This document shows positions 1 to 64,000 of a stretch of DNA of 64,000 nucleotides, one piece after another. How positions within the stretch are numbered: position 1 is the stretch's first letter; every line of letters starts with the position of its first letter. Source of the DNA: a virus (lineage: Duplodnaviria; Caudoviricetes); the IMG/VR virus record IMGVR_UViG_3300021311_000141, positions 8,255 to 72,254 of that record; one strand, written 5' to 3'. The position numbers and the translations under genes were made by a program. A model generated the notes under the pieces. It did not search any database and was not told the origin of the DNA. It saw only the letters and a list, made by a program, of their open reading frames with translations.

Positions 1-2553
1 GTAGCCGTTGTCGTGGAGGAAGTCGAGGATATACTGCTTGCTGAACCACTTGTTCTGCAGTCCGAACGTGATGTCTTCCGTTCCCACGCGCTGAATCTTG
101 CGATTCATCTCGTCAATCTGTTTACGGAACTGCGTCTTGAGGCGCGCATCGTCCGTCTGGGCGATGGCTTCGGTAAGAGATGCCATTTTGCCAACCACAT
201 CGCCTGCACAATACAGGCTCGCGGGCTGCAACATTCCCTCGGCGGTGATGGACACTCCCTCTATGCCTGCAAGGTCGCCCAGATTTCCTATTGTGGCCGT
301 GCCCTTGTAAAGGGCCTGCACGTCTTCCAATTCAACCTGATCGCCCTTGCTGCGTTGCAAATAACTCACAATGTCGGCCACATTGTCTTCCACATAACCC
401 CTGGCGCTTGTTTTATCCAGCTTGCCGGCCAGCAGATCCGAGAAGTTGCCCTTGGTGTCCACGGCGTTCATAAACACGCCAAAGGCGCGCGAAGACGTGC
501 CGGTGAGTGACAGCTTGGGGTTATTGGCCGGATGGCCGAACCGCTCAATTTCGCTGGTGATGGCTTCCTGCAGGGCCTTCCGTCGAGCGTCAACGTCTTC
601 GCCGCCCTGTTCATCCGCGCCCAGCTTCACCAGCATGGCGCCAAGAATGGAGCCGCGGTAGGCCTGCTCGCGCATATCGTCGCGTGACTGGGACATGGCA
701 AATTCGACGGCGTTTTTCTGCTGCTGGCTCAACAATTCAGGGTAGGCCTTGAAGGCGGCAAAGGCATTGTCCAGAGAGAGACGCAGCGCGCCGGCGGGAT
801 CATTGAGCAGTGCGCCCAGCTCTTCCACGCTGGAAACGCCGAACTTGGCAGGGTCGATGTCTGTAACCTTGGAAACAGTTTCGACTTTCACCCATTCGCC
901 ATTGCGGAGCTCGTAGGCTTCCCCGTCAATGGAGCGTCGGTCGCCCTCTTGGTATGCCCGAAGGATAGGTTCTGCCGCATTCAGGATGTCCCAGTTGATG
1001 CGGCTCTGAAACCTGCGGGCCAGGTTGCGCTTGAGGCTCATGTCGTCGATGTCGCCATCCACAATTTCACGGCTGAAACGGTCGCCCGGAACCCTTGGCA
1101 CATAGCGCCCCATGATGAACTTGCGCCCCTCACCCTGCCAGTATTTCCCGCTGATGAACTCCTCCCAGACCACATTGGCTTCCTTGAGCGTATCCAAAGG
1201 AATTTCATCGGCCTTCAAGCGGTTGAGCAGATCACGCCCATGCTTGCGCAGCACAACCACATCTACAACGGTGTTTGTGCCTTGGGCAGCAAATGTTTTG
1301 GAGGGGAGCTTATGCGCCCCCAGAAATTCAGCCTTTTTGGAAAGGGCAATGCGGAACTGCGACCATTTGCCCCCGCGTGCGCCAACAATGTTCACCGGGC
1401 AGACGAAAACGGCGAGGCCTCCGGGGCGAATCTTGTCGAGCGCACGCAAAAGGAAATAGCGTTCGATGCTCTTCTCGTTCTTGTAGGCCGGATCCAGGTG
1501 CATGGATGCGCCGCGGGCGTTGCCGAAAGGCACATTGCCGATAGCGGAATCAAACGTGTCGTCTTCCGTGTTCATAACCACGTCTTCAAACGAACGTGTG
1601 GAAATGGCGTCACCGGGGTTCAGCAACGCGGCGACGCCGGAGCCCACGGGATCAATATCGTTGCCGGAAACGACAACCCCGGCGGGCTTTGTGCCGGAAA
1701 AAATGCCAGCGCCGCAGCACGGGTCAAGCACGTTGCCGTTCACAAACCCGTTGGCCTTCATGGCGTCCCATGCCCCTTCTGCCACATGCTTGGGGGTGTA
1801 GTATTCATATTGCGAGTTGTCGGATGTGCCGCCCCGCCCGCTGTACTGGCGCAGCACCTCCTTATCCGCCTCTGTCAACGCCGCAGGGTCGCCATTCACG
1901 CGCTCCAGGATGTCGCGGCACTGCGCGTTGATGCGTTCGCGGGCCTTCACGCCGCGAACCTTCAGGCCATAATCCGAATTTTCATCCTTGTATTCGTCGG
2001 CCTGGGGTGGGAGCACGGCCCCAAAGGCGCGGAGCAGGATGTTTTTCAACTCCGAGAATGTGGAGGCGGCGCGGACTTCGCTTTCGATATTCGGCGTGGA
2101 GGTTCGTTCCAGAATCCCGTGCATGGATGATTCTCCCTGTATATTCTTGAGTGCAGCCGTTGCGCTTTCGTAACTGTCCAGGCCGGGCTCAACGATATCC
2201 CCGCCTTCGGGCCCCTGCGGAACTTCCCCGTCAACGGCAAACCCGTACTGCCAGCCCCTTGATAATGCTTCATAGAGCTGGCGGGGTGAAAAACGCGATC
2301 CGTCAATGGGCTTTCCGCGCATGTCGAGGCTTTCGCTCAACCAGTCGATAAAAAACTGATATAGGGCGTCTTCGCCGCCTTTGGACACATAGGGCTCGCT
2401 GTCAGGGATTTCGTCCCATGCCTCGACTTCCATGAGAAGGACGGCGGTGCCGCTTGTGAAGGCGTCGATGCCTTGAGCATCCCATTGGAGCACGGGCGTA
2501 TCGACACCCCTGCAGCCCTCTCGCATCCCAATGCGAAACTCGTATGTCTTCAT
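1..2553 (-). CDS. darB: DarB-like anti-restriction protein (N6-MTase domain; SNF2 helicase part expected beyond the window), 3'-truncated by the window edge; in-frame ~143-aa N-terminal extension, probable internal start at 2124
   Basis: Translated by hand: frame is open from ATG 2553 (TAATG overlap with the ddrB stop) to base 1. Contains QYSGRGG..SQYEYYTP, motif I VLDPCCGAGIF, motif IV IGNVPF, LDKIRPGG, GAHKLP, RFQSRINW, which match P1 DarB as I recall it. GGAG RBS precedes ATG 2124. Absent from the ORF track. Confidence 0.88.
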   Translation of the reverse strand, partial: MKTYEFRIGMREGCRGVDTPVLQWDAQGIDAFTSGTAVLLMEVEAWDEIPDSEPYVSKGGEDALYQFFIDWLSESLDMRGKPIDGSRFSPRQLYEALSRGWQYGFAVDGEVPQGPEGGDIVEPGLDSYESATAALKNIQGESSMHGILERTSTPNIESEVRAASTFSELKNILLRAFGAVLPPQADEYKDENSDYGLKVRGVKARERINAQCRDILERVNGDPAALTEADKEVLRQYSGRGGTSDNSQYEYYTPKHVAEGAWDAMKANGFVNGNVLDPCCGAGIFSGTKPAGVVVSGNDIDPVGSGVAALLNPGDAISTRSFEDVVMNTEDDTFDSAIGNVPFGNARGASMHLDPAYKNEKSIERYFLLRALDKIRPGGLAVFVCPVNIVGARGGKWSQFRIALSKKAEFLGAHKLPSKTFAAQGTNTVVDVVVLRKHGRDLLNRLKADEIPLDTLKEANVVWEEFISGKYWQGEGRKFIMGRYVPRVPGDRFSREIVDGDIDDMSLKRNLARRFQSRINWDILNAAEPILRAYQEGDRRSIDGEAYELRNGEWVKVETVSKVTDIDPAKFGVSSVEELGALLNDPAGALRLSLDNAFAAFKAYPELLSQQQKNAVEFAMSQSRDDMREQAYRGSILGAMLVKLGADEQGGEDVDARRKALQEAITSEIERFGHPANNPKLSLTGTSSRAFGVFMNAVDTKGNFSDLLAGKLDKTSARGYVEDNVADIVSYLQRSKGDQVELEDVQALYKGTATIGNLGDLAGIEGVSITAEGMLQPASLYCAGDVVGKMASLTEAIAQTDDARLKTQFRKQIDEMNRKIQRVGTEDITFGLQNKWFSKQYILDFLHDNGY

Positions 2554-4310
2554 TATACGACCTTTGGAAGCGGTTTAGGATCATCGACAAACCACTGCGG
2601 CGGTTTAATAAGCGCCGGGAAAAGCGCATCAGCGGCCTTTTTTACGTCATCATACTGCACCGGAAGCAGCCGTTTTGCGTTGGCAATAAGCATATATGCC
2701 TTGCGCAGGACTTCTGTTTTTGGCGCAATTTGTATCATGCGTATCCAGTGTTCCTGTTCTTCATCACTGACAGATAGGCTCGAATAATAATCCCCAATCT
2801 TTCCCCAGTAGCATAAACCATACTGGGAGCCGAAACGGTCAATCTTGAAGCCGGCAAAACCCGTCGGCTGCGATAGAGCCTCGAACAGCGCCGTATTTGC
2901 GGCCTTTCCAAGAGCCTTGCGCCAAGCATCCAGTGCGGCCTTGGCGTCGGCCCGCTCTGCGGCCTTCTTTTGAGCGACGGCCGTGTACTTCTGCGCGACG
3001 ACGGCAATATCCGGGTTCTTCCGTCGGCAAATAGCAAGTACCAACTTGAAGTGTTCCGGATCCGTTGCGGCAAGCTCGGCAAGCAGCTTTGGGCTGGCGA
3101 ATGCCTGAAAGCCCATGGAGAACACCTCCGAAGAGCCGCCCTCATAGACCTTGCCCACATAGGGATCGATGAAGGAATCGGGGAACGCGACCTCATTGCT
3201 TCCATAGCCAGCATGTGCCAGTTCGCGCAGAGGCTTGGCCGGCCCTGTGGCTCTGTGACGAATGAATTGGTGACAGGCGCGCTGTGAGGCTTTATCCCAA
3301 TTTTCTACAAGGTGGCCTATTTCGTGAAAGAGCGTTGTTTTGTTGAAGTCTCCTTGCACGAAAACTTGAAAGCGCCCGCTTGCAAAAGCACGGTTGCCGC
3401 CACGTTGGAGACAAAATTCCACAGGCCCTAACTTGCCGCCGACAAGCTGGTAAATCTGGGCCATGTCCTGCCGGATGCTCTCTTCGGTAAAACCAAGTTT
3501 TTTGAGCTTGTTGAGGGCATTGTCATTAAAGAATACGGCGTTGCTGGCCCACTCTTTTGCTATTTCGTCGGTGACGATGGAGGCATCCTTAAGCGCTGTA
3601 ATGGTATCTGTCAGTATTGCCTCTTGCGCATCGTTTGCATTTTCGCGCAGGGCGTTGAGCTCTTCATATATCGGAAGTTCTTTTTCGCCTTCCGTGAGCA
3701 GTTTGGCTTCGTATTCTTTTCGGATTTTCCTAAGCGCCTTATGTCTCTTTTGCCACTGTGCCGACGTAGAACCAGGAAGACCCAACGCTTCTTTGTAGCG
3801 CTGATCCCCGTGCGCGGCATCCCACGCCGCATTAAACAACCCTCCAGCAAAGGATTCATCTACGCTTTTGCGAGCGGTCTTTTCGAGCTCTGCCAAGCGT
3901 TTCAGTTTTGGCAATAGCTCCTTGGCCTTTTCGGGTATTAACGGCAGCCTTTGCGCAATAAAATCGTTGCCCTGTTCACGCAGGGCTGCGTCCACATCCA
4001 CATTTTGTCCTGCAGCCTGTAGCCGCGAACGCACGGCCTTGAGGTCATCAGTGTTGAAAATGGCTTCTACGACGTCTGGGTGAGGCAGTCGGGCACGTTC
4101 CGAAAATTCATACAATTCCTCTGCGGCTATCTGTTCCCCCCGCGCATCGCGGGCCAGGACATCGGCCAGAAAATCCAGGTCATCAGCGGCATGGCGTAGT
4201 ATTTCCCCATCTTGCCCAAAACATGAGCCGATAACGCCGATCAGCCCGTCAAGCGTTGTCTGCCTGCGGATCTCCTCTGCAATTTGTTCAGGCGTCCACG
4301 AAAGGGGCAT
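2553..4310 (-). CDS. ddrB: DdrB-like protein with HExxH zinc metallopeptidase-like motif
   Basis: RQDMAQIYQLVGGKL..RAFA..TLFHEIGHLVE..YVGKVY..SEVFSMGFQ; position after darA/ddrA as in P1. Confidence 0.75.
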   Translation of the reverse strand: MPLSWTPEQIAEEIRRQTTLDGLIGVIGSCFGQDGEILRHAADDLDFLADVLARDARGEQIAAEELYEFSERARLPHPDVVEAIFNTDDLKAVRSRLQAAGQNVDVDAALREQGNDFIAQRLPLIPEKAKELLPKLKRLAELEKTARKSVDESFAGGLFNAAWDAAHGDQRYKEALGLPGSTSAQWQKRHKALRKIRKEYEAKLLTEGEKELPIYEELNALRENANDAQEAILTDTITALKDASIVTDEIAKEWASNAVFFNDNALNKLKKLGFTEESIRQDMAQIYQLVGGKLGPVEFCLQRGGNRAFASGRFQVFVQGDFNKTTLFHEIGHLVENWDKASQRACHQFIRHRATGPAKPLRELAHAGYGSNEVAFPDSFIDPYVGKVYEGGSSEVFSMGFQAFASPKLLAELAATDPEHFKLVLAICRRKNPDIAVVAQKYTAVAQKKAAERADAKAALDAWRKALGKAANTALFEALSQPTGFAGFKIDRFGSQYGLCYWGKIGDYYSSLSVSDEEQEHWIRMIQIAPKTEVLRKAYMLIANAKRLLPVQYDDVKKAADALFPALIKPPQWFVDDPKPLPKVV

Positions 4311-4311
4311 A

Positions 4312-5274
4312 TTACGCCTCCGGCTTGTCGCCCCGGCCTTGGGCCTTGCGGCGGCGGATGGGCGTCCAGCGGGCCAGTCTCTCCCTGATTTGCTCCTCGC
4401 GCAGCCAGATGTCCTGCCCCTTGAACACGTCCGCTATTTCCTCTTGCGTCAGGAAACCGGCGTAGAGCTCGCCAAACCATTTTTTGAAATGCTCTTCCAG
4501 GAAAGTGGACTGCGTTTTCATGTCCCCGACCTTGCCCCATGAAAAGGCGCTGGCGTTGTGGATCATCATGGTGCAGTTGGGGGTGGTCTGAATTTCGTCG
4601 CATGGCATCGTGACAAGAGAGCCGGACGAGTAAGCGGTGATGACTTGGGCTATGGTGTTTGCCTTGGTGGCGAGCAGAGCCACATATACGGCTTGGGCTG
4701 AATCCGTGCGGCCGCCGTGCGAATTGACCTTGAGAATCACCGTGTCCACGGAGCGCGCATCGTCGATGGCGCGGACGATTTCGCGGAAAGTGTCCGGCGA
4801 TTCGAACTCTTTGTCGATGTCTATCAGAATGTCGTCTCCGGCGCCGGATTCCTTTGGCCTGCGCCGCACTGCGCTGATCCGCCTTTTCAAATCCCCGTCT
4901 TCGGCCAGGATGGTGACGGCATCCTGCGGGATACCGGCGTTTTCATACACGCCATCTTCCGAGCGGTGCGCGGCCAGATAGGCAATGACGGGCTCATGCA
5001 GGGCCTTGATGTCCCCCCCGATCTCCTTGGCAACGCGCTCCAAAATGCTCACGAACCGCACCACGGGTTCTTTGAGAAATTCTCCGGCCACAAGCTGCTC
5101 ATAGAGCGACTTGAACGCCCCTGCCACTTTGCCTTCCAGCTTGGCGAAAGCGTCGGCAAGCTGCTTCTGAAGGCTGCGCTTGGTCTTGAAGTCCGGGCCG
5201 TTTTCCAGCGAGGCGAAACAGGTTTGAATTTCCTGCTGCAGCGCACGTTTTTCCTTGAATGACAGCGCCATCAC
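4312..5274 (-). CDS. DdrA-like N-terminal domain fused to ClpP-like (S14) serine protease
   Basis: N-terminal ~105 aa resembles P1 DdrA (LVAGEFLKEPVVRFVSIL..YLAAH); C-terminal half has VILKVNSHGG, AYSSGS (Ser), MMIHN (His), QDIWL (Asp) of the ClpP fold. Confidence 0.75.
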   Translation of the reverse strand: MMALSFKEKRALQQEIQTCFASLENGPDFKTKRSLQKQLADAFAKLEGKVAGAFKSLYEQLVAGEFLKEPVVRFVSILERVAKEIGGDIKALHEPVIAYLAAHRSEDGVYENAGIPQDAVTILAEDGDLKRRISAVRRRPKESGAGDDILIDIDKEFESPDTFREIVRAIDDARSVDTVILKVNSHGGRTDSAQAVYVALLATKANTIAQVITAYSSGSLVTMPCDEIQTTPNCTMMIHNASAFSWGKVGDMKTQSTFLEEHFKKWFGELYAGFLTQEEIADVFKGQDIWLREEQIRERLARWTPIRRRKAQGRGDKPEA

Positions 5275-6788
5275 ATCGCCCCCTGCTTTTTCTTGAGCAG
5301 TTCTGTCAGGTGGTCTGCAGCCCGATTGAACAAGGCCTCAAACTCTTCAAAGCGCCCTGCGGCTTCTGCCTGGCCTGCGGCTTCGTCCAACAGCCTGTCC
5401 ACCTTGTCGGTGTCATCGTCATACTTGCCGGCAACAATGTCATTGAGGGTGGTGGCAAACACCGGCGTCGCCGTGTTGGCGCCGGTGTTTCCTCCTTCCG
5501 GCTCTTGGGGGGCTGGATACCAACCCTGGGCATCGTCCATGGCAGTCTGGGCGGAGGTATGCTCCTTTTGTGTGACCCATTCGCCGTCGTTGCGCCAGGT
5601 CTGGACGAGATACCAGTCTTTTCCCTTGTCGCGCACATGGGCGACGCGCATTTCTTCGGGCCGATATTCAGTCTTCGGGAGCGACAGGGGTACATCCAGG
5701 ACAACAGGTTCGGAGGGGTCGGCATTGCCTCTTTCGTGGATAAACCGCCACTGGGCTTCTGCAGATTCCTGCGTTGTGATGGGGAGGTCGATGAGCTTGC
5801 CGTCCTTCAGGCGCATCTTCCAGACACCGCCATCCTTGACATAACTGCTGACGGTTGCGCCGTCAGGCGCACCGACGGAACCGGATTCCACGCCTGCGCC
5901 ATTTCTCCCTGCTCCCTCGCCGGAGGTTCCGGCAGGCTTGCCCCCGCCCTGGGGCCGAGCCTTGCGCATGGCGTCGAGCTTGGCCTGCAGCTCGGCGTTG
6001 ATGGTTTTCTGCTTTTCCAGCAAGGCCAGAGTATTGGAAAGCTGCGCCGTCACCGTTTCAGCATCCTTGGATGCCTGCGCCACCCCGTCCATGAGTTCGC
6101 GCTGCTTGTCCTCGGCGTTCTTCACAGCTTCGCGGGCTTCATCCAACGCCTTGCGCTCCGCAGCGGCTTCCTTCTGGGTGCGCTCAAAGCGGGCACTGTT
6201 TTTCACAACCAACTGGGTGATCCGCTTGCCGATGGATTCAAGGGACACTTCGGAACCGTCCTCCGGGGCCACAACCTGCGTAATGTCCCTTTTGTTCAGC
6301 AGCCATTGGAAGGCCACTATGCGGTCGGACGGGGTGATTTTCTTCCGGTCGCCTTCGGGCGCATGGAAAATCACGGATACCACCTGTCCGTCGGAGAACG
6401 GAAGCTGCACCGTGACATAGGCGAAGCTCCCACGCTTGCGGGGCTTGCCCACAATGGCGTCCAGTGCTGTGATTTCCTTCCCGGCGAGGTGTCGGTTCAG
6501 GACACGCACCACAGCGGCCATGCGGCGCTCTGTCTTGCTGAACTTGTCAACGACGATGGCTTCAAGGATGTAGTCCGGGGAAATTTCATCAGTGCCGGGG
6601 TTGTAATAGGCGTCAACTTCCTCGAACGTGGCGCTTTCCATGAGCATGTCGTAGTCATGCCGCGTGGCGCCGAGCTCGTTCAGGGCATTCACGAGCTCAC
6701 TTTCCGAAAATCCGCGAGGATGCAGATCATCGCAATCAATAATCCGCATGGCGTACACGGGATTCATGGCCTCAACGCGCTCACACAT
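5271..6788 (-). CDS. darA: DarA-like virion head anti-restriction/morphogenesis protein
   Basis: FSDGQVVSVIFHAP..WLLNKRDITQVVAPE..KNSARF (DarA N domain), coiled coil, C-terminal LNRAADHLTELL-type domain; AAGGAG RBS. Confidence 0.88.
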   Translation of the reverse strand: MCERVEAMNPVYAMRIIDCDDLHPRGFSESELVNALNELGATRHDYDMLMESATFEEVDAYYNPGTDEISPDYILEAIVVDKFSKTERRMAAVVRVLNRHLAGKEITALDAIVGKPRKRGSFAYVTVQLPFSDGQVVSVIFHAPEGDRKKITPSDRIVAFQWLLNKRDITQVVAPEDGSEVSLESIGKRITQLVVKNSARFERTQKEAAAERKALDEAREAVKNAEDKQRELMDGVAQASKDAETVTAQLSNTLALLEKQKTINAELQAKLDAMRKARPQGGGKPAGTSGEGAGRNGAGVESGSVGAPDGATVSSYVKDGGVWKMRLKDGKLIDLPITTQESAEAQWRFIHERGNADPSEPVVLDVPLSLPKTEYRPEEMRVAHVRDKGKDWYLVQTWRNDGEWVTQKEHTSAQTAMDDAQGWYPAPQEPEGGNTGANTATPVFATTLNDIVAGKYDDDTDKVDRLLDEAAGQAEAAGRFEEFEALFNRAADHLTELLKKKQGAM

Positions 6789-6790
6789 GG

Positions 6791-7399
6791 CTATGCTCCT
6801 TGCGCCTTCTCAAGTTCGGCGATTTGCGCCTCAAGGGACGCTGTTTTCTTTCGTTCGGCATCCAGGGCCTTTTCTGCGGCTGCGAGTTCGGCGCGCGACG
6901 TTGCCGTGGAGGTGTTGGTGTCGGCCAACTGTTTTTCAAGGTCGGCGTTGGTCTGGGTGAGCTGCTGCAGGTCTTCGGTGGCCTGGGCCAGCTTTTCTTG
7001 GCGAGTGGTTGTGACAGAGGGTTTTGTCGGACGAATCTTGCGGCGTTCTCGCTGTATCTTCGCCCTTGCGTAGGCCTTGGCGTTGTCGTGAACATAGTCG
7101 ATCATCTCGCCGACGGCCTTGTCCATGTTGTCCACGTTGCGCACGGGGACAACCTTGTTGTTCAGCTTGACTTGGTAGATAGTGCCGCCCGCCTTGACCT
7201 TGACAAGCATTTTCTGCCCGTCCTCAAAGATCAGGGTGAAGCTCTTAACCAGCATCCCGCTCTCTCGCTTTGCCTTGTTGGGGGCGTCCACGGAAGCAAC
7301 GGGGCATTCAAACTTGGCAAATTTTTTTAGAATCGGCTTGAGCCCGTTCTCGGTCAATCTGTCAAAGGGCAGCACCAGTTGATTGCTCTTGGGCGGCAT
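6791..7399 (-). CDS. hdf: Hdf-like protein (homolog of DarA fragment)
   Basis: FDRLTENGLKPILKKF..KRESGMLVK..FEDGQ..VKLNNKVVP plus C-terminal coiled coil; directly upstream of darA as in P1. Confidence 0.85.
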   Translation of the reverse strand: MPPKSNQLVLPFDRLTENGLKPILKKFAKFECPVASVDAPNKAKRESGMLVKSFTLIFEDGQKMLVKVKAGGTIYQVKLNNKVVPVRNVDNMDKAVGEMIDYVHDNAKAYARAKIQRERRKIRPTKPSVTTTRQEKLAQATEDLQQLTQTNADLEKQLADTNTSTATSRAELAAAEKALDAERKKTASLEAQIAELEKAQGA

Positions 7400-7462
7400 G
7401 GCGTTCTCCCGTATTTTTGGGAATTATCCTGCCATGCCAGCGCAAGGCTTGCCAAAAAAATT

Positions 7463-7487
7463 TGTCTAAATCTGGCAGATATGGACA
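7463..7487. promoter_or_regulatory. 25-bp dyad motif, candidate late-operon activator site (copy 1)
   Basis: TGTCTAAATCTGGCAGATATGGACA, 64 bp upstream of the hdf start; related copies at 16199 and 30363; GATAAT on minus strand at 7428-7423. Confidence 0.6.
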
Positions 7488-7508
7488 GCCAAAACAGATC
7501 AAACGCAG

Positions 7509-7793
7509 TCAGCATTGCACCCAGATATAGTTGAGCGTCCACATGCCAAGACACACGAGGGAAGGCAGCAGCCAGTCCAGCACGCCCTTGACCGTCCACG
7601 CATCCGGCAGGAACCCGCCGTACCACGGCATGTTGGCCCTCTTGCCGCCGCAGTAGGCGGCGATGTAGCGGTACTCGGCCTGCGCGAACTCCCGGCCCAT
7701 ATACCAGATGGCGGGCAGGAACAGGGCTTCGCTGTTGCCGTGCGTTGCCGCCACGAAAAGGCAGAACAGCAGGGAAATTGCCGCGTGAATCAT
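7509..7793 (-). CDS. Small membrane protein (GREFAQ motif), possible holin/antiholin-like
   Basis: Hydrophobic segments; shares GRE[FH]AQ and W..(L/M)D...P with its neighbour; occupies the P1 lydA/lydB position. Confidence 0.55.
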   Translation of the reverse strand: MIHAAISLLFCLFVAATHGNSEALFLPAIWYMGREFAQAEYRYIAAYCGGKRANMPWYGGFLPDAWTVKGVLDWLLPSLVCLGMWTLNYIWVQC

Positions 7794-7794
7794 G

Positions 7795-8121
7795 CTACAC
7801 CGCCAAAAGAGCCAGCAGGGCCAGTAACAGCGTGGTCACAGTCGGGCAATACAGGTCCATCCGGCTTGGGTAGTCCCATTTCCAGAACTTGGCGGCTTCC
7901 CAGTCGCCCAGCGCGGCATCCTCCGCCCCGCTGAAAAAGTCCTGCTGCTGGGCGTGCTCACGGCCGAAGAAAAATCCAATCGGGGCGGCTGCTCCCGCAC
8001 CTACGGCAAGGGCCGGGGAGACCCACCACAGGGCCAGCGTGACTACGCCCTGCATGAGCGCCGCGTACACGCAATGCTCAATGGGCGTGAGGTCGCCGCC
8101 CAGAAATTCACGGAGATTCAT
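7795..8121 (-). CDS. Small membrane protein (GREHAQ motif), paralog of 7509-7793
   Basis: ATG 8121 (MNLREFLGG) with GGAG RBS; two or three hydrophobic helices. Confidence 0.55.
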   Translation of the reverse strand: MNLREFLGGDLTPIEHCVYAALMQGVVTLALWWVSPALAVGAGAAAPIGFFFGREHAQQQDFFSGAEDAALGDWEAAKFWKWDYPSRMDLYCPTVTTLLLALLALLAV

Positions 8122-8168
8122 TGCCACTCCCGGTTTGGTGGCGGGGCCGTTTGGAGCCCCGCCACGCC

Positions 8169-8288
8169 TCAATCTATTTCCAGGGCAATCTTGAGTTGCT
8201 CAATTTCGTATTGCTGCCGCTTGATGATTGCCGCTTGGGCCTCAACCAAGTCCACAAGCTCAAGAATTGAGCTTGGCACGGAGTTCAT
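8169..8288 (-). CDS. Short coiled-coil peptide (39 aa)
   Basis: MNSVPSSILELVDLVEAQAAIIKRQQYEIEQLKIALEID; overlaps the end of the upstream gene. Confidence 0.35.
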   Translation of the reverse strand: MNSVPSSILELVDLVEAQAAIIKRQQYEIEQLKIALEID

Positions 8289-8484
8289 TGATGCGGTCGC
8301 GGACGGCCTGCCGCTTGGCATGGAGCTCCGCAATGTCATAGGGTGGTTCTTGTCCGGCAAGGACGTACTCCTGGTATTTGGCAACTTTCCAGTCGCCGAT
8401 TTCGGACGCTCCCGAAGTGAGCTTGGACATGCCATCGTGAATTTCCTGTTCCATGTCCATGCGCTGTTCATCAGTCAGAGGCAT
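8260..8484 (-). CDS. Small phage protein of the DWKVAKYQE..PYD..LH..RQA.RD.IN type, possible tail-fibre accessory
   Basis: Motif pattern I recall next to tail-fibre and DGR loci; RBS GGAG. Confidence 0.55.
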   Translation of the reverse strand: MPLTDEQRMDMEQEIHDGMSKLTSGASEIGDWKVAKYQEYVLAGQEPPYDIAELHAKRQAVRDRINELRAKLNS

Positions 8485-8505
8485 AGTGTTCTCCTTCGAT
8501 GTTTG

Positions 8506-9660
8506 TCAGTTGTAGTAGAACAACCGCAAGTAGAGATTGTCAGTGAAGCGAAGGTTCTGTCTGCGATGTGCGTACCGCAACACAGACCCTCGCCAGGACT
8601 GATAGGCATCGCTGACCATCTTGCGCGTCATCAGCCCGCGTTCGAACAGTCCGCGAAAACGCTTCAGCCTTCGCCGTTCCCGCACAAAGGCCGAGTTGTC
8701 GGCCCTCGCTGCTATCCGCCTGCCCACAACTGCGTAGCGGGTTTTCAGATAGGTGAATCCATGCGACAGCCGGACAATTTGCGTCTTTTTGCGATTCACA
8801 AACATGCCAAGCGCCGTGGCTTGCCGCTCAAACTCTCCAAGCGCTTCCATAAGGCGTTGCCTGTCGCTGTGGATGACATATACGTCGTCCATGTAGCGCC
8901 CGTAGTATTTGAACCCCATGGCGCACTTGAAATAATTGTCGATCACTGTGGGGAAGAACACGCCGCCGATTTGTGAAATCTGGCTGCCGATGCCCATGGA
9001 CTTGGACAGTTTCAGCCTGCCCGTGGGCCCCTGATATGCGGCTTGGCGTTCCCTGTGCCGAATGCTGCTGAACGGCACATGCGCGCTCGAAGCGTACTCG
9101 GCATCGGTCATGTAAGAAACGTCGGGGCTGAACGACGACACGACATGCTCCAACAACGGGCGTAGCGATGTGTCGCCGCCCAGGCGGCGCTGCACACTTT
9201 CCAGAAGTTGGGCATGGGGGATGTTGTCAAAGAATTTCGAGAAGTCGATGAGCAACACATACCCGTCAGGGTGGCGCCGCAGGAACTTCTCAAGGTGGAC
9301 TTTCAGGCGTCTGCGCGCGAAATCCACACCCTTGTTTTTCAATGACGCGCCGTTGTCGTATATCAGGTATGGGGAGAGGGCGGGAATGAGGGCATTGTCA
9401 CACAAGGATCGCTGCACAATGCGGTCAGTGATGTGTTGTGACCTGATGGGCCGCACCTTCCCGCGTTCGGCCAAGACAAACTCAAAAAACGGCATTTGCC
9501 GGTATGTTCCGTCCCGCAGGGCGCGGCGAAGCTGGCTGATGTTGCGCAGCAAATTCATCTGGCAGCGCTGCGTGGATGCTTTCCAGTCGCTCCCGCGTTT
9601 CGCCATCTGAAAGGCGTCGAACAGGTTGTTCGCGTCGCTCACAATATCCAGATAGCTCAT
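8506..9660 (-). CDS. DGR reverse transcriptase
   Basis: 384 aa; ERGKVR, DRIVQ, LIDFSKFF, MGIGSQISQ (DGR GxxxSQ signature), YGRYMDD; no maturase or endonuclease tail; adjacent TR/VR pair. Confidence 0.96.
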   Translation of the reverse strand: MSYLDIVSDANNLFDAFQMAKRGSDWKASTQRCQMNLLRNISQLRRALRDGTYRQMPFFEFVLAERGKVRPIRSQHITDRIVQRSLCDNALIPALSPYLIYDNGASLKNKGVDFARRRLKVHLEKFLRRHPDGYVLLIDFSKFFDNIPHAQLLESVQRRLGGDTSLRPLLEHVVSSFSPDVSYMTDAEYASSAHVPFSSIRHRERQAAYQGPTGRLKLSKSMGIGSQISQIGGVFFPTVIDNYFKCAMGFKYYGRYMDDVYVIHSDRQRLMEALGEFERQATALGMFVNRKKTQIVRLSHGFTYLKTRYAVVGRRIAARADNSAFVRERRRLKRFRGLFERGLMTRKMVSDAYQSWRGSVLRYAHRRQNLRFTDNLYLRLFYYN

Positions 9661-9828
9661 ACCGTGCCCCTGTTGGTTCTCATAAGACGGTGAGGCATGT
9701 TCACAGCCGTGCCTGACGTGTCAGACGGCATCATGCGCTCGTGTTTACCCCGCTCTCACGGGGAAGGACTGACCTTCCTTTCCTGTTTACTCGCATCGGC
9801 AACTGCCTACACATAGTGCGAGTACAGC
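9661..9828 (-). ncRNA. DGR TR-RT spacer, predicted structured part of the template RNA
   Basis: Non-coding gap with stems GGAAGG/CCTTCC (9762-9778), CCCC/GGGG (9748-9763), CTGAC/GTCAG nested in GCCGT/ACGGC (~9706-9729). Confidence 0.5.
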
Positions 9829-9949
9829 AAATCGGGCGGACACCGCGCGAGTTGGACGCGTTGTTGTAGTTCGCATTGCCGTTGTTGTTGGCATTGGCGA
9901 AGTTCGTCGACGACGCCACCGCGCCCAACCACCAGTTGTAGCGGGCCTT
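9829..9949 (-). repeat. DGR template repeat (TR)
   Basis: Aligns to 10597-10720; all 19-20 substitutions fall at TR adenines; 11 AAC/AAT codons, 28 adenines. Confidence 0.96.
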
Positions 9950-9955
9950 ACAAGG

Positions 9956-10531
9956 TCAGCCCTGGCTTTTCTTGGAGGGGGCTTTCCGCTTGCCCTCCTT
10001 GATTTGCGCCAATATTCGGTTGTCGGACTTGCGCCACCCCTTGAGCAGCGCTATCTCCTTCTCTATCATCTCAACATATGGCATGAATTTCTCAATATCG
10101 CACGGTATCACATGGATGACGTACTGCATCTCCTGCAAAAGTTGCTCGCAGTTTATGATTGCGCGATTTTGCATGGAGCGGCGTTCCAGATATTCCCTCT
10201 CGTTTATCGCATAGATGGTGTTAGCCCCGATGATGTTTTGCATCAGGTCACGGAGCAATCCCAAAATGGTTTCCCGAAAGTGGTCTATCAACCAATGCGG
10301 ATACCGTTCGATGACCGGCTGCTTGAAGCCGTATTTCTCGGCAATCTCGGCAAGCGCCCGCGTGTCCTCCTCGGACATGCCGCGCATACCCGATAGAACC
10401 TGCAGATTGCGCACCTTGTCCTTGATGGCAAAATCACGCAGCAGCAGATTGGTGAACGCCAGCCGCATCTTGAATGCGGTGTGGTAGAACTCCAAATCTG
10501 ACAATGTGCGCTTGCTGACCGGCACTGACAT
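9956..10531 (-). CDS. avd: DGR accessory variability determinant (Avd-like four-helix bundle)
   Basis: MSVPVSKRTLSDLEFY..IIGANTIY..RRSMQNRAIINCEQLLQE..EIALLKGWRKSD; between target and TR. Confidence 0.85.
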   Translation of the reverse strand: MSVPVSKRTLSDLEFYHTAFKMRLAFTNLLLRDFAIKDKVRNLQVLSGMRGMSEEDTRALAEIAEKYGFKQPVIERYPHWLIDHFRETILGLLRDLMQNIIGANTIYAINEREYLERRSMQNRAIINCEQLLQEMQYVIHVIPCDIEKFMPYVEMIEKEIALLKGWRKSDNRILAQIKEGKRKAPSKKSQG

Positions 10532-10548
10532 ATCTTGCCCTGTATGGC

Positions 10549-10575
10549 ATCCCCGCCCCACAAGGGGGCGGGGAT
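10549..10575. other. DGR target-recognition hairpin/cruciform downstream of VR
   Basis: ATCCCCGCCCC-ACAAG-GGGGCGGGGAT, perfect 11-bp stem, 7 bp past the target stop codon. Confidence 0.8.
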
Positions 10576-10582
10576 TGAAGAT

Positions 10583-11668
10583 TTACGCGAACAGGAAAAA
10601 CGGGCGGACACCGCGCGAGTGGGACGCGCTGGCGTAGTACGCACCGCCGCCGCGGCTGTCGGCATAGGCGAAGGCCGTCGACGACGCCACCGCGCCCAAC
10701 CACCAGGCGTAGCGGGCCGCTCGTCCGTTGATCCACGTCGGGTCGAGCCGAAACAGGGCAAGCTGCGCCTTTTTGCAGCCGACATCGCGGGCGGAGGAAC
10801 TCCAGACCGTGCCGCCGTACACCATGGGTTCGGAACACAGCCCGATGAGCTCATCGGCCCACGCGCTGGCATTCGAGCTGCCGACCAGGGCGGAGCCTGC
10901 CATGCTGTCGGCAGTGGCATTAACGCCGGTTGTCAGCCAATCGCTGTGCCCGACAATGTGGCCGTCCATGCAGTTCGCAGCGTTCAGTTCGCCGTACACG
11001 GTGTTCTGCAGGGTCGCCCACAACGCGCAGCCGCGGAGTGCGCCGGTCGTGTCGTTGGTGGGGTTCATCTGGGCGCTGAACAGCGAGGTGTCGGGCATGA
11101 GGATAAGATGATTTGCCGTGGTTTGCCCGATGGTGTTCGGATTGCTGCCGTCAATGGCCAGGCCGTTGGTGGCGTCAACAGCGCCCATGTACTTCCAGTA
11201 GTTGAAATGGGCGATGCGGAAGTTCACATCGACCGTGCTGCCGCCGTGCGTGAACTTCCTGGTGAAGTAGTCGCCGATGTAGAGGTCGGAGAAGTCCCCT
11301 GCGGCCAGCTTCGCGGACAGCTCGGCCAGCGTATAGACGTTGGTCAGATTCTTGCCGCGGTAGATGCAGTTGTGGGCGGCGGCCACGTCGTCGCCGGTGT
11401 CGGAGCTGCGAAGGATGAGGTTGGCGCAGCTTTTCCCGTCAGTGGCAGCAGTGTCCACATAACTCTTATTCGCCCCATGGTTGGCCGCCGTAGGTGCGGG
11501 AAGCACTGGGGATGATGTGAAGGTTTTAACGCCGCCGATGGTCTCATTATTCACTTTGTGTACTGCGTTGCCCAAAAGCTCTGCGGACTGCCGCAATACG
11601 GAAGAGGTTTCCTCAAGTTCTTCCTCGCAGTTCTGAATCGCCGCGAGCAATTCGTCGGAGGTGGCCAT
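10583..11668 (-). CDS. DGR target: tail-fibre tip/adhesin with probable C-type-lectin-like C-terminal domain
   Basis: ATG 11668 with AAGGAG RBS; N-terminal tail-fibre repeat VHKVNNETIGGVKTF..KSYVD; HNCIYRGKNL, GDFSDLYIGDY, WWL..GVRP C-terminus carrying the VR. Confidence 0.88.
   Translation of the reverse strand: MATSDELLAAIQNCEEELEETSSVLRQSAELLGNAVHKVNNETIGGVKTFTSSPVLPAPTAANHGANKSYVDTAATDGKSCANLILRSSDTGDDVAAAHNCIYRGKNLTNVYTLAELSAKLAAGDFSDLYIGDYFTRKFTHGGSTVDVNFRIAHFNYWKYMGAVDATNGLAIDGSNPNTIGQTTANHLILMPDTSLFSAQMNPTNDTTGALRGCALWATLQNTVYGELNAANCMDGHIVGHSDWLTTGVNATADSMAGSALVGSSNASAWADELIGLCSEPMVYGGTVWSSSARDVGCKKAQLALFRLDPTWINGRAARYAWWLGAVASSTAFAYADSRGGGAYYASASHSRGVRPFFLFA
10597..10720 (-). repeat. 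DGR variable repeat (VR) with IMH at its 3' end
   Basis: Encodes AARYAWWLGAVASSTAFAYADSRGGGAYYASASHSRGVRPF versus TR KARYNWWLGAVASSTNFANANNNGNANYNNASNSRGVRPI; 3 nt longer than TR. Confidence 0.96.
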
Positions 11669-11708
11669 AGTCAAACTCCTTTTGCGGTGTCACCGCGCTT
11701 TTTATTGG

Positions 11709-12299
11709 TTACGATTGGCTTTCCTCGTATCCCAGCTCTGAAGCGCACCATGAAACTATTTCTGCAAGGCGCGTTTCTAATATTGACACACGCGCTGCCA
11801 TATTTGTAAGCAGTGTGTAATATTCAGCAAGCTGCGTCTGATAGGCAGTGATGATATCAGCAGAAATCAAGTCATACTGTTCACCATTGTAATACAGCAG
11901 ATATGTATTGTTTGCCATGAGTGCGCGCGCTTCAATAGCTGCGCCCTGAAAATATATTGACTTCGCACCCGTGTTGTTGACGTTCAACGTGGGATTATTT
12001 GCAGTATTTGTGTTGGCAAACCTTACAATAACCGTTGCACCTTTGCGCAGGATGAAGTTGCTGGCATTAAGGACTTTTTCCGTTGTCCCAGCCGCCGTGG
12101 AACATTCACCGGAAACATGGCTATTCAGTTCTCTACGGACAACCTCAAACTCGGCCTGTGCGTTGGCGCCGGTCACGCCGTTCCGGGCGGTGAGCAGCAC
12201 CATGCCGCCGTCGGTTTCGGCATGTTCCTTGATGAGGGTGTCGCCGGAGCGGCGGAAGTTGACGACCTTCTTGATGGTTTCGGAAATGGAAAAGGGCAT
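11709..12299 (-). CDS. Tail-fibre-associated protein (module A plus tail-fibre domain)
   Basis: N-terminus near-identical to 12384-12893; CSTAAGTTEKV..VRFANTNTANNPTLNVNNTGAKSI is a recurrent tail-fibre domain. Confidence 0.7.
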   Translation of the reverse strand: MPFSISETIKKVVNFRRSGDTLIKEHAETDGGMVLLTARNGVTGANAQAEFEVVRRELNSHVSGECSTAAGTTEKVLNASNFILRKGATVIVRFANTNTANNPTLNVNNTGAKSIYFQGAAIEARALMANNTYLLYYNGEQYDLISADIITAYQTQLAEYYTLLTNMAARVSILETRLAEIVSWCASELGYEESQS

Positions 12300-12300
12300 G
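12148..12300. repeat. Direct repeat A, copy 1 (153 bp)
   Basis: Matches 12742-12894 with 2 mismatches. Confidence 0.95.
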
Positions 12301-12331
12301 GGTACATCCCCTTATGATGAAACACAGCAAT

Positions 12332-12376
12332 GCCCGCGCAGGCTGGCGGTTTTATATCCCGCCCGCCTGCGCGGGC
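12332..12376. terminator. Long intergenic hairpin (terminator or RNA stability element)
   Basis: GCCCGCGCAGGC / GCCTGCGCGGGC 12-bp arms plus inner GGCGG/CCGCC; no clean U-tract. Confidence 0.45.
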
Positions 12377-12383
12377 GAATTGG

Positions 12384-12893
12384 TTAGGCCTGTTCCACGA
12401 TTACCAGGCCACCATCGGCGATGCCTTCGGGCATGGTTTCGGGCGTGCTGGCGACGTGCAGCACGTCCACTTCCTTGTTCTGCACATCGCCCCAGTTCAC
12501 GGTCACATCCATGGATTCCGCCTCGGCAGTCTTCACCCAGCCGTTGGTGGTGTCCTGATAGATGTACTTGGCCGCACCGGCAGCGACGGTGTTGTCGGCG
12601 CTGGCGTCGATCACCCAGCACTGGTCACCCACGTTCATGCCGGTCAGGGCGTCGCGGGCGGCAATGTTGGCCACGACGGACATCTTGGTCTGCCCGTCGA
12701 TGGTGCTCTGCATGCCAGAGATGAGCGTACGGATGGCTTCGAACTCGGCCTGCGCGTTGGCGCCGGTCACGCCGTTCTGGGCGGTGAGCAGCACCATGCC
12801 GCCGTCGGTTTCGGCATGTTCCTTGATGAGGGTGTCGCCGGAGCGGCGGAAGTTGACGACCTTCTTGATGGTTTCGGAAATGGAAAAGGGCAT
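12384..12893 (-). CDS. Tail-fibre-associated protein (module A plus module B)
   Basis: Shares its N-terminus with 11709-12299 and IAARDALTGMNVGDQCWV.DASADNTVAAGAA with 12988-13413. Confidence 0.7.
   Translation of the reverse strand: MPFSISETIKKVVNFRRSGDTLIKEHAETDGGMVLLTAQNGVTGANAQAEFEAIRTLISGMQSTIDGQTKMSVVANIAARDALTGMNVGDQCWVIDASADNTVAAGAAKYIYQDTTNGWVKTAEAESMDVTVNWGDVQNKEVDVLHVASTPETMPEGIADGGLVIVEQA
12570..12667. repeat. Direct repeat B, copy 1 (98 bp)
   Basis: Matches 13141-13238 with 5 mismatches. Confidence 0.92.
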
Positions 12894-12894
12894 G
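12742..12894. repeat. Direct repeat A, copy 2
   Basis: Matches 12148-12300. Confidence 0.95.
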
Positions 12895-12987
12895 ATTTAC
12901 ACTCCTGTGCTTTATTTTGTTCCAGTGCTGTCTCCGGAGTAACAATCACTGGACATGGCCTCGGCCCAATGCTTTGGCCGGATTGAC

Positions 12988-13413
12988 TTATATTTTTTCA
13001 ATATCCACAGTCAGCCTCCCTCCATCCCGCAATCCTTCCGGCATGGACGTTGGCAGCGTGGTTACATGGAGGGCGTCATCCATACTTTCACTCTCTGTTG
13101 TCTTGACCCATCCAGAGGATGCCCCCTGCCAGACATAACCGGCCGCACCGGCAGCGACGGTGTTGTCGGCGCTGGCGTCGAGCACCCAGCACTGGTCACC
13201 GACGTTCATGCCGGTCAGAGCATCACGGGCGGCAATGTCGGGAGCGACAAAGCTTTTCGTGTTCCCTTGAACGGCCTGTCTCAATGACTGCATCTCGTGC
13301 TTAAATTCAGACAAAATGGTTGGGAGATATTTTTTTGTTTCCTCGTCATAGACTTCACTTGTCGGTGTCTTTAGGGGTTTCCCATTGCGTGTAAAATGCG
13401 CTAGATCTACCAT
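12988..13413 (-). CDS. Tail-fibre-associated protein (unique AT-rich N-terminus plus module B)
   Basis: C-terminal half paralogous to 12384-12893. Confidence 0.65.
   Translation of the reverse strand: MVDLAHFTRNGKPLKTPTSEVYDEETKKYLPTILSEFKHEMQSLRQAVQGNTKSFVAPDIAARDALTGMNVGDQCWVLDASADNTVAAGAAGYVWQGASSGWVKTTESESMDDALHVTTLPTSMPEGLRDGGRLTVDIEKI
13141..13238. repeat. Direct repeat B, copy 2
   Basis: Matches 12570-12667. Confidence 0.92.
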
Positions 13414-13426
13414 AATGCACCCCCGT

Positions 13427-14272
13427 TTAGTCTATATGTGTAATATTGACTATCAGCGCAGCATCTTCAGGTGCAACTGATTTGTTATCAACGATAGAGA
13501 TAGGAGCAATTTTTGCCCCTCCGACAGCTGTATATCCAGCAGGGGATAAAGTTTCTGTGAACACAGGTATGACGCTGTTGCCGATACCCATAGCTAACGC
13601 CAGTTCAACACTTGCAATGCGGCGCATTAAAATAATGTTATGCTTTGCAGTATGAACAAATCGCAACATTTCCTGCATCTTGGCAAATTCAACATCATTC
13701 TTGAGATCAATTCTCGCCAGCGATTCCAAAATACTGTTCCTGATTAAACGTATTCTGGAAGCCGTTGCCCTTGCCTCTCGAATCAAAGAATGCTGCACAA
13801 AACCAAATATCTGCACTGATTCTGCGACATCACGCCTATCAACATTGATCATGTCATCCGTGATGTCAGAAGAAATATCCTCAACAGTAACTGTGGCGAG
13901 CAGAATATGGTGGTCATTCAGTTTTTCTCTCGCCACAATTCGCTGATAGCCGGGCTGCGTTTCGACGTAGAATGCCTCAATGACGATATGCCATGTGCCG
14001 GACGCCGGGATTTCCACATACCCAGGGTCGTCCATGGTGACAGTGAGGCTGTAGCCATCGCGCTCCACAACGGCGACGCTGCGGGAGGAGCCGTCCTCAT
14101 GCGTGACAAGCACTTTGCCTGCCCCGCCGGGCTTGACCACGAAGCCGCGGTACACGCCGGGGCTAAGAATGCCAGCAAGTTTACGGTTAAGGGCGCTGGA
14201 TACATACCGCTCGCCAAACCGCACCGACTGGCGCAGCACAGGCGCGGACATTGTTTCGATGGACTGACTCAT
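13427..14272 (-). CDS. Tail fibre protein, P1 gpS N-terminal (baseplate-attachment) homolog, short, with AT-rich coiled-coil C-terminus
   Basis: ERYVSSALNRKLAGILSPGVYRGFVVKPGG resembles P1 gpS EPYLSAALNRKFRGIVDPGFYAGF; follows R. Confidence 0.8.
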   Translation of the reverse strand: MSQSIETMSAPVLRQSVRFGERYVSSALNRKLAGILSPGVYRGFVVKPGGAGKVLVTHEDGSSRSVAVVERDGYSLTVTMDDPGYVEIPASGTWHIVIEAFYVETQPGYQRIVAREKLNDHHILLATVTVEDISSDITDDMINVDRRDVAESVQIFGFVQHSLIREARATASRIRLIRNSILESLARIDLKNDVEFAKMQEMLRFVHTAKHNIILMRRIASVELALAMGIGNSVIPVFTETLSPAGYTAVGGAKIAPISIVDNKSVAPEDAALIVNITHID

Positions 14273-14274
14273 GG

Positions 14275-14712
14275 TTAACCCTCCGTCCCTTCAACGGCTT
14301 CCACGGGGAATGTGAGCGCCGGGTAACTGCGGTCTGCCTCGGTCGGCGTCACCCAGTCGGGAAACGTCGTGCAGACCGCAACCAGATCGCCGTCCTGGTC
14401 GTAGATGCCAATGAGGTTGTATTTATGGGGGGTCGATACCGCGCCGGCGGGTATTTCGCATTTGCAGACGGTGACGCCGTTGGAATACTCGGCCTCCACG
14501 GCTCCCCGGTAAAATTCTTCCGGCACGTCAGTCATGTTGGCTGGGATGTCGAGCAGGACAGGGGCGTCCGGGTCGGAAACATCGACGAGGCCAAAGCCCG
14601 CCCGGAACTCTTCAAAACGGGGGCAGACACCTTGCCCGGCGGCCGCCATGCCGACCTTTTCATAGTATTTATTCAGCAGCTTGGAACGCTGATAGACAGT
14701 TCCGTCCGACAT
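14275..14712 (-). CDS. P1 gpR-like tail fibre attachment/assembly protein
   Basis: YQRSKLLNKYY..YNLIGIYDQDGDLVAVC; synteny 16-R-S. Confidence 0.75.
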   Translation of the reverse strand: MSDGTVYQRSKLLNKYYEKVGMAAAGQGVCPRFEEFRAGFGLVDVSDPDAPVLLDIPANMTDVPEEFYRGAVEAEYSNGVTVCKCEIPAGAVSTPHKYNLIGIYDQDGDLVAVCTTFPDWVTPTEADRSYPALTFPVEAVEGTEG

Positions 14713-16121
14713 CACACATACCCTCCATAGGGATAATCAAGCGGGGCAAAATCCACGCTGATGCCGTCTTCACCGGGGAGACGGTCAAGCGGGTTTTCCA
14801 TCTCCTCAAAAGCCGGCATTGCGGCATGAAAACGGCATCTTTCGGAAGCCGTGGAACAGATGAACGATGCAGGCACAGTGAATGCGCGCGTTTTGCGCTC
14901 CTGCTGGATGCCGAGCGCATGTTGAAAATCCAGCGCAACGCTTTTTTCGAGCTCGCGCAGCACCATGCTGATGGCTGACGTATCAGCCGCCTCGTTGCCG
15001 CTTCGCACTCTGTCGAGAGGGAGCAAATCGCCAAAGCCGTCAGGCAGGTAGCGGTCGAGGCGCCATGCGGATACGTCAAGAAAACGTATGCCCTGGCTCC
15101 GTTCGGTTTCCCCATGCCGTTTGAGCGTGCCGGGCGCAGCGTACACGGTCGAAGTCCTGCCCCGCTTGCCGCTCAACGACATGGCAGGAGCAGAGAGGGG
15201 GACGCAAACAAGCCGTTCGCCTTCGGCATAGACGGTGGAAAGGCGCTGCGGCGCCATGAGTTCTCGCCCCGGCATCACAAGATCAAGCGGCAGCAGGTCG
15301 CCGAATCCGTCGGGGAGAAAACGGTCGAGGTGCCAGTCCGAATCAGCCCAAAAGGCTATGGCGACATGCCGCGAAACGTCGCGCGGCATCTCGAAAACGC
15401 CAATGTCGGCATGGCGCACGTCTGCAGGAGTGTAGTCGTAGCGGGCGCCCAGCGGCCCGAACTGAAGTTCTATCCTGTGGCAGTTGTCCCACGTCACTGA
15501 CATGGCTGGGTCAAACACGCCCAGGTCGTACCGAATGAACCAAAGAAAGCCGTCAAAGACGATATGGAGCGGCTTTGTGCGAACCACCAGCGGGTGCGCC
15601 TCGTCGCGGAAACGGTCTTTGGAAAGGCCCTCTCGAAAGAGCCCCAGCTTGTCCACGCCCACGATGCCGCGCGATGTGAGAAAATACCCGTCCGGCGGAA
15701 TATTCTTCGACCACGCATCCTCAAGCAGGTAATCACTTGTGATGAACTCGGTGCCATATTCCTTGGCGGAAGGAGCAAAGAGCGGATACCACTCAACCGG
15801 GAAATCGCCGAAGTGCCTGCGGAACACGGAGCGCAGAATCAGCTCCATGTCCTTGTATTCAATTTCGAGCCGACGCCATGCCAGGGCTATGGGACGGTCA
15901 GCCTCTTTCGGCATCTCGAAAGAGAAATAGTCGCCCATCTGGCGGATTTTCTTGGCAAGGTCGGCATCGTCCGCCGTGTAGGAAGAGCGCAGCCGTTCGA
16001 GCCTGGACATCTCCGGGTCAAAAAAATCTTCCCAGAGACGTTCCAAGGCTGTGGCGAAGTCGGCCCACCTGGGCTCCTTCGCCTTCGCAGGCGTGAGGCG
16101 GTTTACAAGCCAGTTGTTCAA
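14712..16121 (-). CDS. P1 gp16-like baseplate wedge protein with repeated C-terminal extension
   Basis: WLVNRLTPAK..FLTSRGIV..KPLHIVFDG; LDR[FY]LPDGFGDLLPLD repeated 90 aa apart. Confidence 0.8.
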   Translation of the reverse strand: MNNWLVNRLTPAKAKEPRWADFATALERLWEDFFDPEMSRLERLRSSYTADDADLAKKIRQMGDYFSFEMPKEADRPIALAWRRLEIEYKDMELILRSVFRRHFGDFPVEWYPLFAPSAKEYGTEFITSDYLLEDAWSKNIPPDGYFLTSRGIVGVDKLGLFREGLSKDRFRDEAHPLVVRTKPLHIVFDGFLWFIRYDLGVFDPAMSVTWDNCHRIELQFGPLGARYDYTPADVRHADIGVFEMPRDVSRHVAIAFWADSDWHLDRFLPDGFGDLLPLDLVMPGRELMAPQRLSTVYAEGERLVCVPLSAPAMSLSGKRGRTSTVYAAPGTLKRHGETERSQGIRFLDVSAWRLDRYLPDGFGDLLPLDRVRSGNEAADTSAISMVLRELEKSVALDFQHALGIQQERKTRAFTVPASFICSTASERCRFHAAMPAFEEMENPLDRLPGEDGISVDFAPLDYPYGGYV

Positions 16122-16198
16122 GAAAATACCCTTGGCGGCCTGATTGTTTCAGTTCCGACAAGGGTAAAAACACATGGCAAGAGGGAACAATAAAAAAC

Positions 16199-16223
16199 TG
16201 TCTAAATATGCCAGATATGGAGG
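16199..16223. promoter_or_regulatory. 25-bp dyad motif (copy 2, degenerate)
   Basis: TGTCTAAATATGCCAGATATGGAGG, 78 bp upstream of the gp16-like start. Confidence 0.5.
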
Positions 16224-16240
16224 GTGAAATTAAATTCTGC

Positions 16241-17662
16241 CTATCCGTCCCTGTACGAAAGTTCAATGACCGTGGCGTCCATGTCAATGCTGACCATCTG
16301 GTAAATGAGATCCGCCTTGGGCTGCCCCTGTATGGTGGCCTCGAACCATGCCCCGGAATCCTTTTCAAAGTAACCTGTGGAATAGACAGCCTCATAGACC
16401 TCGTGCAAGAGCACCACGTCCCGCCGTGTGGGTGATGTCTTGCCGTAGGCGGCATCCAGCGCGTTTACGATGGCTGACTTTACTTCCGACAGGACGCAAT
16501 CTTTCAGCACCTTCCCGGTAATATTCAGGGAAAATTCAATATGCTCCGGCTCGTACCATTGGAAATTGCGGCACATGAACGGAACATCGCGTATCGCCTG
16601 CATGGCAACGTCTTTGATGTCGCGCTTTGGAGAATAGGCGCATATCCATATTTTGTTGATATGGTTTATGTCGTATCCCCACATTTTTTCGGCTTCTTCC
16701 TCGCCCCAGGCAACAGCAAATACAATTTCAGGGAAACGTCGCCGCAGGAAATACTTGTAGTCATTGTCCCATACAAGACGCTCATTATACACAGGCGCAT
16801 AGTGCAGATCGCGCCGCATCTCTTCCGTGTCTTCCTGATTGACGCCGTTTTGGATGGTCTGCGACACCGCAATTTGCGCTGCGGCAATCTGGCCCATATC
16901 ATCCGTGATTTCATCAACGGGATAAAGCGTCTGTTTTTCCAGCAGCACCACATTCCCGTCAGTGAGCACGACATCCACGCGCACCTTGGAGCCTGCTGCG
17001 GGTATCTTGCCGAAGTCGCCGTTGCCGAAACGTATGCCTATCTGGTCGGTGAAATGGTAGAACTCGTCAAACACCAGAGAATCGGAGTAGGAATTGGTCA
17101 GCAGCCGGTCATAGTTCCACTCGACGTAGTTCTCCCCGTCTTCGGCCACGAATACCCGAAAAGACACCACATGGCGCGAGATGTCACGCCCCAGGAGCAG
17201 TTCATAGAACGGCGTGGCCGCGTCGATGGCAAATTCCAGAGTTTCCCTGCTGCGTTGTTCCACCGGCGCGTCCACGCTGCCGCCGGCGGGGACGGTTATG
17301 GTGTCGGTCAGCGTGAACACAACCTGCGCGTCCGACATAAACTCGCGCTCGCGCACCAGAGTAAAGGGATATTCTCCCTGATTTGTCACCGTGACCCGTC
17401 CCGCAGCCGGAATGGGCTTACGGGGCATATATTCCATGCCTTCGCCGTGCGCGAGGATGGAGGAACGGTTCAGCGCGGTGTCAATGAATGCCTCATGCCT
17501 GGCACGCTCGACTTTATTGGCGGCATCTTCAATGGCCCATCCAATGAAGATGGCAAGATGCTTGACGAATTGCGAGCCAGTGAGGTCTTTCCATGAATCC
17601 ATGCCGGCGAGTTCTGTTTTCAATCTCTCGAAAGCCGCATCGGAAAGTATCATTGCGCGCAC
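16241..17662 (-). CDS. bplA: Baseplate J-like protein BplA
   Basis: GSQFVKHL..FIDTALNRSSILA..GIRFGNGDFG..VWDNDYKYFL..AWGEEE..INKIWI. Confidence 0.85.
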   Translation of the reverse strand: MRAMILSDAAFERLKTELAGMDSWKDLTGSQFVKHLAIFIGWAIEDAANKVERARHEAFIDTALNRSSILAHGEGMEYMPRKPIPAAGRVTVTNQGEYPFTLVREREFMSDAQVVFTLTDTITVPAGGSVDAPVEQRSRETLEFAIDAATPFYELLLGRDISRHVVSFRVFVAEDGENYVEWNYDRLLTNSYSDSLVFDEFYHFTDQIGIRFGNGDFGKIPAAGSKVRVDVVLTDGNVVLLEKQTLYPVDEITDDMGQIAAAQIAVSQTIQNGVNQEDTEEMRRDLHYAPVYNERLVWDNDYKYFLRRRFPEIVFAVAWGEEEAEKMWGYDINHINKIWICAYSPKRDIKDVAMQAIRDVPFMCRNFQWYEPEHIEFSLNITGKVLKDCVLSEVKSAIVNALDAAYGKTSPTRRDVVLLHEVYEAVYSTGYFEKDSGAWFEATIQGQPKADLIYQMVSIDMDATVIELSYRDG

Positions 17663-17664
17663 CC

Positions 17665-18018
17665 CTAGAGCTTGATTTGCAGGTTTTCCTGTCCGTACTG
17701 GTGGACAATGACCACATGCGCAAGGTCAATGTCCCTGACTTCCACATTGACGGCAACAAGCCGCAGGTCGTCTATGTCCAGGGGCATCTTCCGCGAAAGA
17801 GCAAGTTCAATCTGCACTTCAAGGCCGTTTCCTTCCGACAGCGGATCGTGCTTGAACCTGGACAGGTTGTGCCCCCAGGACGGATTGTTGGCGACCGTGC
17901 CTTCCGGGGTGGCCAGCCATTCTTGAATCCGCTCTGACATGGCGTTGCCTTCCAGCGTCCGGGCCATGTCCGACGCGGGCGCGGAACGCATCCGCCAGCT
18001 TGCTTCCTCAAATGCCAT
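17665..18018 (-). CDS. pmgA: PmgA, gp25-like baseplate wedge protein
   Basis: EWLATPEGTVANNPSWGHNL..FKHDP; synteny sit-pmgA-bplA. Confidence 0.8.
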   Translation of the reverse strand: MAFEEASWRMRSAPASDMARTLEGNAMSERIQEWLATPEGTVANNPSWGHNLSRFKHDPLSEGNGLEVQIELALSRKMPLDIDDLRLVAVNVEVRDIDLAHVVIVHQYGQENLQIKL

Positions 18019-18030
18019 GTCATCGCCTCG

Positions 18031-21000
18031 CTATGCCGCGTCCTTGGCCATGCCCTGCGCCGCAGGATCATCGTACTCCGTGCTGATGGAGGGCATTCCG
18101 TCACCCCCGCTTCCCTTCGCCATCGCGGCGGCCCGACGCCCGTTTGCCTCAATGGCTGTCAGGATTTTGCCCAACATCGCTAGAAGCGCGGAATTGTCGC
18201 CGCCTCCGCCCGGTTTTGCATCACGTTCAGGGTCAATGACGCGCACGGATTCAACCCGCTCCGGCTTTCTCGTTGAAGCGGCACTCGCCGCCGCTGGTAT
18301 CGCTGCTGCTTGCGGCGTCTGTGGCGAAAGGGCTGGTTGGGCCGAAATAGCAGGCCGAGCAGTAGCGGGCCGTGCTTTGTCTTCGGCGGCGGCCACGGGC
18401 TGCGGTGTCATTTGAGGTTTGGGTACCCCGCTGGGGCCGGCGCTATTTGATACTGGATGCGGTTGGGAACCCTCGGCCACTGCGGTAGAAAGTGCTGCAG
18501 GCGTCCCAGGCATATATAGCTTTCGCTCGGCATCGCTGATGTATGCGGAGCCTTTACGTTTCCCACTATTCAGTGCAGCTCGGTCTTGCTGCATGGCCAC
18601 TGTTTTTCTGTCCAGGGCCTCAATATGCCAGTTTTCTGGATTTTTGGCATTTAAGAGTGGCCGATACAGGCCATATTTTTCAAGTTGCTTACCAAAATCC
18701 AATCCCTTGCTACGGTAAATAGCTTCCAAACGCTTAATATTTTGACCGCCTGATCGAACTCCGCCAGCCTTGATGTCAAAGGCAACGCCTGTCCCGTGGT
18801 TTGATTTTCCAGGCGTCGCGGCAAGTCCTGCGCCAAGTTTGTTACGAAGGCGTACTTGTTCGTCGTAGCTGCGATAGCCTTCTGAAATGATTAGTTTCTC
18901 GCCTGTAATCTGCTCATGCTCTTGGGCGAAGGCTGCCATGCGGGCCGCTGTTTCAGGATCCATGTCCTTGATATTGACGTTTCCACTGTCATAACCAATG
19001 GACTGCAATCCCTTGAGCGTAGATAAATCAATGGAACCGTCTTCTTTGAGCTTCACGCCCGTCTGTGCAGCGATAGATGGGACATTGCCGTTTTGCGCTG
19101 CGGCAGCCACAGATGGGGAAACGTCGGCCAGCTTCATCCGCACCGCTTCGGGAATATCAAGTTCTCGCATACCCAATGCGGCTTCTATACCCTTTTGATA
19201 TTGTTCATCTGTATAAGGGTCTACAGAGTTTTCACGCCTCACAATGGCATGGGCAAGCGCCGTGAGCACTTTAGGATCTTTCATGTCCAGCTTGGCGTTG
19301 CGATCCACACCGAGCTTCTGCTCCACAAATTTTTTGTAGCCTTCGGTATCGTTTTCGTTCGGAGGCGCCCAGCGGTCGATAATGCCGTTGATGGTATCAA
19401 GACCATGCTTGCTCTTGTAACTCATCAAATTGCGGCCAAGGGCGCGCAGTCCATGTTCCGGCGTGATGAAGGTAGCATGGCGGCTTTCGTTCGGATTATT
19501 GATCTCGCCTACCCACCGTTCTCCTTTGAGACGGTCAATATTCCCTGGGTTGTTATTGCGGATGCCGCGCTTTTCCTTACCCTGTTCCGGCACAAACATT
19601 GGTTGCGCGTCTGCCTTGACCATTTGCGATTGTGTGGGCAGATTTCCATAAAAATTCGGATCCGGAGCGCCCCCCTCGTTATAGGTGCCGCGCATATACC
19701 CTTGCCCGCCCCTCTGAACATCCTGCACCGCTGACTTGAAATCTGCGACTGCCGCAGAAAAACCCAGATTATCCCCAAACAACTGGGCCTGCCGTTCTTC
19801 ATCCATAAGGCGGGTTTGCTCTTTGACGGCTGCCGTCAGGGCTTCCATATTCTCATTGAGTTTCTCCTGCGCGTCATTGGCTTCGCGCACCATATGGACT
19901 TGCTCCAATGGCAATGCTGGGGCAGGGGGCATGGCCGGAGCCGGGGGAACAGAAAACGTGGGCTGTATGGGAACGGATGTCGGAGGCAACGCCTCCTTCT
20001 GCGATGCCGGCAGTATGGCCTGCTGTGCGGCTTGCGGCTGTTGTGCCGCCTGGGCCATGTCCTGCTGCCGCCGCTGTGCTTCTTCTATGACACGCTGGCG
20101 CTCTTGCGGATTTTTGGGCAACTCGTCCGCATGGGCCTCGGATGGGCCAAGCCGCCCCCACAGCTTGCCGCCAAGCCCCTTGGCGCCCTCCCATGCGGAA
20201 GATGCGAAATTCTTTGTGCCCTCCCAGGCCGAATGAGCTTTTTCCCTAGCCCATTCCAGCCCGGAAGAAAACAACTGCCCGCCTTTTTCTGCGGCATTGG
20301 CGGCAAAATCCTTGATTTTCCCAGGCAATTCAGTCGCGCTTTTCCATAGCCCTGAAAGCATCTCTCCGGCCCCGGAGATGGCGCTTGACGCGAAATTGCC
20401 CAGCTTCCCCCAGATGTCGCCGATGAATGCCTTGCCCCCCTCCCACAGGCCGGAGAGCATCCCCATGCCGCTTTCGAGGGTGCCCGCGGCAAAGTCCGCC
20501 AGCTTCCCGCCTATGTTTTTGGCGCCTTCCCAGACTTGGGAACCAAGATTCTGTATGCCCGTCCAGACTTCAGGCAGCAGCCTGTCAAATTCCTGCTTGA
20601 AATTTCCGGCAATCGTGGCGATGTCCGAGCCGAACTGGTAGAGCCCCTGCGCAACGCCCGCCTTGTCGAACTCAATGCCGAACAGCCCCAGCAGGCCGCT
20701 TGTCAGCCCACCCATGTCGAGGATGCTTGCCCCTGCCGCGGCGGCCTTCTGCCCCGTGGTGGCTTCCTGCCCCTCTTTCAGGCCGAAGGCCTCCCGATGC
20801 AAGTCCTTGTCGTTCCAGCCCTGAAAACCGTCGTATGCGGCCATGCCAAGGGCAAGAACCTGTCCGATGCCGGGCAACGCCCGCAACAGTCCTCCGGCGG
20901 CCTTGCCGCCCATGGCCAGAACACCCGACGCGGCCCGCCCGGCTCCGGCAGCGGCGCGCCCCATGCCGCCGCCGACAGCGGCCAGCCCGCCAAGCAGCCC

Positions 21001-22197
21001 CTTCCGCCCAGCAGCCCGCGCCCCGGCCCGACCGCCGCCGCGGCGAGGGTCGATCTCTGCCGCAACAGAGCGTCCCCGACTTCCGGGCCTGCGCCTGCCG
21101 TCAACACCTATGTCAACGTCACGCCCGCCGCCGCGCCGCCGTCGCTCCACGTCCACGGCAGAGCCTCGGCCTCTGGGCCCCTCGCGTATGATGCGGTCAC
21201 GCCCTCTGCGCCCCAGCATCCGGGCATCCATGAAACGGTCAAGCAGGCCCCTGTGGTTGGCCTTGACGGCCCTGACAAGCTCTTTGTGGCGTTTCGCGTC
21301 GGCCTTGGCCTCCCGTTCCTCAAGAGCAAGTTCCGCCTGGGCAACTTCAATCTGGGCTGTTTCGCGTCGCGCTGAATCCTGATCCGGCTTATACCGCCCC
21401 TTGTCGTCCCGCTCCCTCCCGCCGTCAGCCTTTACCGCGCGGGCTATGTCGCGCGCTTCTTCCTTGCGGGCCTTGCGTTCATCCATCGCATTTCTGACGG
21501 AATCCGGCATGGCTTCCTTGAGCTCTTTGGCAACGCTGTATAACGGGCCGCCCAAGGCCAGCCCAGCGGCGTCCTTGAGATCGCTGTTCTCCGTGACCGC
21601 TTCCTTGCCCGTGGAAAGAAGACCGCGCAGCTTGCCCAGCCCGGACATGACAGCATCCGCGACCAGCCCTCCCTGGCGTTCCGCAGATCGTTCCGCATTT
21701 CTTTCCGCCCGCGCCTCGCTGCCGGCGCGTTGGGAGAGCGTTGGCCCTGCGGCGGCCTGACCGGAAACGAAACGGCCCCGGTCATCCCTGCGGCGAATTG
21801 GCGCGGATCCATGCCCCCCAGGTCTTTCGGTCGCAGTGGCGGCGATATTGTGCGCCATTGACGAGGTTGCCCGCGTTGTTGCAGGGGGCATCTGGTTCCG
21901 CCCGGCATTCCCGACCCGCCCAGGAGTGAACTCGCGTCGCCCCGTTCTGGCAATCGGGCCTGCCGTGCGCTCGGCCTCCCCCCGTCCCGGTCTTGCGATC
22001 GTCGCCATGACGACAGAGCCGTTCCCCCTGCCGGCAATCCCCCGGCGGGTGTTTGCCGCAATTTCGTCCAGATCCGCCGCCATGCGCTCCCAAAGGCCCA
22101 TGGCCCGCGGCGTCAATCCGTCACGGGCATCCCGTCTGTCCAGGGACAGGCTGCGCTCGAAAATGGAGGAAAGAAGATTCCGGGTATCTGCCATCAC
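18031..22197 (-). CDS. sit: Tape measure protein (Sit-like) with RNNNPGN lysozyme-like domain and M15/VanY-like peptidase domain
   Basis: 1388 aa, Gly/Ala-rich helical repeats; RGIRNNNPGNI (~19540-19570); SEGYRSYDEQ..SNHGTGVAFD..ENWHIE (~18610-18900). Confidence 0.85.
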   Translation of the reverse strand: MMADTRNLLSSIFERSLSLDRRDARDGLTPRAMGLWERMAADLDEIAANTRRGIAGRGNGSVVMATIARPGRGEAERTAGPIARTGRREFTPGRVGNAGRNQMPPATTRATSSMAHNIAATATERPGGHGSAPIRRRDDRGRFVSGQAAAGPTLSQRAGSEARAERNAERSAERQGGLVADAVMSGLGKLRGLLSTGKEAVTENSDLKDAAGLALGGPLYSVAKELKEAMPDSVRNAMDERKARKEEARDIARAVKADGGRERDDKGRYKPDQDSARRETAQIEVAQAELALEEREAKADAKRHKELVRAVKANHRGLLDRFMDARMLGRRGRDRIIREGPRGRGSAVDVERRRRGGGRDVDIGVDGRRRPGSRGRSVAAEIDPRRGGGRAGARAAGRKGLLGGLAAVGGGMGRAAAGAGRAASGVLAMGGKAAGGLLRALPGIGQVLALGMAAYDGFQGWNDKDLHREAFGLKEGQEATTGQKAAAAGASILDMGGLTSGLLGLFGIEFDKAGVAQGLYQFGSDIATIAGNFKQEFDRLLPEVWTGIQNLGSQVWEGAKNIGGKLADFAAGTLESGMGMLSGLWEGGKAFIGDIWGKLGNFASSAISGAGEMLSGLWKSATELPGKIKDFAANAAEKGGQLFSSGLEWAREKAHSAWEGTKNFASSAWEGAKGLGGKLWGRLGPSEAHADELPKNPQERQRVIEEAQRRQQDMAQAAQQPQAAQQAILPASQKEALPPTSVPIQPTFSVPPAPAMPPAPALPLEQVHMVREANDAQEKLNENMEALTAAVKEQTRLMDEERQAQLFGDNLGFSAAVADFKSAVQDVQRGGQGYMRGTYNEGGAPDPNFYGNLPTQSQMVKADAQPMFVPEQGKEKRGIRNNNPGNIDRLKGERWVGEINNPNESRHATFITPEHGLRALGRNLMSYKSKHGLDTINGIIDRWAPPNENDTEGYKKFVEQKLGVDRNAKLDMKDPKVLTALAHAIVRRENSVDPYTDEQYQKGIEAALGMRELDIPEAVRMKLADVSPSVAAAAQNGNVPSIAAQTGVKLKEDGSIDLSTLKGLQSIGYDSGNVNIKDMDPETAARMAAFAQEHEQITGEKLIISEGYRSYDEQVRLRNKLGAGLAATPGKSNHGTGVAFDIKAGGVRSGGQNIKRLEAIYRSKGLDFGKQLEKYGLYRPLLNAKNPENWHIEALDRKTVAMQQDRAALNSGKRKGSAYISDAERKLYMPGTPAALSTAVAEGSQPHPVSNSAGPSGVPKPQMTPQPVAAAEDKARPATARPAISAQPALSPQTPQAAAIPAAASAASTRKPERVESVRVIDPERDAKPGGGGDNSALLAMLGKILTAIEANGRRAAAMAKGSGGDGMPSISTEYDDPAAQGMAKDAA

Positions 22198-22379
22198 TTG
22201 CGACCCTTGCGCAGTTTTGCAAGCGTCTTCGCTTTATTCACAGCCCCCACGTTGAGCTTGGCCACACGGGTCACGGGGCTTTTCAGGATGCCGTCCATGT
22301 TCTGCCCCTCATAGAGGCACAGATTTTCGATGATGATGTTCCAGCCGTTTTCGTCAAATGGTAGGAACGACCTGGCCAA
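22194..22379 (-). CDS. Small tail assembly chaperone-like ORF overlapping pmgB
   Basis: FDENGWNIIIENLCL; ATGA-coupled to the tape measure gene; only a TTG start. Confidence 0.55.
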   Translation of the reverse strand: MARSFLPFDENGWNIIIENLCLYEGQNMDGILKSPVTRVAKLNVGAVNKAKTLAKLRKGRK

Positions 22380-23187
22380 ACCGAAACGGATACCGCAGGA
22401 GCACCCCCGGCAGCTCCGGGTGTTCGTCGCAGCGAACGTCGGGGATAAGCAGCACGATGCGCCCGTTCACATATTCCGTGCTCAAGCCGTGCCGCATCTC
22501 GACAAGGGCGTTTTCAACGCGCCCCATGAACTCCCGAAATTCCCCTGCGGGCATGGCCTTGATCTTGGTTTCCACCGCTCCGCGCCGACTGCGCGGCGTC
22601 CCCTGTTCGTCCAGATATGGCATGTCGATGCAGCAGATGACACGCAGCATGGCCATGCGGACGCGCTTGGCCCGCAGATCGGCTTCCAGGCGCTTGATGT
22701 CCGCGCTGGGCAAGTTGTCGCGGTTCTTCTCCAAGAGTTGTTCTGTCAGCAGCAGGTCGTAGCGGTACTTTTCGATGTCCTCCAGGTCTGCACCCGTCAG
22801 AGGATGAATGACAACATTGTGGCCGTCATGCGGGAAGTCGCGGAACGGAGAGCCGTCCATGGGGGTGTAGTTTTCAAGGATGGACGCAAGTGAAATATCT
22901 TGGGTGTGCTGCTTTCCGCATATTGAGCAGGTGTACGTCAGGGGGATGGTCTTGTAGTCCGAGGTATGCACATAGTACATGAACAGCGCGTAACGCCTGT
23001 CCTCGCCCGTCCACGCCCGCGGGTCGGAGTAGGTTTCCTTTTCCTGCACCTTTTCAAGAAAAAGCGATGTGGCCTCTTCCTCACAGTCCGGGTCTATGGA
23101 GGAAAAATCAATAGCCTCGGCAACCGTGGCCTCGCGCAGACGCACCTTGATTTCAGGGTTAGAGGGAAGATTGAACTCGCACAGCAT
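22354..23187 (-). CDS. pmgB: PmgB-like tail assembly chaperone
   Basis: FNLPSNP..REATVAEAIDF..WTGEDRRYAL..YTCSICGKQH. Confidence 0.8.
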   Translation of the reverse strand: MLCEFNLPSNPEIKVRLREATVAEAIDFSSIDPDCEEEATSLFLEKVQEKETYSDPRAWTGEDRRYALFMYYVHTSDYKTIPLTYTCSICGKQHTQDISLASILENYTPMDGSPFRDFPHDGHNVVIHPLTGADLEDIEKYRYDLLLTEQLLEKNRDNLPSADIKRLEADLRAKRVRMAMLRVICCIDMPYLDEQGTPRSRRGAVETKIKAMPAGEFREFMGRVENALVEMRHGLSTEYVNGRIVLLIPDVRCDEHPELPGVLLRYPFRFGQVVPTI

Positions 23188-23229
23188 GGCATCCTCACTT
23201 TGTTGGCCCCTGCGGCAGGTCGGGGCGGG

Positions 23230-23916
23230 TTACATGATTGTGGAGAACTGCACCAGCGTCACGGGAATTTCGAGAAACTGCCCGTTCTCCCGCGAGCGCG
23301 ACAATTCGCCAACCTGAATGGGGTACACGTTCATGCCGTAGGACGGCGTTTCGTTGCCTTCAACGTCGATATTGTAAATCCTTGCCGCCCTGACATAGCC
23401 CTTGGGGCCAAGCGGGAGCCCCACAGTGCCGTTGTTGCTGATAACGCTTCCCCACCATGTGCTGAAATACACGGAATTGCGGCCGTCAATGTTGTCCCGC
23501 ATGGTGAAGGAAATGCGTAACGGCTGGTCGCCTGTCGGCCATGAGGCGCTTGCCGCGCCGTAGCGTTCTTCGTCCGTGGCAATGTCAAAGTGGGAATAGG
23601 TGATGTCTTTAACGTAAAAATCAAAGTCTTCCGGCGCGCCCTCAATTTCCAGACGGAAATTCCATTCCCCCTGGAAGTCCGTATGGACAAGCTGATGGTT
23701 GATGTGGCGCAGCCGGTTGAAATCTTCCGCGGGGTTGGCAATGGTGAGCAGCCCGCCGGGAATCTGCGACAAAACGGAATCAAGAGCGTTGCGCACCCTG
23801 CCCACAACATAGCCTTCGGCCCTGCGCACCACGGTGCGGGCCGCGCCGCTCGCAATCTGCTTTGCTGTGGCGCCCAAGGCGCTGCCGGAGCGAATTGCAT
23901 ATTCGCCGATTGCCAT
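23230..23916 (-). CDS. tub: Tub-like tube-fold baseplate/tail tube initiator protein
   Basis: WNFRLEIEG..DFYVKDITY..ISFTMRD..GTVGLP..YPIQVGE; ATG 23916 with GGGG RBS. Confidence 0.75.
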   Translation of the reverse strand: MAIGEYAIRSGSALGATAKQIASGAARTVVRRAEGYVVGRVRNALDSVLSQIPGGLLTIANPAEDFNRLRHINHQLVHTDFQGEWNFRLEIEGAPEDFDFYVKDITYSHFDIATDEERYGAASASWPTGDQPLRISFTMRDNIDGRNSVYFSTWWGSVISNNGTVGLPLGPKGYVRAARIYNIDVEGNETPSYGMNVYPIQVGELSRSRENGQFLEIPVTLVQFSTIM

Positions 23917-23927
23917 ATTCCACCCCG

Positions 23928-24500
23928 TCAAAACATGGATGCCGGGGGCACGATGGCTTTGTTGTCCTCCATCGCCGCTTCCAGTTCGGCAACGCGCTGC
24001 CGCAGCTCCTGCTCAACAGGCAAGGTCTGGGCCGCCTCGGCCATGCCTGCCGTCAGATAGGCCTCGCGCTCCCGCTTGGTGTTCTGCAGGGCGATCAAGG
24101 CCTCAAGGTAGTCGCACAGCAGTGCGTCGCAGTCGCCAGGCAAGGGTTCATCCATGTCCCAGTTGCGGAGGTCGCAGAAAAAATAGAGGCAGTACGGCGC
24201 GGCGTGGCGCTTCCCGACATCCAGTTCGATAACCCTGACCGTTTCCCCGGCCTCATTTTCGGCTGTCCCGTACCTCCACGGGACATATCGGCGTCGCGTA
24301 TCACAGCACCCGGCAACCGTGTGGAAGTGCTGGGGGATTTTGAAGGCTGTTCCCTCTTGCCATGCCTCCAAAATCACCCCAGCCTTGTCCTGGTACTTGC
24401 CCAACGCCTGCCGAAGAAGCCGGGCAAGCGCGTCAGGATCATCGTGGTACAGCACCATGAAGCGCGACTTCGCATCTTCAAGAATTTCAGCCGGCGTCAT
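23928..24500 (-). CDS. P1-like morphogenesis protein (possible head-tail adaptor)
   Basis: MTPAEILEDAKSRF..LLRQALGKYQDKAG..LCDYLEALIA resembles a P1 late protein; exact gene name uncertain. Confidence 0.6.
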   Translation of the reverse strand: MTPAEILEDAKSRFMVLYHDDPDALARLLRQALGKYQDKAGVILEAWQEGTAFKIPQHFHTVAGCCDTRRRYVPWRYGTAENEAGETVRVIELDVGKRHAAPYCLYFFCDLRNWDMDEPLPGDCDALLCDYLEALIALQNTKREREAYLTAGMAEAAQTLPVEQELRQRVAELEAAMEDNKAIVPPASMF

Positions 24501-24513
24501 GGCTGGTCTCCCT

Positions 24514-25050
24514 TCAGATATTCAGGGAAAGGCCCTGGTTGCCGGAATCGTCATCAGCCCAGGAGCACCAGTTGGCATGGATGGTGCCTGACGGACGCAC
24601 CAGCGTCGCGCCGTCTTCCACGGACAGGTCAACGCCTTCCAGCTCGATCCAGCAGTCTTCCAGGCGCAGGGCTGTATGGGAATTGCCGTCCAGGAAAGAC
24701 TCTCCGGCGGTGGTGAGCTTGATGGTGATATAGCGTTTGTTGGCCACCAGGTCGCGGATAAACTGATAGGTATGCCCCTTGATGGTTTCCTTGAAGGTGA
24801 TGGGCACATCCTGGGCGTTCTTGAAACGCCCCTGCTGGTTGAACTGCACACCCTGCGGGCCGTAGCTTTCGATGTTTTCACGGAGCAGCGCGGGCAGTTG
24901 CGTGGACTGCACCAGAAAGCGCATGTCCGAGTTGCCTTCGAAGGTCATAATGAACTCATCAGACGCAACGCCTTCACCAAGCCCCAGCAGCTTTTTGTAG
25001 CCCTTCTTGATGACGGGCACATTGCCGTGAACGTCAGAGATATTCGCCAT
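24514..25050 (-). CDS. bplB: Tail tube protein (BplB-like)
   Basis: SDEFIMTFEG..QLPALLRENIESYGPQGVQFNQQG..ETIKG..VRPSGTIHANW. Confidence 0.8.
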   Translation of the reverse strand: MANISDVHGNVPVIKKGYKKLLGLGEGVASDEFIMTFEGNSDMRFLVQSTQLPALLRENIESYGPQGVQFNQQGRFKNAQDVPITFKETIKGHTYQFIRDLVANKRYITIKLTTAGESFLDGNSHTALRLEDCWIELEGVDLSVEDGATLVRPSGTIHANWCSWADDDSGNQGLSLNI

Positions 25051-25068
25051 TGTCTTTCATCCTTGACG

Positions 25069-25719
25069 CTAGTTGTTTTGTTGAAAGCCGGATTTTATGC
25101 CATACCCCTTTTTCAACATGTCCTTTGTGACCATCGTCATGGTGGACATGGAAAGATTAACGGTACAGCGCACAAAACGGCCTTTTGAGTCTGTTTCCTT
25201 GTCGAACGGCACTGAAATGCTGTTCAAGATAAGGAACTGGTAGATTACCTGCCGCCCTATATCCAGTTGCAGAGCCTTGGCTATCTGTCCGACGCCCCAA
25301 TACATGGCAACGTCCGGGGCTATGAACAGTTCCAAGGCCCGCAAGGGCTGCATGACTTCCTTGTCCGGGTCTTGCAGGGCGTAAAGCTGCAATTCCACGT
25401 TGAACTGCGTCGGGGAGTTGCCAAGCCACGTCTGGCGCGTGTTGATGGCCTTGATCATGGTCTTGCCGCCGGTGGCAATCTGGGCAACGCCGCCGGCGGC
25501 CGTCCCGATGGCCTTGCCGGGCGTGGCCTCTTCCAACGGCTGCTGCCAGTTGGATGTTATTTCCATGCTGGTGCCCGGCCCATAGACGCCGCAGACTGTC
25601 GTATCCCCGTCGCTGATCCAGCACTTGCGGGAATCGCTCAAGCGTTTGTCGGTGTTGCCGACGAGCTTGGCGTTCCCGTCAAGCTGCTGGTTTTGAATCT
25701 GGCGTTCCTCGTCCGCCAC
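25069..25719 (-). CDS. PmgG-like baseplate tube-fold protein
   Basis: [35 protein letters not shown]; synteny 23-22-21-pmgG-bplB. Confidence 0.6.
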
Positions 25720-25722
25720 GGA

Positions 25723-26469
25723 CTACAGACCCCTGCGCTCGCGCAGCTTCATGGACTTGCGCCGATGGAGTTTGGCGGCGGCTGTGTTTGCCTTGCGGCG
25801 GGCCTTTCGCAGACCGGCCTTCTGCGCAGCAGAGAGCCGGATCTTGCCGGAAACGCGCTTGCGCACGATCTTCACCTTACCGTCACGCACCACCTTCTTG
25901 CGCTTATAGGTGGCCTCCAGCACGCCGTGCAGGGCTTCATCATAGGCGGCGTTTTCAAGGATGGCGTCTTCGCCAAGGGCGAACCCGGCGATGATGTCGG
26001 CATCCTCGGCCTCAACGCTCTCCATCTCCTTGGAGAGGGCGGCGCCGATGCGGGCGGCGGCTTCATCGGCCTTCTTGCCGGGGCCGTCCACAAGGGCCTG
26101 CACGTCATTGAACTCCGCGCCCAGGGTCAGCAGGGCGTCGCCTATCTGATCCCAGATGTCGCCGTATTCCTCCTCCTCGCCGTCGGAGAGCTCCCAGTCG
26201 CCGTCAATGTCTGCGGCGACTACCACCACTTCGTCGAGTGCGTTGTAGCTGTAGTCGCCTTCGTCCAGCCAGGTGAGCACGGAGCTCATGGCGCGGGAGC
26301 GGGCGGCCGTGATTGCGGCGTCGGAAACCGCGTCAGTCCCTTCGCCGTCGTCGCCTTTGTTGCCCTCGCTGCCAGCGGATTCCAGCACCATGCCGGCCTC
26401 GCTCATGCCCTTCCGCGTGACGGGGAACATGTAGTCATCAATGCCGGTGTCGAAGATATTGTTTCCCAT
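25723..26469 (-). CDS. P1 gp21-like protein, acidic core with very basic C-terminus
   Basis: RKKVVRDGKVKIVRKR..RLSAAQKAGLRKARRKANTAAAKLHRRKSMKLR. Confidence 0.7.
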   Translation of the reverse strand: MGNNIFDTGIDDYMFPVTRKGMSEAGMVLESAGSEGNKGDDGEGTDAVSDAAITAARSRAMSSVLTWLDEGDYSYNALDEVVVVAADIDGDWELSDGEEEEYGDIWDQIGDALLTLGAEFNDVQALVDGPGKKADEAAARIGAALSKEMESVEAEDADIIAGFALGEDAILENAAYDEALHGVLEATYKRKKVVRDGKVKIVRKRVSGKIRLSAAQKAGLRKARRKANTAAAKLHRRKSMKLRERRGL

Positions 26470-26479
26470 GAGGTCACTC

Positions 26480-28219
26480 CTACTTGATGAGCTTCGGCTG
26501 GCCTGCGATACGGCGGGCTGCGCCGGTGATGCAGATTTCCCACGTCACCTTCCACAGGTCGATTTCAAGCTGCTCGACCTTGATGATGTAGGGGCTGTTG
26601 CCGTCGCGTTCCGGGTCACGGGGGGCCACCAGGGCGCCGGACGTAACCAGGTCTTCCATGATGGCCGTGGTCATGTCCAAAAGGCCCTGGCGGGTCAGGC
26701 CGTCGGGCTCGAACTTCATCTGCTGCGCCGCCTCGTAGAAGCGGTGGTCGATGTAGTCGAGCACGTCGTTGATCCAGCCGAAGCGCAGATAGTTGGTCTT
26801 GAACCAATGCACCAGATCGTCATCAGCCCCGCAGCCGCCCGACGTTATGGGCAGAATGGGGTTGATGCGCGAATCGTACAGGTCGTCGCGGTTGATGCGG
26901 TCTTCCTCGAACAGGGCCTTGATGCCCGTGCGCGTCAGGTATGACCGCGCCTCGCCTGCGGGGGCATAGTGAACGCCGGGCGTGGAGCCCACGGTCACGA
27001 TCTTGTTGCAGCGGGCCTTGGCCGCAGCCATCGCGCCGGACACGCCCCACACGCACTTGCCGCCGCGCCACTGGTCGTTGGCGGAGTACGGGGAATAGTA
27101 GGCGCGGGCATGGCGGCTGGTGAGCCCCAGGGACTTGTCCCATGCCATCGCTTCCGCGCTCTTGAGGGCCGGCGGCACGTCATAGAAGTAGGCGATGTGC
27201 CGGTCATCGGCCACACCGGCCTGCGCCACAATGATGTCCTGGTCGTAGATGCCCGCCGCAAAGAGCAGGTTGCAGGCAACGCGCTCGTTGCGGAAGATGT
27301 CCACACCGGCCTGCCAGTCGGTCACGTCGGGTTCGTCGCCTGCCGTACCGCCCGTGAAGGCGAAGTCGTTGGTCGTCGTGCGCGTGGTGGCGATGGCCTG
27401 CAGGGTGGGCAACACATCCTCCCAGGCAAGGCCTTCCATGTAATCCACGCGGAAACGCTCGCTTTCGCGCTCGAAAACCGTTTCGATATAGGCGGAAAGG
27501 CCCATATCGTCCTTGTCGTCCTCATCCACGCCCACGGTGTGCGATTCGAGCTCATAGACCTCGCCCAGCACATCCTTGTCATAGATGGTGACGGTGAATC
27601 GCCTGTTTTCGGCGTCCACATCCGTGATCCGCACGGTGCGGTTGCCGGAGGCGTCACCGTCGATGGGGTACAGCACGAACATGGCGCCGTCGCCCACCAT
27701 GACGCTCTCGTTGTGGCGGTGCGCCCCGGCTTCCGTGGGGCCGGTGAACACAAGCCAGTCCGTCTGCCCTGCCGTGGCCGGGGTCACGGAGGTGTTGGAG
27801 GTGTGGCTGTACGCGCACAGGTATTTTTTGCCCTGGTACGTCACCACGTCACCCGCCTTGTACGGGTGCGTTGTCGCCCACGCCTCGCCCGTGTCGTTGA
27901 ACACCAGGAACGCCAGCGAGGGGAAGCGGTAGGTGAGCGCGTTGACCACGCGCACCACGTTCACATAGCTGCACGATTCCGAAGCGTCATGCACATGGCG
28001 CAGGCCTTCCATGCCGGCGGCCTTCTTGGGCAGCGGCAGGCCGAAATTGTCTTCAATATCGGTCGAGCCGCCGTAAATGGGAATGGGAGTGAACGGCTTG
28101 CCCTTGCCGGCAATGACGCAGCAGCCGCCGACGGAGATGTCGCCACCGCCCGTCTTGTAGTTGTTGTCTATCGGCTGGAGGATGGTGATCTCCGCCGCAT
28201 TGGTGATGGTGGATTTCAC
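26480..28219 (-). CDS. Tail sheath protein (P1 gp22-like)
   Basis: 579 aa; GKGKPFTP, RHARAYYSPY, WGVSG, DDLYDSRINPI, YLRFGWINDV, ITGAARRIAGQP. Confidence 0.9.
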   Translation of the reverse strand: MKSTITNAAEITILQPIDNNYKTGGGDISVGGCCVIAGKGKPFTPIPIYGGSTDIEDNFGLPLPKKAAGMEGLRHVHDASESCSYVNVVRVVNALTYRFPSLAFLVFNDTGEAWATTHPYKAGDVVTYQGKKYLCAYSHTSNTSVTPATAGQTDWLVFTGPTEAGAHRHNESVMVGDGAMFVLYPIDGDASGNRTVRITDVDAENRRFTVTIYDKDVLGEVYELESHTVGVDEDDKDDMGLSAYIETVFERESERFRVDYMEGLAWEDVLPTLQAIATTRTTTNDFAFTGGTAGDEPDVTDWQAGVDIFRNERVACNLLFAAGIYDQDIIVAQAGVADDRHIAYFYDVPPALKSAEAMAWDKSLGLTSRHARAYYSPYSANDQWRGGKCVWGVSGAMAAAKARCNKIVTVGSTPGVHYAPAGEARSYLTRTGIKALFEEDRINRDDLYDSRINPILPITSGGCGADDDLVHWFKTNYLRFGWINDVLDYIDHRFYEAAQQMKFEPDGLTRQGLLDMTTAIMEDLVTSGALVAPRDPERDGNSPYIIKVEQLEIDLWKVTWEICITGAARRIAGQPKLIK

Positions 28220-28231
28220 GGCTTTGTCCCC

Positions 28232-28621
28232 TTACTTTTTGGCGTTGCCGTTCTTGGCATTGGCCTGGGCGGCATCCGTCTTGGGAGCGTCGGCGGCCTT
28301 GTCGGCCTGGGCCGGGCTGTCACCTTCCTTTGCGGCCTGGGCCGGAGCCGCCCCGTCCGTCTTGGGAGCGTCGGCGGCCTTGTCGGCGTCAGAAGCCGTG
28401 GACGCCTGGGGCTGTCGGGCTTCGGCGGAACCGTCCGCAACTTCCACGATTTTCAGCAGCGGGTACCGCTGCTTGAGGCGCGACACGGTAGCCTTGGCCG
28501 TGTCATCGGGCAGGCTGATCAGCACGTCCTTGCACATGCCGGGGATGTCGATGCGGACGCGCCCCGCCAGGCAAATGGAGCCCTCGCCGTTATTCGTGAC
28601 CTTGTAGTTTTTCATCTGCAT
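28232..28621 (-). CDS. Small virion protein with low-complexity repeated tail
   Basis: Between capsid and sheath genes; DKAADAPKTD twice. Confidence 0.6.
   Translation of the reverse strand: MQMKNYKVTNNGEGSICLAGRVRIDIPGMCKDVLISLPDDTAKATVSRLKQRYPLLKIVEVADGSAEARQPQASTASDADKAADAPKTDGAAPAQAAKEGDSPAQADKAADAPKTDAAQANAKNGNAKK
28275..28387. repeat. 32-bp exact direct repeat inside CDS (28275-28306 and 28356-28387)
   Basis: TCCGTCTTGGGAGCGTCGGCGGCCTTGTCGGC twice, 81 bp apart. Confidence 0.9.
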
Positions 28622-28648
28622 GGCTTTCTCCTTATGCCTGTGCTGGGG

Positions 28649-30250
28649 CTATTCGCTGACGAAATTCAGCTTGCAGAGGTACTTCTCGCCGTCGAAGGGC
28701 TGCATGTCGCGGTAGGCCAGATCCCACATGGTGGCGCGCTGGGTGAGGTCGCCCATGACGGGATGGCGGAAGGTCTGGGCGGGCACGGCGTCGCCGGCGA
28801 CATAGGCCGTCTGGCCATGGTCGGGGCCCTTGGCGAAGCAGAGAGCCTGCCAGCCATCCATGTAGGGGTTGCAGTACAAATCCCACTGCCCGAAGACGCG
28901 GCCCACATAGTGCGGCTGGGCCAGAGAACGATAGCCGGGAGCGGCCACGAACAACGGATCGCGGAGGTAGCGGAAGACATTGGTGGCCTGGACGCCAGCA
29001 ACGATGCCCACAAGGCCGGAAACGCCGTTGCCGACCATGAGCTTGGAATCGACTTCCAGCAGGGCGGCGTTCAGGCTTTCGTAATGCTGGTGCAGGGTCA
29101 GTTCGGGACTGCCGACGTAGCACCATTCCACGCTGTCCTGGGCATGGAAGAGCATGTCATGCAGGTTCTTCTTGTCCTTGTCGGCCGCCAGAAGATTGCG
29201 AAGGCCCTGCATGGTCAGGTTGTCGATGTCCTGCCCCAGCTCGCGGCGCAGCGTCCAGATCGCCTGGATCGTGGCGTTGCCGGCGATGGCCGATTCGTGG
29301 GGATACAGGACGTGAGAGAACATCTGGTGGTCAATGCGCGGGATGAGCTCCGGCGCGTTTTCGATGTTCACGTCAAAGCCGACATGCAGGGGCGTCTGGG
29401 CGGCGGGGGCGGTGGTGAACTCAACCTCGACCTGCCCCGTGGCATAGTCCACCGTGCCGGACACGACCACGGTGGAATCGCCGCTGACATAGGTGCCCAC
29501 CATTGCGCCGTTGCCGTTGTCCTCGGCGACCACCTTGTGATTGGCCCAGATGCGGGTGCGCTTCGGCTTGAAGGGGTAGACCTTGCCGTGGATGCTCTTG
29601 GAATCGAAGCTGAACTTCTTGGTGCTGCCGTCGCCGACGCCCAGTTCGACGCGCTGATCCATGACGGAGTACAGGCCGTCGTAGTTGAATTTGATGATGT
29701 CGCCCTTCTGTTTGGTGCCGAAGGTCGATCCGGCCACACGGAAGACGCGGAAGAACTCGCTCTGATTGAACTCGCCGGGAATGAACGTCACCATGTTGGC
29801 GGTGATGGTCTGCAGCAGCACGGGCAGCACCAAGGAAATGAGGCGGTCGCGCAGCATGATGCCCTCGGTGGTGCTCATGTCCGCGCTTTCATACACGCCC
29901 CCGCCCAGGGTGGCCTTGCCGGTGGCGAGCAACAGGGCGTTTTCCACAGCCTTGTGAGCGGACGCCAGCAGATCGTCGGACGGCAGATGCCCGTGGATGC
30001 GCTCATAGCCCTGCAGGGCGCGGGAATGAACGGCGGCAATCATGGCGCCGTTCTGCGACATGGCATAGGCGGAATCGGAAATGGCGCTTTCAAGCACCTG
30101 ATCGCGGTGTTTCGCGTCGGCGGCGGTCTTGGGCCGGATGAACCCGCCGTCATCGGCGCGGAAGGGGTCAACAAGAATGCGGCGCATGGCGGCGGCGCGT
30201 GTTGCGATGTCCGCCACCTGCTGCTGGTAGGAATTGATTTTGTCAGCCAT
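28649..30250 (-). CDS. Major capsid protein (P1 gp23-like)
   Basis: 533 aa; YESADMSTTEGIM..LVLPVLL, AGSTFG, FDVNIENAPELIP, YVGRVFGQWDLYC, KGPDHGQTAYVAGDAVP, TMWDLAYRDMQP. Confidence 0.9.
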   Translation of the reverse strand: MADKINSYQQQVADIATRAAAMRRILVDPFRADDGGFIRPKTAADAKHRDQVLESAISDSAYAMSQNGAMIAAVHSRALQGYERIHGHLPSDDLLASAHKAVENALLLATGKATLGGGVYESADMSTTEGIMLRDRLISLVLPVLLQTITANMVTFIPGEFNQSEFFRVFRVAGSTFGTKQKGDIIKFNYDGLYSVMDQRVELGVGDGSTKKFSFDSKSIHGKVYPFKPKRTRIWANHKVVAEDNGNGAMVGTYVSGDSTVVVSGTVDYATGQVEVEFTTAPAAQTPLHVGFDVNIENAPELIPRIDHQMFSHVLYPHESAIAGNATIQAIWTLRRELGQDIDNLTMQGLRNLLAADKDKKNLHDMLFHAQDSVEWCYVGSPELTLHQHYESLNAALLEVDSKLMVGNGVSGLVGIVAGVQATNVFRYLRDPLFVAAPGYRSLAQPHYVGRVFGQWDLYCNPYMDGWQALCFAKGPDHGQTAYVAGDAVPAQTFRHPVMGDLTQRATMWDLAYRDMQPFDGEKYLCKLNFVSE

Positions 30251-30362
30251 GGGATTGCTCCGTAGGTTTGGGCCGCAGGATTGCGGATTTCGGCAACTTC
30301 CCGTGAAGTGCCGCCGTTTGGAGCAATCGTGCCCGCCATTTTCGCGGGCTGACAGGAAAAGT

Positions 30363-30387
30363 TGTCTAAATCTGGCAGAGTTAGACA
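30363..30387. promoter_or_regulatory. 25-bp dyad motif (copy 3, most symmetric)
   Basis: TGTCTAA-ATCTGGCAGAG-TTAGACA, 113 bp upstream of the capsid start. Confidence 0.65.
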
Positions 30388-30541
30388 GGACAGGAAATTT
30401 TTTTTCGAGGATTTATCGGAAAGTCCACTTTTTCGTTCCGGTGGGGGATGAAAATGGGGAGAACAAATGTTTTCCCTATAGGAAGATGTGCGGATTGTCC
30501 GCGCAGGTTCCTATAAGAATTAACCCTCAAAAAGAGGTATT

Positions 30542-30796
30542 ATGATGTATAATATCGTGTTACCAAAGCCACTTGACCGTGCCAGCTCGGAAGAAATTGA
30601 CAAGGGATTATTTTTTGGTTTTGTGGAGGACAGCGATGGATTCTATGAAGTATATAACATTTTTTGGAAGGCAGGCGGAGGGCTCTCTGGCATCTTATTT
30701 GGGAAATGCGAACGAGCTATTGATATGTGGAAACTATATAATAAATATGCACAACGCAAATTACTATTTAAGGAAATGAAACGGATGCTCAATTAA
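30542..30796 (+). CDS. AT-rich hypothetical protein (moron-like, opposite strand)
   Basis: GAGG RBS, visibly AT-rich, convergent with the HU gene. Confidence 0.55.
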   Translation: MMYNIVLPKPLDRASSEEIDKGLFFGFVEDSDGFYEVYNIFWKAGGGLSGILFGKCERAIDMWKLYNKYAQRKLLFKEMKRMLN

Positions 30797-30805
30797 CCGA
30801 AATAA

Positions 30806-30839
30806 CCGCCCACCAAGATACAACTGTCTTGGTGGGCGG
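30806..30839 (-). terminator. Rho-independent terminator (possibly bidirectional)
   Basis: 13-bp perfect stem CCGCCCACCAAGA/TCTTGGTGGGCGG followed by TTATTT on the minus strand. Confidence 0.75.
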
Positions 30840-30851
30840 CCACAGTATCGG

Positions 30852-31130
30852 CTACACCCTGAGCTTCTGGCCGTATTCCTTGGACACGCGGATGGAGAGC
30901 ACACGACAGGCGGGAATGGTGACGGGTTGCCCTGTGCGCGGGTTCCGCCCCGTGCGCGCCGCCCGCTCCTTGGTGACAATCTTGCCGATGCCCTGCAGGG
31001 GTACGGAACCGAGGTCTTTGTTCAGTTCGGCCGCCATGATGCCGCAGAGCGTGTTGAAATACTTTTCGGCCCTGGCGTTGGTCAGGCCTTCCGCCTCCTG
31101 AAACTTCTTGATCAATTCCGCCTTGGTCAT
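30852..31130 (-). CDS. HU/IHF-family DNA-binding protein
   Basis: MTKAELIKK..LQGIGKIVTKERAARTGRNPRTGQPVTIPA; GGAGG RBS. Confidence 0.92.
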   Translation of the reverse strand: MTKAELIKKFQEAEGLTNARAEKYFNTLCGIMAAELNKDLGSVPLQGIGKIVTKERAARTGRNPRTGQPVTIPACRVLSIRVSKEYGQKLRV

Positions 31131-31157
31131 GTTTTCCTCCAGTTTGCGCATGACGTG

Positions 31158-31982
31158 TCAATGCGAATGATGGTTGCTGTTGCCTGCGGCGTCCATGATG
31201 GAGCCCTGCGCGGTGACATTCTGCTCGCAGGATAGATCGTCCTTCATGGTCGTGGGCCCCTCGAAGCGCAGCCCGCCCCCGCCGGTCATGGTGCCCTGCG
31301 TTTTCGCCCCCAGAGCGAGGCTTGAGCCGGTGCTGGCGAAGGTGGCCTCGCCCGTGGATGTTTCGGTCATGGAGCCCTCGACAATTTTCTCGAAATTGCC
31401 CTTGATAATCTGCTTCAGATCGCCATCGTACTCTTCCAGCGTATTCCCCTTGACGCTGGCGAACATGTCGCCCTCGCAGTGCATGATCATGTGTCCGGCC
31501 GGCGTAATCTCAATGGCAGAGCCGCTTGTCATCTGGGTTACGCGGATAGTGCCTGAACGGCAGAGCTGAATCAAGGCGTGGTTCTGGCAGTACACCACGT
31601 CCTCATAGTACGGCGCGGCTTCCGGCTTGGGCTGCCTGTCTGTGCGCTTATGCGGATACTGTCCGTCGCCCTGGCAGACATCCGGGGCCAGGTTGACCTT
31701 GCCGCCTGGGCTGGCCTGCGCCGAGCCGATGACAAGGGGGCGGCGTGAATCGCCCTCGACAAAGCGCACCCACACCTTGTCGCCCACCTGCACGGGATTG
31801 ATGGCGCCCTCGCCGGGGCGCGAACCCAGGGGCAGAACGAAATTCGCCCACGGCAGCGAGGCCACGGGCACCCCGTCGAACACGTCATAGACGTTGACCT
31901 TGATGCGGCACCGCTTGTCAGGATCGGCTACGGAAACAACCTCTCCCACATAGGTGCTGTCGTATTTTTTAGAATGGCTCAA
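31158..31982 (-). CDS. Baseplate spike/gpV-like protein (P1 gp5-like)
   Basis: GEVVSVADPDKRCRIKV..LPWA..PVQVGDKVWVRFVEGD..P OB-fold; C-terminal HHSH metal-binding tip; TTG start inferred. Confidence 0.85.
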   Translation of the reverse strand: MSHSKKYDSTYVGEVVSVADPDKRCRIKVNVYDVFDGVPVASLPWANFVLPLGSRPGEGAINPVQVGDKVWVRFVEGDSRRPLVIGSAQASPGGKVNLAPDVCQGDGQYPHKRTDRQPKPEAAPYYEDVVYCQNHALIQLCRSGTIRVTQMTSGSAIEITPAGHMIMHCEGDMFASVKGNTLEEYDGDLKQIIKGNFEKIVEGSMTETSTGEATFASTGSSLALGAKTQGTMTGGGGLRFEGPTTMKDDLSCEQNVTAQGSIMDAAGNSNHHSH

Positions 31983-32985
31983 GAGCGACCGCCCCCTTGA
32001 TGCGGCAGTAGTATTTTGAGGACGAATACCAGTGGGCCACGGATTCAACCACAACCCTGTCGGGCAGGCCTTCATTGATGGGGTTCGCCGGGTCTGGCGT
32101 GTGCCAGACGAGCTTGAGTGCCTGGCCTGCGGTGACGGACATGTTGCCAAGGGTGACGAAGTCAATGGCCGTCTTCTTGGCGACAGGGCCGTTGCCGAGA
32201 ACGAAGGGGCTCGGCGAGCCTGTGATGGCTGTCGGCTTGGAACCGGCCCTGGAGAGGACGGGCATGTCCAGCGCCGTCTTGACGCGCCCCGTCACCTCAT
32301 TCCAGCCCGTGAAGGTGCGGATGGCCGCTTCCTGCGCTTTCATCTGGAACGACGGCTTGGTGTACCGCACGATGGCGTTTTCATGGCTGATTGTGCCCCA
32401 GTGGAAGGTGACGGACGGCGGCTGGGCTATCATCTCGGCAAAGCGTTTCATCTGCATGGAGCCGCGGGCATACCAGACGTGCGCCCCCTGCTCGGCGGCG
32501 ATCTGCCGCAGCAGGGCGGACGGACGCTCACCGGCGATGCAATGGTAGTTCTCGACCACCGGGAACTTCCCCAGGGAGAATTTCATGCCGGAGGCAAAGG
32601 CCTTGAGGATTTCGATGATGCCGCGCTGTGCGAAGATGCGCGTTCTGTCCGCCATTTTCTTCATCTCGAAGACAGGCTTTGCCATGAGGTTGATGCGCAC
32701 CATGCCGTCCTGGTCAGGCTTGCACGTCAGGACGATGAATTTCTCCTTTTCGCTCACGCCCCCTTCACGCCACGGGTCGCCGAAGGATACGGAAAATTCG
32801 TCGTACTCCTTGACCTGCAACTGGTTCTTGATGCGCTCTTCGGGGTCGGCATACACGAGCATGAGCTTTGGCCCGTCCAGCTCGATGGATTCAACGTAGG
32901 TGCCTTCCTTGAGGTATCCCGCGTCGATTTCCTCTCCGCTGGACTCATGCACCACTCTGGTGAATATGCAGATGTTGTCAATCAT
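31969..32985 (-). CDS. Baseplate hub protein (P1 gp6-like)
   Basis: 338 aa from ATG 32985 (ATGA overlap); YVESIELDGPKLML, YHCIAGERPSALLRQIA..GAHVW. Confidence 0.75.
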   Translation of the reverse strand: MIDNICIFTRVVHESSGEEIDAGYLKEGTYVESIELDGPKLMLVYADPEERIKNQLQVKEYDEFSVSFGDPWREGGVSEKEKFIVLTCKPDQDGMVRINLMAKPVFEMKKMADRTRIFAQRGIIEILKAFASGMKFSLGKFPVVENYHCIAGERPSALLRQIAAEQGAHVWYARGSMQMKRFAEMIAQPPSVTFHWGTISHENAIVRYTKPSFQMKAQEAAIRTFTGWNEVTGRVKTALDMPVLSRAGSKPTAITGSPSPFVLGNGPVAKKTAIDFVTLGNMSVTAGQALKLVWHTPDPANPINEGLPDRVVVESVAHWYSSSKYYCRIKGAVALEPF

Positions 32986-33686
32986 GCCATCTGCCGCCAG
33001 TCCGTTACCAGCCGAATGTAGTCCGGGTACTCGCACTTAGCGCCGTACACGGCCTGCGTGTTCACTTCGGCCATGGTGCGCGAACCCCACAGGCGGGTGC
33101 CCTCTTCATCCATCTGCTCAAAGGATGTGAGTATTTCCCGCGGCGCATTCAGGGACGCGCCGACCTCGAAACGCTCCCCGTCAAGGGTATAGGGGACTGT
33201 GAATCGGCTGTGCTTGCGCCGCAGCGGGGCCACATGCGCCCACCAGGCCAGGGCCATGCGCTCGATGCTGGCCCTATCCCACGCCAGAAAAAGAATGGAA
33301 TAGGTCAGCGTCAGCGGTATGGTTGTCACCCGCATGGCCGCGTCTGACGCCATGACCGTTTCCTCGCCGACGAAGCGCGTCACCTCGGCCACCTGTATGT
33401 GCTGGTTGGCATCCGGCGCGATGCCCTGTTCCCGGTAATACATGACCACGGGCAGATCCGGGCCCCGGCGGTGCGGCTCATCTTCCAGGTGCGCCAATTT
33501 GCGCATTGCCGCCTGCACGTTGTCGTTTTTCACGAAATAGATGCGTTCCGCGTCCGGGCGGGCAAGGAACCGCTGGAACGCTTTGGGGCCGCTGTCCATG
33601 GCCAGGGCTCCGAAGCAGCCCGCGATGACGCCGCCCACGGCAAAATCCACCGCCTGCAGGTCGGTTATATGCGCGCCGGCCATCAC
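32982..33686 (-). CDS. Tail terminator/completion protein (P1 gp24-like)
   Basis: FQRFLARPDAERIY..LPVVMYYR..LTLTYSILF; synteny 26-25-7-24-6-5. Confidence 0.7.
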   Translation of the reverse strand: MMAGAHITDLQAVDFAVGGVIAGCFGALAMDSGPKAFQRFLARPDAERIYFVKNDNVQAAMRKLAHLEDEPHRRGPDLPVVMYYREQGIAPDANQHIQVAEVTRFVGEETVMASDAAMRVTTIPLTLTYSILFLAWDRASIERMALAWWAHVAPLRRKHSRFTVPYTLDGERFEVGASLNAPREILTSFEQMDEEGTRLWGSRTMAEVNTQAVYGAKCEYPDYIRLVTDWRQMA

Positions 33687-34267
33687 AGCACCCCCACCTG
33701 CGGCGCGGCGCCGCCGTTATCATCCCCCTCCGGCTCCGCGTCCTGCTCCACCCCGCTTCCGTCAAGCTGCGGCACTTCCCCAAGCGCGGGGAGGGGTTGG
33801 CAGACATAAACCATACCTGCTCCCAGGGTGCGGCCCATGGGCCGGATGTCGGCCACATACACCGTGCGCGTCACGGTTTCCCCACCCTCAAGCGAGCGGT
33901 ATTCAAGCCACTGGACAATGGAGTGCAGACGCAGGTTCGGCTCGGACAGCAGCAGGCGGATGGCGTCGGACGCCGCGTGAAAGCTCTCGAAGCCGCCCGA
34001 ATCCGTTGCGTCAAAGGCAAGTTCCTGCGTGGGGGCCACCATGGCCCGGCCCTGCATGGGCGGGTCAAATTCCTGGGCGCGCTCGTCCCGGTCAAGCAGC
34101 GTCGCCACCGGGGCGTTGTCCGCAAGAATCTCATTATGTTCAGACGCCCGTGCGGGATAGATGATACAGTCAAAGGCCTCCGGGTGATCCCGCAGCATGA
34201 CGGCGTAACTGTGGTTGAGCACACCGCCTGCCGGCTTGTAGGAACGCGGCGTCATGGGGACTGTCAT
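33683..34267 (-). CDS. P1 gp7-like neck/tail stability protein
   Basis: RDHPEAFDCIIY..VQWLEY..VYVCQP; synteny. Confidence 0.6.
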   Translation of the reverse strand: MTVPMTPRSYKPAGGVLNHSYAVMLRDHPEAFDCIIYPARASEHNEILADNAPVATLLDRDERAQEFDPPMQGRAMVAPTQELAFDATDSGGFESFHAASDAIRLLLSEPNLRLHSIVQWLEYRSLEGGETVTRTVYVADIRPMGRTLGAGMVYVCQPLPALGEVPQLDGSGVEQDAEPEGDDNGGAAPQVGVL

Positions 34268-35316
34268 AGGTTGTGCTCCTTGATGATGGCGTCAATCTGG
34301 GCGCGGGTCAGTCTTTGCGCTTTCGCCAGTTGATTGAGCATGGTGTCCGGCTTCATGTTGGCGGCCCTCGCCAGCTTCAGAAACGTCTTGATGGCGTTCA
34401 AAACCTCTTTCGACACTTTCGGCGCCGCAGCCGCCCCGCTGCCGCTGTCCGGCTTCCTGGGGCGCAACCGACGCTTGATTTGCGCGGCCTCTTTCTCATA
34501 TATGCGGAAGGCCAGCATGGCGGCGCGCGTCATGCGCTTGGCCTGGGCAAGCCTCAAGTCCGCCGCGGAAAGCACTTCCTTGCGCATCCCGCCTGTGAAT
34601 CCCGGCTTGGCGCGCTCCCTGTCCAGCTCCTTTGCCAGCAGGAACATGACCCGCGTGCTCTTGAGGTCGTGCAGCACCTTGAGGACATGCTTGCAGCAGC
34701 AGCCGGTCAGTTGCGGGTTGCGGATTTTGGGGAATCCTGTCTCCGTGGGCTTCAGGGCATAGTTGCCCAGCGTGGCGAGGTAGCGATACCAGTATTGGTG
34801 GCGGCCGCACGGACACTCGAAGGACAGCCGCCCGGCAATCATGTTCTTCACGGCTTTGAGGGCCGGTGTGGCGTCCGTGATGTAGGAGTTCCACTCCTCC
34901 AGCTTGATCTGCACCCGGTAGAACGCCTGATGGTTGCCCGTCACCTGAAAATAGATGATGTCGCCCTTTCTCTGGTACAAGGTTGCGCCGCGCACCTGCT
35001 TTGACCGCTTCACGTCCACCGGGCGGGACGCGCGTATCAGCGCCCCGTAGGGGACGCCGTGCGCCCCGTGTCTGGGGTTGAAGGCCTTGCGCGTCTTTTC
35101 GATGGTGTTGAGGAACTGGCGCAGCTCTTCGGGGCTGAAAACCTCCTGCGTCATCCCGTAGGCCAGCACAATGCGCTGCCTGTCCGCGTGACTGGCGATG
35201 GGCTGGGTTTTCAGGATGCCGTGCGCGTTCTTGCGCACAGCCGCCGCCTCCTTGGCCTCTTCATTGGCCTGGCGGTCAAATTCCTTGAAAAGCGCCCGCA
35301 GGTTCGCCTCGTTCAT
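34264..35316 (-). CDS. P1 gp25-like protein with SWIM-type Zn finger
   Basis: SFECPCGRHQYWYRYLATLGNYA..FPKIRNPQLTGCCCKHV. Confidence 0.85.
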   Translation of the reverse strand: MNEANLRALFKEFDRQANEEAKEAAAVRKNAHGILKTQPIASHADRQRIVLAYGMTQEVFSPEELRQFLNTIEKTRKAFNPRHGAHGVPYGALIRASRPVDVKRSKQVRGATLYQRKGDIIYFQVTGNHQAFYRVQIKLEEWNSYITDATPALKAVKNMIAGRLSFECPCGRHQYWYRYLATLGNYALKPTETGFPKIRNPQLTGCCCKHVLKVLHDLKSTRVMFLLAKELDRERAKPGFTGGMRKEVLSAADLRLAQAKRMTRAAMLAFRIYEKEAAQIKRRLRPRKPDSGSGAAAAPKVSKEVLNAIKTFLKLARAANMKPDTMLNQLAKAQRLTRAQIDAIIKEHNL

Positions 35317-35654
35317 TGTTGCTCCATCTCGCAGTAATGCTTGATGCGCTCGCGTATCCAAACCGTTGAGGGCAGATAGATGACGCTGCCGCTTTCCAGC
35401 GTATTCCGCGTGTCATCAAGGCCTGCGGCGGCCATGACCGTCCACTTGAGCGTGTCCACGCCGTATGCCTTCCATGCTATCAGTTCCGGGCGCAGCACGT
35501 CGGCCGGCTGGACGACGTAAAAGCCCCATTCCTCCCCGCGGTATTTCCTGTCTGTCTGCGCAAGGCGGATTTCCCGCAGCATCTCCGCGCGCAACAGGGG
35601 GTCGGCGATGTTCAGCGGCGACAGCCTGCCGCCGGATGATTCCACGCTATACAT
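35313..35654 (-). CDS. P1 gp26-like baseplate (gpX/LysM-like) protein
   Basis: RPELIAWKAYG..LKW..IYLPSTVWIRERI. Confidence 0.8.
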   Translation of the reverse strand: MYSVESSGGRLSPLNIADPLLRAEMLREIRLAQTDRKYRGEEWGFYVVQPADVLRPELIAWKAYGVDTLKWTVMAAAGLDDTRNTLESGSVIYLPSTVWIRERIKHYCEMEQQ

Positions 35655-36303
35655 GCTTTTTCGCCTCCACTTCCTTCACACGGGCTTCAAGCCGTTGGCG
35701 GCGCGTTTCATAGTCCTGCGCCATGACGCGGAACACAGGCCAGATAGGGCGCGATTTTTTGGGTGTCGGCAGCGCCCCGACGAAACGCCGCATCCAGTGC
35801 TCGGACAGGGGATCCTCCATGACAGCCCCGGCAACGCACATGAGCAGGGCGCGATGCCCCGCAGAAAATTCAAGCCAGTTGACCCGATAGACAAGCCGCC
35901 CCTTTTCGTCATGGGCGACGTCGATCATGTCCGTGGCATTGCCCATGCGCAGGGCGTACCGCTTCATGGTGGGGTCGAGTATGATGCTTCCGCGGCCGTC
36001 GAGGGCGAAATACCAGTCGAGGGCGCTCTGCAGATTTGTCCTGCCGTCCGGCCCGGCAGCGTCGAAATTGTAGAGGATGGCGTCAGCCGGGAAGGAATGG
36101 GTGCGGTCTTCAACTAGAACCACCCAGCCGCTTGTCACCTTGGCGCGCACGTCTTCCAGCATGGTGGGAAGCCACTGCGCGGGCGCTCCCGTGATGTCGC
36201 GCAGTTCCGTGAGAATGAGATTCGCGCCGTCCCACATGCCCACGGCCTGCGCCCGGCGGGTTCCCTCAAGGGATATGGCGAGGATCTTCTTTCTACCGTC
36301 CAC
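35647..36303 (-). CDS. P1-like morphogenesis protein downstream of the terminase
   Basis: GTG 36303 with GAGGAG RBS; KKILAISL..DEKGRLVYRVNW..HRALLMC. Confidence 0.6.
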   Translation of the reverse strand: MDGRKKILAISLEGTRRAQAVGMWDGANLILTELRDITGAPAQWLPTMLEDVRAKVTSGWVVLVEDRTHSFPADAILYNFDAAGPDGRTNLQSALDWYFALDGRGSIILDPTMKRYALRMGNATDMIDVAHDEKGRLVYRVNWLEFSAGHRALLMCVAGAVMEDPLSEHWMRRFVGALPTPKKSRPIWPVFRVMAQDYETRRQRLEARVKEVEAKKHV

Positions 36304-38815
36304 CGGCGCTCTCCTCTTCGGCCTGCATCCACGCCCTGGCCAGGGACAGCATTTGGCTTTCGTGCTCCGCTGCGGCGGCGCCGCGTTCCGCCGGCAGGTA
36401 TTCAGCCAGAAATGCGAACGCACATGTATCCCCGATGTCCGGGGACTTGATGCCCTGCGCCCGCATCCTCTCCTTGGTTTCCATGGCGTAGCGCCCGCGC
36501 TCGTCCAGTTTGAACGGCAGCTTTGACACCTGTTCCACGAAGTTGCGCTGCTGCGGCCCCTGAAAACGCTTTTGGAAAATGGCGTCGCGCAGCTTGCAGT
36601 AGGCGAAGGCGCGCAGGTTGGCGTATCTTCGCTGTGCCGCAGCCGTGTGGCAGGGAAGCCCCCAGTGGATGGCCTGCACCGGGATGCCCAGTTCTTCCAG
36701 TTCAAGGATCACCGTCCGCCCTGCGCCGTCGCCGTCAACGGCTATGCTCAAATTCGGCAGCTCATAGTATTTGCTGGCGATGAAGCGGGCGAACTGCTTT
36801 TCGTTCATGTCAAGGAACTCGCTGCATTCCACAGACGCCACACGGCGCTCATCTCCCTGCCCGGACATCCTGACGATGTTGGCGACGCTCGAATCCCGGT
36901 GCAGCCCCTCGGCAACATCGGCCAGCAGCACATAGCCCCAGTCGCCTTCGGGAAATTCGACGGCGTTATACTGACAGTCCTCCACCCAGCGCCGGGGAAT
37001 GAGGTAGCCGGCCATGTTGTCGGGGAAGTTGCCCAGAACCTTGATCTGGTATTCCGGCGAGTGGTGCCCGCCGTATTCCTGCAGCTTTTCGAGGATATAT
37101 TCCCGTGAGACAATGGGGGATTCCTCGGAGTTCATGGTGATGGCGTCATAGATGCCGTCTTCGCCATGCCCCTTTGCCAGCTTGCGCATGGCGTCGGCAA
37201 AGTGCCCGGCCGGCCGCGTGGGCTGGGAGGTCATCACATAGCGGTTGCGGCGGTGCGTCAGGGCGCCGCGCAGAACGCCGTGGATGGCGTCATCCACGCC
37301 AGAGGCCTCATCGACCACGATGAGCAGGTTGTTGTTGTGCTGGCCGGCAAGGTTCTCCGGCGCGTTCTTGCTGGCCGTCTTGGGGAGGACGTACCAGCTG
37401 TCCTTGAATCCGCGGGCGTAATAGCGCCGCGTCTCCTTGATAAAAAAGCCGCGCATCCACGGGTAAAGGGAATCCATGCAATCGATCACGCCGTCCAGAT
37501 ACTTCCAGACCACAGACCGGGCCTGTTCGATGTTGGTGGCGGTCAGGATGGCGTTGGAATGCGGGAATACGCGCATGTTCCAGTCAAGGAGCCATGCCAG
37601 GAGGAAGCTCTTGCCCGTGTTGTGAAGCACCATGAAATCGCCAGAAAGGAACCGCCGGTTCCCGTCTATCATAAAGCCGAAGTATTCACCGCTTCCAAGG
37701 GGCTCAACGCTCTTGACGCCAAAATGAAGGTTGGCCCTTTGAATTTTTCCTTCCACCGTCGGGCGTTTTCTCTCGATACGGATAGGAATATTCTCTATAT
37801 TGCGCGTAAGATTTATGACAAAATAGCTGCCTATCACACCTGTATTTTTGCACGTTTTTTGAACGCATTTCTTTGTTGCATGTATTCCAAGAGAGCGCGC
37901 CAGGAACACAATGCCGTCTGCTATCCTCTCATTCTTTTGAGTGATTGACAGTACCCTTTTTGTGCGCTTGTCTAGCGTTCCGTCGGTATCAACAAGCCCT
38001 GCTAAAAGTTCTTTTCTGTCTTCAGCACAGGAAGTTAAATACTCTTTAGGAATGTGCTTATTGCCCAATAGATTCAAAACGGCTAGTTTACTCTTGAAAC
38101 CATTAGGTTTCCATTCATTGGACACCCATATATCAAGCCCGGTTTGCCGATATGTATATCCGTTATCATCGGCATACGTCTTCAAAGCCTGCCTGATCTC
38201 TACGTCAGGATTTGTCACAAGCTGGCTTGTCGAGCATCCATCTCCGAGCCATATGCCCAAAATATACGGTGGAATTGGCAAGTTCCCTTGGCGTTGTGCA
38301 AAGTCGCAGCTTACGCGATAGCTGGCATGTGTCCGTCTCTTTCTGTCACTCCAAGAAAGATAATCTCTAACAGTCGTCTCTTTCTTGTCGCCCGCCCTTT
38401 GCGCCCCGTGCGTTTGCGTAGCCACGAGACAAATAATATGCGATTCGTTGAAAACGTGCTGTGTGCCATCGAAAAACGTGAAGCGATATAAGTTTTCTCT
38501 GCCCCTGCAAAGTTCCAGCACATTGCGCGGCGTTGAATCGTCGCCCATAAGCACGTCCCCCACGCACACGTCTTCCACAGCCTTCACGGCTCCGTCGTAC
38601 ATGAGAATCGGCGTACCCTTTCCAAAGCATCCGTGCCCGCTCGACACGGCCACGCGCGCGCCGGGACGCTGGCAGGCGTCTATGAACTCCATCTGCTGCC
38701 ATGTGGGGACGACATTGCAGTTTTCCAGCACATAGTCATGGAAGTTGTCGTAGTACCGCTCCCTGAACCGCAAATAGCGGGGGTCGGCAAGAATGCTAGG
38801 CGCTTTGGCCGCCAT
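36293..38815 (-). CDS. pacB: Terminase large subunit (PacB-like) interrupted by an intein
   Basis: RVAVSSGHG|intein|TGKS Walker A; ENLAGQH, VVDEASGV Walker B; DVAEG and KSPDIGDT nuclease motifs; ~503 aa after splicing. Confidence 0.93.
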   Translation of the reverse strand: MAAKAPSILADPRYLRFRERYYDNFHDYVLENCNVVPTWQQMEFIDACQRPGARVAVSSGHGCFGKGTPILMYDGAVKAVEDVCVGDVLMGDDSTPRNVLELCRGRENLYRFTFFDGTQHVFNESHIICLVATQTHGAQRAGDKKETTVRDYLSWSDRKRRTHASYRVSCDFAQRQGNLPIPPYILGIWLGDGCSTSQLVTNPDVEIRQALKTYADDNGYTYRQTGLDIWVSNEWKPNGFKSKLAVLNLLGNKHIPKEYLTSCAEDRKELLAGLVDTDGTLDKRTKRVLSITQKNERIADGIVFLARSLGIHATKKCVQKTCKNTGVIGSYFVINLTRNIENIPIRIERKRPTVEGKIQRANLHFGVKSVEPLGSGEYFGFMIDGNRRFLSGDFMVLHNTGKSFLLAWLLDWNMRVFPHSNAILTATNIEQARSVVWKYLDGVIDCMDSLYPWMRGFFIKETRRYYARGFKDSWYVLPKTASKNAPENLAGQHNNNLLIVVDEASGVDDAIHGVLRGALTHRRNRYVMTSQPTRPAGHFADAMRKLAKGHGEDGIYDAITMNSEESPIVSREYILEKLQEYGGHHSPEYQIKVLGNFPDNMAGYLIPRRWVEDCQYNAVEFPEGDWGYVLLADVAEGLHRDSSVANIVRMSGQGDERRVASVECSEFLDMNEKQFARFIASKYYELPNLSIAVDGDGAGRTVILELEELGIPVQAIHWGLPCHTAAAQRRYANLRAFAYCKLRDAIFQKRFQGPQQRNFVEQVSKLPFKLDERGRYAMETKERMRAQGIKSPDIGDTCAFAFLAEYLPAERGAAAAEHESQMLSLARAWMQAEEESAGGR
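37619..38629 (-). mobile_element. Intein with LAGLIDADG homing endonuclease (337 aa)
   Basis: Starts CFGKGTPILMYDG, ends YFGFMIDGNRRF..VLHN, +1 Thr; LGIWLGDG and LLAGLVDTDG motifs; AT-richer than flanks. Confidence 0.95.
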
Positions 38816-39482
38816 CCCCTTCACCCCTTTCCGCAGGCTTGGCAGGCGTGGCCCCTGGGGCGTGGCTGTCTGCCACCTGCCTGTGCAGACCCGCCATCTC
38901 GGCCCGTCGCTGCGGCAGGCCGTCACGCTGGGCCTGCTGCTCCATCTCGCGCTCTCTGGCGCGGCGCTCCATCTCTTCGTCCGTCACGACGCAGTACACC
39001 CCGGCGTTGGGGTCATCCGGCTCGATTTCCTCTTTCGCCAGCAGTATGCGGATCGTATCGGGCAGCGGAACGCCGTTCATTTCCAGTTCGAGGGCCGTGT
39101 CCTTCAGGGAAAGCTCGCCGTTCTTGTATTTGCCAAGAATGTCCTGTGCCTTGGCCGAAATGGCGTCAGGGTCATCCGCATACCCTTTTGCCCTGGGCAT
39201 CCCGTACTTGAGCACCAAGTCCATGCAATCCTGATTGCCCGCCAAGGCTTTCTTCTCCACCGTCGGCCACACTTTTTCAGCGGATATGCGGGCCATCTGC
39301 AGCAGCTTGCTTCCGACGCCCGCAGGCCTCCCCGGCCCGCCCGCGCCTCCGCTCACAAACTGCCCCTTGGCATTGCGCTTCGGGCCAGCAGCCGTTTTGC
39401 CCGTTTGTTTAACGGTGGCGGCTTTGGCCTTATCTTCCGGCCTGGCCTTGCCGGACGCTGCGTTGGAGGACTTTGCAGCCAT
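38796..39482 (-). CDS. pacA: Terminase small subunit (PacA-like)
   Basis: Directly upstream of pacB; KGQFVSGGAGGPGRP; LELEMNGVPLP..EEMERRARER..RRAE. Confidence 0.7.
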   Translation of the reverse strand: MAAKSSNAASGKARPEDKAKAATVKQTGKTAAGPKRNAKGQFVSGGAGGPGRPAGVGSKLLQMARISAEKVWPTVEKKALAGNQDCMDLVLKYGMPRAKGYADDPDAISAKAQDILGKYKNGELSLKDTALELEMNGVPLPDTIRILLAKEEIEPDDPNAGVYCVVTDEEMERRAREREMEQQAQRDGLPQRRAEMAGLHRQVADSHAPGATPAKPAERGEGDGGQSA

Positions 39483-39484
39483 CC

Positions 39485-39724
39485 CTAGACCCCCGCGCCT
39501 TCAGTCCTGTTTGCGGTGCGCGCGGCCAGGTGCTCCGCCAGCACACGAACGGCCTCGCGCAGGGCGCTTGCCGTATCGACCGCGATTTCCGTCGTTTCAT
39601 GGATGTGCCCGCAGGTGAGGCATCGGCGCGTCCTGATGACGCAACTGGAGAGAGAAGCGGTCTGGATCACCGATGTGGTGGACTTTCCACAGGCCGGACA
39701 CAGGTAGCCGCGTTTTTCACACAT
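39485..39724 (-). CDS. Ogr/Delta- or NrdR-like Zn-ribbon regulator, candidate late activator
   Basis: YLCPACG..V..T..RTRRCLTCGHIHETTE; sits where P1 has lpa (upstream of pacA). Confidence 0.65.
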   Translation of the reverse strand: MCEKRGYLCPACGKSTTSVIQTASLSSCVIRTRRCLTCGHIHETTEIAVDTASALREAVRVLAEHLAARTANRTEGAGV

Positions 39725-39942
39725 TACGCACCCCCCACGTTTTGCGCACGGGCCTGGCTCAATTTCACAAAAAGCTCCTGCTTCTCCCGCCGGCACTGCG
39801 AAAGCATGAGGTCGCGCCGGTTGATCTCCTCCCACAGCCAATCGTTCTCGCAGCAGACGCACATGCCGTTTTCCGGGTTGAGCAACAGCTTCTGCCGGCA
39901 TCGGCGGCACGGGCCGATCTGTCTCCCATCCATGCTCGCCAT
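39724..39942 (-). CDS. Small Cys-rich hypothetical protein
   Basis: CRRC..CVCC; GGAG RBS; coupled to neighbours. Confidence 0.5.
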   Translation of the reverse strand: MASMDGRQIGPCRRCRQKLLLNPENGMCVCCENDWLWEEINRRDLMLSQCRREKQELFVKLSQARAQNVGGA

Positions 39943-39945
39943 AAA

Positions 39946-40296
39946 TCATGCTCCTCCGGCCAGAAAGAATGTGAGCGTCGCGGCGGCAATGCCGCCAAGG
40001 GCGATGAAGGCCGCGAAAATCCACGGCCCGTCCGCAGGCTGGGCGAGGGCGCAGCGTCCCCAGCGCCACGGCAGGATGCCGGGGCGGTACAGGGGGCAGT
40101 GTGGCCCGACACAGGTGCAGGCCAGATAGATGGGAGCATCCGCGCCGGAAGGCTTGCCCTGCCCGAAGTTGACGATGTTGAACGCGCCTGCCTGAAGGGC
40201 CTGCACCCGCGCCCCCTCGACGTTCTGCACGGACACCCGGCCCATGGGGCACCAGGTCTGTTTGCGCTTCTCCTGCGCGGCCTTCGTTTTGAACAT
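39946..40296 (-). CDS. Cys-rich protein with C-terminal TM helix
   Basis: ATG 40296; WCP..CVGPHCPLY..GRCAL, hydrophobic tail. Confidence 0.5.
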   Translation of the reverse strand: MFKTKAAQEKRKQTWCPMGRVSVQNVEGARVQALQAGAFNIVNFGQGKPSGADAPIYLACTCVGPHCPLYRPGILPWRWGRCALAQPADGPWIFAAFIALGGIAAATLTFFLAGGA

Positions 40297-40306
40297 GGTT
40301 CCCCCG

Positions 40307-40816
40307 CTACTTCTCGCAGTCCCCGCAACCCTGGCAGGCTTCGTCCGCCGGGGCGTCGTCCCCGTGGGCATGGAAGGGACACTGCCGCGCGTGTTGCCGC
40401 CGCATGTCTTCGGGCATGGCGTCGCGTATGGCGTTCATGTCCGCCTCGTCCATGGGGTCGAACGTGGTGAGGCCGAACTTGGAGCGCGCGAAGGCCATGA
40501 CCGCGCCCGTGCCGTAAATGCCGAAGAAGAGGCCTATGCCAAGCTGTATTGCCGGGGTGACGGCCTCACAGAACATGGGGGCAAGCAGCGCGGCTCCCCC
40601 GCCGATGAACCCCTGCGTGATGCCCTGCAGGGTGACGTGGCTGACAATCTGCACCAGCGTCCGCTGCTTGAACCCTCCCTTGATGCGCTTGAGCCCGAAC
40701 AGGAAGGCCGCGCCGCCGGTAAAGGCGAACAGCGGCCAGGATTCCCGAATGGCATCAAGATACTGTTGCCCGCCGCTGCCTGATTGAATCATGTTCATGT
40801 CAGTTACCCTTTCCAT
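40307..40816 (-). CDS. Putative holin
   Basis: Three hydrophobic segments, charged Cys-containing C-terminus, adjacent to spanins and endolysin. Confidence 0.55.
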   Translation of the reverse strand: MERVTDMNMIQSGSGGQQYLDAIRESWPLFAFTGGAAFLFGLKRIKGGFKQRTLVQIVSHVTLQGITQGFIGGGAALLAPMFCEAVTPAIQLGIGLFFGIYGTGAVMAFARSKFGLTTFDPMDEADMNAIRDAMPEDMRRQHARQCPFHAHGDDAPADEACQGCGDCEK

Positions 40817-41129
40817 GGTTGCCCTCCAGTTTCAGCATTTTGGCCCGGTATTCGCGCAGGGCCTGCATGTTGACGTTGTGGGCTTTGATGGCGTTCTCGT
40901 CGGCGATGACTATGCGTACCAGGTCGCCTACGGTTTTCGCGCCGTCGCGGGGCGGCAACGGGCAGTCATCGAGAAGCATCACCGGGGGCAGGAACCGCAC
41001 CGGCTCCGCCGTCGGTTGCGCCGTGCCGGAGCAGCCGGATAACGTCATCAGGCAGCACAGCGCGGCCCCAGTCATCATTGTTGCGCAGCACATTTTCAGT
41101 TTCCGTGACGCGCCATTGATTCTTTTCAT
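40800..41129 (-). CDS. Outer-membrane spanin (Rz1-like lipoprotein)
   Basis: Basic N-terminus, LMTLSG|C lipobox, PPVMLLDDCPLP Pro-rich; overlaps Rz in another frame. Confidence 0.8.
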   Translation of the reverse strand: MKRINGASRKLKMCCATMMTGAALCCLMTLSGCSGTAQPTAEPVRFLPPVMLLDDCPLPPRDGAKTVGDLVRIVIADENAIKAHNVNMQALREYRAKMLKLEGNHGKGN

Positions 41130-41322
41130 CCTGCACCTTCCTTGCCGCCAGGGCTTCCGCCTCTGCGGCATCGGCAAGCCCCTGGGCCTGCTGTAAGAGG
41201 TCAATACGGGCGGTCGCCGTGTCCAGCCGTGCCTCCACGCTCCAGACGTGCCGGGCGACTGCGTAGATGAGGCACAGCAGCGCCACGGCGCCGGCAGCCA
41301 TGGACAGCCACACGCGGCCCAT
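40966..41322 (-). CDS. Inner-membrane spanin (Rz-like)
   Basis: N-terminal TM, coiled coil, WGRAVLPDDVIRLL. Confidence 0.8.
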   Translation of the reverse strand: MGRVWLSMAAGAVALLCLIYAVARHVWSVEARLDTATARIDLLQQAQGLADAAEAEALAARKVQDEKNQWRVTETENVLRNNDDWGRAVLPDDVIRLLRHGATDGGAGAVPAPGDASR

Positions 41323-41927
41323 TATTTGAGCCCCCGGACATAGGACAGGAGATCGTTGCAGCGGTTGCGCCAGCCCTTGCCGAACGGGCGATAGTCGCGC
41401 CCGTCGGGGTAGGGAGACCTGTTGACAAGCATGTTGTGAAAGGCGAGTCGCTTGCCGATGGCGGCTTCCGCCAGGGCGAGGCCCTTGCCCGCATTGTTCA
41501 GGTCGCGGACGGCCTGCACGGTGAGGGGGCCGCAGGCGCCGTCCTCCTTGAGCAGAGGCTTCCCGGCGAGGGCGTTGACTGCCGCCTGCAGGCAGAGGAT
41601 GGAGCGGGTTCGGCCCGTATTGACGTTGGTGTCATAGACGACGCACTGCACGGGCAGGGAGATCAGACGGTCAAGCGCGGGCTCTTCCCAGAAGGCCCGG
41701 TAAAAAATTTGGTCAACTTTATCCTGGTCTTTGTTCCGATAGAGGGTCAGGATGTCCTTGATGTCGATGTGCCCGTCACCGTTGATGTCGATGCCGGTCT
41801 GCTTGAGGAAGCGCAGGGAGACGCCGTTGTAGGTCGCGCCGCCCGGATCGTTGGGATGGTTGACGTAGCCCTTTTCCCACTTTTGCGTGAACAGGTTGGC
41901 CGTTCGGAAGTTGTCTTTCGCTGTCAT
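41322..41927 (-). CDS. Endolysin, glycoside hydrolase family 108 with PG-binding domain
   Basis: EKGYVNHPNDPGGATYNGV, YDTNVNTG, DGACGPLT, FGKGWRNR. Confidence 0.92.
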   Translation of the reverse strand: MTAKDNFRTANLFTQKWEKGYVNHPNDPGGATYNGVSLRFLKQTGIDINGDGHIDIKDILTLYRNKDQDKVDQIFYRAFWEEPALDRLISLPVQCVVYDTNVNTGRTRSILCLQAAVNALAGKPLLKEDGACGPLTVQAVRDLNNAGKGLALAEAAIGKRLAFHNMLVNRSPYPDGRDYRPFGKGWRNRCNDLLSYVRGLK

Positions 41928-41977
41928 GGTTCCCTCCTGCCGTTTTTTGGCAAAAGCGTACCACAGGATTTACAGGC

Positions 41978-42031
41978 GGATAGGCTGAGGATAGGCTGGG
42001 GAAGGTTGAGGCATAGCTGGTGACAGGTTGA
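41978..42031. repeat. Five degenerate ~11-bp tandem repeats upstream of the lysis/packaging genes
   Basis: GGATAGGCTGA GGATAGGCTGG GGAAGGTTGA GGCATAGCTGG TGACAGGTTGA. Confidence 0.5.
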
Positions 42032-42041
42032 CAGTTTTTTC

Positions 42042-42422
42042 ATGGAGGCGCATATGGCTACGCTAGCTACGCTATTGACTTTCCTCTCTACTATTACTGG
42101 CTTCCTTTCAGCGTGCTTTTGGTGGAAATCTGCGAATCTCGACTATTCTAGCGACTTTGGTGAATTGGATGCTCCATATTTCGGGAATTGTTACGGGGGA
42201 ATGCCTCTAAAAATGAGAACAATTATAAAATTCACTCAACTTTTTACTATCAAATATAAAACTATTGTAAATTTATATAATACTGAACTCAACAAAACAC
42301 ATAAAAATTATATATATCTGTCGTCAAAACTTAATGCACTTGCCGCATTTTACGCCGCAATTACGGTAGCATTTTTATTTCTGAATGAGCTAATTAAACT
42401 TCTCTCTGATTTTTCATGTTAA
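42042..42422 (+). CDS. AT-rich membrane protein (moron-like, opposite strand)
   Basis: GGAGG RBS; hydrophobic helices at both ends. Confidence 0.6.
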   Translation: MEAHMATLATLLTFLSTITGFLSACFWWKSANLDYSSDFGELDAPYFGNCYGGMPLKMRTIIKFTQLFTIKYKTIVNLYNTELNKTHKNYIYLSSKLNALAAFYAAITVAFLFLNELIKLLSDFSC

Positions 42423-42615
42423 ATATTTCTCTCCATATTTGAAGACGCATAGCTTCAGTGCTATACTTTTTCTTACTACCGCGCCCTTCGACTGTAATCG
42501 GCGCACCATTCTTTTTCCATGTCCTAACAGTTTTTGGACAAACACCCATTTTTTCACATATTTCAGCCATATTGCGTAGTATTTTCGGCTCATACACAAC
42601 ACAAGGCTGGTTCAT
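42394..42615 (-). CDS. Winged-HTH protein (Nu1/MerR/excisionase-like)
   Basis: AEICEKMGVCPKTVRTWKKNGAPI..G..KY, pattern of the lambda Nu1 DNA-binding domain. Confidence 0.6.
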   Translation of the reverse strand: MNQPCVVYEPKILRNMAEICEKMGVCPKTVRTWKKNGAPITVEGRGSKKKYSTEAMRLQIWREIFNMKNQREV

Positions 42616-42631
42616 CTGCTCTCTACCCCCA

Positions 42632-42883
42632 TCAATGGATTTTTGTGTTGACATCCGTCCCATCCTTCCTTTCGCCGTTGATGATCTTGCCGCAATGCGG
42701 ACACACCTTGGTCTCCTTGTAGTTATGGCCGCCGAAGCACAGCGCAGTCCCGGCTATGAAGATAAGCAGAGTTACGGTTATTTCGCTCAAGCCGTCCTTG
42801 AGCAACAGACAGGCCATGTAGAGAATGCCACAACAGCCTGTGATGCGAGCGATCTCCACCAGAGCCCAGCAAATCATCCTCAT
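42632..42883 (-). CDS. Small membrane protein with C-terminal CPHCG
   Basis: Two hydrophobic helices; ATGA-coupled. Confidence 0.5.
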   Translation of the reverse strand: MRMICWALVEIARITGCCGILYMACLLLKDGLSEITVTLLIFIAGTALCFGGHNYKETKVCPHCGKIINGERKDGTDVNTKIH

Positions 42884-43188
42884 TGCGTGTCCTCCCCCTT
42901 TGGCTCCCGCGGCGGCAGGTGGGCCCCATGCCAGATGATGCGGCGATTACGCCACATCCCGACAGCCCCGGCCCAGCCCTTGCGCGCCTGTCTCGCCGCC
43001 CCGGCCCAGCCGTGACCAAGGAAGGCCTGCACGATATCCGCAGCAACGCATACCGGGTACAGCGCCGCGCACAGTGCCAGGCCGCACACGGGATGCCGCT
43101 TGATGAACCCGTAAATCCACCGTCCGCAGTTTGTCACAAACCGTTCCTTCAGTGTCTTGCCACCACTGGAGTGATTCACGATAGCCAC
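42880..43188 (-). CDS. Hypothetical protein
   Basis: GGAGG RBS, operon-coupled. Confidence 0.45.
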   Translation of the reverse strand: MAIVNHSSGGKTLKERFVTNCGRWIYGFIKRHPVCGLALCAALYPVCVAADIVQAFLGHGWAGAARQARKGWAGAVGMWRNRRIIWHGAHLPPREPKGEDTQ

Positions 43189-43190
43189 GG

Positions 43191-43439
43191 CTACGCGCCT
43201 CCTTCGGTGTCGCCGGTCACGGCTTTGCGCGCGGCGCGGCGCCAGTCCACGGCTTCATACGGGTAGGGCAATTCCTGCTCGCAGTGCTGCCATATCCAGC
43301 GGCCCATGCCTGCGGCCTTTATGGCCAGCCAGGCGGCCTCACTTTCGAGACGGTCTGCGCGGGCCTTTTCTTCCGCAAGCTGCCGCGCAAGCGACATGGC
43401 AGGAGCGTTGAGCCTTTCAGTTGCGCCCATAGCCAGCAC
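43191..43439 (-). CDS. Hypothetical protein
   Basis: GGGAGG RBS, operon-coupled. Confidence 0.45.
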   Translation of the reverse strand: MLAMGATERLNAPAMSLARQLAEEKARADRLESEAAWLAIKAAGMGRWIWQHCEQELPYPYEAVDWRRAARKAVTGDTEGGA

Positions 43440-43623
43440 CTCCCATGCCGTGCTTCACCCGGTCGTGTTCCTCGGCGCGCTTGGCATTGTTGAAGCGGTC
43501 GGTTGTGCCGACCAGGTAGCCTGTGATGCGGCGTATCCTCTGGAATCTCACGCCCTCGCCGACCAGTTTTTTACGTCCCTCTGCCCACGTTTGCTCCCGC
43601 AACCGCTCTCTGACGCTTTTCAT
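43417..43623 (-). CDS. Stand-alone NrdD C-terminal (glycyl-radical-like) mini protein
   Basis: RIRRITGYLVGTTDRFNNAKRAEEHDRVKH matches the class III RNR C-terminal signature. Confidence 0.75.
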   Translation of the reverse strand: MKSVRERLREQTWAEGRKKLVGEGVRFQRIRRITGYLVGTTDRFNNAKRAEEHDRVKHGMGGAGYGRN

Positions 43624-43630
43624 GCCTGCC

Positions 43631-44146
43631 TCACTTTTTCCGCTTTCCCTGCCCGTACCGCTTGAAAACCCATTCTCCGTCCTTGTCCCGCATGACGCTC
43701 AAAAAAATGAACCACGGGTGCTGCCGGGCGGCGGTTTTGAGCTTGATGCGGTCTTTCGGGCGCCAGAACCCCTTGGTCTCATGCAGCTCCATGTGCCCAT
43801 CGCCGGCGATGACCAGAAAATCCGGCGTGTAGGATGTGTTGTCGGCCAGGTTCAGGGTTATGCTCTCGTAGCGCCACTCCAAAATCTTTCCGGCCATCTT
43901 CTCTCTTTCCAGCACTGCGGCGTAATCCACCTCAAGCTGGCTCTTCATGCGTTCTGTGTCGTAGCTGCGCCCGGCCATGGGCAGGCGGCACACGGCCTTG
44001 ACGGCGTTGCCTTTCCTGGGGGCTGCGGCACACGCCGGGGGTTTTGCGCCCGCCTGTTCCGCCATGGCCTCAACCTCGGCCACGGTCATATGCCGCAAGT
44101 CCTTCCCGCGCAGGGCGCTTGCCGGAACAGTGAGTGTGCCGGCCAT
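43631..44146 (-). CDS. DUF1064-like PD-(D/E)xK endonuclease
   Basis: KSQLEVDYA..WRYE..SYTPDF..HETKG; ATG 44146 in a TAATG overlap. Confidence 0.75.
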   Translation of the reverse strand: MAGTLTVPASALRGKDLRHMTVAEVEAMAEQAGAKPPACAAAPRKGNAVKAVCRLPMAGRSYDTERMKSQLEVDYAAVLEREKMAGKILEWRYESITLNLADNTSYTPDFLVIAGDGHMELHETKGFWRPKDRIKLKTAARQHPWFIFLSVMRDKDGEWVFKRYGQGKRKK

Positions 44147-44319
44147 TATCCGAGCACCGCCAGCAGAAAGTCCCACAGCCTATTTCCCAGATGCCCGGCA
44201 ATAATGCACCCCATCACGCCAACCCCAAAACAAAAACCGAGTTTTAGGCTGCCCCATGCGGACATGTTGCATTTGATTGTGACATTCACGCCGGCACTCT
44301 TTTCTTCGGCCTTGCACAT
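44146..44319 (-). CDS. Small membrane peptide (57 aa), not in ORF track
   Basis: MCKAEEKSAGVNVTIKCNMSAWGSLKLGFCFGVGVMGCIIAGHLGNRLWDFLLAVLG; GAGAGG RBS. Confidence 0.5.
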   Translation of the reverse strand: MCKAEEKSAGVNVTIKCNMSAWGSLKLGFCFGVGVMGCIIAGHLGNRLWDFLLAVLG

Positions 44320-44331
44320 ATTGCCTCTCCG

Positions 44332-44829
44332 CTATCCAGCACGGTTGAAAAGTATGATTTGCCCCTTGATGCTGCCGTTGTCGCAGGCATCTTCAATGCG
44401 GCATGTGTCCTCGCTCGAATAACTGACCAGGCACGACGGCGCATTGGCCGTGCCGCCCTGCTCGCCGTTCAGGTGATAGAAGCGCAGGCGGCCGAGGAAG
44501 AAGAACACGGAGTGCGCCTGCCGCCAGATGGTCTGATGGAAACCTCGTGTTTCCGTGCGCGCGAAGATCAGGGCCAGGCCGCTGCGATGTTCCGCAAGGC
44601 GTTCCAGCCACGCAAAGACCTTCTTCCCGTAAGGCGGATTCTGCCAGACACGCCCTTGCCACGGCTTGGAAAGCCCGTCATCGAGGACGGTGTAGTGCCT
44701 GGCCGCCATGTCCCACGGCCTGTTGACCGGAGCGCAGGGGTCGAGGTTAAAGGGGCCGAGCGCCTGCAGGATGTCCGGCGGGGTCAGCCATTCTTCGGAA
44801 TTGTCCGTGTTGGAGTTGAAGTTTTTCAC
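44332..44829 (-). CDS. Phage N6-adenine DNA methyltransferase (T1 Dam-like family)
   Basis: EEWLTPP, FNLDPCA, DGLSKPW..VWQNPPYG, ARTET. Confidence 0.88.
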   Translation of the reverse strand: MKNFNSNTDNSEEWLTPPDILQALGPFNLDPCAPVNRPWDMAARHYTVLDDGLSKPWQGRVWQNPPYGKKVFAWLERLAEHRSGLALIFARTETRGFHQTIWRQAHSVFFFLGRLRFYHLNGEQGGTANAPSCLVSYSSEDTCRIEDACDNGSIKGQIILFNRAG

Positions 44830-45200
44830 TGAATGCCCCCCGTTCTGCCGACGATGCCGTCCATTTCCGCACGGGCGGCCTTGTCGCCGTGGAGCGCGCG
44901 CATCACAAGGCGGCGGATGCGCGGGTCGCGCGACGGTTCCGGCTCCGGCAAAGCCGGGAACATCTCACGGGGCGCGGTGCGCGTCGTGGCCAGAATGCGC
45001 AGGATATGCGCGGGCGTCGGGAAAAACGTGCTTTGCCGCCGATGCTCCAGCATAGCCCGCTCCACGTCCTCCTGCCGCTCGTCCGCCAGGTCTGCAGCCC
45101 AGATGTCGGCCAGCAGGGCAAGCTCCTCCCCGGAGCGGCCGGAGCGGTACACCGCCTCCATTTCAGCGAGCCGCATCGCCAATCGCTGTCTGTCCAGCAT
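44826..45200 (-). CDS. Helicase loader/inhibitor-like replication protein (lambda P/G39P position)
   Basis: IWAADL..V..AM..H...STFFPTPAHI; directly after the initiator gene. Confidence 0.55.
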   Translation of the reverse strand: MLDRQRLAMRLAEMEAVYRSGRSGEELALLADIWAADLADERQEDVERAMLEHRRQSTFFPTPAHILRILATTRTAPREMFPALPEPEPSRDPRIRRLVMRALHGDKAARAEMDGIVGRTGGIQ

Positions 45201-46170
45201 GTCCGCCTCCCATGTGCTGCTGCCGTTCCTGCTCACGGGCGGCCAGAAGCGCCGCCGCCATGTTCCTGCTTTCCTGCTGCCGTCGCTGGTGCTCCGTTGG
45301 GGCCCGCGTCTGCCCGCCGCCTGCCGGGGCGACCGGGACGGCGGCTGACGGTTCGCAGAAGGGCTTGTCGTTCCAGCCCTTGCCGTTGAGCCACTTTGAC
45401 ATGTCGCGCACCTTTCCGCGCCTCCATCGGCTGTCCTCCTGCGAGAGCAGCAAGATGGCGTCGCGGATGACATACGGCTCGGCAAGCGTGTGGTTTTCAT
45501 ACAGGCGCATCCACTCGCGCCATGCCTCTTCCTGCCGCTGCTGCACGGGGTACACGTCCCAGCAGGACAGGAAGGCGCGCCACTGCGGATGCCCCTTGCT
45601 GGGGCAGTCGGTGCGCTTCGGTGTGGCGGGTACGGCAGGGGTGTCTTCGGCGGGATTTTCCGGCACGGAACCTGCTACGCGCGCGGGCGCGCATATAACC
45701 CCCTCCCCCCCTGTATTTATTTCTTCTCTACTCTTATCTACTCTAGCGTGACCGTGTGTGACGTTCTCGGTATCGTCGTGACCGTGTGTGACATTGCGTG
45801 ACACTACGTGACACTCGGATTCCTCTGTGCGCTTTCTGGCGCGGCTTTCGCGCTTCCGTTCTGCTGCGCTTTCATCTTCACGCTTGGGCTGACGCTCGTT
45901 CCACTTGCACACGCACTCGTCGTCAATCAGCCCCTTCGCCTGCATGGCTTCCACAATGGCGCAGGCCGCGCCGTCGGGCATTCCCAGCATCACGTCAGCG
46001 GATTCACAGTCAAAGCCCTCAATGTGCCCACGTTCCTTCGCGGCACTGGCTCGCTCCAAGAGCATCGCCCAAACAGCCACCACAAAGGCTACCGGCTGCC
46101 CACTCTTGCGGGCAACGACATGGAACTTCGGGTCGGTTGCCGTACCTTCGTGCCAACGAAACCAAGCCAT
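45163..46170 (-). CDS. Phage replication initiator (lambda O/DnaT-like)
   Basis: MAWFRWHEG..DPKF..VARKSGQP..W N-terminal domain; WNERQPKRED; FLSCWDVYP..WLNGKGWND C-terminal domain; internal repeats. Confidence 0.75.
   Translation of the reverse strand: MAWFRWHEGTATDPKFHVVARKSGQPVAFVVAVWAMLLERASAAKERGHIEGFDCESADVMLGMPDGAACAIVEAMQAKGLIDDECVCKWNERQPKREDESAAERKRESRARKRTEESECHVVSRNVTHGHDDTENVTHGHARVDKSREEINTGGEGVICAPARVAGSVPENPAEDTPAVPATPKRTDCPSKGHPQWRAFLSCWDVYPVQQRQEEAWREWMRLYENHTLAEPYVIRDAILLLSQEDSRWRRGKVRDMSKWLNGKGWNDKPFCEPSAAVPVAPAGGGQTRAPTEHQRRQQESRNMAAALLAAREQERQQHMGGGHAGQTAIGDAAR
45747..45812. repeat. Iteron-like repeats, candidate lytic origin
   Basis: GTGAC at 45748, 45758, 45778, 45788, 45798, 45808; 16-bp CGTGACCGTGTGTGAC twice; AT-rich tract at ~45715-45745. 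Confidence 0.65.
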
Positions 46171-46172
46171 GG

Positions 46173-46796
46173 CTATGCCTCCAACGGGCGGAACCGCACC
46201 ACCCACACATAGGGGTTGTCTGCCCAGCCAAGGCCCCGCGCGGCGTAGATCTGATCCCACAACTTTGCGAAAGATGTGCGGCCGATCCATGTCTGTCGAG
46301 CGGCGATCTCGCCCATACCCTCTTCCCGAACGTCGCCATCAGTAATGTCTTGCACCCGCTCCACGCTGATGCCGGTTATCTCCAGCGTCAGCCGGGACAC
46401 CTCGCGGGGCATGTGGATCGCCGGCGACCAGTGCAACTGCGCCCCCGTATCGTCCGTGCCGAGCGTAATGCCGTCCGCGCGGTACAGGGCTGCCAACGTG
46501 TGGTCGTTTCGCCAGATGGGATAGAACGTCTCGCGCACCCACAGGCGGTCGCCAGGCGCGCCGAATGGGCAGCGGATGCCGCCGAGCATTTCTTCTTTTT
46601 CGATCTGGAAATACGCCTGCAAGCCGATGCGCGGATCAGGGTAGTATTCCAGGTGGTGGAAGCGATGCGCGTGGCAGTTGAACCCTCCCACCACGGGCCG
46701 CCGCGTGACGTGTTTCACGCCGTTAAGAATGGCGCGCACCATGTTTGTGCTGAAAAGTATGGGCCGTTCCTTGACTTTTTGCTGATTTTCGTTCAT
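46173..46796 (-). CDS. Conserved phage ASCH/PUA-like protein
   Basis: KERPILFS..MVRAIL.G.K..TRR..CPFGAPGDRLWVRETF..WSPAIHMPR..VERVQDI..NPYVWV. Confidence 0.8.
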   Translation of the reverse strand: MNENQQKVKERPILFSTNMVRAILNGVKHVTRRPVVGGFNCHAHRFHHLEYYPDPRIGLQAYFQIEKEEMLGGIRCPFGAPGDRLWVRETFYPIWRNDHTLAALYRADGITLGTDDTGAQLHWSPAIHMPREVSRLTLEITGISVERVQDITDGDVREEGMGEIAARQTWIGRTSFAKLWDQIYAARGLGWADNPYVWVVRFRPLEA

Positions 46797-46865
46797 TATT
46801 TTTTCCTCTTCTTGGAAGTGTTTTCATTTCCAGATGCCCCGGTGTCTCTTCCACTGGGGCTTTTT

Positions 46866-47498
46866 TTACTTGAATTTCCGCCATGCGCTCGACGACGCAG
46901 GCTTTTCACGGCCCGCCGGTACGCGCTCGCACAGCGGGGTAAAACATTCCTCACGCAGACCGCAGGGCAGGGTAAACGCTGTGAGGTGCATCCGCTTGCA
47001 CTCCTGTAACTGCTTGCCTGCGGCTGTGGTTGCGTGTCTTGGCGTACCCTGCGCCTGTTCCAGCGCGGCTTTGCTTTCTGCCAGTTCCGCGCGCAGTTTT
47101 TTCAGGGCGTTCTCGCTGGCATCGCGCTCCACCCGCCGCAGAGCCAGCTCCTTCTTAACAGCGTCCATCTCCTTTCTTGTGGCGTCCAGGTCGGCCTTGA
47201 GCGACGCAACTTCCGCTTTGTCGGTCGCCGGTGTCGCATCCCGCGCCTGTTTCAGCGCCTCCTGTAGCTGCGCCACCTCAACCCGCAGGCGTTCCACCTC
47301 GGCTTTGAGGCCAGTAACCATAGCGGCATGTCTTGCCCTGGCAGCTCGCGCAGATTCGCTTTTGGTGTTCTTGCGCCGTCTTTCCCTACACGCTGTGCCG
47401 CACGTCACCTGTGCCGCGTAGGCAGGCGCAAACGGGCTGCCGCATATCAGGCAACGACGTTCGCTGTACCCGCTGGCAACTGTTACTGATGTTGTCAT
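46866..47498 (-). CDS. Zn-finger plus coiled-coil hypothetical protein
   Basis: CLICG..TC..ACR, long heptad region, C-terminal Cys cluster. Confidence 0.55.
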   Translation of the reverse strand: MTTSVTVASGYSERRCLICGSPFAPAYAAQVTCGTACRERRRKNTKSESARAARARHAAMVTGLKAEVERLRVEVAQLQEALKQARDATPATDKAEVASLKADLDATRKEMDAVKKELALRRVERDASENALKKLRAELAESKAALEQAQGTPRHATTAAGKQLQECKRMHLTAFTLPCGLREECFTPLCERVPAGREKPASSSAWRKFK

Positions 47499-47540
47499 TC
47501 GTCTCTCTCCCCCAATGTTTTCCGGGCTGGCCCGATACGT

Positions 47541-47795
47541 TCAATCTTCATCCCGACGCCCCCGCCGTCTTCCACGTTCATTCTGCAGAGCTTCCCGTAT
47601 TTCGCTCTCCCGAATCTTGACGTATTGATCTAGCCACGCCTGCATCTCCGCCGTCGGGGCATAAGCGGCAACACGGCCATTCCCGGTTAGGCGGAACTTG
47701 CAATGGTGATAGGTGCGCAGCACATCAAGAGCCATCATGCTGAACCACCTGTACGATCCTCTCTCCAATCCAGCGCATGACGGGCACGGCCTCAT
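47541..47795 (-). CDS. Hypothetical protein
   Basis: ATGA-coupled to the MTase; GGAGG RBS. Confidence 0.45.
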   Translation of the reverse strand: MRPCPSCAGLERGSYRWFSMMALDVLRTYHHCKFRLTGNGRVAAYAPTAEMQAWLDQYVKIRESEIREALQNERGRRRGRRDED

Positions 47796-48766
47796 TGCAC
47801 TGCCTCCGCGAACAGTGATGCCTGTTCAAATCCATTGGGGCGCGCTTCAGCAAGACGGCGTTGGGCAATCGCAACATAGTCTGGATTCAATTCAATACCG
47901 ACAAAGCGCCGCCGTTCTTCAACACAGACCACGCCTACTGTCCCTGCACCGAAAAAAGGATCGAGCACGGTTGCGCCCTCCGGCGCTCCCGCACGAATGC
48001 AGGGGCGCACCAAATCAGGCGGGAATGTGGCAAAATGCGCGTCGGGGAAAGGGTGCGTTGGAATCGACCAGACAGAGCGTCGGTTACGGAACCCCACAGG
48101 GTAGGACATTGCGCCGCTCCCCTGTCCGCCACCCCGCGTATCGACGCCAAGACGCACAGTGCGGTGTTTTGTTGCACGGCGGTTGCCAAGATCGGCCGCC
48201 GTAATTTCCCTCATCGCTGTGCGGTCAAAATAATAGCGCGGGCGTTTGGACAGAAGAAAAAGGTATTCATGCGCCCGCGTCGGCCTATCAGCGACGCTTT
48301 CAGGCATGGGATTCGGCTTATGCCAGATGATGTCACAACGCAGATACCAACCTACGTCTTGCAGCGCGAAAGCGACCCGCCATGGAATCCCGGCGAGATC
48401 CTTCTGCTTCAGCCCTCCTGCGCCGACGCTGCTCTCCCGCATGTTTTCCCGATACCCAGCCTTATCTGACGGCGCCTCCCCGTCGCCGGCATTTCTGTTC
48501 CCATGATATCCGGCATAGGTGTCACCCAAGTTAAGCCACAGCGTACCGTCATCACGCAGCACCCGCCAAAGCTCGGCAAACACGGGCATCATGGCAGCGA
48601 CATACTCTCCGGGCGTTGATTCAAGGCCTAGCTGGCCGGATACGCCATAATCGCGCAGCCCCCAGTACGGCGGCGAGGTGACGCAACATTGCGCCGATTG
48701 CGGGGGGAGGGTGCGCAACACTGCCAGGGCGTCGCCTGTATGAATAACGCCGGAGCACTCACGCAT
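47792..48766 (-). CDS. Beta-class N4/N6 DNA methyltransferase
   Basis: CCVTSPPYWGLRDY, WLNLGDTY, IIWHKPNPMPESV, HFATFP, VLDPFFGAGT. Confidence 0.92.
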   Translation of the reverse strand: MRECSGVIHTGDALAVLRTLPPQSAQCCVTSPPYWGLRDYGVSGQLGLESTPGEYVAAMMPVFAELWRVLRDDGTLWLNLGDTYAGYHGNRNAGDGEAPSDKAGYRENMRESSVGAGGLKQKDLAGIPWRVAFALQDVGWYLRCDIIWHKPNPMPESVADRPTRAHEYLFLLSKRPRYYFDRTAMREITAADLGNRRATKHRTVRLGVDTRGGGQGSGAMSYPVGFRNRRSVWSIPTHPFPDAHFATFPPDLVRPCIRAGAPEGATVLDPFFGAGTVGVVCVEERRRFVGIELNPDYVAIAQRRLAEARPNGFEQASLFAEAVQ

Positions 48767-49146
48767 TACGCATCCCCCGCCGGGAGGCCTCTCCCTATGC
48801 CCCACCGCTCTTGCGGCCCGGAGTACAGAGCGTCCACGCCGGCACCCACCGGCACTGCGTGGGTAGATTGCGCCTCAACAAGGGCGAGCTGCATGTGGGA
48901 CATCTCGGCATGGAGATTTTCCAGTTCCTCGGTCAGTCGTGTATTGCGCGCTTCGAGCTGGGCAATCCTCGCCCGGTATTCCCGTGTGACGAACTCCTGC
49001 CAGAGCGCAAGCGAGGCCTGCAGCCCCGCTGTGACCGCTTCCTCGTATGTCTGACCATTGGGCTTGCGGGAAAGATGTCCCGCAGTCAGATGTGTGAACA
49101 CCTGATGCCGGGCCAGATACTTTTGCCTGGTTCGCTCATCCATCAT
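48766..49146 (-). CDS. Coiled-coil hypothetical protein
   Basis: GAGGAGG RBS before ATG 49146. Confidence 0.45.
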   Translation of the reverse strand: MMDERTRQKYLARHQVFTHLTAGHLSRKPNGQTYEEAVTAGLQASLALWQEFVTREYRARIAQLEARNTRLTEELENLHAEMSHMQLALVEAQSTHAVPVGAGVDALYSGPQERWGIGRGLPAGDA

Positions 49147-49283
49147 TCCCATTCCTCCTCGGCGGCGTGTTCCAGCGCCTTGTAGTGCAGGTACATGGAT
49201 ACCCCCACGATCGTCAGGGCAATAATCACGACAGCGCCAATCCCTGCAGCCCCCCACAGGACAAGTTCAAACCACCAGTGCAT
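49143..49283 (-). CDS. Small single-pass membrane peptide
   Basis: MHWWFELVLWGAAGIGAVVIIALTIVGVSMYL.. Confidence 0.45.
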   Translation of the reverse strand: MHWWFELVLWGAAGIGAVVIIALTIVGVSMYLHYKALEHAAEEEWE

Positions 49284-49296
49284 GTCCGCCCCCCCC

Positions 49297-49782
49297 CTAT
49301 TCGCCCGCGCCGCCCTTCCGCATCCACTCGCGGCGATAGCTTTCCATCGTTTCATCCAGTTCCTTCTGGGCAGCATGATGCAGGGGAAGGACTTTTTCAG
49401 GGGGTAGCTTGCCTTCATGGACGGCCTGCCAGAACTCGTTGCAACGGTTGAGGTCATCCATAACCTCGTCGCGCACATCGTCATGGCTTGGGGTCACTTC
49501 CAGAGAAACAGCCTTGTAGCCGGTCTTGGAGTTGAGCCAGAGCACCGGGCCGGGAGCGACCGCATAGGGCGCGCTTCCCATGCAGGCCCGGATCAGGGGG
49601 AGCAGCGCATCCACGCCGATTTTCGCGCCGTCATCGTTGGGGTCGAGCTGGCGGTACAAGGAGGTGTAGGACATGCCCACGTCCCCGGCGATGGCCTTCA
49701 ACGGTCTCCCGCTGGCGTCCACCATGCGGGAAACGACTTCAGAAAGGGGCAGATTGTTAAAAAAATCATTCTTGCTCATCAC
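49297..49782 (-). CDS. CII-like phage regulatory protein
   Basis: KAIAGDVGMSYTSLYRQLDPND..GVDALLPLI; follows cro. Confidence 0.7.
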   Translation of the reverse strand: MMSKNDFFNNLPLSEVVSRMVDASGRPLKAIAGDVGMSYTSLYRQLDPNDDGAKIGVDALLPLIRACMGSAPYAVAPGPVLWLNSKTGYKAVSLEVTPSHDDVRDEVMDDLNRCNEFWQAVHEGKLPPEKVLPLHHAAQKELDETMESYRREWMRKGGAGE

Positions 49783-49980
49783 TTATCCTTTTGTTTAGAG
49801 CATGGAACAATGGCCCCATGCAAAGTTACAAAAGTTCTCCCGCTCATTTACACATTGCCCCTCGTGGATCCGTGTGGCGCGTTGCGGTGATTCTCCCCGG
49901 CTGCATCCTGTGGAGATCATACAGTCGGGCAGAATTTCCAACCCCGGAAGACGCCCTGCATCGCTGCCTTGAGGGGACGG

Positions 49981-50241
49981 CTACGCGGGCAGCGCCCCTT
50001 CGGGCGGCGTGGTGGGGCTGGCTTTAGAACGCTTGCGGCAAGTGACGGGCTTCGGCCACTTGCCGTAGATGATGGGCCAGAGCCTAAAAAGGCTCTCTGT
50101 TTTCAAGTTCGCTTCCTGCTTGTGGAGGAAGCGCCACAGGCTCGCAGGCTCTACGCCAGATTCTAGGGCGAGCCTGTGAAGAGTGATGCCTCTCTCACGA
50201 ATAACGGTCTCAATGTCCGCGCGTAGTGTCTGTCTGTTCAT
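49981..50241 (-). CDS. Cro-like XRE HTH protein (probably leaderless)
   Basis: ITLHRLALESGVEPASLWRFL; divergent from the cI-like gene. Confidence 0.75.
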   Translation of the reverse strand: MNRQTLRADIETVIRERGITLHRLALESGVEPASLWRFLHKQEANLKTESLFRLWPIIYGKWPKPVTCRKRSKASPTTPPEGALPA

Positions 50242-50247
50242 GGGGTC

Positions 50248-50310
50248 TTTGTATGTCGAACGACATTAGGTGTCAACAAAAATTTTGTCGAACGACTTTT
50301 GACGAACGAC
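50248..50310. promoter_or_regulatory. cro promoter and right operator
   Basis: Minus strand TTGACA (50276-71), 17 bp, TACAAA (50253-48); GTCGAACGAC at 50255 and 50287, GACGAACGAC at 50301. Confidence 0.8.
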
Positions 50311-50333
50311 AAGCCTTGATTGTAGGTGAAGCC

Positions 50334-50837
50334 ATGAGCGTTGAGGAAAAATTCAAAGCGGCCCTTGTCCGAGTTCTGGATGATGGCACCTTCAAGAGCC
50401 AGACGGCGCTTTGCGCCGCCGCAGGCGCGGATCAGGGCGGCGTGAGCCGTTTTATTCAGACGGCCATGTACAATGCCGGAAAAGGAAAAAAGCCTCGCCT
50501 TCCCAAGGAAAATCTTACTCTTGATGTGGTTTCCAGACTTGTGGAAGCAATGGGAGGGGATCTTGTCTTTCCGTGGGATGAAGGAGGCGCTTCTGCAAGC
50601 GTTAAGGTGAAACAGCTTGAATTAAGGCTTGAGGAAGCCAAAAAAGCGATTGCTGACCTTGAACGCGATATGCTGAAAAAAGATGGGGAGATCGAGGGTT
50701 ATCTAAAAACCATTGTCCGTCTTTCAAATCCAGACAGTTCACCCATCCCCCAAAAACTCCAACAAAAATCATTATTCGAGGACGACACGAATACTCCATC
50801 GCAACGGTTGCAGAATAATCTTCCTGGTACGGGATAA
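50334..50837 (+). CDS. CI-like repressor (HTH plus coiled coil, no S24 peptidase domain seen)
   Basis: SQTALCAAAGADQGGVSRFI..LTLDVVSRLVEAMG; divergent from cro across operators. Confidence 0.7.
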   Translation: MSVEEKFKAALVRVLDDGTFKSQTALCAAAGADQGGVSRFIQTAMYNAGKGKKPRLPKENLTLDVVSRLVEAMGGDLVFPWDEGGASASVKVKQLELRLEEAKKAIADLERDMLKKDGEIEGYLKTIVRLSNPDSSPIPQKLQQKSLFEDDTNTPSQRLQNNLPGTG

Positions 50838-50985
50838 GCCTTAATGTATAAATTTTATGAAAGTGAGATATTTGAACTGTACTTTCCGGATTGTGACGGC
50901 TCTGCTGATTGAACGACACCAGATAATTTTCAAAGCCCTTGTAGAAGGCAAGTTTGAGAGTGGCGTTCCAGAGAGGAATTGAGAA

Positions 50986-51219
50986 ATGTACAGACAATGG
51001 TACAATACAAGGCACAACGATGACAGAAAGAATGATATTGAATTTGTAAATTGTGGTAACCCAATGTGCAATAGGACGCTAGAGTTGTCTAAATATATAT
51101 TGCATAATAATATCCGTGATGGTGTAGAAACTGAACGTATACATGAAGTATGTGAACCGCGTCTGCGTGATGTTGTTATATTATGCACCTGCGGACATTT
51201 TACAAGATTTACAGTGTAG
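50986..51219 (+). CDS. AT-rich Cys/His-containing hypothetical protein
   Basis: CGNPMC..CTCGH. Confidence 0.5.
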   Translation: MYRQWYNTRHNDDRKNDIEFVNCGNPMCNRTLELSKYILHNNIRDGVETERIHEVCEPRLRDVVILCTCGHFTRFTV

Positions 51220-51556
51220 CATTTTTTTCTTTAAGAAGTCTATACGCCTCTATTAGTTCTTTTTCATTACCAAAGAAAAGCGCAGGGCGACCTCTGCATG
51301 GGCAATAATCTTCTGTGCATTTGTCTTTTTCCCCACAATTTGTGCATTCAGCGGGTTTCAGTTCTCCGAGAAAACCCAACCTTCCAGCCACGAACCACAA
51401 TGCCCTAGCAATGTCCACGCGATTTTCACCGATATGTGCATCCATGGCTTCGGATAGCGCATCGAATACAGCTTCATTAAAAAAAATCTTTTTAATGTCC
51501 TGTGTAAATTCTTCTTTCTGCAAAATTATTTCTAATGCTTTACGCAGATTGCTCAT
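51209..51556 (-). CDS. AT-rich hypothetical protein with Cys cluster
   Basis: GGAGG RBS; CTNC..C..CPC. Confidence 0.55.
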   Translation of the reverse strand: MSNLRKALEIILQKEEFTQDIKKIFFNEAVFDALSEAMDAHIGENRVDIARALWFVAGRLGFLGELKPAECTNCGEKDKCTEDYCPCRGRPALFFGNEKELIEAYRLLKEKNATL

Positions 51557-51875
51557 TTTTACCTCCATGCTTATTGCACTTGTAGTGCTTTGCACGACAA
51601 CGGTTATTCTTGCTATTCATTTTGATTATGTTACGCCAGCTCTTATTTCTGCGTTTGCGATAGCATTTGCTGCCTCCGCTGGCTACTATTTTTTTAGATT
51701 GATGCTCTTCATATTCTTCATCTATAAAAATGAAGCTGAAATGTGTGGGGATTTCATCTCTAAGAAGCGTTTTATAAATAAACGGTCGGACAACAAAAAA
51801 ATAGAAAATCAAACCGATAATGGCTCCGAAAATAAGACAGAATAAATGCAATGCAGGTAAGAATTGTTCAATCAA
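51540..51875 (-). CDS. AT-rich putative membrane protein
   Basis: N-terminal hydrophobic helix, basic C-terminus; TTG start. Confidence 0.4.
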   Translation of the reverse strand: MIEQFLPALHLFCLIFGAIIGLIFYFFVVRPFIYKTLLRDEIPTHFSFIFIDEEYEEHQSKKIVASGGSKCYRKRRNKSWRNIIKMNSKNNRCRAKHYKCNKHGGKNEQSA

Positions 51876-51943
51876 AGTAGTTCTCCTTGCAACCTAATGA
51901 TGTATTAATAAAATTGTATATTGTGCTAAACACAAAATATTAT

Positions 51944-52279
51944 TCACTGCATACCTTCAAGACAATTCTTCAAGATTCGTTTTATCCAAATGTAGCGCAA
52001 ACTACCCACTTCGACCAAATCCCAGTTTTGCAATGATAAGCAGTCAGCTAGTTGAGAAAGGGTAACATACGGCTTGATAACGGTTAATATGTTTTTTTGT
52101 GCATGTTCAAAACAAAAATAATGTGTCTTCCCATATCCACGAAAAATTATTTCGTTATCACTATTTCTTACATATAAATTCTCGACACGGATTGCAAATT
52201 TATTATTATCTGTATTGTCTCCGCGTTGTGCAAGCAATTTGCCGCACACCTCACAAATAGCATCATCTGCCAGTTTCAT
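51944..52279 (-). CDS. AT-rich Zn-binding hypothetical protein
   Basis: CEVCG..HYFCFEH. Confidence 0.5.
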   Translation of the reverse strand: MKLADDAICEVCGKLLAQRGDNTDNNKFAIRVENLYVRNSDNEIIFRGYGKTHYFCFEHAQKNILTVIKPYVTLSQLADCLSLQNWDLVEVGSLRYIWIKRILKNCLEGMQ

Positions 52280-52287
52280 CTAATTTT

Positions 52288-53545
52288 CGGCGCGGAAACC
52301 TCGGCATTCATGCCGGGGAGGAAGCGCCGCCTCCAAAGTTTTTCCTTGACTGCCAAGTTGTTACACACTATTTTTCCCTATATGAAGCGCACCATCTCAA
52401 TCAAGCTCCTCACAACAGCGGAACAGAAAGCCGCACTTGAAGACTTGCAAAAGGAATTTAACGCGGCATGCAATCAGATTGTTCCTGTTGCCGCCGTCAA
52501 CAAATGTGCGAACCGAGTCGCGCTGCATCACCTCGCCTACTATGCTGTGCGTGAAACGCATCCGGCATTGGGCAGCCAGATGGTGTGCAATGCTGTGAAA
52601 GCGGTTGCTGATGCCTACAAAACATTCTTTGCAAACAATCCGAAGAAGCGACGTGAGGAATGGAGTTTGCTTGCCTTCAAAAACGGTTCTGTGCATTATG
52701 ACGCCAGAACGTATAGCATGAAGGGCAATCTGCTTTCGCTGTTCACACTCTCTGGCCGCATCAAGCTTGAAATGCGTATCGGCGACTTTCAGGCCCAGTA
52801 CCTTGCCAAGGGCAAAATCAAGGAAGCCGAGCTTATCCATAAACGCCACCGTTGGTACTTCAATCTTGTTCTTGACCTTCCAGATACCGCGCTCAATGGT
52901 GGCGAGGGTGTCCTGGGTGTTGATATTGGAGAGAACAATCTTGCCGCCACAAGTACGGGTATGCTCCTGGGCGGCGGTCAACTTCGCTACGAACGCGACA
53001 AGTTCCTTGCACTTCGCAGCCGTCTTCAAAGCAACGGCACCAAAAGCGCCAGGCAGCTTTTGGCAAAGGTCTCCGGCAGAGAAGCACGGCACGTCAAACA
53101 TGTAAATCACGAAGTCAGCAAGGCCATTGTCGCTGAAGCGGTGAAGAACGGTTTTTCCACGATTGCCATGGAAGACTTGACGCACATCCGCAAGCACATC
53201 AAGGCTGGACGCAAAATGCGTACCCGCTTGCATCGCTGGGCGTTCCGTCAGCTTCAGAACTTTATCACATACAAGGCAGAGGCTGCGGGTATCCACGTGG
53301 TCTATGTTGACCCTGCTTATACCTCGCAGACGTGTTCCGTATGTGGCTCTCGTGGAAATCGTTCTCAACATCGTTTCTCGTGCCCTTCTTGTGGCAGGCT
53401 TGCCCACGCTGACCTCAATGCAGGTCTAAACATTGCAAGCCTTGGCAGCACTGCCGTGCGGTCAACGGGCGCTGTAAACCGTCCGAATGTAGCACTTCCC
53501 TCGAAGTGACTATAAAGCTCCGCCCTTCAGGGCGGGGTTGTTTAC
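52288..53545 (+). mobile_element. IS200/IS605-family element, tnpB only (IS1341-like, non-autonomous); ends approximate
   Basis: Left-end hairpin CCTCGGCAT-TC-ATGCCGGGG (52299-52318); right end CCGCCCTTCAGGGCGGGGTTGTTTAC; no tnpA. Confidence 0.85.
52382..53509 (+). CDS. tnpB: RNA-guided endonuclease TnpB
   Basis: 375 aa; VLGVDIG, IAMEDL, HADLNAG RuvC D-E-D intact; TSQTCSVCG..CPSCG Zn finger. Confidence 0.95.
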   Translation: MKRTISIKLLTTAEQKAALEDLQKEFNAACNQIVPVAAVNKCANRVALHHLAYYAVRETHPALGSQMVCNAVKAVADAYKTFFANNPKKRREEWSLLAFKNGSVHYDARTYSMKGNLLSLFTLSGRIKLEMRIGDFQAQYLAKGKIKEAELIHKRHRWYFNLVLDLPDTALNGGEGVLGVDIGENNLAATSTGMLLGGGQLRYERDKFLALRSRLQSNGTKSARQLLAKVSGREARHVKHVNHEVSKAIVAEAVKNGFSTIAMEDLTHIRKHIKAGRKMRTRLHRWAFRQLQNFITYKAEAAGIHVVYVDPAYTSQTCSVCGSRGNRSQHRFSCPSCGRLAHADLNAGLNIASLGSTAVRSTGAVNRPNVALPSK

Positions 53546-53716
53546 TCCACGGAACATTCCCATCCCCTCTAGTTTCGAGATAGATTCCATCGTGGCCCGG
53601 TTCCTCTGGGCAGTCTCCCCTTCCCAGCCAAGATAGAGGATGGCGCTACTTTTATGGCCGCCATCGTCTGCGTTTTTGTTCTTATCCCGCCGTTCTCCTC
53701 CATCTTCCCCACACAC
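53546..53716 (-). pseudogene. 5' part of a small gene interrupted by the IS
   Basis: AGAGGAG RBS plus GTG at 53716; removing the IS can rejoin it to AAA ATT AGA TGA, an ATGA overlap with the 52279 start. Confidence 0.45.
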
Positions 53717-53734
53717 AGGAATCTCCTCTGTTTT

Positions 53735-53830
53735 TTGTCGTTCCGTTTATAAGGTTGTAGTGCACGACAAAAAATAATTTGTCAAACGACAAAAATTTTA
53801 CTTGCAATTTTTTGTCGTTCGACATACAAG
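53735..53830. promoter_or_regulatory. Early-operon promoter and left operator
   Basis: Plus strand TTGCAA (53802-07), 17 bp, TACAAG (53825-30); GTCGTTCGAC 53814, GTCAAACGAC 53781, half-sites ~53737 and ~53765. Confidence 0.75.
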
Positions 53831-53836
53831 GAATTT

Positions 53837-54060
53837 GCCAACGCGGGAAAGCCCGTGCGGCCCGCCAAGAGGCGGAATTGCTCCTTGAAAATCGAGCCAG
53901 AAGAAGCCCCCAGGTAGCCGGGAAAGGTCGCTCCCCATCGGTTGCCGCAAGGTGGATGGATGCTTGAGCAAAGCCGCGCCGGACGCAATGATGCAGGCGC
54001 GAAACAAGACGCACTGACGAATTTTTGTTCTCAACGGCCCGCGAGAGATCGCGGGCCGAA
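53837..54060 (+). ncRNA. Structured leader RNA with boxA-like sequence (candidate antitermination site)
   Basis: Hairpin CCGCC-AAGA-GGCGG (53862-75), TGCTCCTTGAAAAT (53879-92), 10-bp stem with GAGA loop (54035-58). Confidence 0.45.
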
Positions 54061-54116
54061 ACGGAACGGAAATTGACGGAAACTCAAAAACGCCTTATTT
54101 AGGAGGCGAGGCTGGA

Positions 54117-54287
54117 ATGAAAAAAGAAATTTTGGCGTATCTGATTGGTCTGTGCCAAGCGGCGTCTGCCGCTCTTCTTGCCTCGGCTGTGATAGTGCCA
54201 GAGCAAAGGGCGGCTGCGCTTTTTGCCTGCTATATTGCGGCGGCGCTGGGCCTCTTTTTTGTCTTCCAGAAGAACAAGGAGGACTGA
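54117..54287 (+). CDS. Small membrane protein (56 aa), not in ORF track
   Basis: AGGAGG RBS; MKKEILAYLIGLCQAASAALLASAVIVPEQRAAALFACYIAAALGLFFVFQKNKED. Confidence 0.6.
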   Translation: MKKEILAYLIGLCQAASAALLASAVIVPEQRAAALFACYIAAALGLFFVFQKNKED

Positions 54288-54288
54288 T

Positions 54289-54378
54289 ATGTTTGGTGTC
54301 TGGGCCTATCTGATCGGCATTTTTGTAACAGGCCTTCTGGTCTGCAAGTTCCTTCCTTCTGACAAGTTGGACAAATGA
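54289..54378 (+). CDS. Small membrane peptide (29 aa), not in ORF track
   Basis: GGAGGA RBS; MFGVWAYLIGIFVTGLLVCKFLPSDKLDK. Confidence 0.55.
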   Translation: MFGVWAYLIGIFVTGLLVCKFLPSDKLDK

Positions 54379-54406
54379 GTTGTCCACAATAATAATTGGT
54401 CACAAT

Positions 54407-54441
54407 GCCCCCCGGATGATTCTCCGGGGGGCTATTTTTTT
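54407..54441 (+). terminator. Rho-independent terminator
   Basis: GCCCCCCGGA-TGATTC-TCCGGGGGGC then TATTTTTTT. Confidence 0.85.
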
Positions 54442-54454
54442 ACCAAAAGGAAAT

Positions 54455-54637
54455 ATGACAGCACTTACATTTGTGGAACGCCGCTGCGAGGGGCGGCAGT
54501 GGGCAGAATCGGCCAATCGTGGGACTTGCACCACGGAGGACGCCGCGCATAAAGCGCATGAAATCCTCCGGCATTGCGGCGAGATACAGTATCTCGCCTT
54601 CATCAGCGGATTTAACGAGGAGCTGCAAAACGCATGA
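54455..54637 (+). CDS. Hypothetical protein
   Basis: AAGGA RBS, ATG 54455. Confidence 0.45.
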   Translation: MTALTFVERRCEGRQWAESANRGTCTTEDAAHKAHEILRHCGEIQYLAFISGFNEELQNA

Positions 54638-54987
54638 AAAGCAAGCTCCCTGTGACGGCAGGGAGCGCCCCGGAGGCGACCGGAGCCTGGGCGGTGCGGA
54701 ACGTGAGGGAACGCCCTCAGTCGGGGGAATGGCAGTACCTCACCCGCCGCGCCAAAGGACACGGCTAGGCAGAAAGGGCGGTTGACCTGAATAAAGGGTT
54801 TGCCGGGCATGGGCGGCCCGCCTGCCGAAGACACCCCATGCGGAGCCCGCGCCGTCAGTAGCGCGCCGAAAGCGGGCACGGAGACGCTGCACCAGCCACG
54901 CAGCGAGGAAACATGCCGGGTGGCACCCGGTCTTGAACAAAAGACAGGCCGTAGCTTATCGCTGCGGCCTTTTTGTTTGGAGGAACC

Positions 54988-55239
54988 ATGCGGATTTTTC
55001 TGCTCTATGCCTTCCTGCTGGCGAACGGCGAAAGCCTGATCGCAGAACGCGAGGCGGCGTCCCCGCAAGGGCATCGCCCGGTGCGCTCCATGCGCGAGTG
55101 CGAGCGTATCGCCGCGGCGCAGGCTGAACGGTTCCGCATGGTTTTCGCCACAGCGGAAAACCGACTTTTCACAGACGTGACGATCCGCTGCGAGAAGCGG
55201 CCCGCCCAAAGCAGGACGGTACGGGAAAGGAGGCGGTGA
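54988..55239 (+). CDS. Hypothetical protein
   Basis: GGAGG RBS, ATG 54988. Confidence 0.5.
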   Translation: MRIFLLYAFLLANGESLIAEREAASPQGHRPVRSMRECERIAAAQAERFRMVFATAENRLFTDVTIRCEKRPAQSRTVRERRR

Positions 55240-55433
55240 TGTGTTTCGGCATGGGCTGCATGTTTGAAGGCAGCCGTGGGGAGTGTGGGAAGTCGCTGCG
55301 CACACCATGCCCCATTGAAGCGCCGGGTGCATACGAACAGGCCATGAGCGCGAGAGATGACGCCATTGACCTGCGCTATGCGGAACTGCGCGAAAACCAG
55401 CCAAATGAGGTGGAACATGGCACAGGTCATTGA
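55236..55433 (+). CDS. Small Cys-rich hypothetical protein
   Basis: MCFGMGCMFE..GEC..CP; overlap-coupled. Confidence 0.5.
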   Translation: MMCFGMGCMFEGSRGECGKSLRTPCPIEAPGAYEQAMSARDDAIDLRYAELRENQPNEVEHGTGH

Positions 55434-55572
55434 TTTTTCACTCTGGAAGAGGCGCAGGAAGCCCATCACGGCGGTTTTCCGCACTGCCGGCGGCAGGGCC
55501 GTGGTCACGCGGTGCTGGTCATGGGCTGAAGTCATTTTGGCATTTGAACGCTCGCGGCAGGCTGCCGCGTAA
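55417..55572 (+). CDS. Hypothetical protein
   Basis: GAGG RBS; MAQVIDF N-terminus. Confidence 0.4.
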   Translation: MAQVIDFSLWKRRRKPITAVFRTAGGRAVVTRCWSWAEVILAFERSRQAAA

Positions 55573-55592
55573 ACCAATGGGGAGAGGTGGTT

Positions 55593-56909
55593 ATGAGCCA
55601 GAATCAGGGGCGCCGCGAAAGCGCCGGACTGTCGTTGAAGGAAGACGCCGAGAGTGCGTTCAAGCGCATTGCTGCGGCCTGTCCGGAGGACGCCCAGGTG
55701 CTGGGCCAATATCTCGCCGCGCTACACAAGAAAAGCGTGGTCGCCCTGGGAGAGGGAGAGGCGTTTGTCCTGCGGGACGGCGACGGCCGAGCCATCAAGG
55801 CCACCAAACGCATCGTTCATCTGGACGCCGCCAACGGCGGTCTGACGCAGCCGGTGTACCAAGGGCCGTATGTCATCTCCGCGCCGGGCTATGCCATGCT
55901 GGCCCACGCCAGCGGCGCGGTCTGCATGAACGCGCCCACCGTCACCGTTGACGGTGAGGTGCAGCAGAATCCCTATGTCCGCCGGGGCAAGGACGGATCC
56001 ATCGTTGAGGTGTACTGCCGCGCCGTGGCGTTCCGCTATAACGAGCAGGGTGCGCCGACGGTGAGCGACCGCACGACCATCTTTGACACGGCAACCTACA
56101 TGATGGTCGATCTTGTGGGCAAGGCCAGACGGAACGCGGAGGTGTTCAGAATGCTGCCCGCAGGCATGGAGCCGCCGGGGAAGCGCGAGGAATGGGCCTG
56201 CTACAGGCTGGACGAATCCATCAATCTCTGGATGAAGATCAGCCACAAGGAGGCCATTACGTTTATTTCCAACGTCCTGAACCGCAAGAAGAAGGCGATG
56301 GAGTTCGCGCAGACCTTTGCGCAAAGGAACGCGCTCAAACACCTGTTCGGCATTGCCGCCGTGCCCGGCCAGTCGGAGAACAATCCCATCAGTCATTGGG
56401 ATGTCCCTGTTGTCTGCTGGATGCCGCAGGACGGCGGGCTGATACGCTTTGACATGGCCCGCTATGCCAGCGCCACGGATACCATTGACGCCCTGACGCA
56501 GGGGCAGTCCGTGGCACTGCCCGAAGCGCATCAGCCCATTGTCATCTCCCGCGGCACGGATCAGGTGAACGGCGGCGAGTTGGACGAAATGACCGACCCA
56601 GAAGACAACCCCGGACGCTATGAGCCGCAGGCGGACGCCCTGCCGGAGCCCCCCCAGGCCGCGGCCGCGCAGACCGAACCCGACGCCACAACCGCCGATG
56701 GCGAAGAAATGCCGGACAGCACACGGCCTGCGGATGAACCCGCCTGGACGCAGGAACAGATGGGTGCGTGGAAGAACCTGCAGGTGGCGCGCGAGGAATT
56801 TCCCGTCGAATACGACAAGGCACTGAAACAGTGCAATCTGACGGATAATCAGGTGAACCCCGGCAACGCCGCCGCCGTCAACCGCATCATTGACCGCATG
56901 GTCATTTAG
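55593..56909 (+). CDS. Putative recombination/single-strand annealing protein with acidic C-terminal tail
   Basis: First large gene of the recombination operon; AMEFAQTFAQRNALKHLFGI is reminiscent of SSAP C-terminal helices; family unconfirmed. Confidence 0.45.
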   Translation: MSQNQGRRESAGLSLKEDAESAFKRIAAACPEDAQVLGQYLAALHKKSVVALGEGEAFVLRDGDGRAIKATKRIVHLDAANGGLTQPVYQGPYVISAPGYAMLAHASGAVCMNAPTVTVDGEVQQNPYVRRGKDGSIVEVYCRAVAFRYNEQGAPTVSDRTTIFDTATYMMVDLVGKARRNAEVFRMLPAGMEPPGKREEWACYRLDESINLWMKISHKEAITFISNVLNRKKKAMEFAQTFAQRNALKHLFGIAAVPGQSENNPISHWDVPVVCWMPQDGGLIRFDMARYASATDTIDALTQGQSVALPEAHQPIVISRGTDQVNGGELDEMTDPEDNPGRYEPQADALPEPPQAAAAQTEPDATTADGEEMPDSTRPADEPAWTQEQMGAWKNLQVAREEFPVEYDKALKQCNLTDNQVNPGNAAAVNRIIDRMVI

Positions 56910-56917
56910 GAGGGCGC

Positions 56918-57880
56918 ATGATTACGCGAATCTGGGCAAAGAGTTTCAAGGGCCTGGATTTTGACCAGGCCCTTGACAGGCGGAGCCTGATCACCGGGCC
57001 GGTTGGCAGCGGAAAAAGCTCGCGGGCGCTGGCCCTGACGCTGGCCGTCACGGGCGAGTTGCGGGGAACAGGCGTGGCCAAGAGCAATGCGGACATCTAT
57101 TGCGCCGTGTCCAGTGGCCCCGAAATGGCCGTGGGCATCGAAATTGACGGCGAGACAACGCTGGAGCGCATCTTCAAGCGCAAGAAGGACGGGGGCGTGA
57201 CGTGCGCATACCGCTGCTGCGGCGAGCCGACGCCCAAGCAGAGCTTCGACGGCGAGGTGAACCGCGCCGGCATCGTGATTGCCGACGTGCCCGCATTCCT
57301 GCGGCTGTCTGCCGCAAAGAAAATCGATGAGCTGTTTCGACTGTTCCCGCCTTCGGGCGACCTGCGCAAGATCAGCGCGGCCATTGTCAAAGCCAAAGCC
57401 CGGTTGCTGGAGATTGACGCGGAAATGCGCGGGCGGCAGCAGTCGGAGAAAAATTTGGCCGAGGCCGTCGCCAATTTCGAAATGCCGGAGGGCAACCTGC
57501 CCGTCACCCAGGCGGAGATCGCCAAGCTCGAACGCGAGCTGATACAGGCCCGCGAGGAGCGGACGCGAGAGGCAACGCGCCTCGAAATGGAAGATGCGGT
57601 GCGGCGCAAGGCGGAAACCGTCACGGACGGCGGAGAGGCAACAGCGCGGGAGGGGATCAACCCCGCGCCGGCGCAAAGCCTGCCCCTGTTCGGTGTTTCG
57701 GAACGGCCTCCACAAGCCGCTGCGGCCGTCCCTGCCGCATCCCTTGATGACAATCCCGCAGCAGCGGCGCTTGAACGCGTCCTTTCCGCCCTCAAGCGCG
57801 CCGGTTGCGAAAGCTGCGCGGCCCGCATGGTGCTGCGCCGCGAAATTCACAACCTTCGGGCAAATACCAGCGAGGCATGA
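56918..57880 (+). CDS. Rad50/SbcC-like ATPase, N-terminal half (Walker A, coiled coil, CxxC)
   Basis: RIWAKSFKG, LITGPVGSGKS, coiled coil, CESC near the C-terminus. Confidence 0.8.
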   Translation: MITRIWAKSFKGLDFDQALDRRSLITGPVGSGKSSRALALTLAVTGELRGTGVAKSNADIYCAVSSGPEMAVGIEIDGETTLERIFKRKKDGGVTCAYRCCGEPTPKQSFDGEVNRAGIVIADVPAFLRLSAAKKIDELFRLFPPSGDLRKISAAIVKAKARLLEIDAEMRGRQQSEKNLAEAVANFEMPEGNLPVTQAEIAKLERELIQAREERTREATRLEMEDAVRRKAETVTDGGEATAREGINPAPAQSLPLFGVSERPPQAAAAVPAASLDDNPAAAALERVLSALKRAGCESCAARMVLRREIHNLRANTSEA

Positions 57881-57881
57881 C

Positions 57882-58496
57882 ATGGATACCCTTGAATTGC
57901 TCGACCAGCGCATCTCCGGCCTTTCGACGCGGCTGACAACGCTGCGGGAGCACGAACGCCTGTTCCAGCGGGCCGCCGGTTTGCGGGCGCAACTGGAAAA
58001 AGACCGCGCCGCCCTGCTGGAATTGGAAGAAGAACGGGAAAAGGCCAAGGCGGAGCTCGCTGAACTGCAGGGACAAAAGGCGACAGCCATGCAGGCCACG
58101 GCCGGCGCGCTTGCGGACAAGATGGGGGAGGTTCTGCCCTACGGCAGGGCAGCGTTCCGCATTGATGATGAGGGCAAGGATGTGAGTCTGTCATGGGAGG
58201 AGCCCGGCGGCGCGTCATACGCTGTCCCTTACGGTGGACTGTCTGGCGGCCAGCGCGTCATGTTTGAGAGCGCGCTTGGTTATGCCCTGCTGCCCGCCGG
58301 CACGAAAAACCCGGTCATCCTCATCGAGGCAGCGGAGCTTGGCAAGGAGATAGCCCCGTTGCTTGAACGGATGGCCGCCACAAACGTCGGCGCGCAAATC
58401 ATCGCCTGCACCTGCCATGATGTCGCCAGTCCGCCCGAAGGCTGGAATCTCACAACCGTGGCGCGTGATGCTCCCAGGGAAAGGGGGGGAGCATGA
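57882..58496 (+). CDS. Rad50/SbcC-like ATPase, C-terminal half (coiled coil, ABC signature, Walker B)
   Basis: LSGGQRV, VILIEAAEL, IIACTCHD; ATG 1 nt after the upstream stop. Confidence 0.8.
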   Translation: MDTLELLDQRISGLSTRLTTLREHERLFQRAAGLRAQLEKDRAALLELEEEREKAKAELAELQGQKATAMQATAGALADKMGEVLPYGRAAFRIDDEGKDVSLSWEEPGGASYAVPYGGLSGGQRVMFESALGYALLPAGTKNPVILIEAAELGKEIAPLLERMAATNVGAQIIACTCHDVASPPEGWNLTTVARDAPRERGGA

Positions 58497-60256
58497 GCCT
58501 TGAGGATCTGAACGCAGAGCAACGTGCCGCAGTGCTGGCCCCGGAGCAGCGCGTTCTTGTGCTGGCCGGCGCGGGCAGCGGCAAGACCCGCACCCTTGTG
58601 GAGAAGGCGGCACACCTGATTGAGAGCGGCATAAGCGGCTACGACATCGTATGCACCACGTTCACCCGCGCCGCTGCAGGCGAGATGCGCAGGCGGCTTG
58701 AGGCCCGCGTTGGCCGCGAGGCGCGGAAGGTGACGCTCAACACGTTCCACGGCATCGGCCTGTCCCTGCTGCGCAGATACGGCGAACACATCGGGCTTCG
58801 CTACGGCCCACTGACCGTCTATACGCCGCTGGAAGTGGATGTACTGCTGAAACACTGCGGGGAACAGCTCGGCATATACCTCAAGGGCAGGTGGACGTGC
58901 GGCAAGCGGGAGATGGAGAAGGCCATGTCCCGCTGGGAGCTCGGCGAAGATGCGGCAGAAGCGCCCTTTGACAGCCTTTTCAAGCTGTTTCGGTTGACCT
59001 GTCTGCGGTTCAACGCCCTGCCGTACTCCGGCCTGATACACGGCCTTGTGGCTCTGGCCGAAGCCGGGAAGGTGCGCCGGTTCACCAGTTGGCGGCATTT
59101 CCTTGTTGACGAGGTGCAAGACCTTGACCCCATGCAATGGCGAGCACTGGACGCCATGCTCGCTCACAGCGAGGGCTCTACCCTCTTCGCCGTGGGCGAC
59201 ATCTCGCAATCCATCTACACCTTCCGCGGGGCCGTGCCGGGGCATGTCCAGTCCCTTATCGACCGGCACAGTGTCACCGTCTATGAACTGCGCTCCAACT
59301 ACCGCAGCAATCCCGGCATCGTGGATGCGGCCAACATGCTGATCCGTCACAACGTGAGCCATCGCGTTCTGGAAATGGATGCCAGGCGTGATGGCGTTGG
59401 ATACCGCGCACCCGAACTTGTGAACGGGGCTGACAGCGCACGGCTTGCCGGATTTATTGCCGGCAAGGACTGGCAAAGCCCGCCGACAGTGCTGTGCCGG
59501 AACAATCGTATGCTGGACAGGTTGAGCGCGGAGCTCACGGCCCGCGGTGTTGAGCACCGCCGCATAGGCAAGAGCACGTCCGCACTGCACACGCCGCTTT
59601 TTGTGAAAGCTCACGCGGCCCTGAAATGCTGCGTGAACCCCTATGACGAAACGGCCTTCCTGTTGGCGCATAAAGGGTTCGGTCTGGACGCCAAGCAATA
59701 CGCCGCCATACGGGTAAGCGCGGCTGAACGGGATATGGCCTGCATGGAGGTGTACCGCGCCGGACTGCCTGCCGCAGAACAGGACGCATTGCCCACAGCG
59801 AACGGAACCGTGGCTGCCGCACTGGGCTGGTTTGTGACCTGCCATTACCAGTTCGACCCAGCCGACGGCGATGCCGGTGCGTTCTTCGCTTGGCTGCGCG
59901 AATACGCCGCCGCCAGCCCGGACGGAACGCTGGCGGAATATCTGGACTGGCTGGCCCTGGCCGACGTGCAGGACGAAGTTCAGGCGGGAGCGGACACGCC
60001 CGCCGTGCAGCTTATGACCTGCCATGCCTCCAAGGGGCTGGAGTTTCCCGTTGTCATCGTTGCCGGGTGCAACGAGGGCGTCATGCCCAGCGCCCAGGCA
60101 GTCCGCAATGGAGACGCGGGCATCGAGGATGAGCGGCGCCTCATGTATGTGGCCGTCACCCGTGCGCGGGACTGCCTCATGCTGGCGGTCAGGCCGCAGA
60201 AAAAACCCGGCGAAACGCCCTCGCGGTTTGTGCGGGAAATGTATCTTGAGAGGTAA
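58493..60256 (+). CDS. UvrD/PcrA/Rep-family SF1 helicase
   Basis: LAGAGSGKT, TFTRAAA, VDEVQD, VGDISQSIYTFRGA, NYRS, LMTCHASKGLEF, ERRLMYVAVTRA. Confidence 0.95.
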   Translation: MSLEDLNAEQRAAVLAPEQRVLVLAGAGSGKTRTLVEKAAHLIESGISGYDIVCTTFTRAAAGEMRRRLEARVGREARKVTLNTFHGIGLSLLRRYGEHIGLRYGPLTVYTPLEVDVLLKHCGEQLGIYLKGRWTCGKREMEKAMSRWELGEDAAEAPFDSLFKLFRLTCLRFNALPYSGLIHGLVALAEAGKVRRFTSWRHFLVDEVQDLDPMQWRALDAMLAHSEGSTLFAVGDISQSIYTFRGAVPGHVQSLIDRHSVTVYELRSNYRSNPGIVDAANMLIRHNVSHRVLEMDARRDGVGYRAPELVNGADSARLAGFIAGKDWQSPPTVLCRNNRMLDRLSAELTARGVEHRRIGKSTSALHTPLFVKAHAALKCCVNPYDETAFLLAHKGFGLDAKQYAAIRVSAAERDMACMEVYRAGLPAAEQDALPTANGTVAAALGWFVTCHYQFDPADGDAGAFFAWLREYAAASPDGTLAEYLDWLALADVQDEVQAGADTPAVQLMTCHASKGLEFPVVIVAGCNEGVMPSAQAVRNGDAGIEDERRLMYVAVTRARDCLMLAVRPQKKPGETPSRFVREMYLER

Positions 60257-60301
60257 CGGGGCGGAGCAATCCGCCCCTCACTTTTACAGGGAGAGAACAT
60301 T

Positions 60302-61450
60302 ATGGCGAGCTTTCTTTCAGGCTCGAACAGCCTGACGCGCTTTCGCATCAACGAAGACGGCATTCCGCAGGCTTTCTGGGACTCTCTTCGGGGAAAACTG
60401 CTTCAATTCGTCTTCCGCTCCATCGACGATGTTCCCGAAAAGCAGGCCTTCGGATGGACGAATTTCGACGACATGCTGGACACGACATGGCAGAACTCTC
60501 CGCCGGAAAAGGCGGAGTACATTGCCCTCGGTTTCCGCATTGACAGCCGACGGATCCCCGGCGCCGTCCTGAAAAAAGCCTTTCGCCTTGCCTTGGAAGA
60601 AGAGAAACGCCGCATGAGCGAACAGGGCAAGAATTTCATTTCCCGTGAGCGCAAAAGGGAGATCAAGGAGCAAGTCACCCTGCGCCTGCGCGCGCGGGTG
60701 TTGCCCGTTCCCGAATTTTATCAGGCCGTCTGGGACGTGAAGGCCGGGACGATTCTCCTCAATACCGCCGCTGTCGGCAAAATCGATCTGTTCTGCCAGC
60801 TCTTCACCAACACATTCGGCCTGCATTTGGAGCAGGTCACGCCGCACAGCCTGGCCGTAGAGGCCTTTCCCGACAAGGAAGAGGCTTTGGCGGGCATTGA
60901 ACCGGCAGTATTCGCCGACGGACATCCCTCTGACGTCTCAAAGGACATGGATAGCCTGCTGGGAGCGGACTTCCTGACATGGCTCTGGTACCGCAGCGAC
61001 ACCGCCCCCGGCGCGTTTGCCGACAGGCAGGGCGCACCCTTTGCCGTTTCTATGGAGCAGCGCATCGTCGTGGAGGGCGGCAAGGGTGGCGCCCGCGAAA
61101 CGACATCCGTTTCCGGCCCGTTGGCTTCCATGAGGGAGGCATACACAGGCCTTGCGGATGGGAAAAAGGTGACGCGCGCCTTGCTTCGCATCGAAGCGGA
61201 GGGCACATGGCAGGTCACGCTGAAGGCCGAGGACGCCAACTTATACAGCCTTCGGACGCCCAAGCTGGACAAGAGCGACGGCGACGAAGACCCGGACGCC
61301 CTGCTGCTGGAAAAGATATACCTCATTGAGAAGTGCATCACGTTCGTGGACGACATTTACGAACAATTCCTGCTGCTGCGCCTCTCTGACGCCTGGCCCA
61401 ACGAGGTCAAGCTCGTTTCCGACTGGATTGAACGCACGAAAAACGCATAA
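60302..61450 (+). CDS. RdgC-like recombination-associated protein
   Basis: SLTRFRI..FRSID..FGWTNF..FRIDSRRIPGAVLK..LGADFLTWLWY..GKKV. Confidence 0.75.
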   Translation: MASFLSGSNSLTRFRINEDGIPQAFWDSLRGKLLQFVFRSIDDVPEKQAFGWTNFDDMLDTTWQNSPPEKAEYIALGFRIDSRRIPGAVLKKAFRLALEEEKRRMSEQGKNFISRERKREIKEQVTLRLRARVLPVPEFYQAVWDVKAGTILLNTAAVGKIDLFCQLFTNTFGLHLEQVTPHSLAVEAFPDKEEALAGIEPAVFADGHPSDVSKDMDSLLGADFLTWLWYRSDTAPGAFADRQGAPFAVSMEQRIVVEGGKGGARETTSVSGPLASMREAYTGLADGKKVTRALLRIEAEGTWQVTLKAEDANLYSLRTPKLDKSDGDEDPDALLLEKIYLIEKCITFVDDIYEQFLLLRLSDAWPNEVKLVSDWIERTKNA

Positions 61451-61464
61451 CGTAAGGAACCGCA

Positions 61465-61659
61465 ATGCCCAATATTCGCCCCCTCGACCTTTTTGGCCTG
61501 ATGCCGTCCTTTCCGAATCACCTGCTCAAGGACACAGGGAACATTCCTGCCGGCGCCATCTCCAAAAAACGCGACACCACATGGCGTTTGTCGCACGGTT
61601 ATGCTTCCCGCCGCGACCGCGCCAACCGCCGCAAGGCCAGGCGCAAGGCGAGACGATGA
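61465..61659 (+). CDS. Small basic hypothetical protein
   Basis: AAGGA RBS; Arg-rich C-terminus. Confidence 0.45.
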   Translation: MPNIRPLDLFGLMPSFPNHLLKDTGNIPAGAISKKRDTTWRLSHGYASRRDRANRRKARRKARR

Positions 61660-61868
61660 AACATTTCTCCCGCCCGCCCGAAGCGGCTGCAATCGGCAGC
61701 AAGGGAACGCGGACGGGAGAAAACGCGCTGTTCGCCGTGGCGACCCGGTGAAACGCGGCAGGCTGCCAACCACTGCCGTGCGTGTATCCGGGCGGAGCAG
61801 AACGGCCCCTACCTCTTCCCAAGCCCGCCGGGCAAACGTCCGGCGGGCATCTTTTATTTGGAGGCCTT

Positions 61869-63098
61869 ATGCGTATCACCATGAAGGCAAAGGAACTCAA
61901 GGCGATTGTCAAAACAATCCGCATTGCTCTTCCTCCCATTTATAACTCGATAATGGATGTGACCGTATTTACACGCACAGCAGACGGCCTGTGTATCCAT
62001 AGTCACGATGGCGGGCATGGAATACGAATATATTGTTATCCGTCATGTGAGGTTCAGGGCCAATTCAAATGGTTTGCCCTGTCCAATCAGGATATCCTTG
62101 CTGCTCTGTCAAACATCGGCGGCAATATCGTCATTTCCGGCGATGACGACATGGGGGATTGCGCAGAGATTTTCAGACTTACCATGTCCATGACCGTGGG
62201 GCCCGGCATCCCGATCAAGAAGGGCCTCTTCACACGAGCAACGAGCGCCCCGGAGCTTTTCGCCGTCAATGCAAAGCGCACAGCCATGCCCGCAGACACG
62301 TCCACGCTTGACAACCAAGGGCTTATCCAAGCCCTGAAAATCGTTTCGCCGAGCGTGTGTGCCAAGGAGCGCATCAGCAAAAGAATTGTGGGCGGCTTTC
62401 GGCTTACGGCAACCGGCGATAGTGCCCTGACCGTTGGCGCCACAAACGGACATGAGCTTCAATGCTACCCCGTGGCCGCTGAACGGCCGGAAAACATAGT
62501 CGGCGAACACGGCATAAGCATCCATGCCGAATCAGCAAAACGCTACGCCTCCATGTGCAGCAGCCATGGATACCTGAATGGCGAGAAAGTTGCGGCAGGC
62601 CTTGCCGGGAATAATCTGCAAATCTCCGGCGGAACATGGCTGGCATCCATTCCGCTTATTGAAGGCGGCGAATGGATTGACCTAGGCACGATATTCCGCA
62701 GCGCAGGCGAAATAAAAAAACCGGCCTGGTCATTCGAAGGCCCGACACTGCGCGCCGTTCTTGGGTATATGGCGGCGGTAAGCCATGCTTACGAACTGAA
62801 TCAGTGGGTGTGCCTGAAAGATTGCCCCGATGGCGTCAGGGTATTCTTGGATACGGAGAGAAGCGCTTTCAGCGTCCTGCTCCCTGCCGTGCGACATGGT
62901 GAGACACGCCGTACCTGTTTCCCCCTGAAAAACCTCTACGAATTGGTGCGCCGATGCAAGCAAGGGGCGGTATGGATCGACCTGGGCCCCACTCCCGGCA
63001 CTCCCTGCCGCATCTGGCTGGACAGCATGCCCGAACGCACAGCCTTTCTCATGCCCATGAAGGAAGCGGATGCCCAGGTGCGCTATGGCGACGATTAG
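61869..63098 (+). CDS. DNA polymerase III beta-clamp-like protein
   Basis: GGAGG RBS; ~409 aa; LTVGATNGHEL resembles the DnaN ATDGHRL motif; LMPM C-terminus. Confidence 0.55.
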   Translation: MRITMKAKELKAIVKTIRIALPPIYNSIMDVTVFTRTADGLCIHSHDGGHGIRIYCYPSCEVQGQFKWFALSNQDILAALSNIGGNIVISGDDDMGDCAEIFRLTMSMTVGPGIPIKKGLFTRATSAPELFAVNAKRTAMPADTSTLDNQGLIQALKIVSPSVCAKERISKRIVGGFRLTATGDSALTVGATNGHELQCYPVAAERPENIVGEHGISIHAESAKRYASMCSSHGYLNGEKVAAGLAGNNLQISGGTWLASIPLIEGGEWIDLGTIFRSAGEIKKPAWSFEGPTLRAVLGYMAAVSHAYELNQWVCLKDCPDGVRVFLDTERSAFSVLLPAVRHGETRRTCFPLKNLYELVRRCKQGAVWIDLGPTPGTPCRIWLDSMPERTAFLMPMKEADAQVRYGDD

Positions 63099-63414
63099 AA
63101 ATCCCGACTACCTCGTTGACGGAATCCCGGCGGAAGACAGGCTGCTGGCTACCGAGGCCATACGTCACTATGGCCTCGAAAACCGTATGTTGCAGATGCA
63201 GGAAGAGCTTGCCGAGGCCATGGCAGCCATAAGCCACTTCCGCCGGGGGCGCGAAAACGCCCGCGAAGAAGTTGCTGAAGAGCTGGCGGATGTGTCCGTC
63301 GTTCTTGAGCATCTTTTGGTGGAATTTGGGCCGGAGGTCGCTCGGTGGCGAGCTATCAAGAAAGAACGGCTGCGCGCAAGACCCTGGATGCAAGGTGTTG
63401 CAATTTTGAGGTGA
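63085..63414 (+). CDS. MazG-like nucleotide pyrophosphohydrolase
   Basis: QEELAEA..EEVAEELADV EXXE..EXXD motif. Confidence 0.8.
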   Translation: MATIRNPDYLVDGIPAEDRLLATEAIRHYGLENRMLQMQEELAEAMAAISHFRRGRENAREEVAEELADVSVVLEHLLVEFGPEVARWRAIKKERLRARPWMQGVAILR

Positions 63415-63418
63415 AGAT

Positions 63419-63472
63419 ATGGCGAATGCGACAAAAATCGAATGGGCGGAAATACCAAGCCGGAAAGGGTGA
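63419..63472 (+). pseudogene. 17-codon remnant of a Gp37/Gp68 (DUF5131)-like gene
   Basis: GAGGTG RBS; MANATKIEWAEIPSRKG stop. Confidence 0.45.
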
Positions 63473-63475
63473 CGG

Positions 63476-64000
63476 ATGGAGATGATAAACAATCCGCAAG
63501 GCATCCGCATCCAGCGCCGCGAATGGTACGATCACCTGCAGAATGACATTTCTCCCCTATGCCGACGGACGCCCGAAGGCGTCCGGGCCGCCTTCCACAT
63601 TGCCGATATGTGGGGCTCACCCTTGGCCATACGCTATTTTGCCAAGATCGGAGACGCATTGGATGACTACAGCTATTGGTTCCTGCTGGGAACCTGCTGG
63701 GTAAGCTACACGGGGTTTTATGAGATATCCCTGTGGAAACAACTTTTCAAGTCCACGCGCCCCCACCGTGATGCCTGCCTGATGAAGCCGACGGAGAGAC
63801 GCTTCTTTCGCCATGCCCTGCCCAAGACGGTGCATTGCTTCCGCGTTCACCGCCCAGGGGAAAAAGACTGGATCTCATACACCCTTGATCTGGACACAGC
63901 GAAACGGATAGCCGCAGCCCGCAGCGTTGCCGAAATCCATAAATACGCCATAGCACGCCACGATCTGATTGCACTCTTCCTGCGCCGGAACGAATACGAA
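63476..64000 (+). CDS. Hypothetical protein running off the window, possible ADP-ribosyltransferase-like fold
   Basis: Open from ATG 63476 to the end; CFRVH..WISYTLD..RRNEYE; not in ORF track. Confidence 0.55.
   Translation, partial: MEMINNPQGIRIQRREWYDHLQNDISPLCRRTPEGVRAAFHIADMWGSPLAIRYFAKIGDALDDYSYWFLLGTCWVSYTGFYEISLWKQLFKSTRPHRDACLMKPTERRFFRHALPKTVHCFRVHRPGEKDWISYTLDLDTAKRIAAARSVAEIHKYAIARHDLIALFLRRNEYE

Follow-up and report, generated by a model that had tools for sequence, protein, structure and literature searches.

The genomes of E. coli P1 carry a two-state, invertible tail-fibre switch between genes R and hdf. The initial annotation of the 64,000-nt stretch of DNA analysed here (the window, part of a 72-kb IMG/VR virus record) placed a diversity-generating retroelement (DGR) in that same position, and read it as the result of a swap in which a P1-like phage exchanged inversion for hypermutation of its receptor-binding tip and split its long fibre into several subunits. 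The locus therefore raises the question of whether a DGR has indeed taken the place of an inversion switch.

The order of the genes was compared with that of the P1 record, which reads 16, R, S, U, U', Sv', cin, lydC, lydA, lydB and hdf, as had been assumed. In the window, the order gene 16-like, R homolog, N-terminal part of S (S-N), three fibre modules, target, Avd, TR, RT, three small ORFs and hdf was confirmed, all on the minus strand. The block begins downstream of a sit-like gene (18031-22197), pmgA (17665-18018) and bplA (16241-17662; 29.5% identity to P1 BplA). Then comes a 469-aa gene 16-like baseplate or tail protein (14712-16121; PHROG 2015; E 2e-20 to P1 gp16 by blastp), of which the N-terminal 200 aa are the homologous part, with 27% identity. 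The R slot (14275-14715, 146 aa) was not linked to P1 R by BLAST or PHROG searches and was recognized as a remote homolog only by profile-profile alignment (hhalign, A4 vs. A5; 96.7% probability, E 4e-10, 115 columns); its product is conserved at 30-77% across P1-like loci. S-N (13427-14272, 281 aa) matches P1 S through its N-terminal ~150 aa only (aa 13-153 vs. aa 20-184, 31.5% identity, E 4e-16 by blastp) and tail-fibre PHROGs 19162, 2631 and 454, its C-terminal half being coiled-coil-looking by eye.

At the other end of the block, the homolog of hdf (6791-7399; PHROG 1620, 1e-35; E 5e-15 to P1 Hdf by blastp) opens the Dar anti-restriction block. It is preceded by two paralogous small membrane proteins of PHROG 1443, one of 94 aa (7509-7793; 6e-19) and one of 125 aa (7795-8172) that has two hydrophobic segments, lies in the lyd-gene slot of P1 and differs by 13.5% from its counterpart in L181, a natural variant from an independent assembly. 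A further ORF of 100 aa (8169-8471), with a C-terminus that looks like a coiled coil by eye, was called as 74 aa in L181, and a weak homolog of it adjoins the RT in another locus (L013). The small ORFs beside hdf showed no sequence homology to the P1 Lyd proteins, and the 125-aa ORF falls outside the Lyd PHROGs of P1.

The kinship with P1 is not limited to the borders of this interval, as about 25 collinear homologs with 25-38% aa identity were found, including, in P1 order, pro, prt, darB, ddrB, darA, hdf, S, 16, bplA, pmgA, sit and pmgB, followed by tub, pmgC, bplB, pmgG, 22, 23, 5, 6, 25, 26, pacB and pmgT. The flanking genes are P1-like as proposed, R being so only remotely, and synteny supports the location of the DGR in the interval that in P1 holds the C-terminal part of S (S-C), U, U', Sv', cin and lyd. 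The phage is a distant relative of P1 and a prophage of gut Desulfovibrionaceae; IMG/VR lists the record as a provirus and puts its completeness at 74%. Judged from its genes, the likeness appears to be confined to the virion and Dar modules and not to extend to the plasmid-prophage lifestyle, as tblastn gave no match to repA, parA or parB (P1 record 14000-94800, a range that leaves cre outside). At the nucleotide level, the region had no megablast match among GenBank phages and PLSDB plasmids.

All the parts of a DGR are present in this interval. The RT (8506-9660, 384 aa) was detected by Pfam RVT_1 (2.8e-14) and PHROG 1423 (9.5e-64), NCBIfam giving sub-threshold RT matches only, and it carries the two features used to define a DGR-type RT, an [I/V/L]GxxxSQ motif (IGSQISQ at residue 224) and a YxDD catalytic box (YMDD at 256). 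It is separated by a spacer (9661-9831) from the TR (9832-9947), which is rich in AAC and AAT codons. The gene preceding the TR (9956-10561) encodes an Avd of 191-201 aa, with the ATG at 10531 as its likely start and 191 aa in the L181 gene call. This protein had no Pfam match but matched PHROG 3206, 'Avd protein of DGR', over aa 94-198 (E 2.4e-9); it is unusually long, and the full length of ~197-200 aa is kept at 47-55% in related cassettes. The target gene (10583-11668, 361 aa) carries at its C-terminal end the VR (10597-10718), 119 nt long without its one extra GGC codon and separated from the stop codon by 11 nt. A GC-rich hairpin with an 11-bp stem (10549-10575) follows 8 nt past this stop; its DNA fold of -15.2 kcal/mol (z -4.6) was matched by none of 200 shuffles, and it is identical in L181. 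By analogy with the BPP-1 DGR, the hairpin may have a role in target recognition and the TR-RT spacer a role in priming.

When TR and VR were compared, at least 16 of the 28 TR adenines were found substituted, and none of the other 88 bases. The extra GGC codon of the VR is in frame, and simple copying of the template does not account for it. No second VR was found in the 72-kb record.

The comparison with L181, which is 98% identical overall, revealed where the locus is changing. The TR (122 nt), the TR-RT spacer (165 nt) and the IMH/hairpin (49 nt) showed no differences between both copies, and the target outside the VR showed only 4 in 950 nt, whereas the VR had 19 differences in 122 nt, every one of them at adenine-templated sites. 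In metagenomic run X3, a contig with RT and TR (8596-9908) differed from the window at 1 of 1313 nt, and a contig covering avd, VR and target (9961-11292) differed at 26 sites and was devoid of the extra VR codon. The diversity specific to the VR among copies with one and the same TR points to mutagenic homing that would be ongoing in nature. With the RT, the TR/VR pair, the VR in a C-terminal ligand-binding fold, the Avd and the VR-only diversity between copies, the element is, as far as its sequence tells, a canonical and currently active DGR. In the contigs of four metagenomes, breaks at the TR and the VR were also seen in three runs, but were set aside as evidence because the TR/VR repeat explains them equally well as VR heterogeneity does.

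The target starts with a helix, continues with a fibre-like linker and ends in a domain of 270 aa that is C-type-lectin-like and apparently related to DUF6273. An AF2 model built on an alignment of 86 sequences reached a pLDDT of ~97 over residues 90-361, compared to 54 with an alignment of 12 sequences. The model had no Foldseek match in the PDB at E<=0.001 and the profile of the target family found nothing meaningful among PDB sequences, whereas VIA-align gave fold matches to 9qa6_A (Z 13.4), the C-terminal domain of Lcl (Z 6.9) and TvpA (Z 5.5). The target itself had no Pfam match to PF19789 (DUF6273), even at E 5, and fell short of the Pfam threshold for Phage_fiber_2 as well. Among its homologs, PF19789, collagen or Phage_fiber_2 domains occur; many of those with 33-40% identity have precomputed PF19789 matches, and one (P0035) scored 22.7 bits for a cut-off of 23.5. 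Residues 32-78 matched tail-fibre PHROGs.

As the fold neighbours include the cellular C-type-lectin-like proteins Lcl and TvpA, the target could be thought of as a surface or secreted protein encoded by the prophage and diversified for the benefit of the host, as in the cellular DGRs of Legionella (LdtA) and Treponema (TvpA). This is most improbable, considering that the gene is co-oriented within the tail-fibre block, that no N-terminal hydrophobic stretch is seen by eye, that residues 32-78 match phage fibre PHROGs and close homologs have collagen or Phage_fiber_2 N-termini, and that in sister loci the VR ends fibre proteins of 560-940 aa encoded directly after S-N. The C-type-lectin-like fold, the homologs fused to collagen or phage-fibre domains and the fusion of similar small modules to DUF6273 tips elsewhere suggest instead that the tail fibre of this P1-like myovirus prophage probably has the target as its distal, receptor-binding subunit.

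Three small fibre modules lie between S-N and the target. The first, m141 (12988-13413), has an X-B architecture and matches tail-fibre PHROGs 7946 and 32345; its gene was also called in the independent assembly L181 and has a homolog in the sister locus L165. The second, m169 (12384-12893; PHROG 7946), has an A-B architecture, with 55% aa identity between the B part of m141 and m169, and diverges by 14.7% from L181. The third, m196 (11709-12299), consists of A-Y plus a C-terminal stretch that looks like a coiled coil by eye and is 51% identical to its homolog in L165. Its structural neighbours in the Atlas are N-terminal parts of tail-fibre proteins (PF12571, Mtd_N and DUF6273-bearing fibres; TM 0.5-0.6), and in other phages m196-like modules are fused N-terminally to DUF6273 tips. 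S-N, the modules and the target may be joined into one fibre. Alternatively, modules and target could be tips that dock in parallel on S-N as a mixed or branched set. Such an arrangement is a real contender, with a probability somewhat below even, and the observations fit both models: the first 167 nt of m169 match the start of m196 at 96% identity, as expected of rivals for a single docking site, the target lies directly after S-N in loci of the L086 type, and L094 encodes two long fibres with their N-terminal 500 aa in common, only one of which has a VR; against this, the C-terminal domain common to m141 and m169 would suit a chain built by docking of A on B, and the fusion of m196-like modules to tips also fits a serial fibre. 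The metagenome contigs gave no cover over 12120-12390.

Regarding the inversion switch itself, the earlier statement that neither an invertase nor an inverted cassette is present was borne out: searches of the 72-kb record (74% complete) found no PF00239 resolvase/invertase, under conditions in which a control search was positive in 12 of 14 genomes, no PF00589 recombinase, and no long or cix-like inverted repeats, but only short chance ones. An invertase could still lie in the part of the genome beyond this record. The scoring of the element between R and hdf across P1-like loci, which had been suggested as a check and was done on a BplA tree, upheld the DGR slot but not an exchange of cin for a DGR. 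In this tree, cin was confined to the crown E. coli P1 loci, with BplA ~100% identical to that of P1, and about 25 Pantoea-type and about 12 marine or other loci, whose slot lacks both cin and a DGR, lie between P1 and the window.

A true swap would have required an ancestor with the Cin/C-segment switch that lost it and gained the DGR instead. A swap would agree with the shared position of the two systems in P1 and the window, and with their common action on the distal part of the fibre; nevertheless, it is very unlikely, given the restriction of cin to crown P1 loci, the intermediates that lack both systems and the absence of cix-like repeats or invertase remnants from the record. This pattern indicates that cin and the DGR were probably acquired independently at one hotspot. 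The splitting of the long fibre does not hold as a part of the swap either. A short stand-alone S-N was also found in L084, L086, L094, L165 and L175-L179, and among these L084 and L175-L179, like the plasmid p0908, are marine P1-like plasmids or MAG loci without a DGR in the slot; therefore, the split of the fibre is older than the DGR or independent of it.

In contrast to cin, the loci with a DGR in the slot form one clade of the BplA tree (99/96), in which every informative member has a DGR (three members with incomplete contigs carry no label). The hosts of this clade are Desulfovibrionaceae/Desulfobacterota, and one locus (L171) comes from the genome of a Desulfovibrio isolate. Adenine-specific TR/VR pairs of their own are also present in the sister loci. 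The RT of the window is only 23-27% identical to those of L086, L088, L094 and L165, but 58% identical to that of L003, which is devoid of P1-like flanks. Its tblastn matches among phages are to non-P1 gut phages only, and none was found in plasmids at E 1e-20. The whole cassette, with its DUF6273-like tip, long Avd and RT, is closest to cassettes of non-P1 phages. Three unrelated RT lineages occupy the slot among sister prophages, meaning that cassettes turn over.

We favour with high confidence a reading in which an active DGR diversifies the distal fibre tip of this P1-like prophage of gut Desulfovibrionaceae, at a hotspot that is occupied and re-occupied by DGRs and was reached independently by Cin in the enterobacterial branch. 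By analogy with BPP-1, the RT together with Avd would copy the TR RNA into cDNA, misreading adenines in the process. The cassette lies where the fibre block ends distally, with S-N, the putative short adaptor near the baseplate, on one side and the operon of the lyd slot and hdf (Dar) on the other, and the corresponding interval, filled by S-C, U, U', Sv' and cin in E. coli P1, would be a receptor-binding hotspot of P1-like genomes. In the Desulfobacterota branch, the hotspot was presumably occupied by DGRs and then re-occupied by unrelated DGR cassettes, the arrival of Cin being a separate event in the enterobacterial branch. The parts, the adenine-specific divergence of TR and VR, the divergence of variants in the VR only, the synteny with P1 and the phylogenetic distribution were observed directly, whereas the retrohoming steps, the place of the target in the virion and the way in which S-N, the modules and the target are joined are inferred.

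A broader proposal, which we regard as rather doubtful, is that the end of the fibre block in P1-like prophages of Desulfobacterota serves as a landing pad, where complete DGR cassettes with receptor-binding tip, Avd, TR and RT pass again and again between phage types that are not related, with at least three RT lineages, one of them common to marine P1-like plasmids that carry it at another locus, and where recombination of A/B docking modules and occasional RT slippage that alters VR length would add further variation. If so, host range would be tuned on three nested scales, namely point hypermutation, loop length and module swapping.

On the favoured reading, two unrelated diversifiers, site-specific inversion and mutagenic retrohoming, would have been recruited independently to a single site, in structure as well as in the genome, within one phage lineage, so that the slot would be a general receptor-binding hotspot. 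The range of P1-like phages is extended to gut sulfate reducers (Desulfovibrio, Bilophila), and the cultured hosts, such as the Desulfovibrio isolate with L171, offer a natural system in which the activity of DGRs, the exchange of cassettes and the modular assembly of fibres can be followed. The understanding of the DGR mechanism is left unchanged by this element.

Compared with known systems, the window shares with the BPP-1 DGR (mtd-avd-TR-brt) the order target(VR)-avd-TR-RT, the adenine-specific mutagenesis, the VR at the C-terminus of a C-type-lectin-like fibre tip and the GC-rich invariant end of the VR followed by a hairpin. It differs in a target apparently related to DUF6273 and not to Mtd, an Avd of ~190-200 instead of ~130 aa, a P1-like myovirus backbone and an RT that is only distantly related. 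With the P1 C-segment it has in common the interval, after R/S-N and before lyd/hdf, and the apparent purpose of varying the receptor-binding end of the fibre; however, P1 uses two-state inversion by a serine recombinase and the window open-ended hypermutation, without recombinase, inverted repeats or U-type chaperone genes, and both systems are unrelated by descent. DUF6273-class DGR targets are known from gut phages, including those of the tentaclin paper (PMC11792537, PMC10743442, bioRxiv 10.1101/2024.10.15.618418). Those of the Faecalibacterium Toutatisvirus/Lagaffe-type prophages have what appears to be the same C-terminal domain family, a VR at the extreme C-terminus and a gut habitat, but belong to siphovirus-type phages of Firmicutes, whereas in the window the cassette is grafted on a P1-like fibre via a different N-terminus.

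DGRs in P1-like elements are already known at a different locus. The marine plasmid prophages p0908 (NC_010113.1) and pAMBAS45 (NC_018680.1) have a P1-like backbone, a stand-alone short S-N, an R-slot homolog and a complete DGR with annotated Avd and RT, but this DGR is part of the baseplate cluster, where homologs of P1 genes 25 and 6 flank it, has an FGE/SUMF1-type target and leaves the S-N-to-hdf slot empty; its RT is 24% identical to that of the window and 43% to that of the sister locus L088. Within the same host family as the window, Mu-like prophages of Desulfovibrio piger carry DGRs with Avd-like proteins and tail-fibre/FGE-type targets (PMC12724379), on a backbone that is Mu-like and not P1-like.

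The window covers positions 8255-72254 of a 72,254-bp IMG/VR provirus record with a completeness of 74% (CheckV). Its gene order was established from called ORFs, their Pfam and PHROG matches, and comparison with annotated P1 (NC_005856, loci L001/L002) by blastp and tblastn. Every gene across 1-22200 lies on the minus strand, in the order sit-like, pmgA, bplA and gene 16-like, a protein of 146 aa in the R slot, a 281-aa protein (S-N) whose first ~150 residues match residues 20-184 of the P1 tail fibre S, three small fibre modules of 141, 169 and 196 aa (m141, m169 and m196), a 361-aa target, Avd, the template repeat (TR) and reverse transcriptase (RT) of a diversity-generating retroelement (DGR), three small ORFs, and then hdf, darA-like, ClpP-type protease, ddrB-like and darB-like genes. 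The order of P1 is kept in the rest of the record (pmgB, tub, pmgC, bplB, pmgG, sheath 22, capsid 23, 5, 6, 25, 26, pacB, pmgT), these homologs being 25-38% identical to P1. The R-slot protein was not linked to P1 R by BLAST or PHROG; its family profile matched that of the P1 R family with 96.7% probability (E 4e-10). The gene order in the initial annotation was therefore correct, and the DGR observed there at this locus, with its TR and a variable repeat (VR) in the target, was confirmed.

On the hdf side, the region 1-7399 (hdf, darA-like, a 320-aa ClpP/NfeD-type protease-domain protein, ddrB-like and darB-like) is contiguous on one strand, whereas in P1 darB is located elsewhere, outside the hdf-darA-ddrA-ddrB operon; P1-like plasmids of Vibrio and Spartinivicinus show the contiguous order of the window.

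In the RT, an RVT_1 domain was found together with YMDD and an IGSQISQ motif of the DGR type. The TR (9832-9947, minus strand) lies between avd and RT, and the VR (10597-10718, minus strand), the only one found in the whole record, ends 11 nt ahead of the target stop codon. The TR is made up of AAC and AAT codons, and 16 or more of its 28 adenines are changed in the VR, compared to none of the other 88 positions. The VR also has an extra in-frame GGC codon at 10650-10660, beside an (AAC)3 run, which was not found in the TR, in the natural variant L181 of this phage, in a contig from metagenome run X3 or in any aligned family member; this fits either slippage of the RT at the AAC run with subsequent A-mutagenesis, or a later GGC duplication. 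An 11-bp GC hairpin (-15.2 kcal/mol, z -4.6) is located 3' of the target stop codon. Avd is of a long form (191-201 aa) that is conserved unshortened in related cassettes; in the window (9956-10561) its N-terminus extends ~60-70 residues beyond the Avd profile, an extension kept at full length in at least 10 related cassettes.

A protein search for the target revealed a 96% identical homolog, P0001, encoded on contig L181 of an independent ENA assembly; L181 represents the same phage, with ~98% nucleotide identity and the same gene order. When both were compared base by base, segment by segment, no differences were detected in the TR (122 nt), the TR-RT spacer (165 nt) or the VR end plus hairpin (49 nt), and 4 were found in the 950 nt of the target outside the VR, compared to 19 in the 122 nt of the VR. 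All protein differences in the VR fall at positions encoded as Asn in the TR; this is the pattern that recent mutagenic homing is expected to leave. The phage was also found in four independent animal-gut metagenomes, where its contigs end at TR and VR, which was not counted as evidence of activity. The TR core (9851-9913) recruited many unrelated gut contigs, with a depth of 54-129 vs. ~8 elsewhere and loose ends on both sides, and therefore this DGR cassette family is abundant in animal guts. Outside the DGR, a small two-TM ORF (7795-8172) differs from L181 in 13.5% of its bases, compared to only 0-0.4% in its neighbours (8169-8471 and 7509-7793), which suggests that a membrane protein of the lyd slot was replaced locally or is under strong diversifying pressure.

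The content between bplA and hdf was scored in 80 IMG/VR loci and 16 loci from species-representative genomes, all selected by BplA alignments, and additionally in plasmids L083 and L084, the window and P1. Crown P1 loci carry S, U and lyd, and cin was also detected in eight of them; ~25 Pantoea-type loci carry R, S, U and lydB, with neither cin nor RT; and in marine and other loci (among them Vibrio, Kiloniella, Xenorhabdus and Spartinivicinus) the interval up to hdf is limited to R and a short S-N, or is empty. Thus, the stand-alone S-N gene predates the DGR or is independent of it. In the clade of the window (Desulfovibrio, Bilophila, Mailhella, Desulfocicer), an RT accompanied by an A-specific TR/VR pair of its own was found in every sufficiently long locus. 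The DGR loci form one starred clade of the BplA tree (99/96) with nine rows, six with DGR, three truncated and none without it, and cin is placed on the opposite side. The initial annotation was right in positioning the DGR at the P1 switch locus but wrong on its history: the proposed swap of DNA inversion for a DGR was not borne out by this tree, which indicates that DGR and cin are independent acquisitions at one hotspot.

The cassettes within this clade are not uniform. The RT of the window is just 23-27% identical to those of L086, L088, L094, L166, L167, L171 and L172, which are 43-59% identical among themselves and whose VRs end in GxRLAK; the RT of L165 is similarly distant. The nearest cassette is that of L003 (RT 58%, target tip 64%, Avd 51%), followed by L004-L016 (~50%), none with a P1-like gene found within 10 kb; therefore, target tip, Avd, TR and RT move between phage types as a unit. 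L094 also carries, downstream of the RT, a second fibre gene (18294-21119, 941 aa); over the N-terminal ~500 aa its product and the DGR target are 42% identical, whereas the C-terminus is different. These would seem to be alternative fibres that share a docking domain, one alone apparently diversified.

DGRs are known in Mu-like D. piger prophages (PMC12724379), and DUF6273 targets in gut phages (PMC11792537, PMC10743442, bioRxiv 10.1101/2024.10.15.618418); no paper combining a DGR with a P1-like phage was found in the literature searched. An annotated DGR is already present in the deposited records of p0908 and pAMBAS45, both P1-like (PMC4132613), but there it lies between homologs of P1 genes 25 and 6, with the S-N-to-hdf slot empty, whereas in the window it occupies the slot. 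In p0908 (NC_010113.1) the DGR is complete (49890-52805 of the record), with an FGE/SUMF1-type target, Avd and an RT 43% identical to that of the Desulfobacterota locus L088; in pAMBAS45, an RT of the same similarity is located about as far from bplA. The layout of the window was not seen in any GenBank phage or PLSDB plasmid examined. The DGR itself is ordinary and active; its backbone is new and its slot notable.

The AlphaFold model of the target (86-sequence alignment) reached pLDDT ~97 for residues 90-361 and matched in the PDB the N-terminal domain of a Thomasclavelia IgA peptidase (Z 13.4), the C-type-lectin-like Lcl C-terminal domain (Z 6.9) and the DGR variable protein TvpA (Z 5.5). 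At the N-terminus, a long helix precedes a motif matching tail-fibre PHROGs. The target itself falls below Pfam thresholds; PF19789 (DUF6273) is present in many of its homologs, and the closer ones have collagen or Phage_fiber_2 N-termini.

The three fibre modules are mosaics: m169 and m196 have in common their 5' 167 nt (96% identical), and m141 and m169 a C-terminal domain; the modules may join in series or dock in parallel. In its Atlas model, m196 is similar to the N-terminal portions of tail-fibre proteins, some ending in DUF6273. The same layout of S-N, three modules, target, long Avd, TR and RT was found in L165, a goat-rumen Desulfovibrionaceae MAG with a 64% identical BplA. Divergence between the window and L181 is highest in the modules. 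Both L181 and a run X5 contig have an unrelated sequence of similar length in place of 12021-12457 (N-terminal half of m196 plus the end of m169), a segment without cover in metagenome runs X3-X5, which points to module swapping between strains. The gap between m169 and m196 (12332-12376) contains an inverted repeat of 18 nt (94% complementarity, 9-nt loop) that may be a transcriptional or translational signal.
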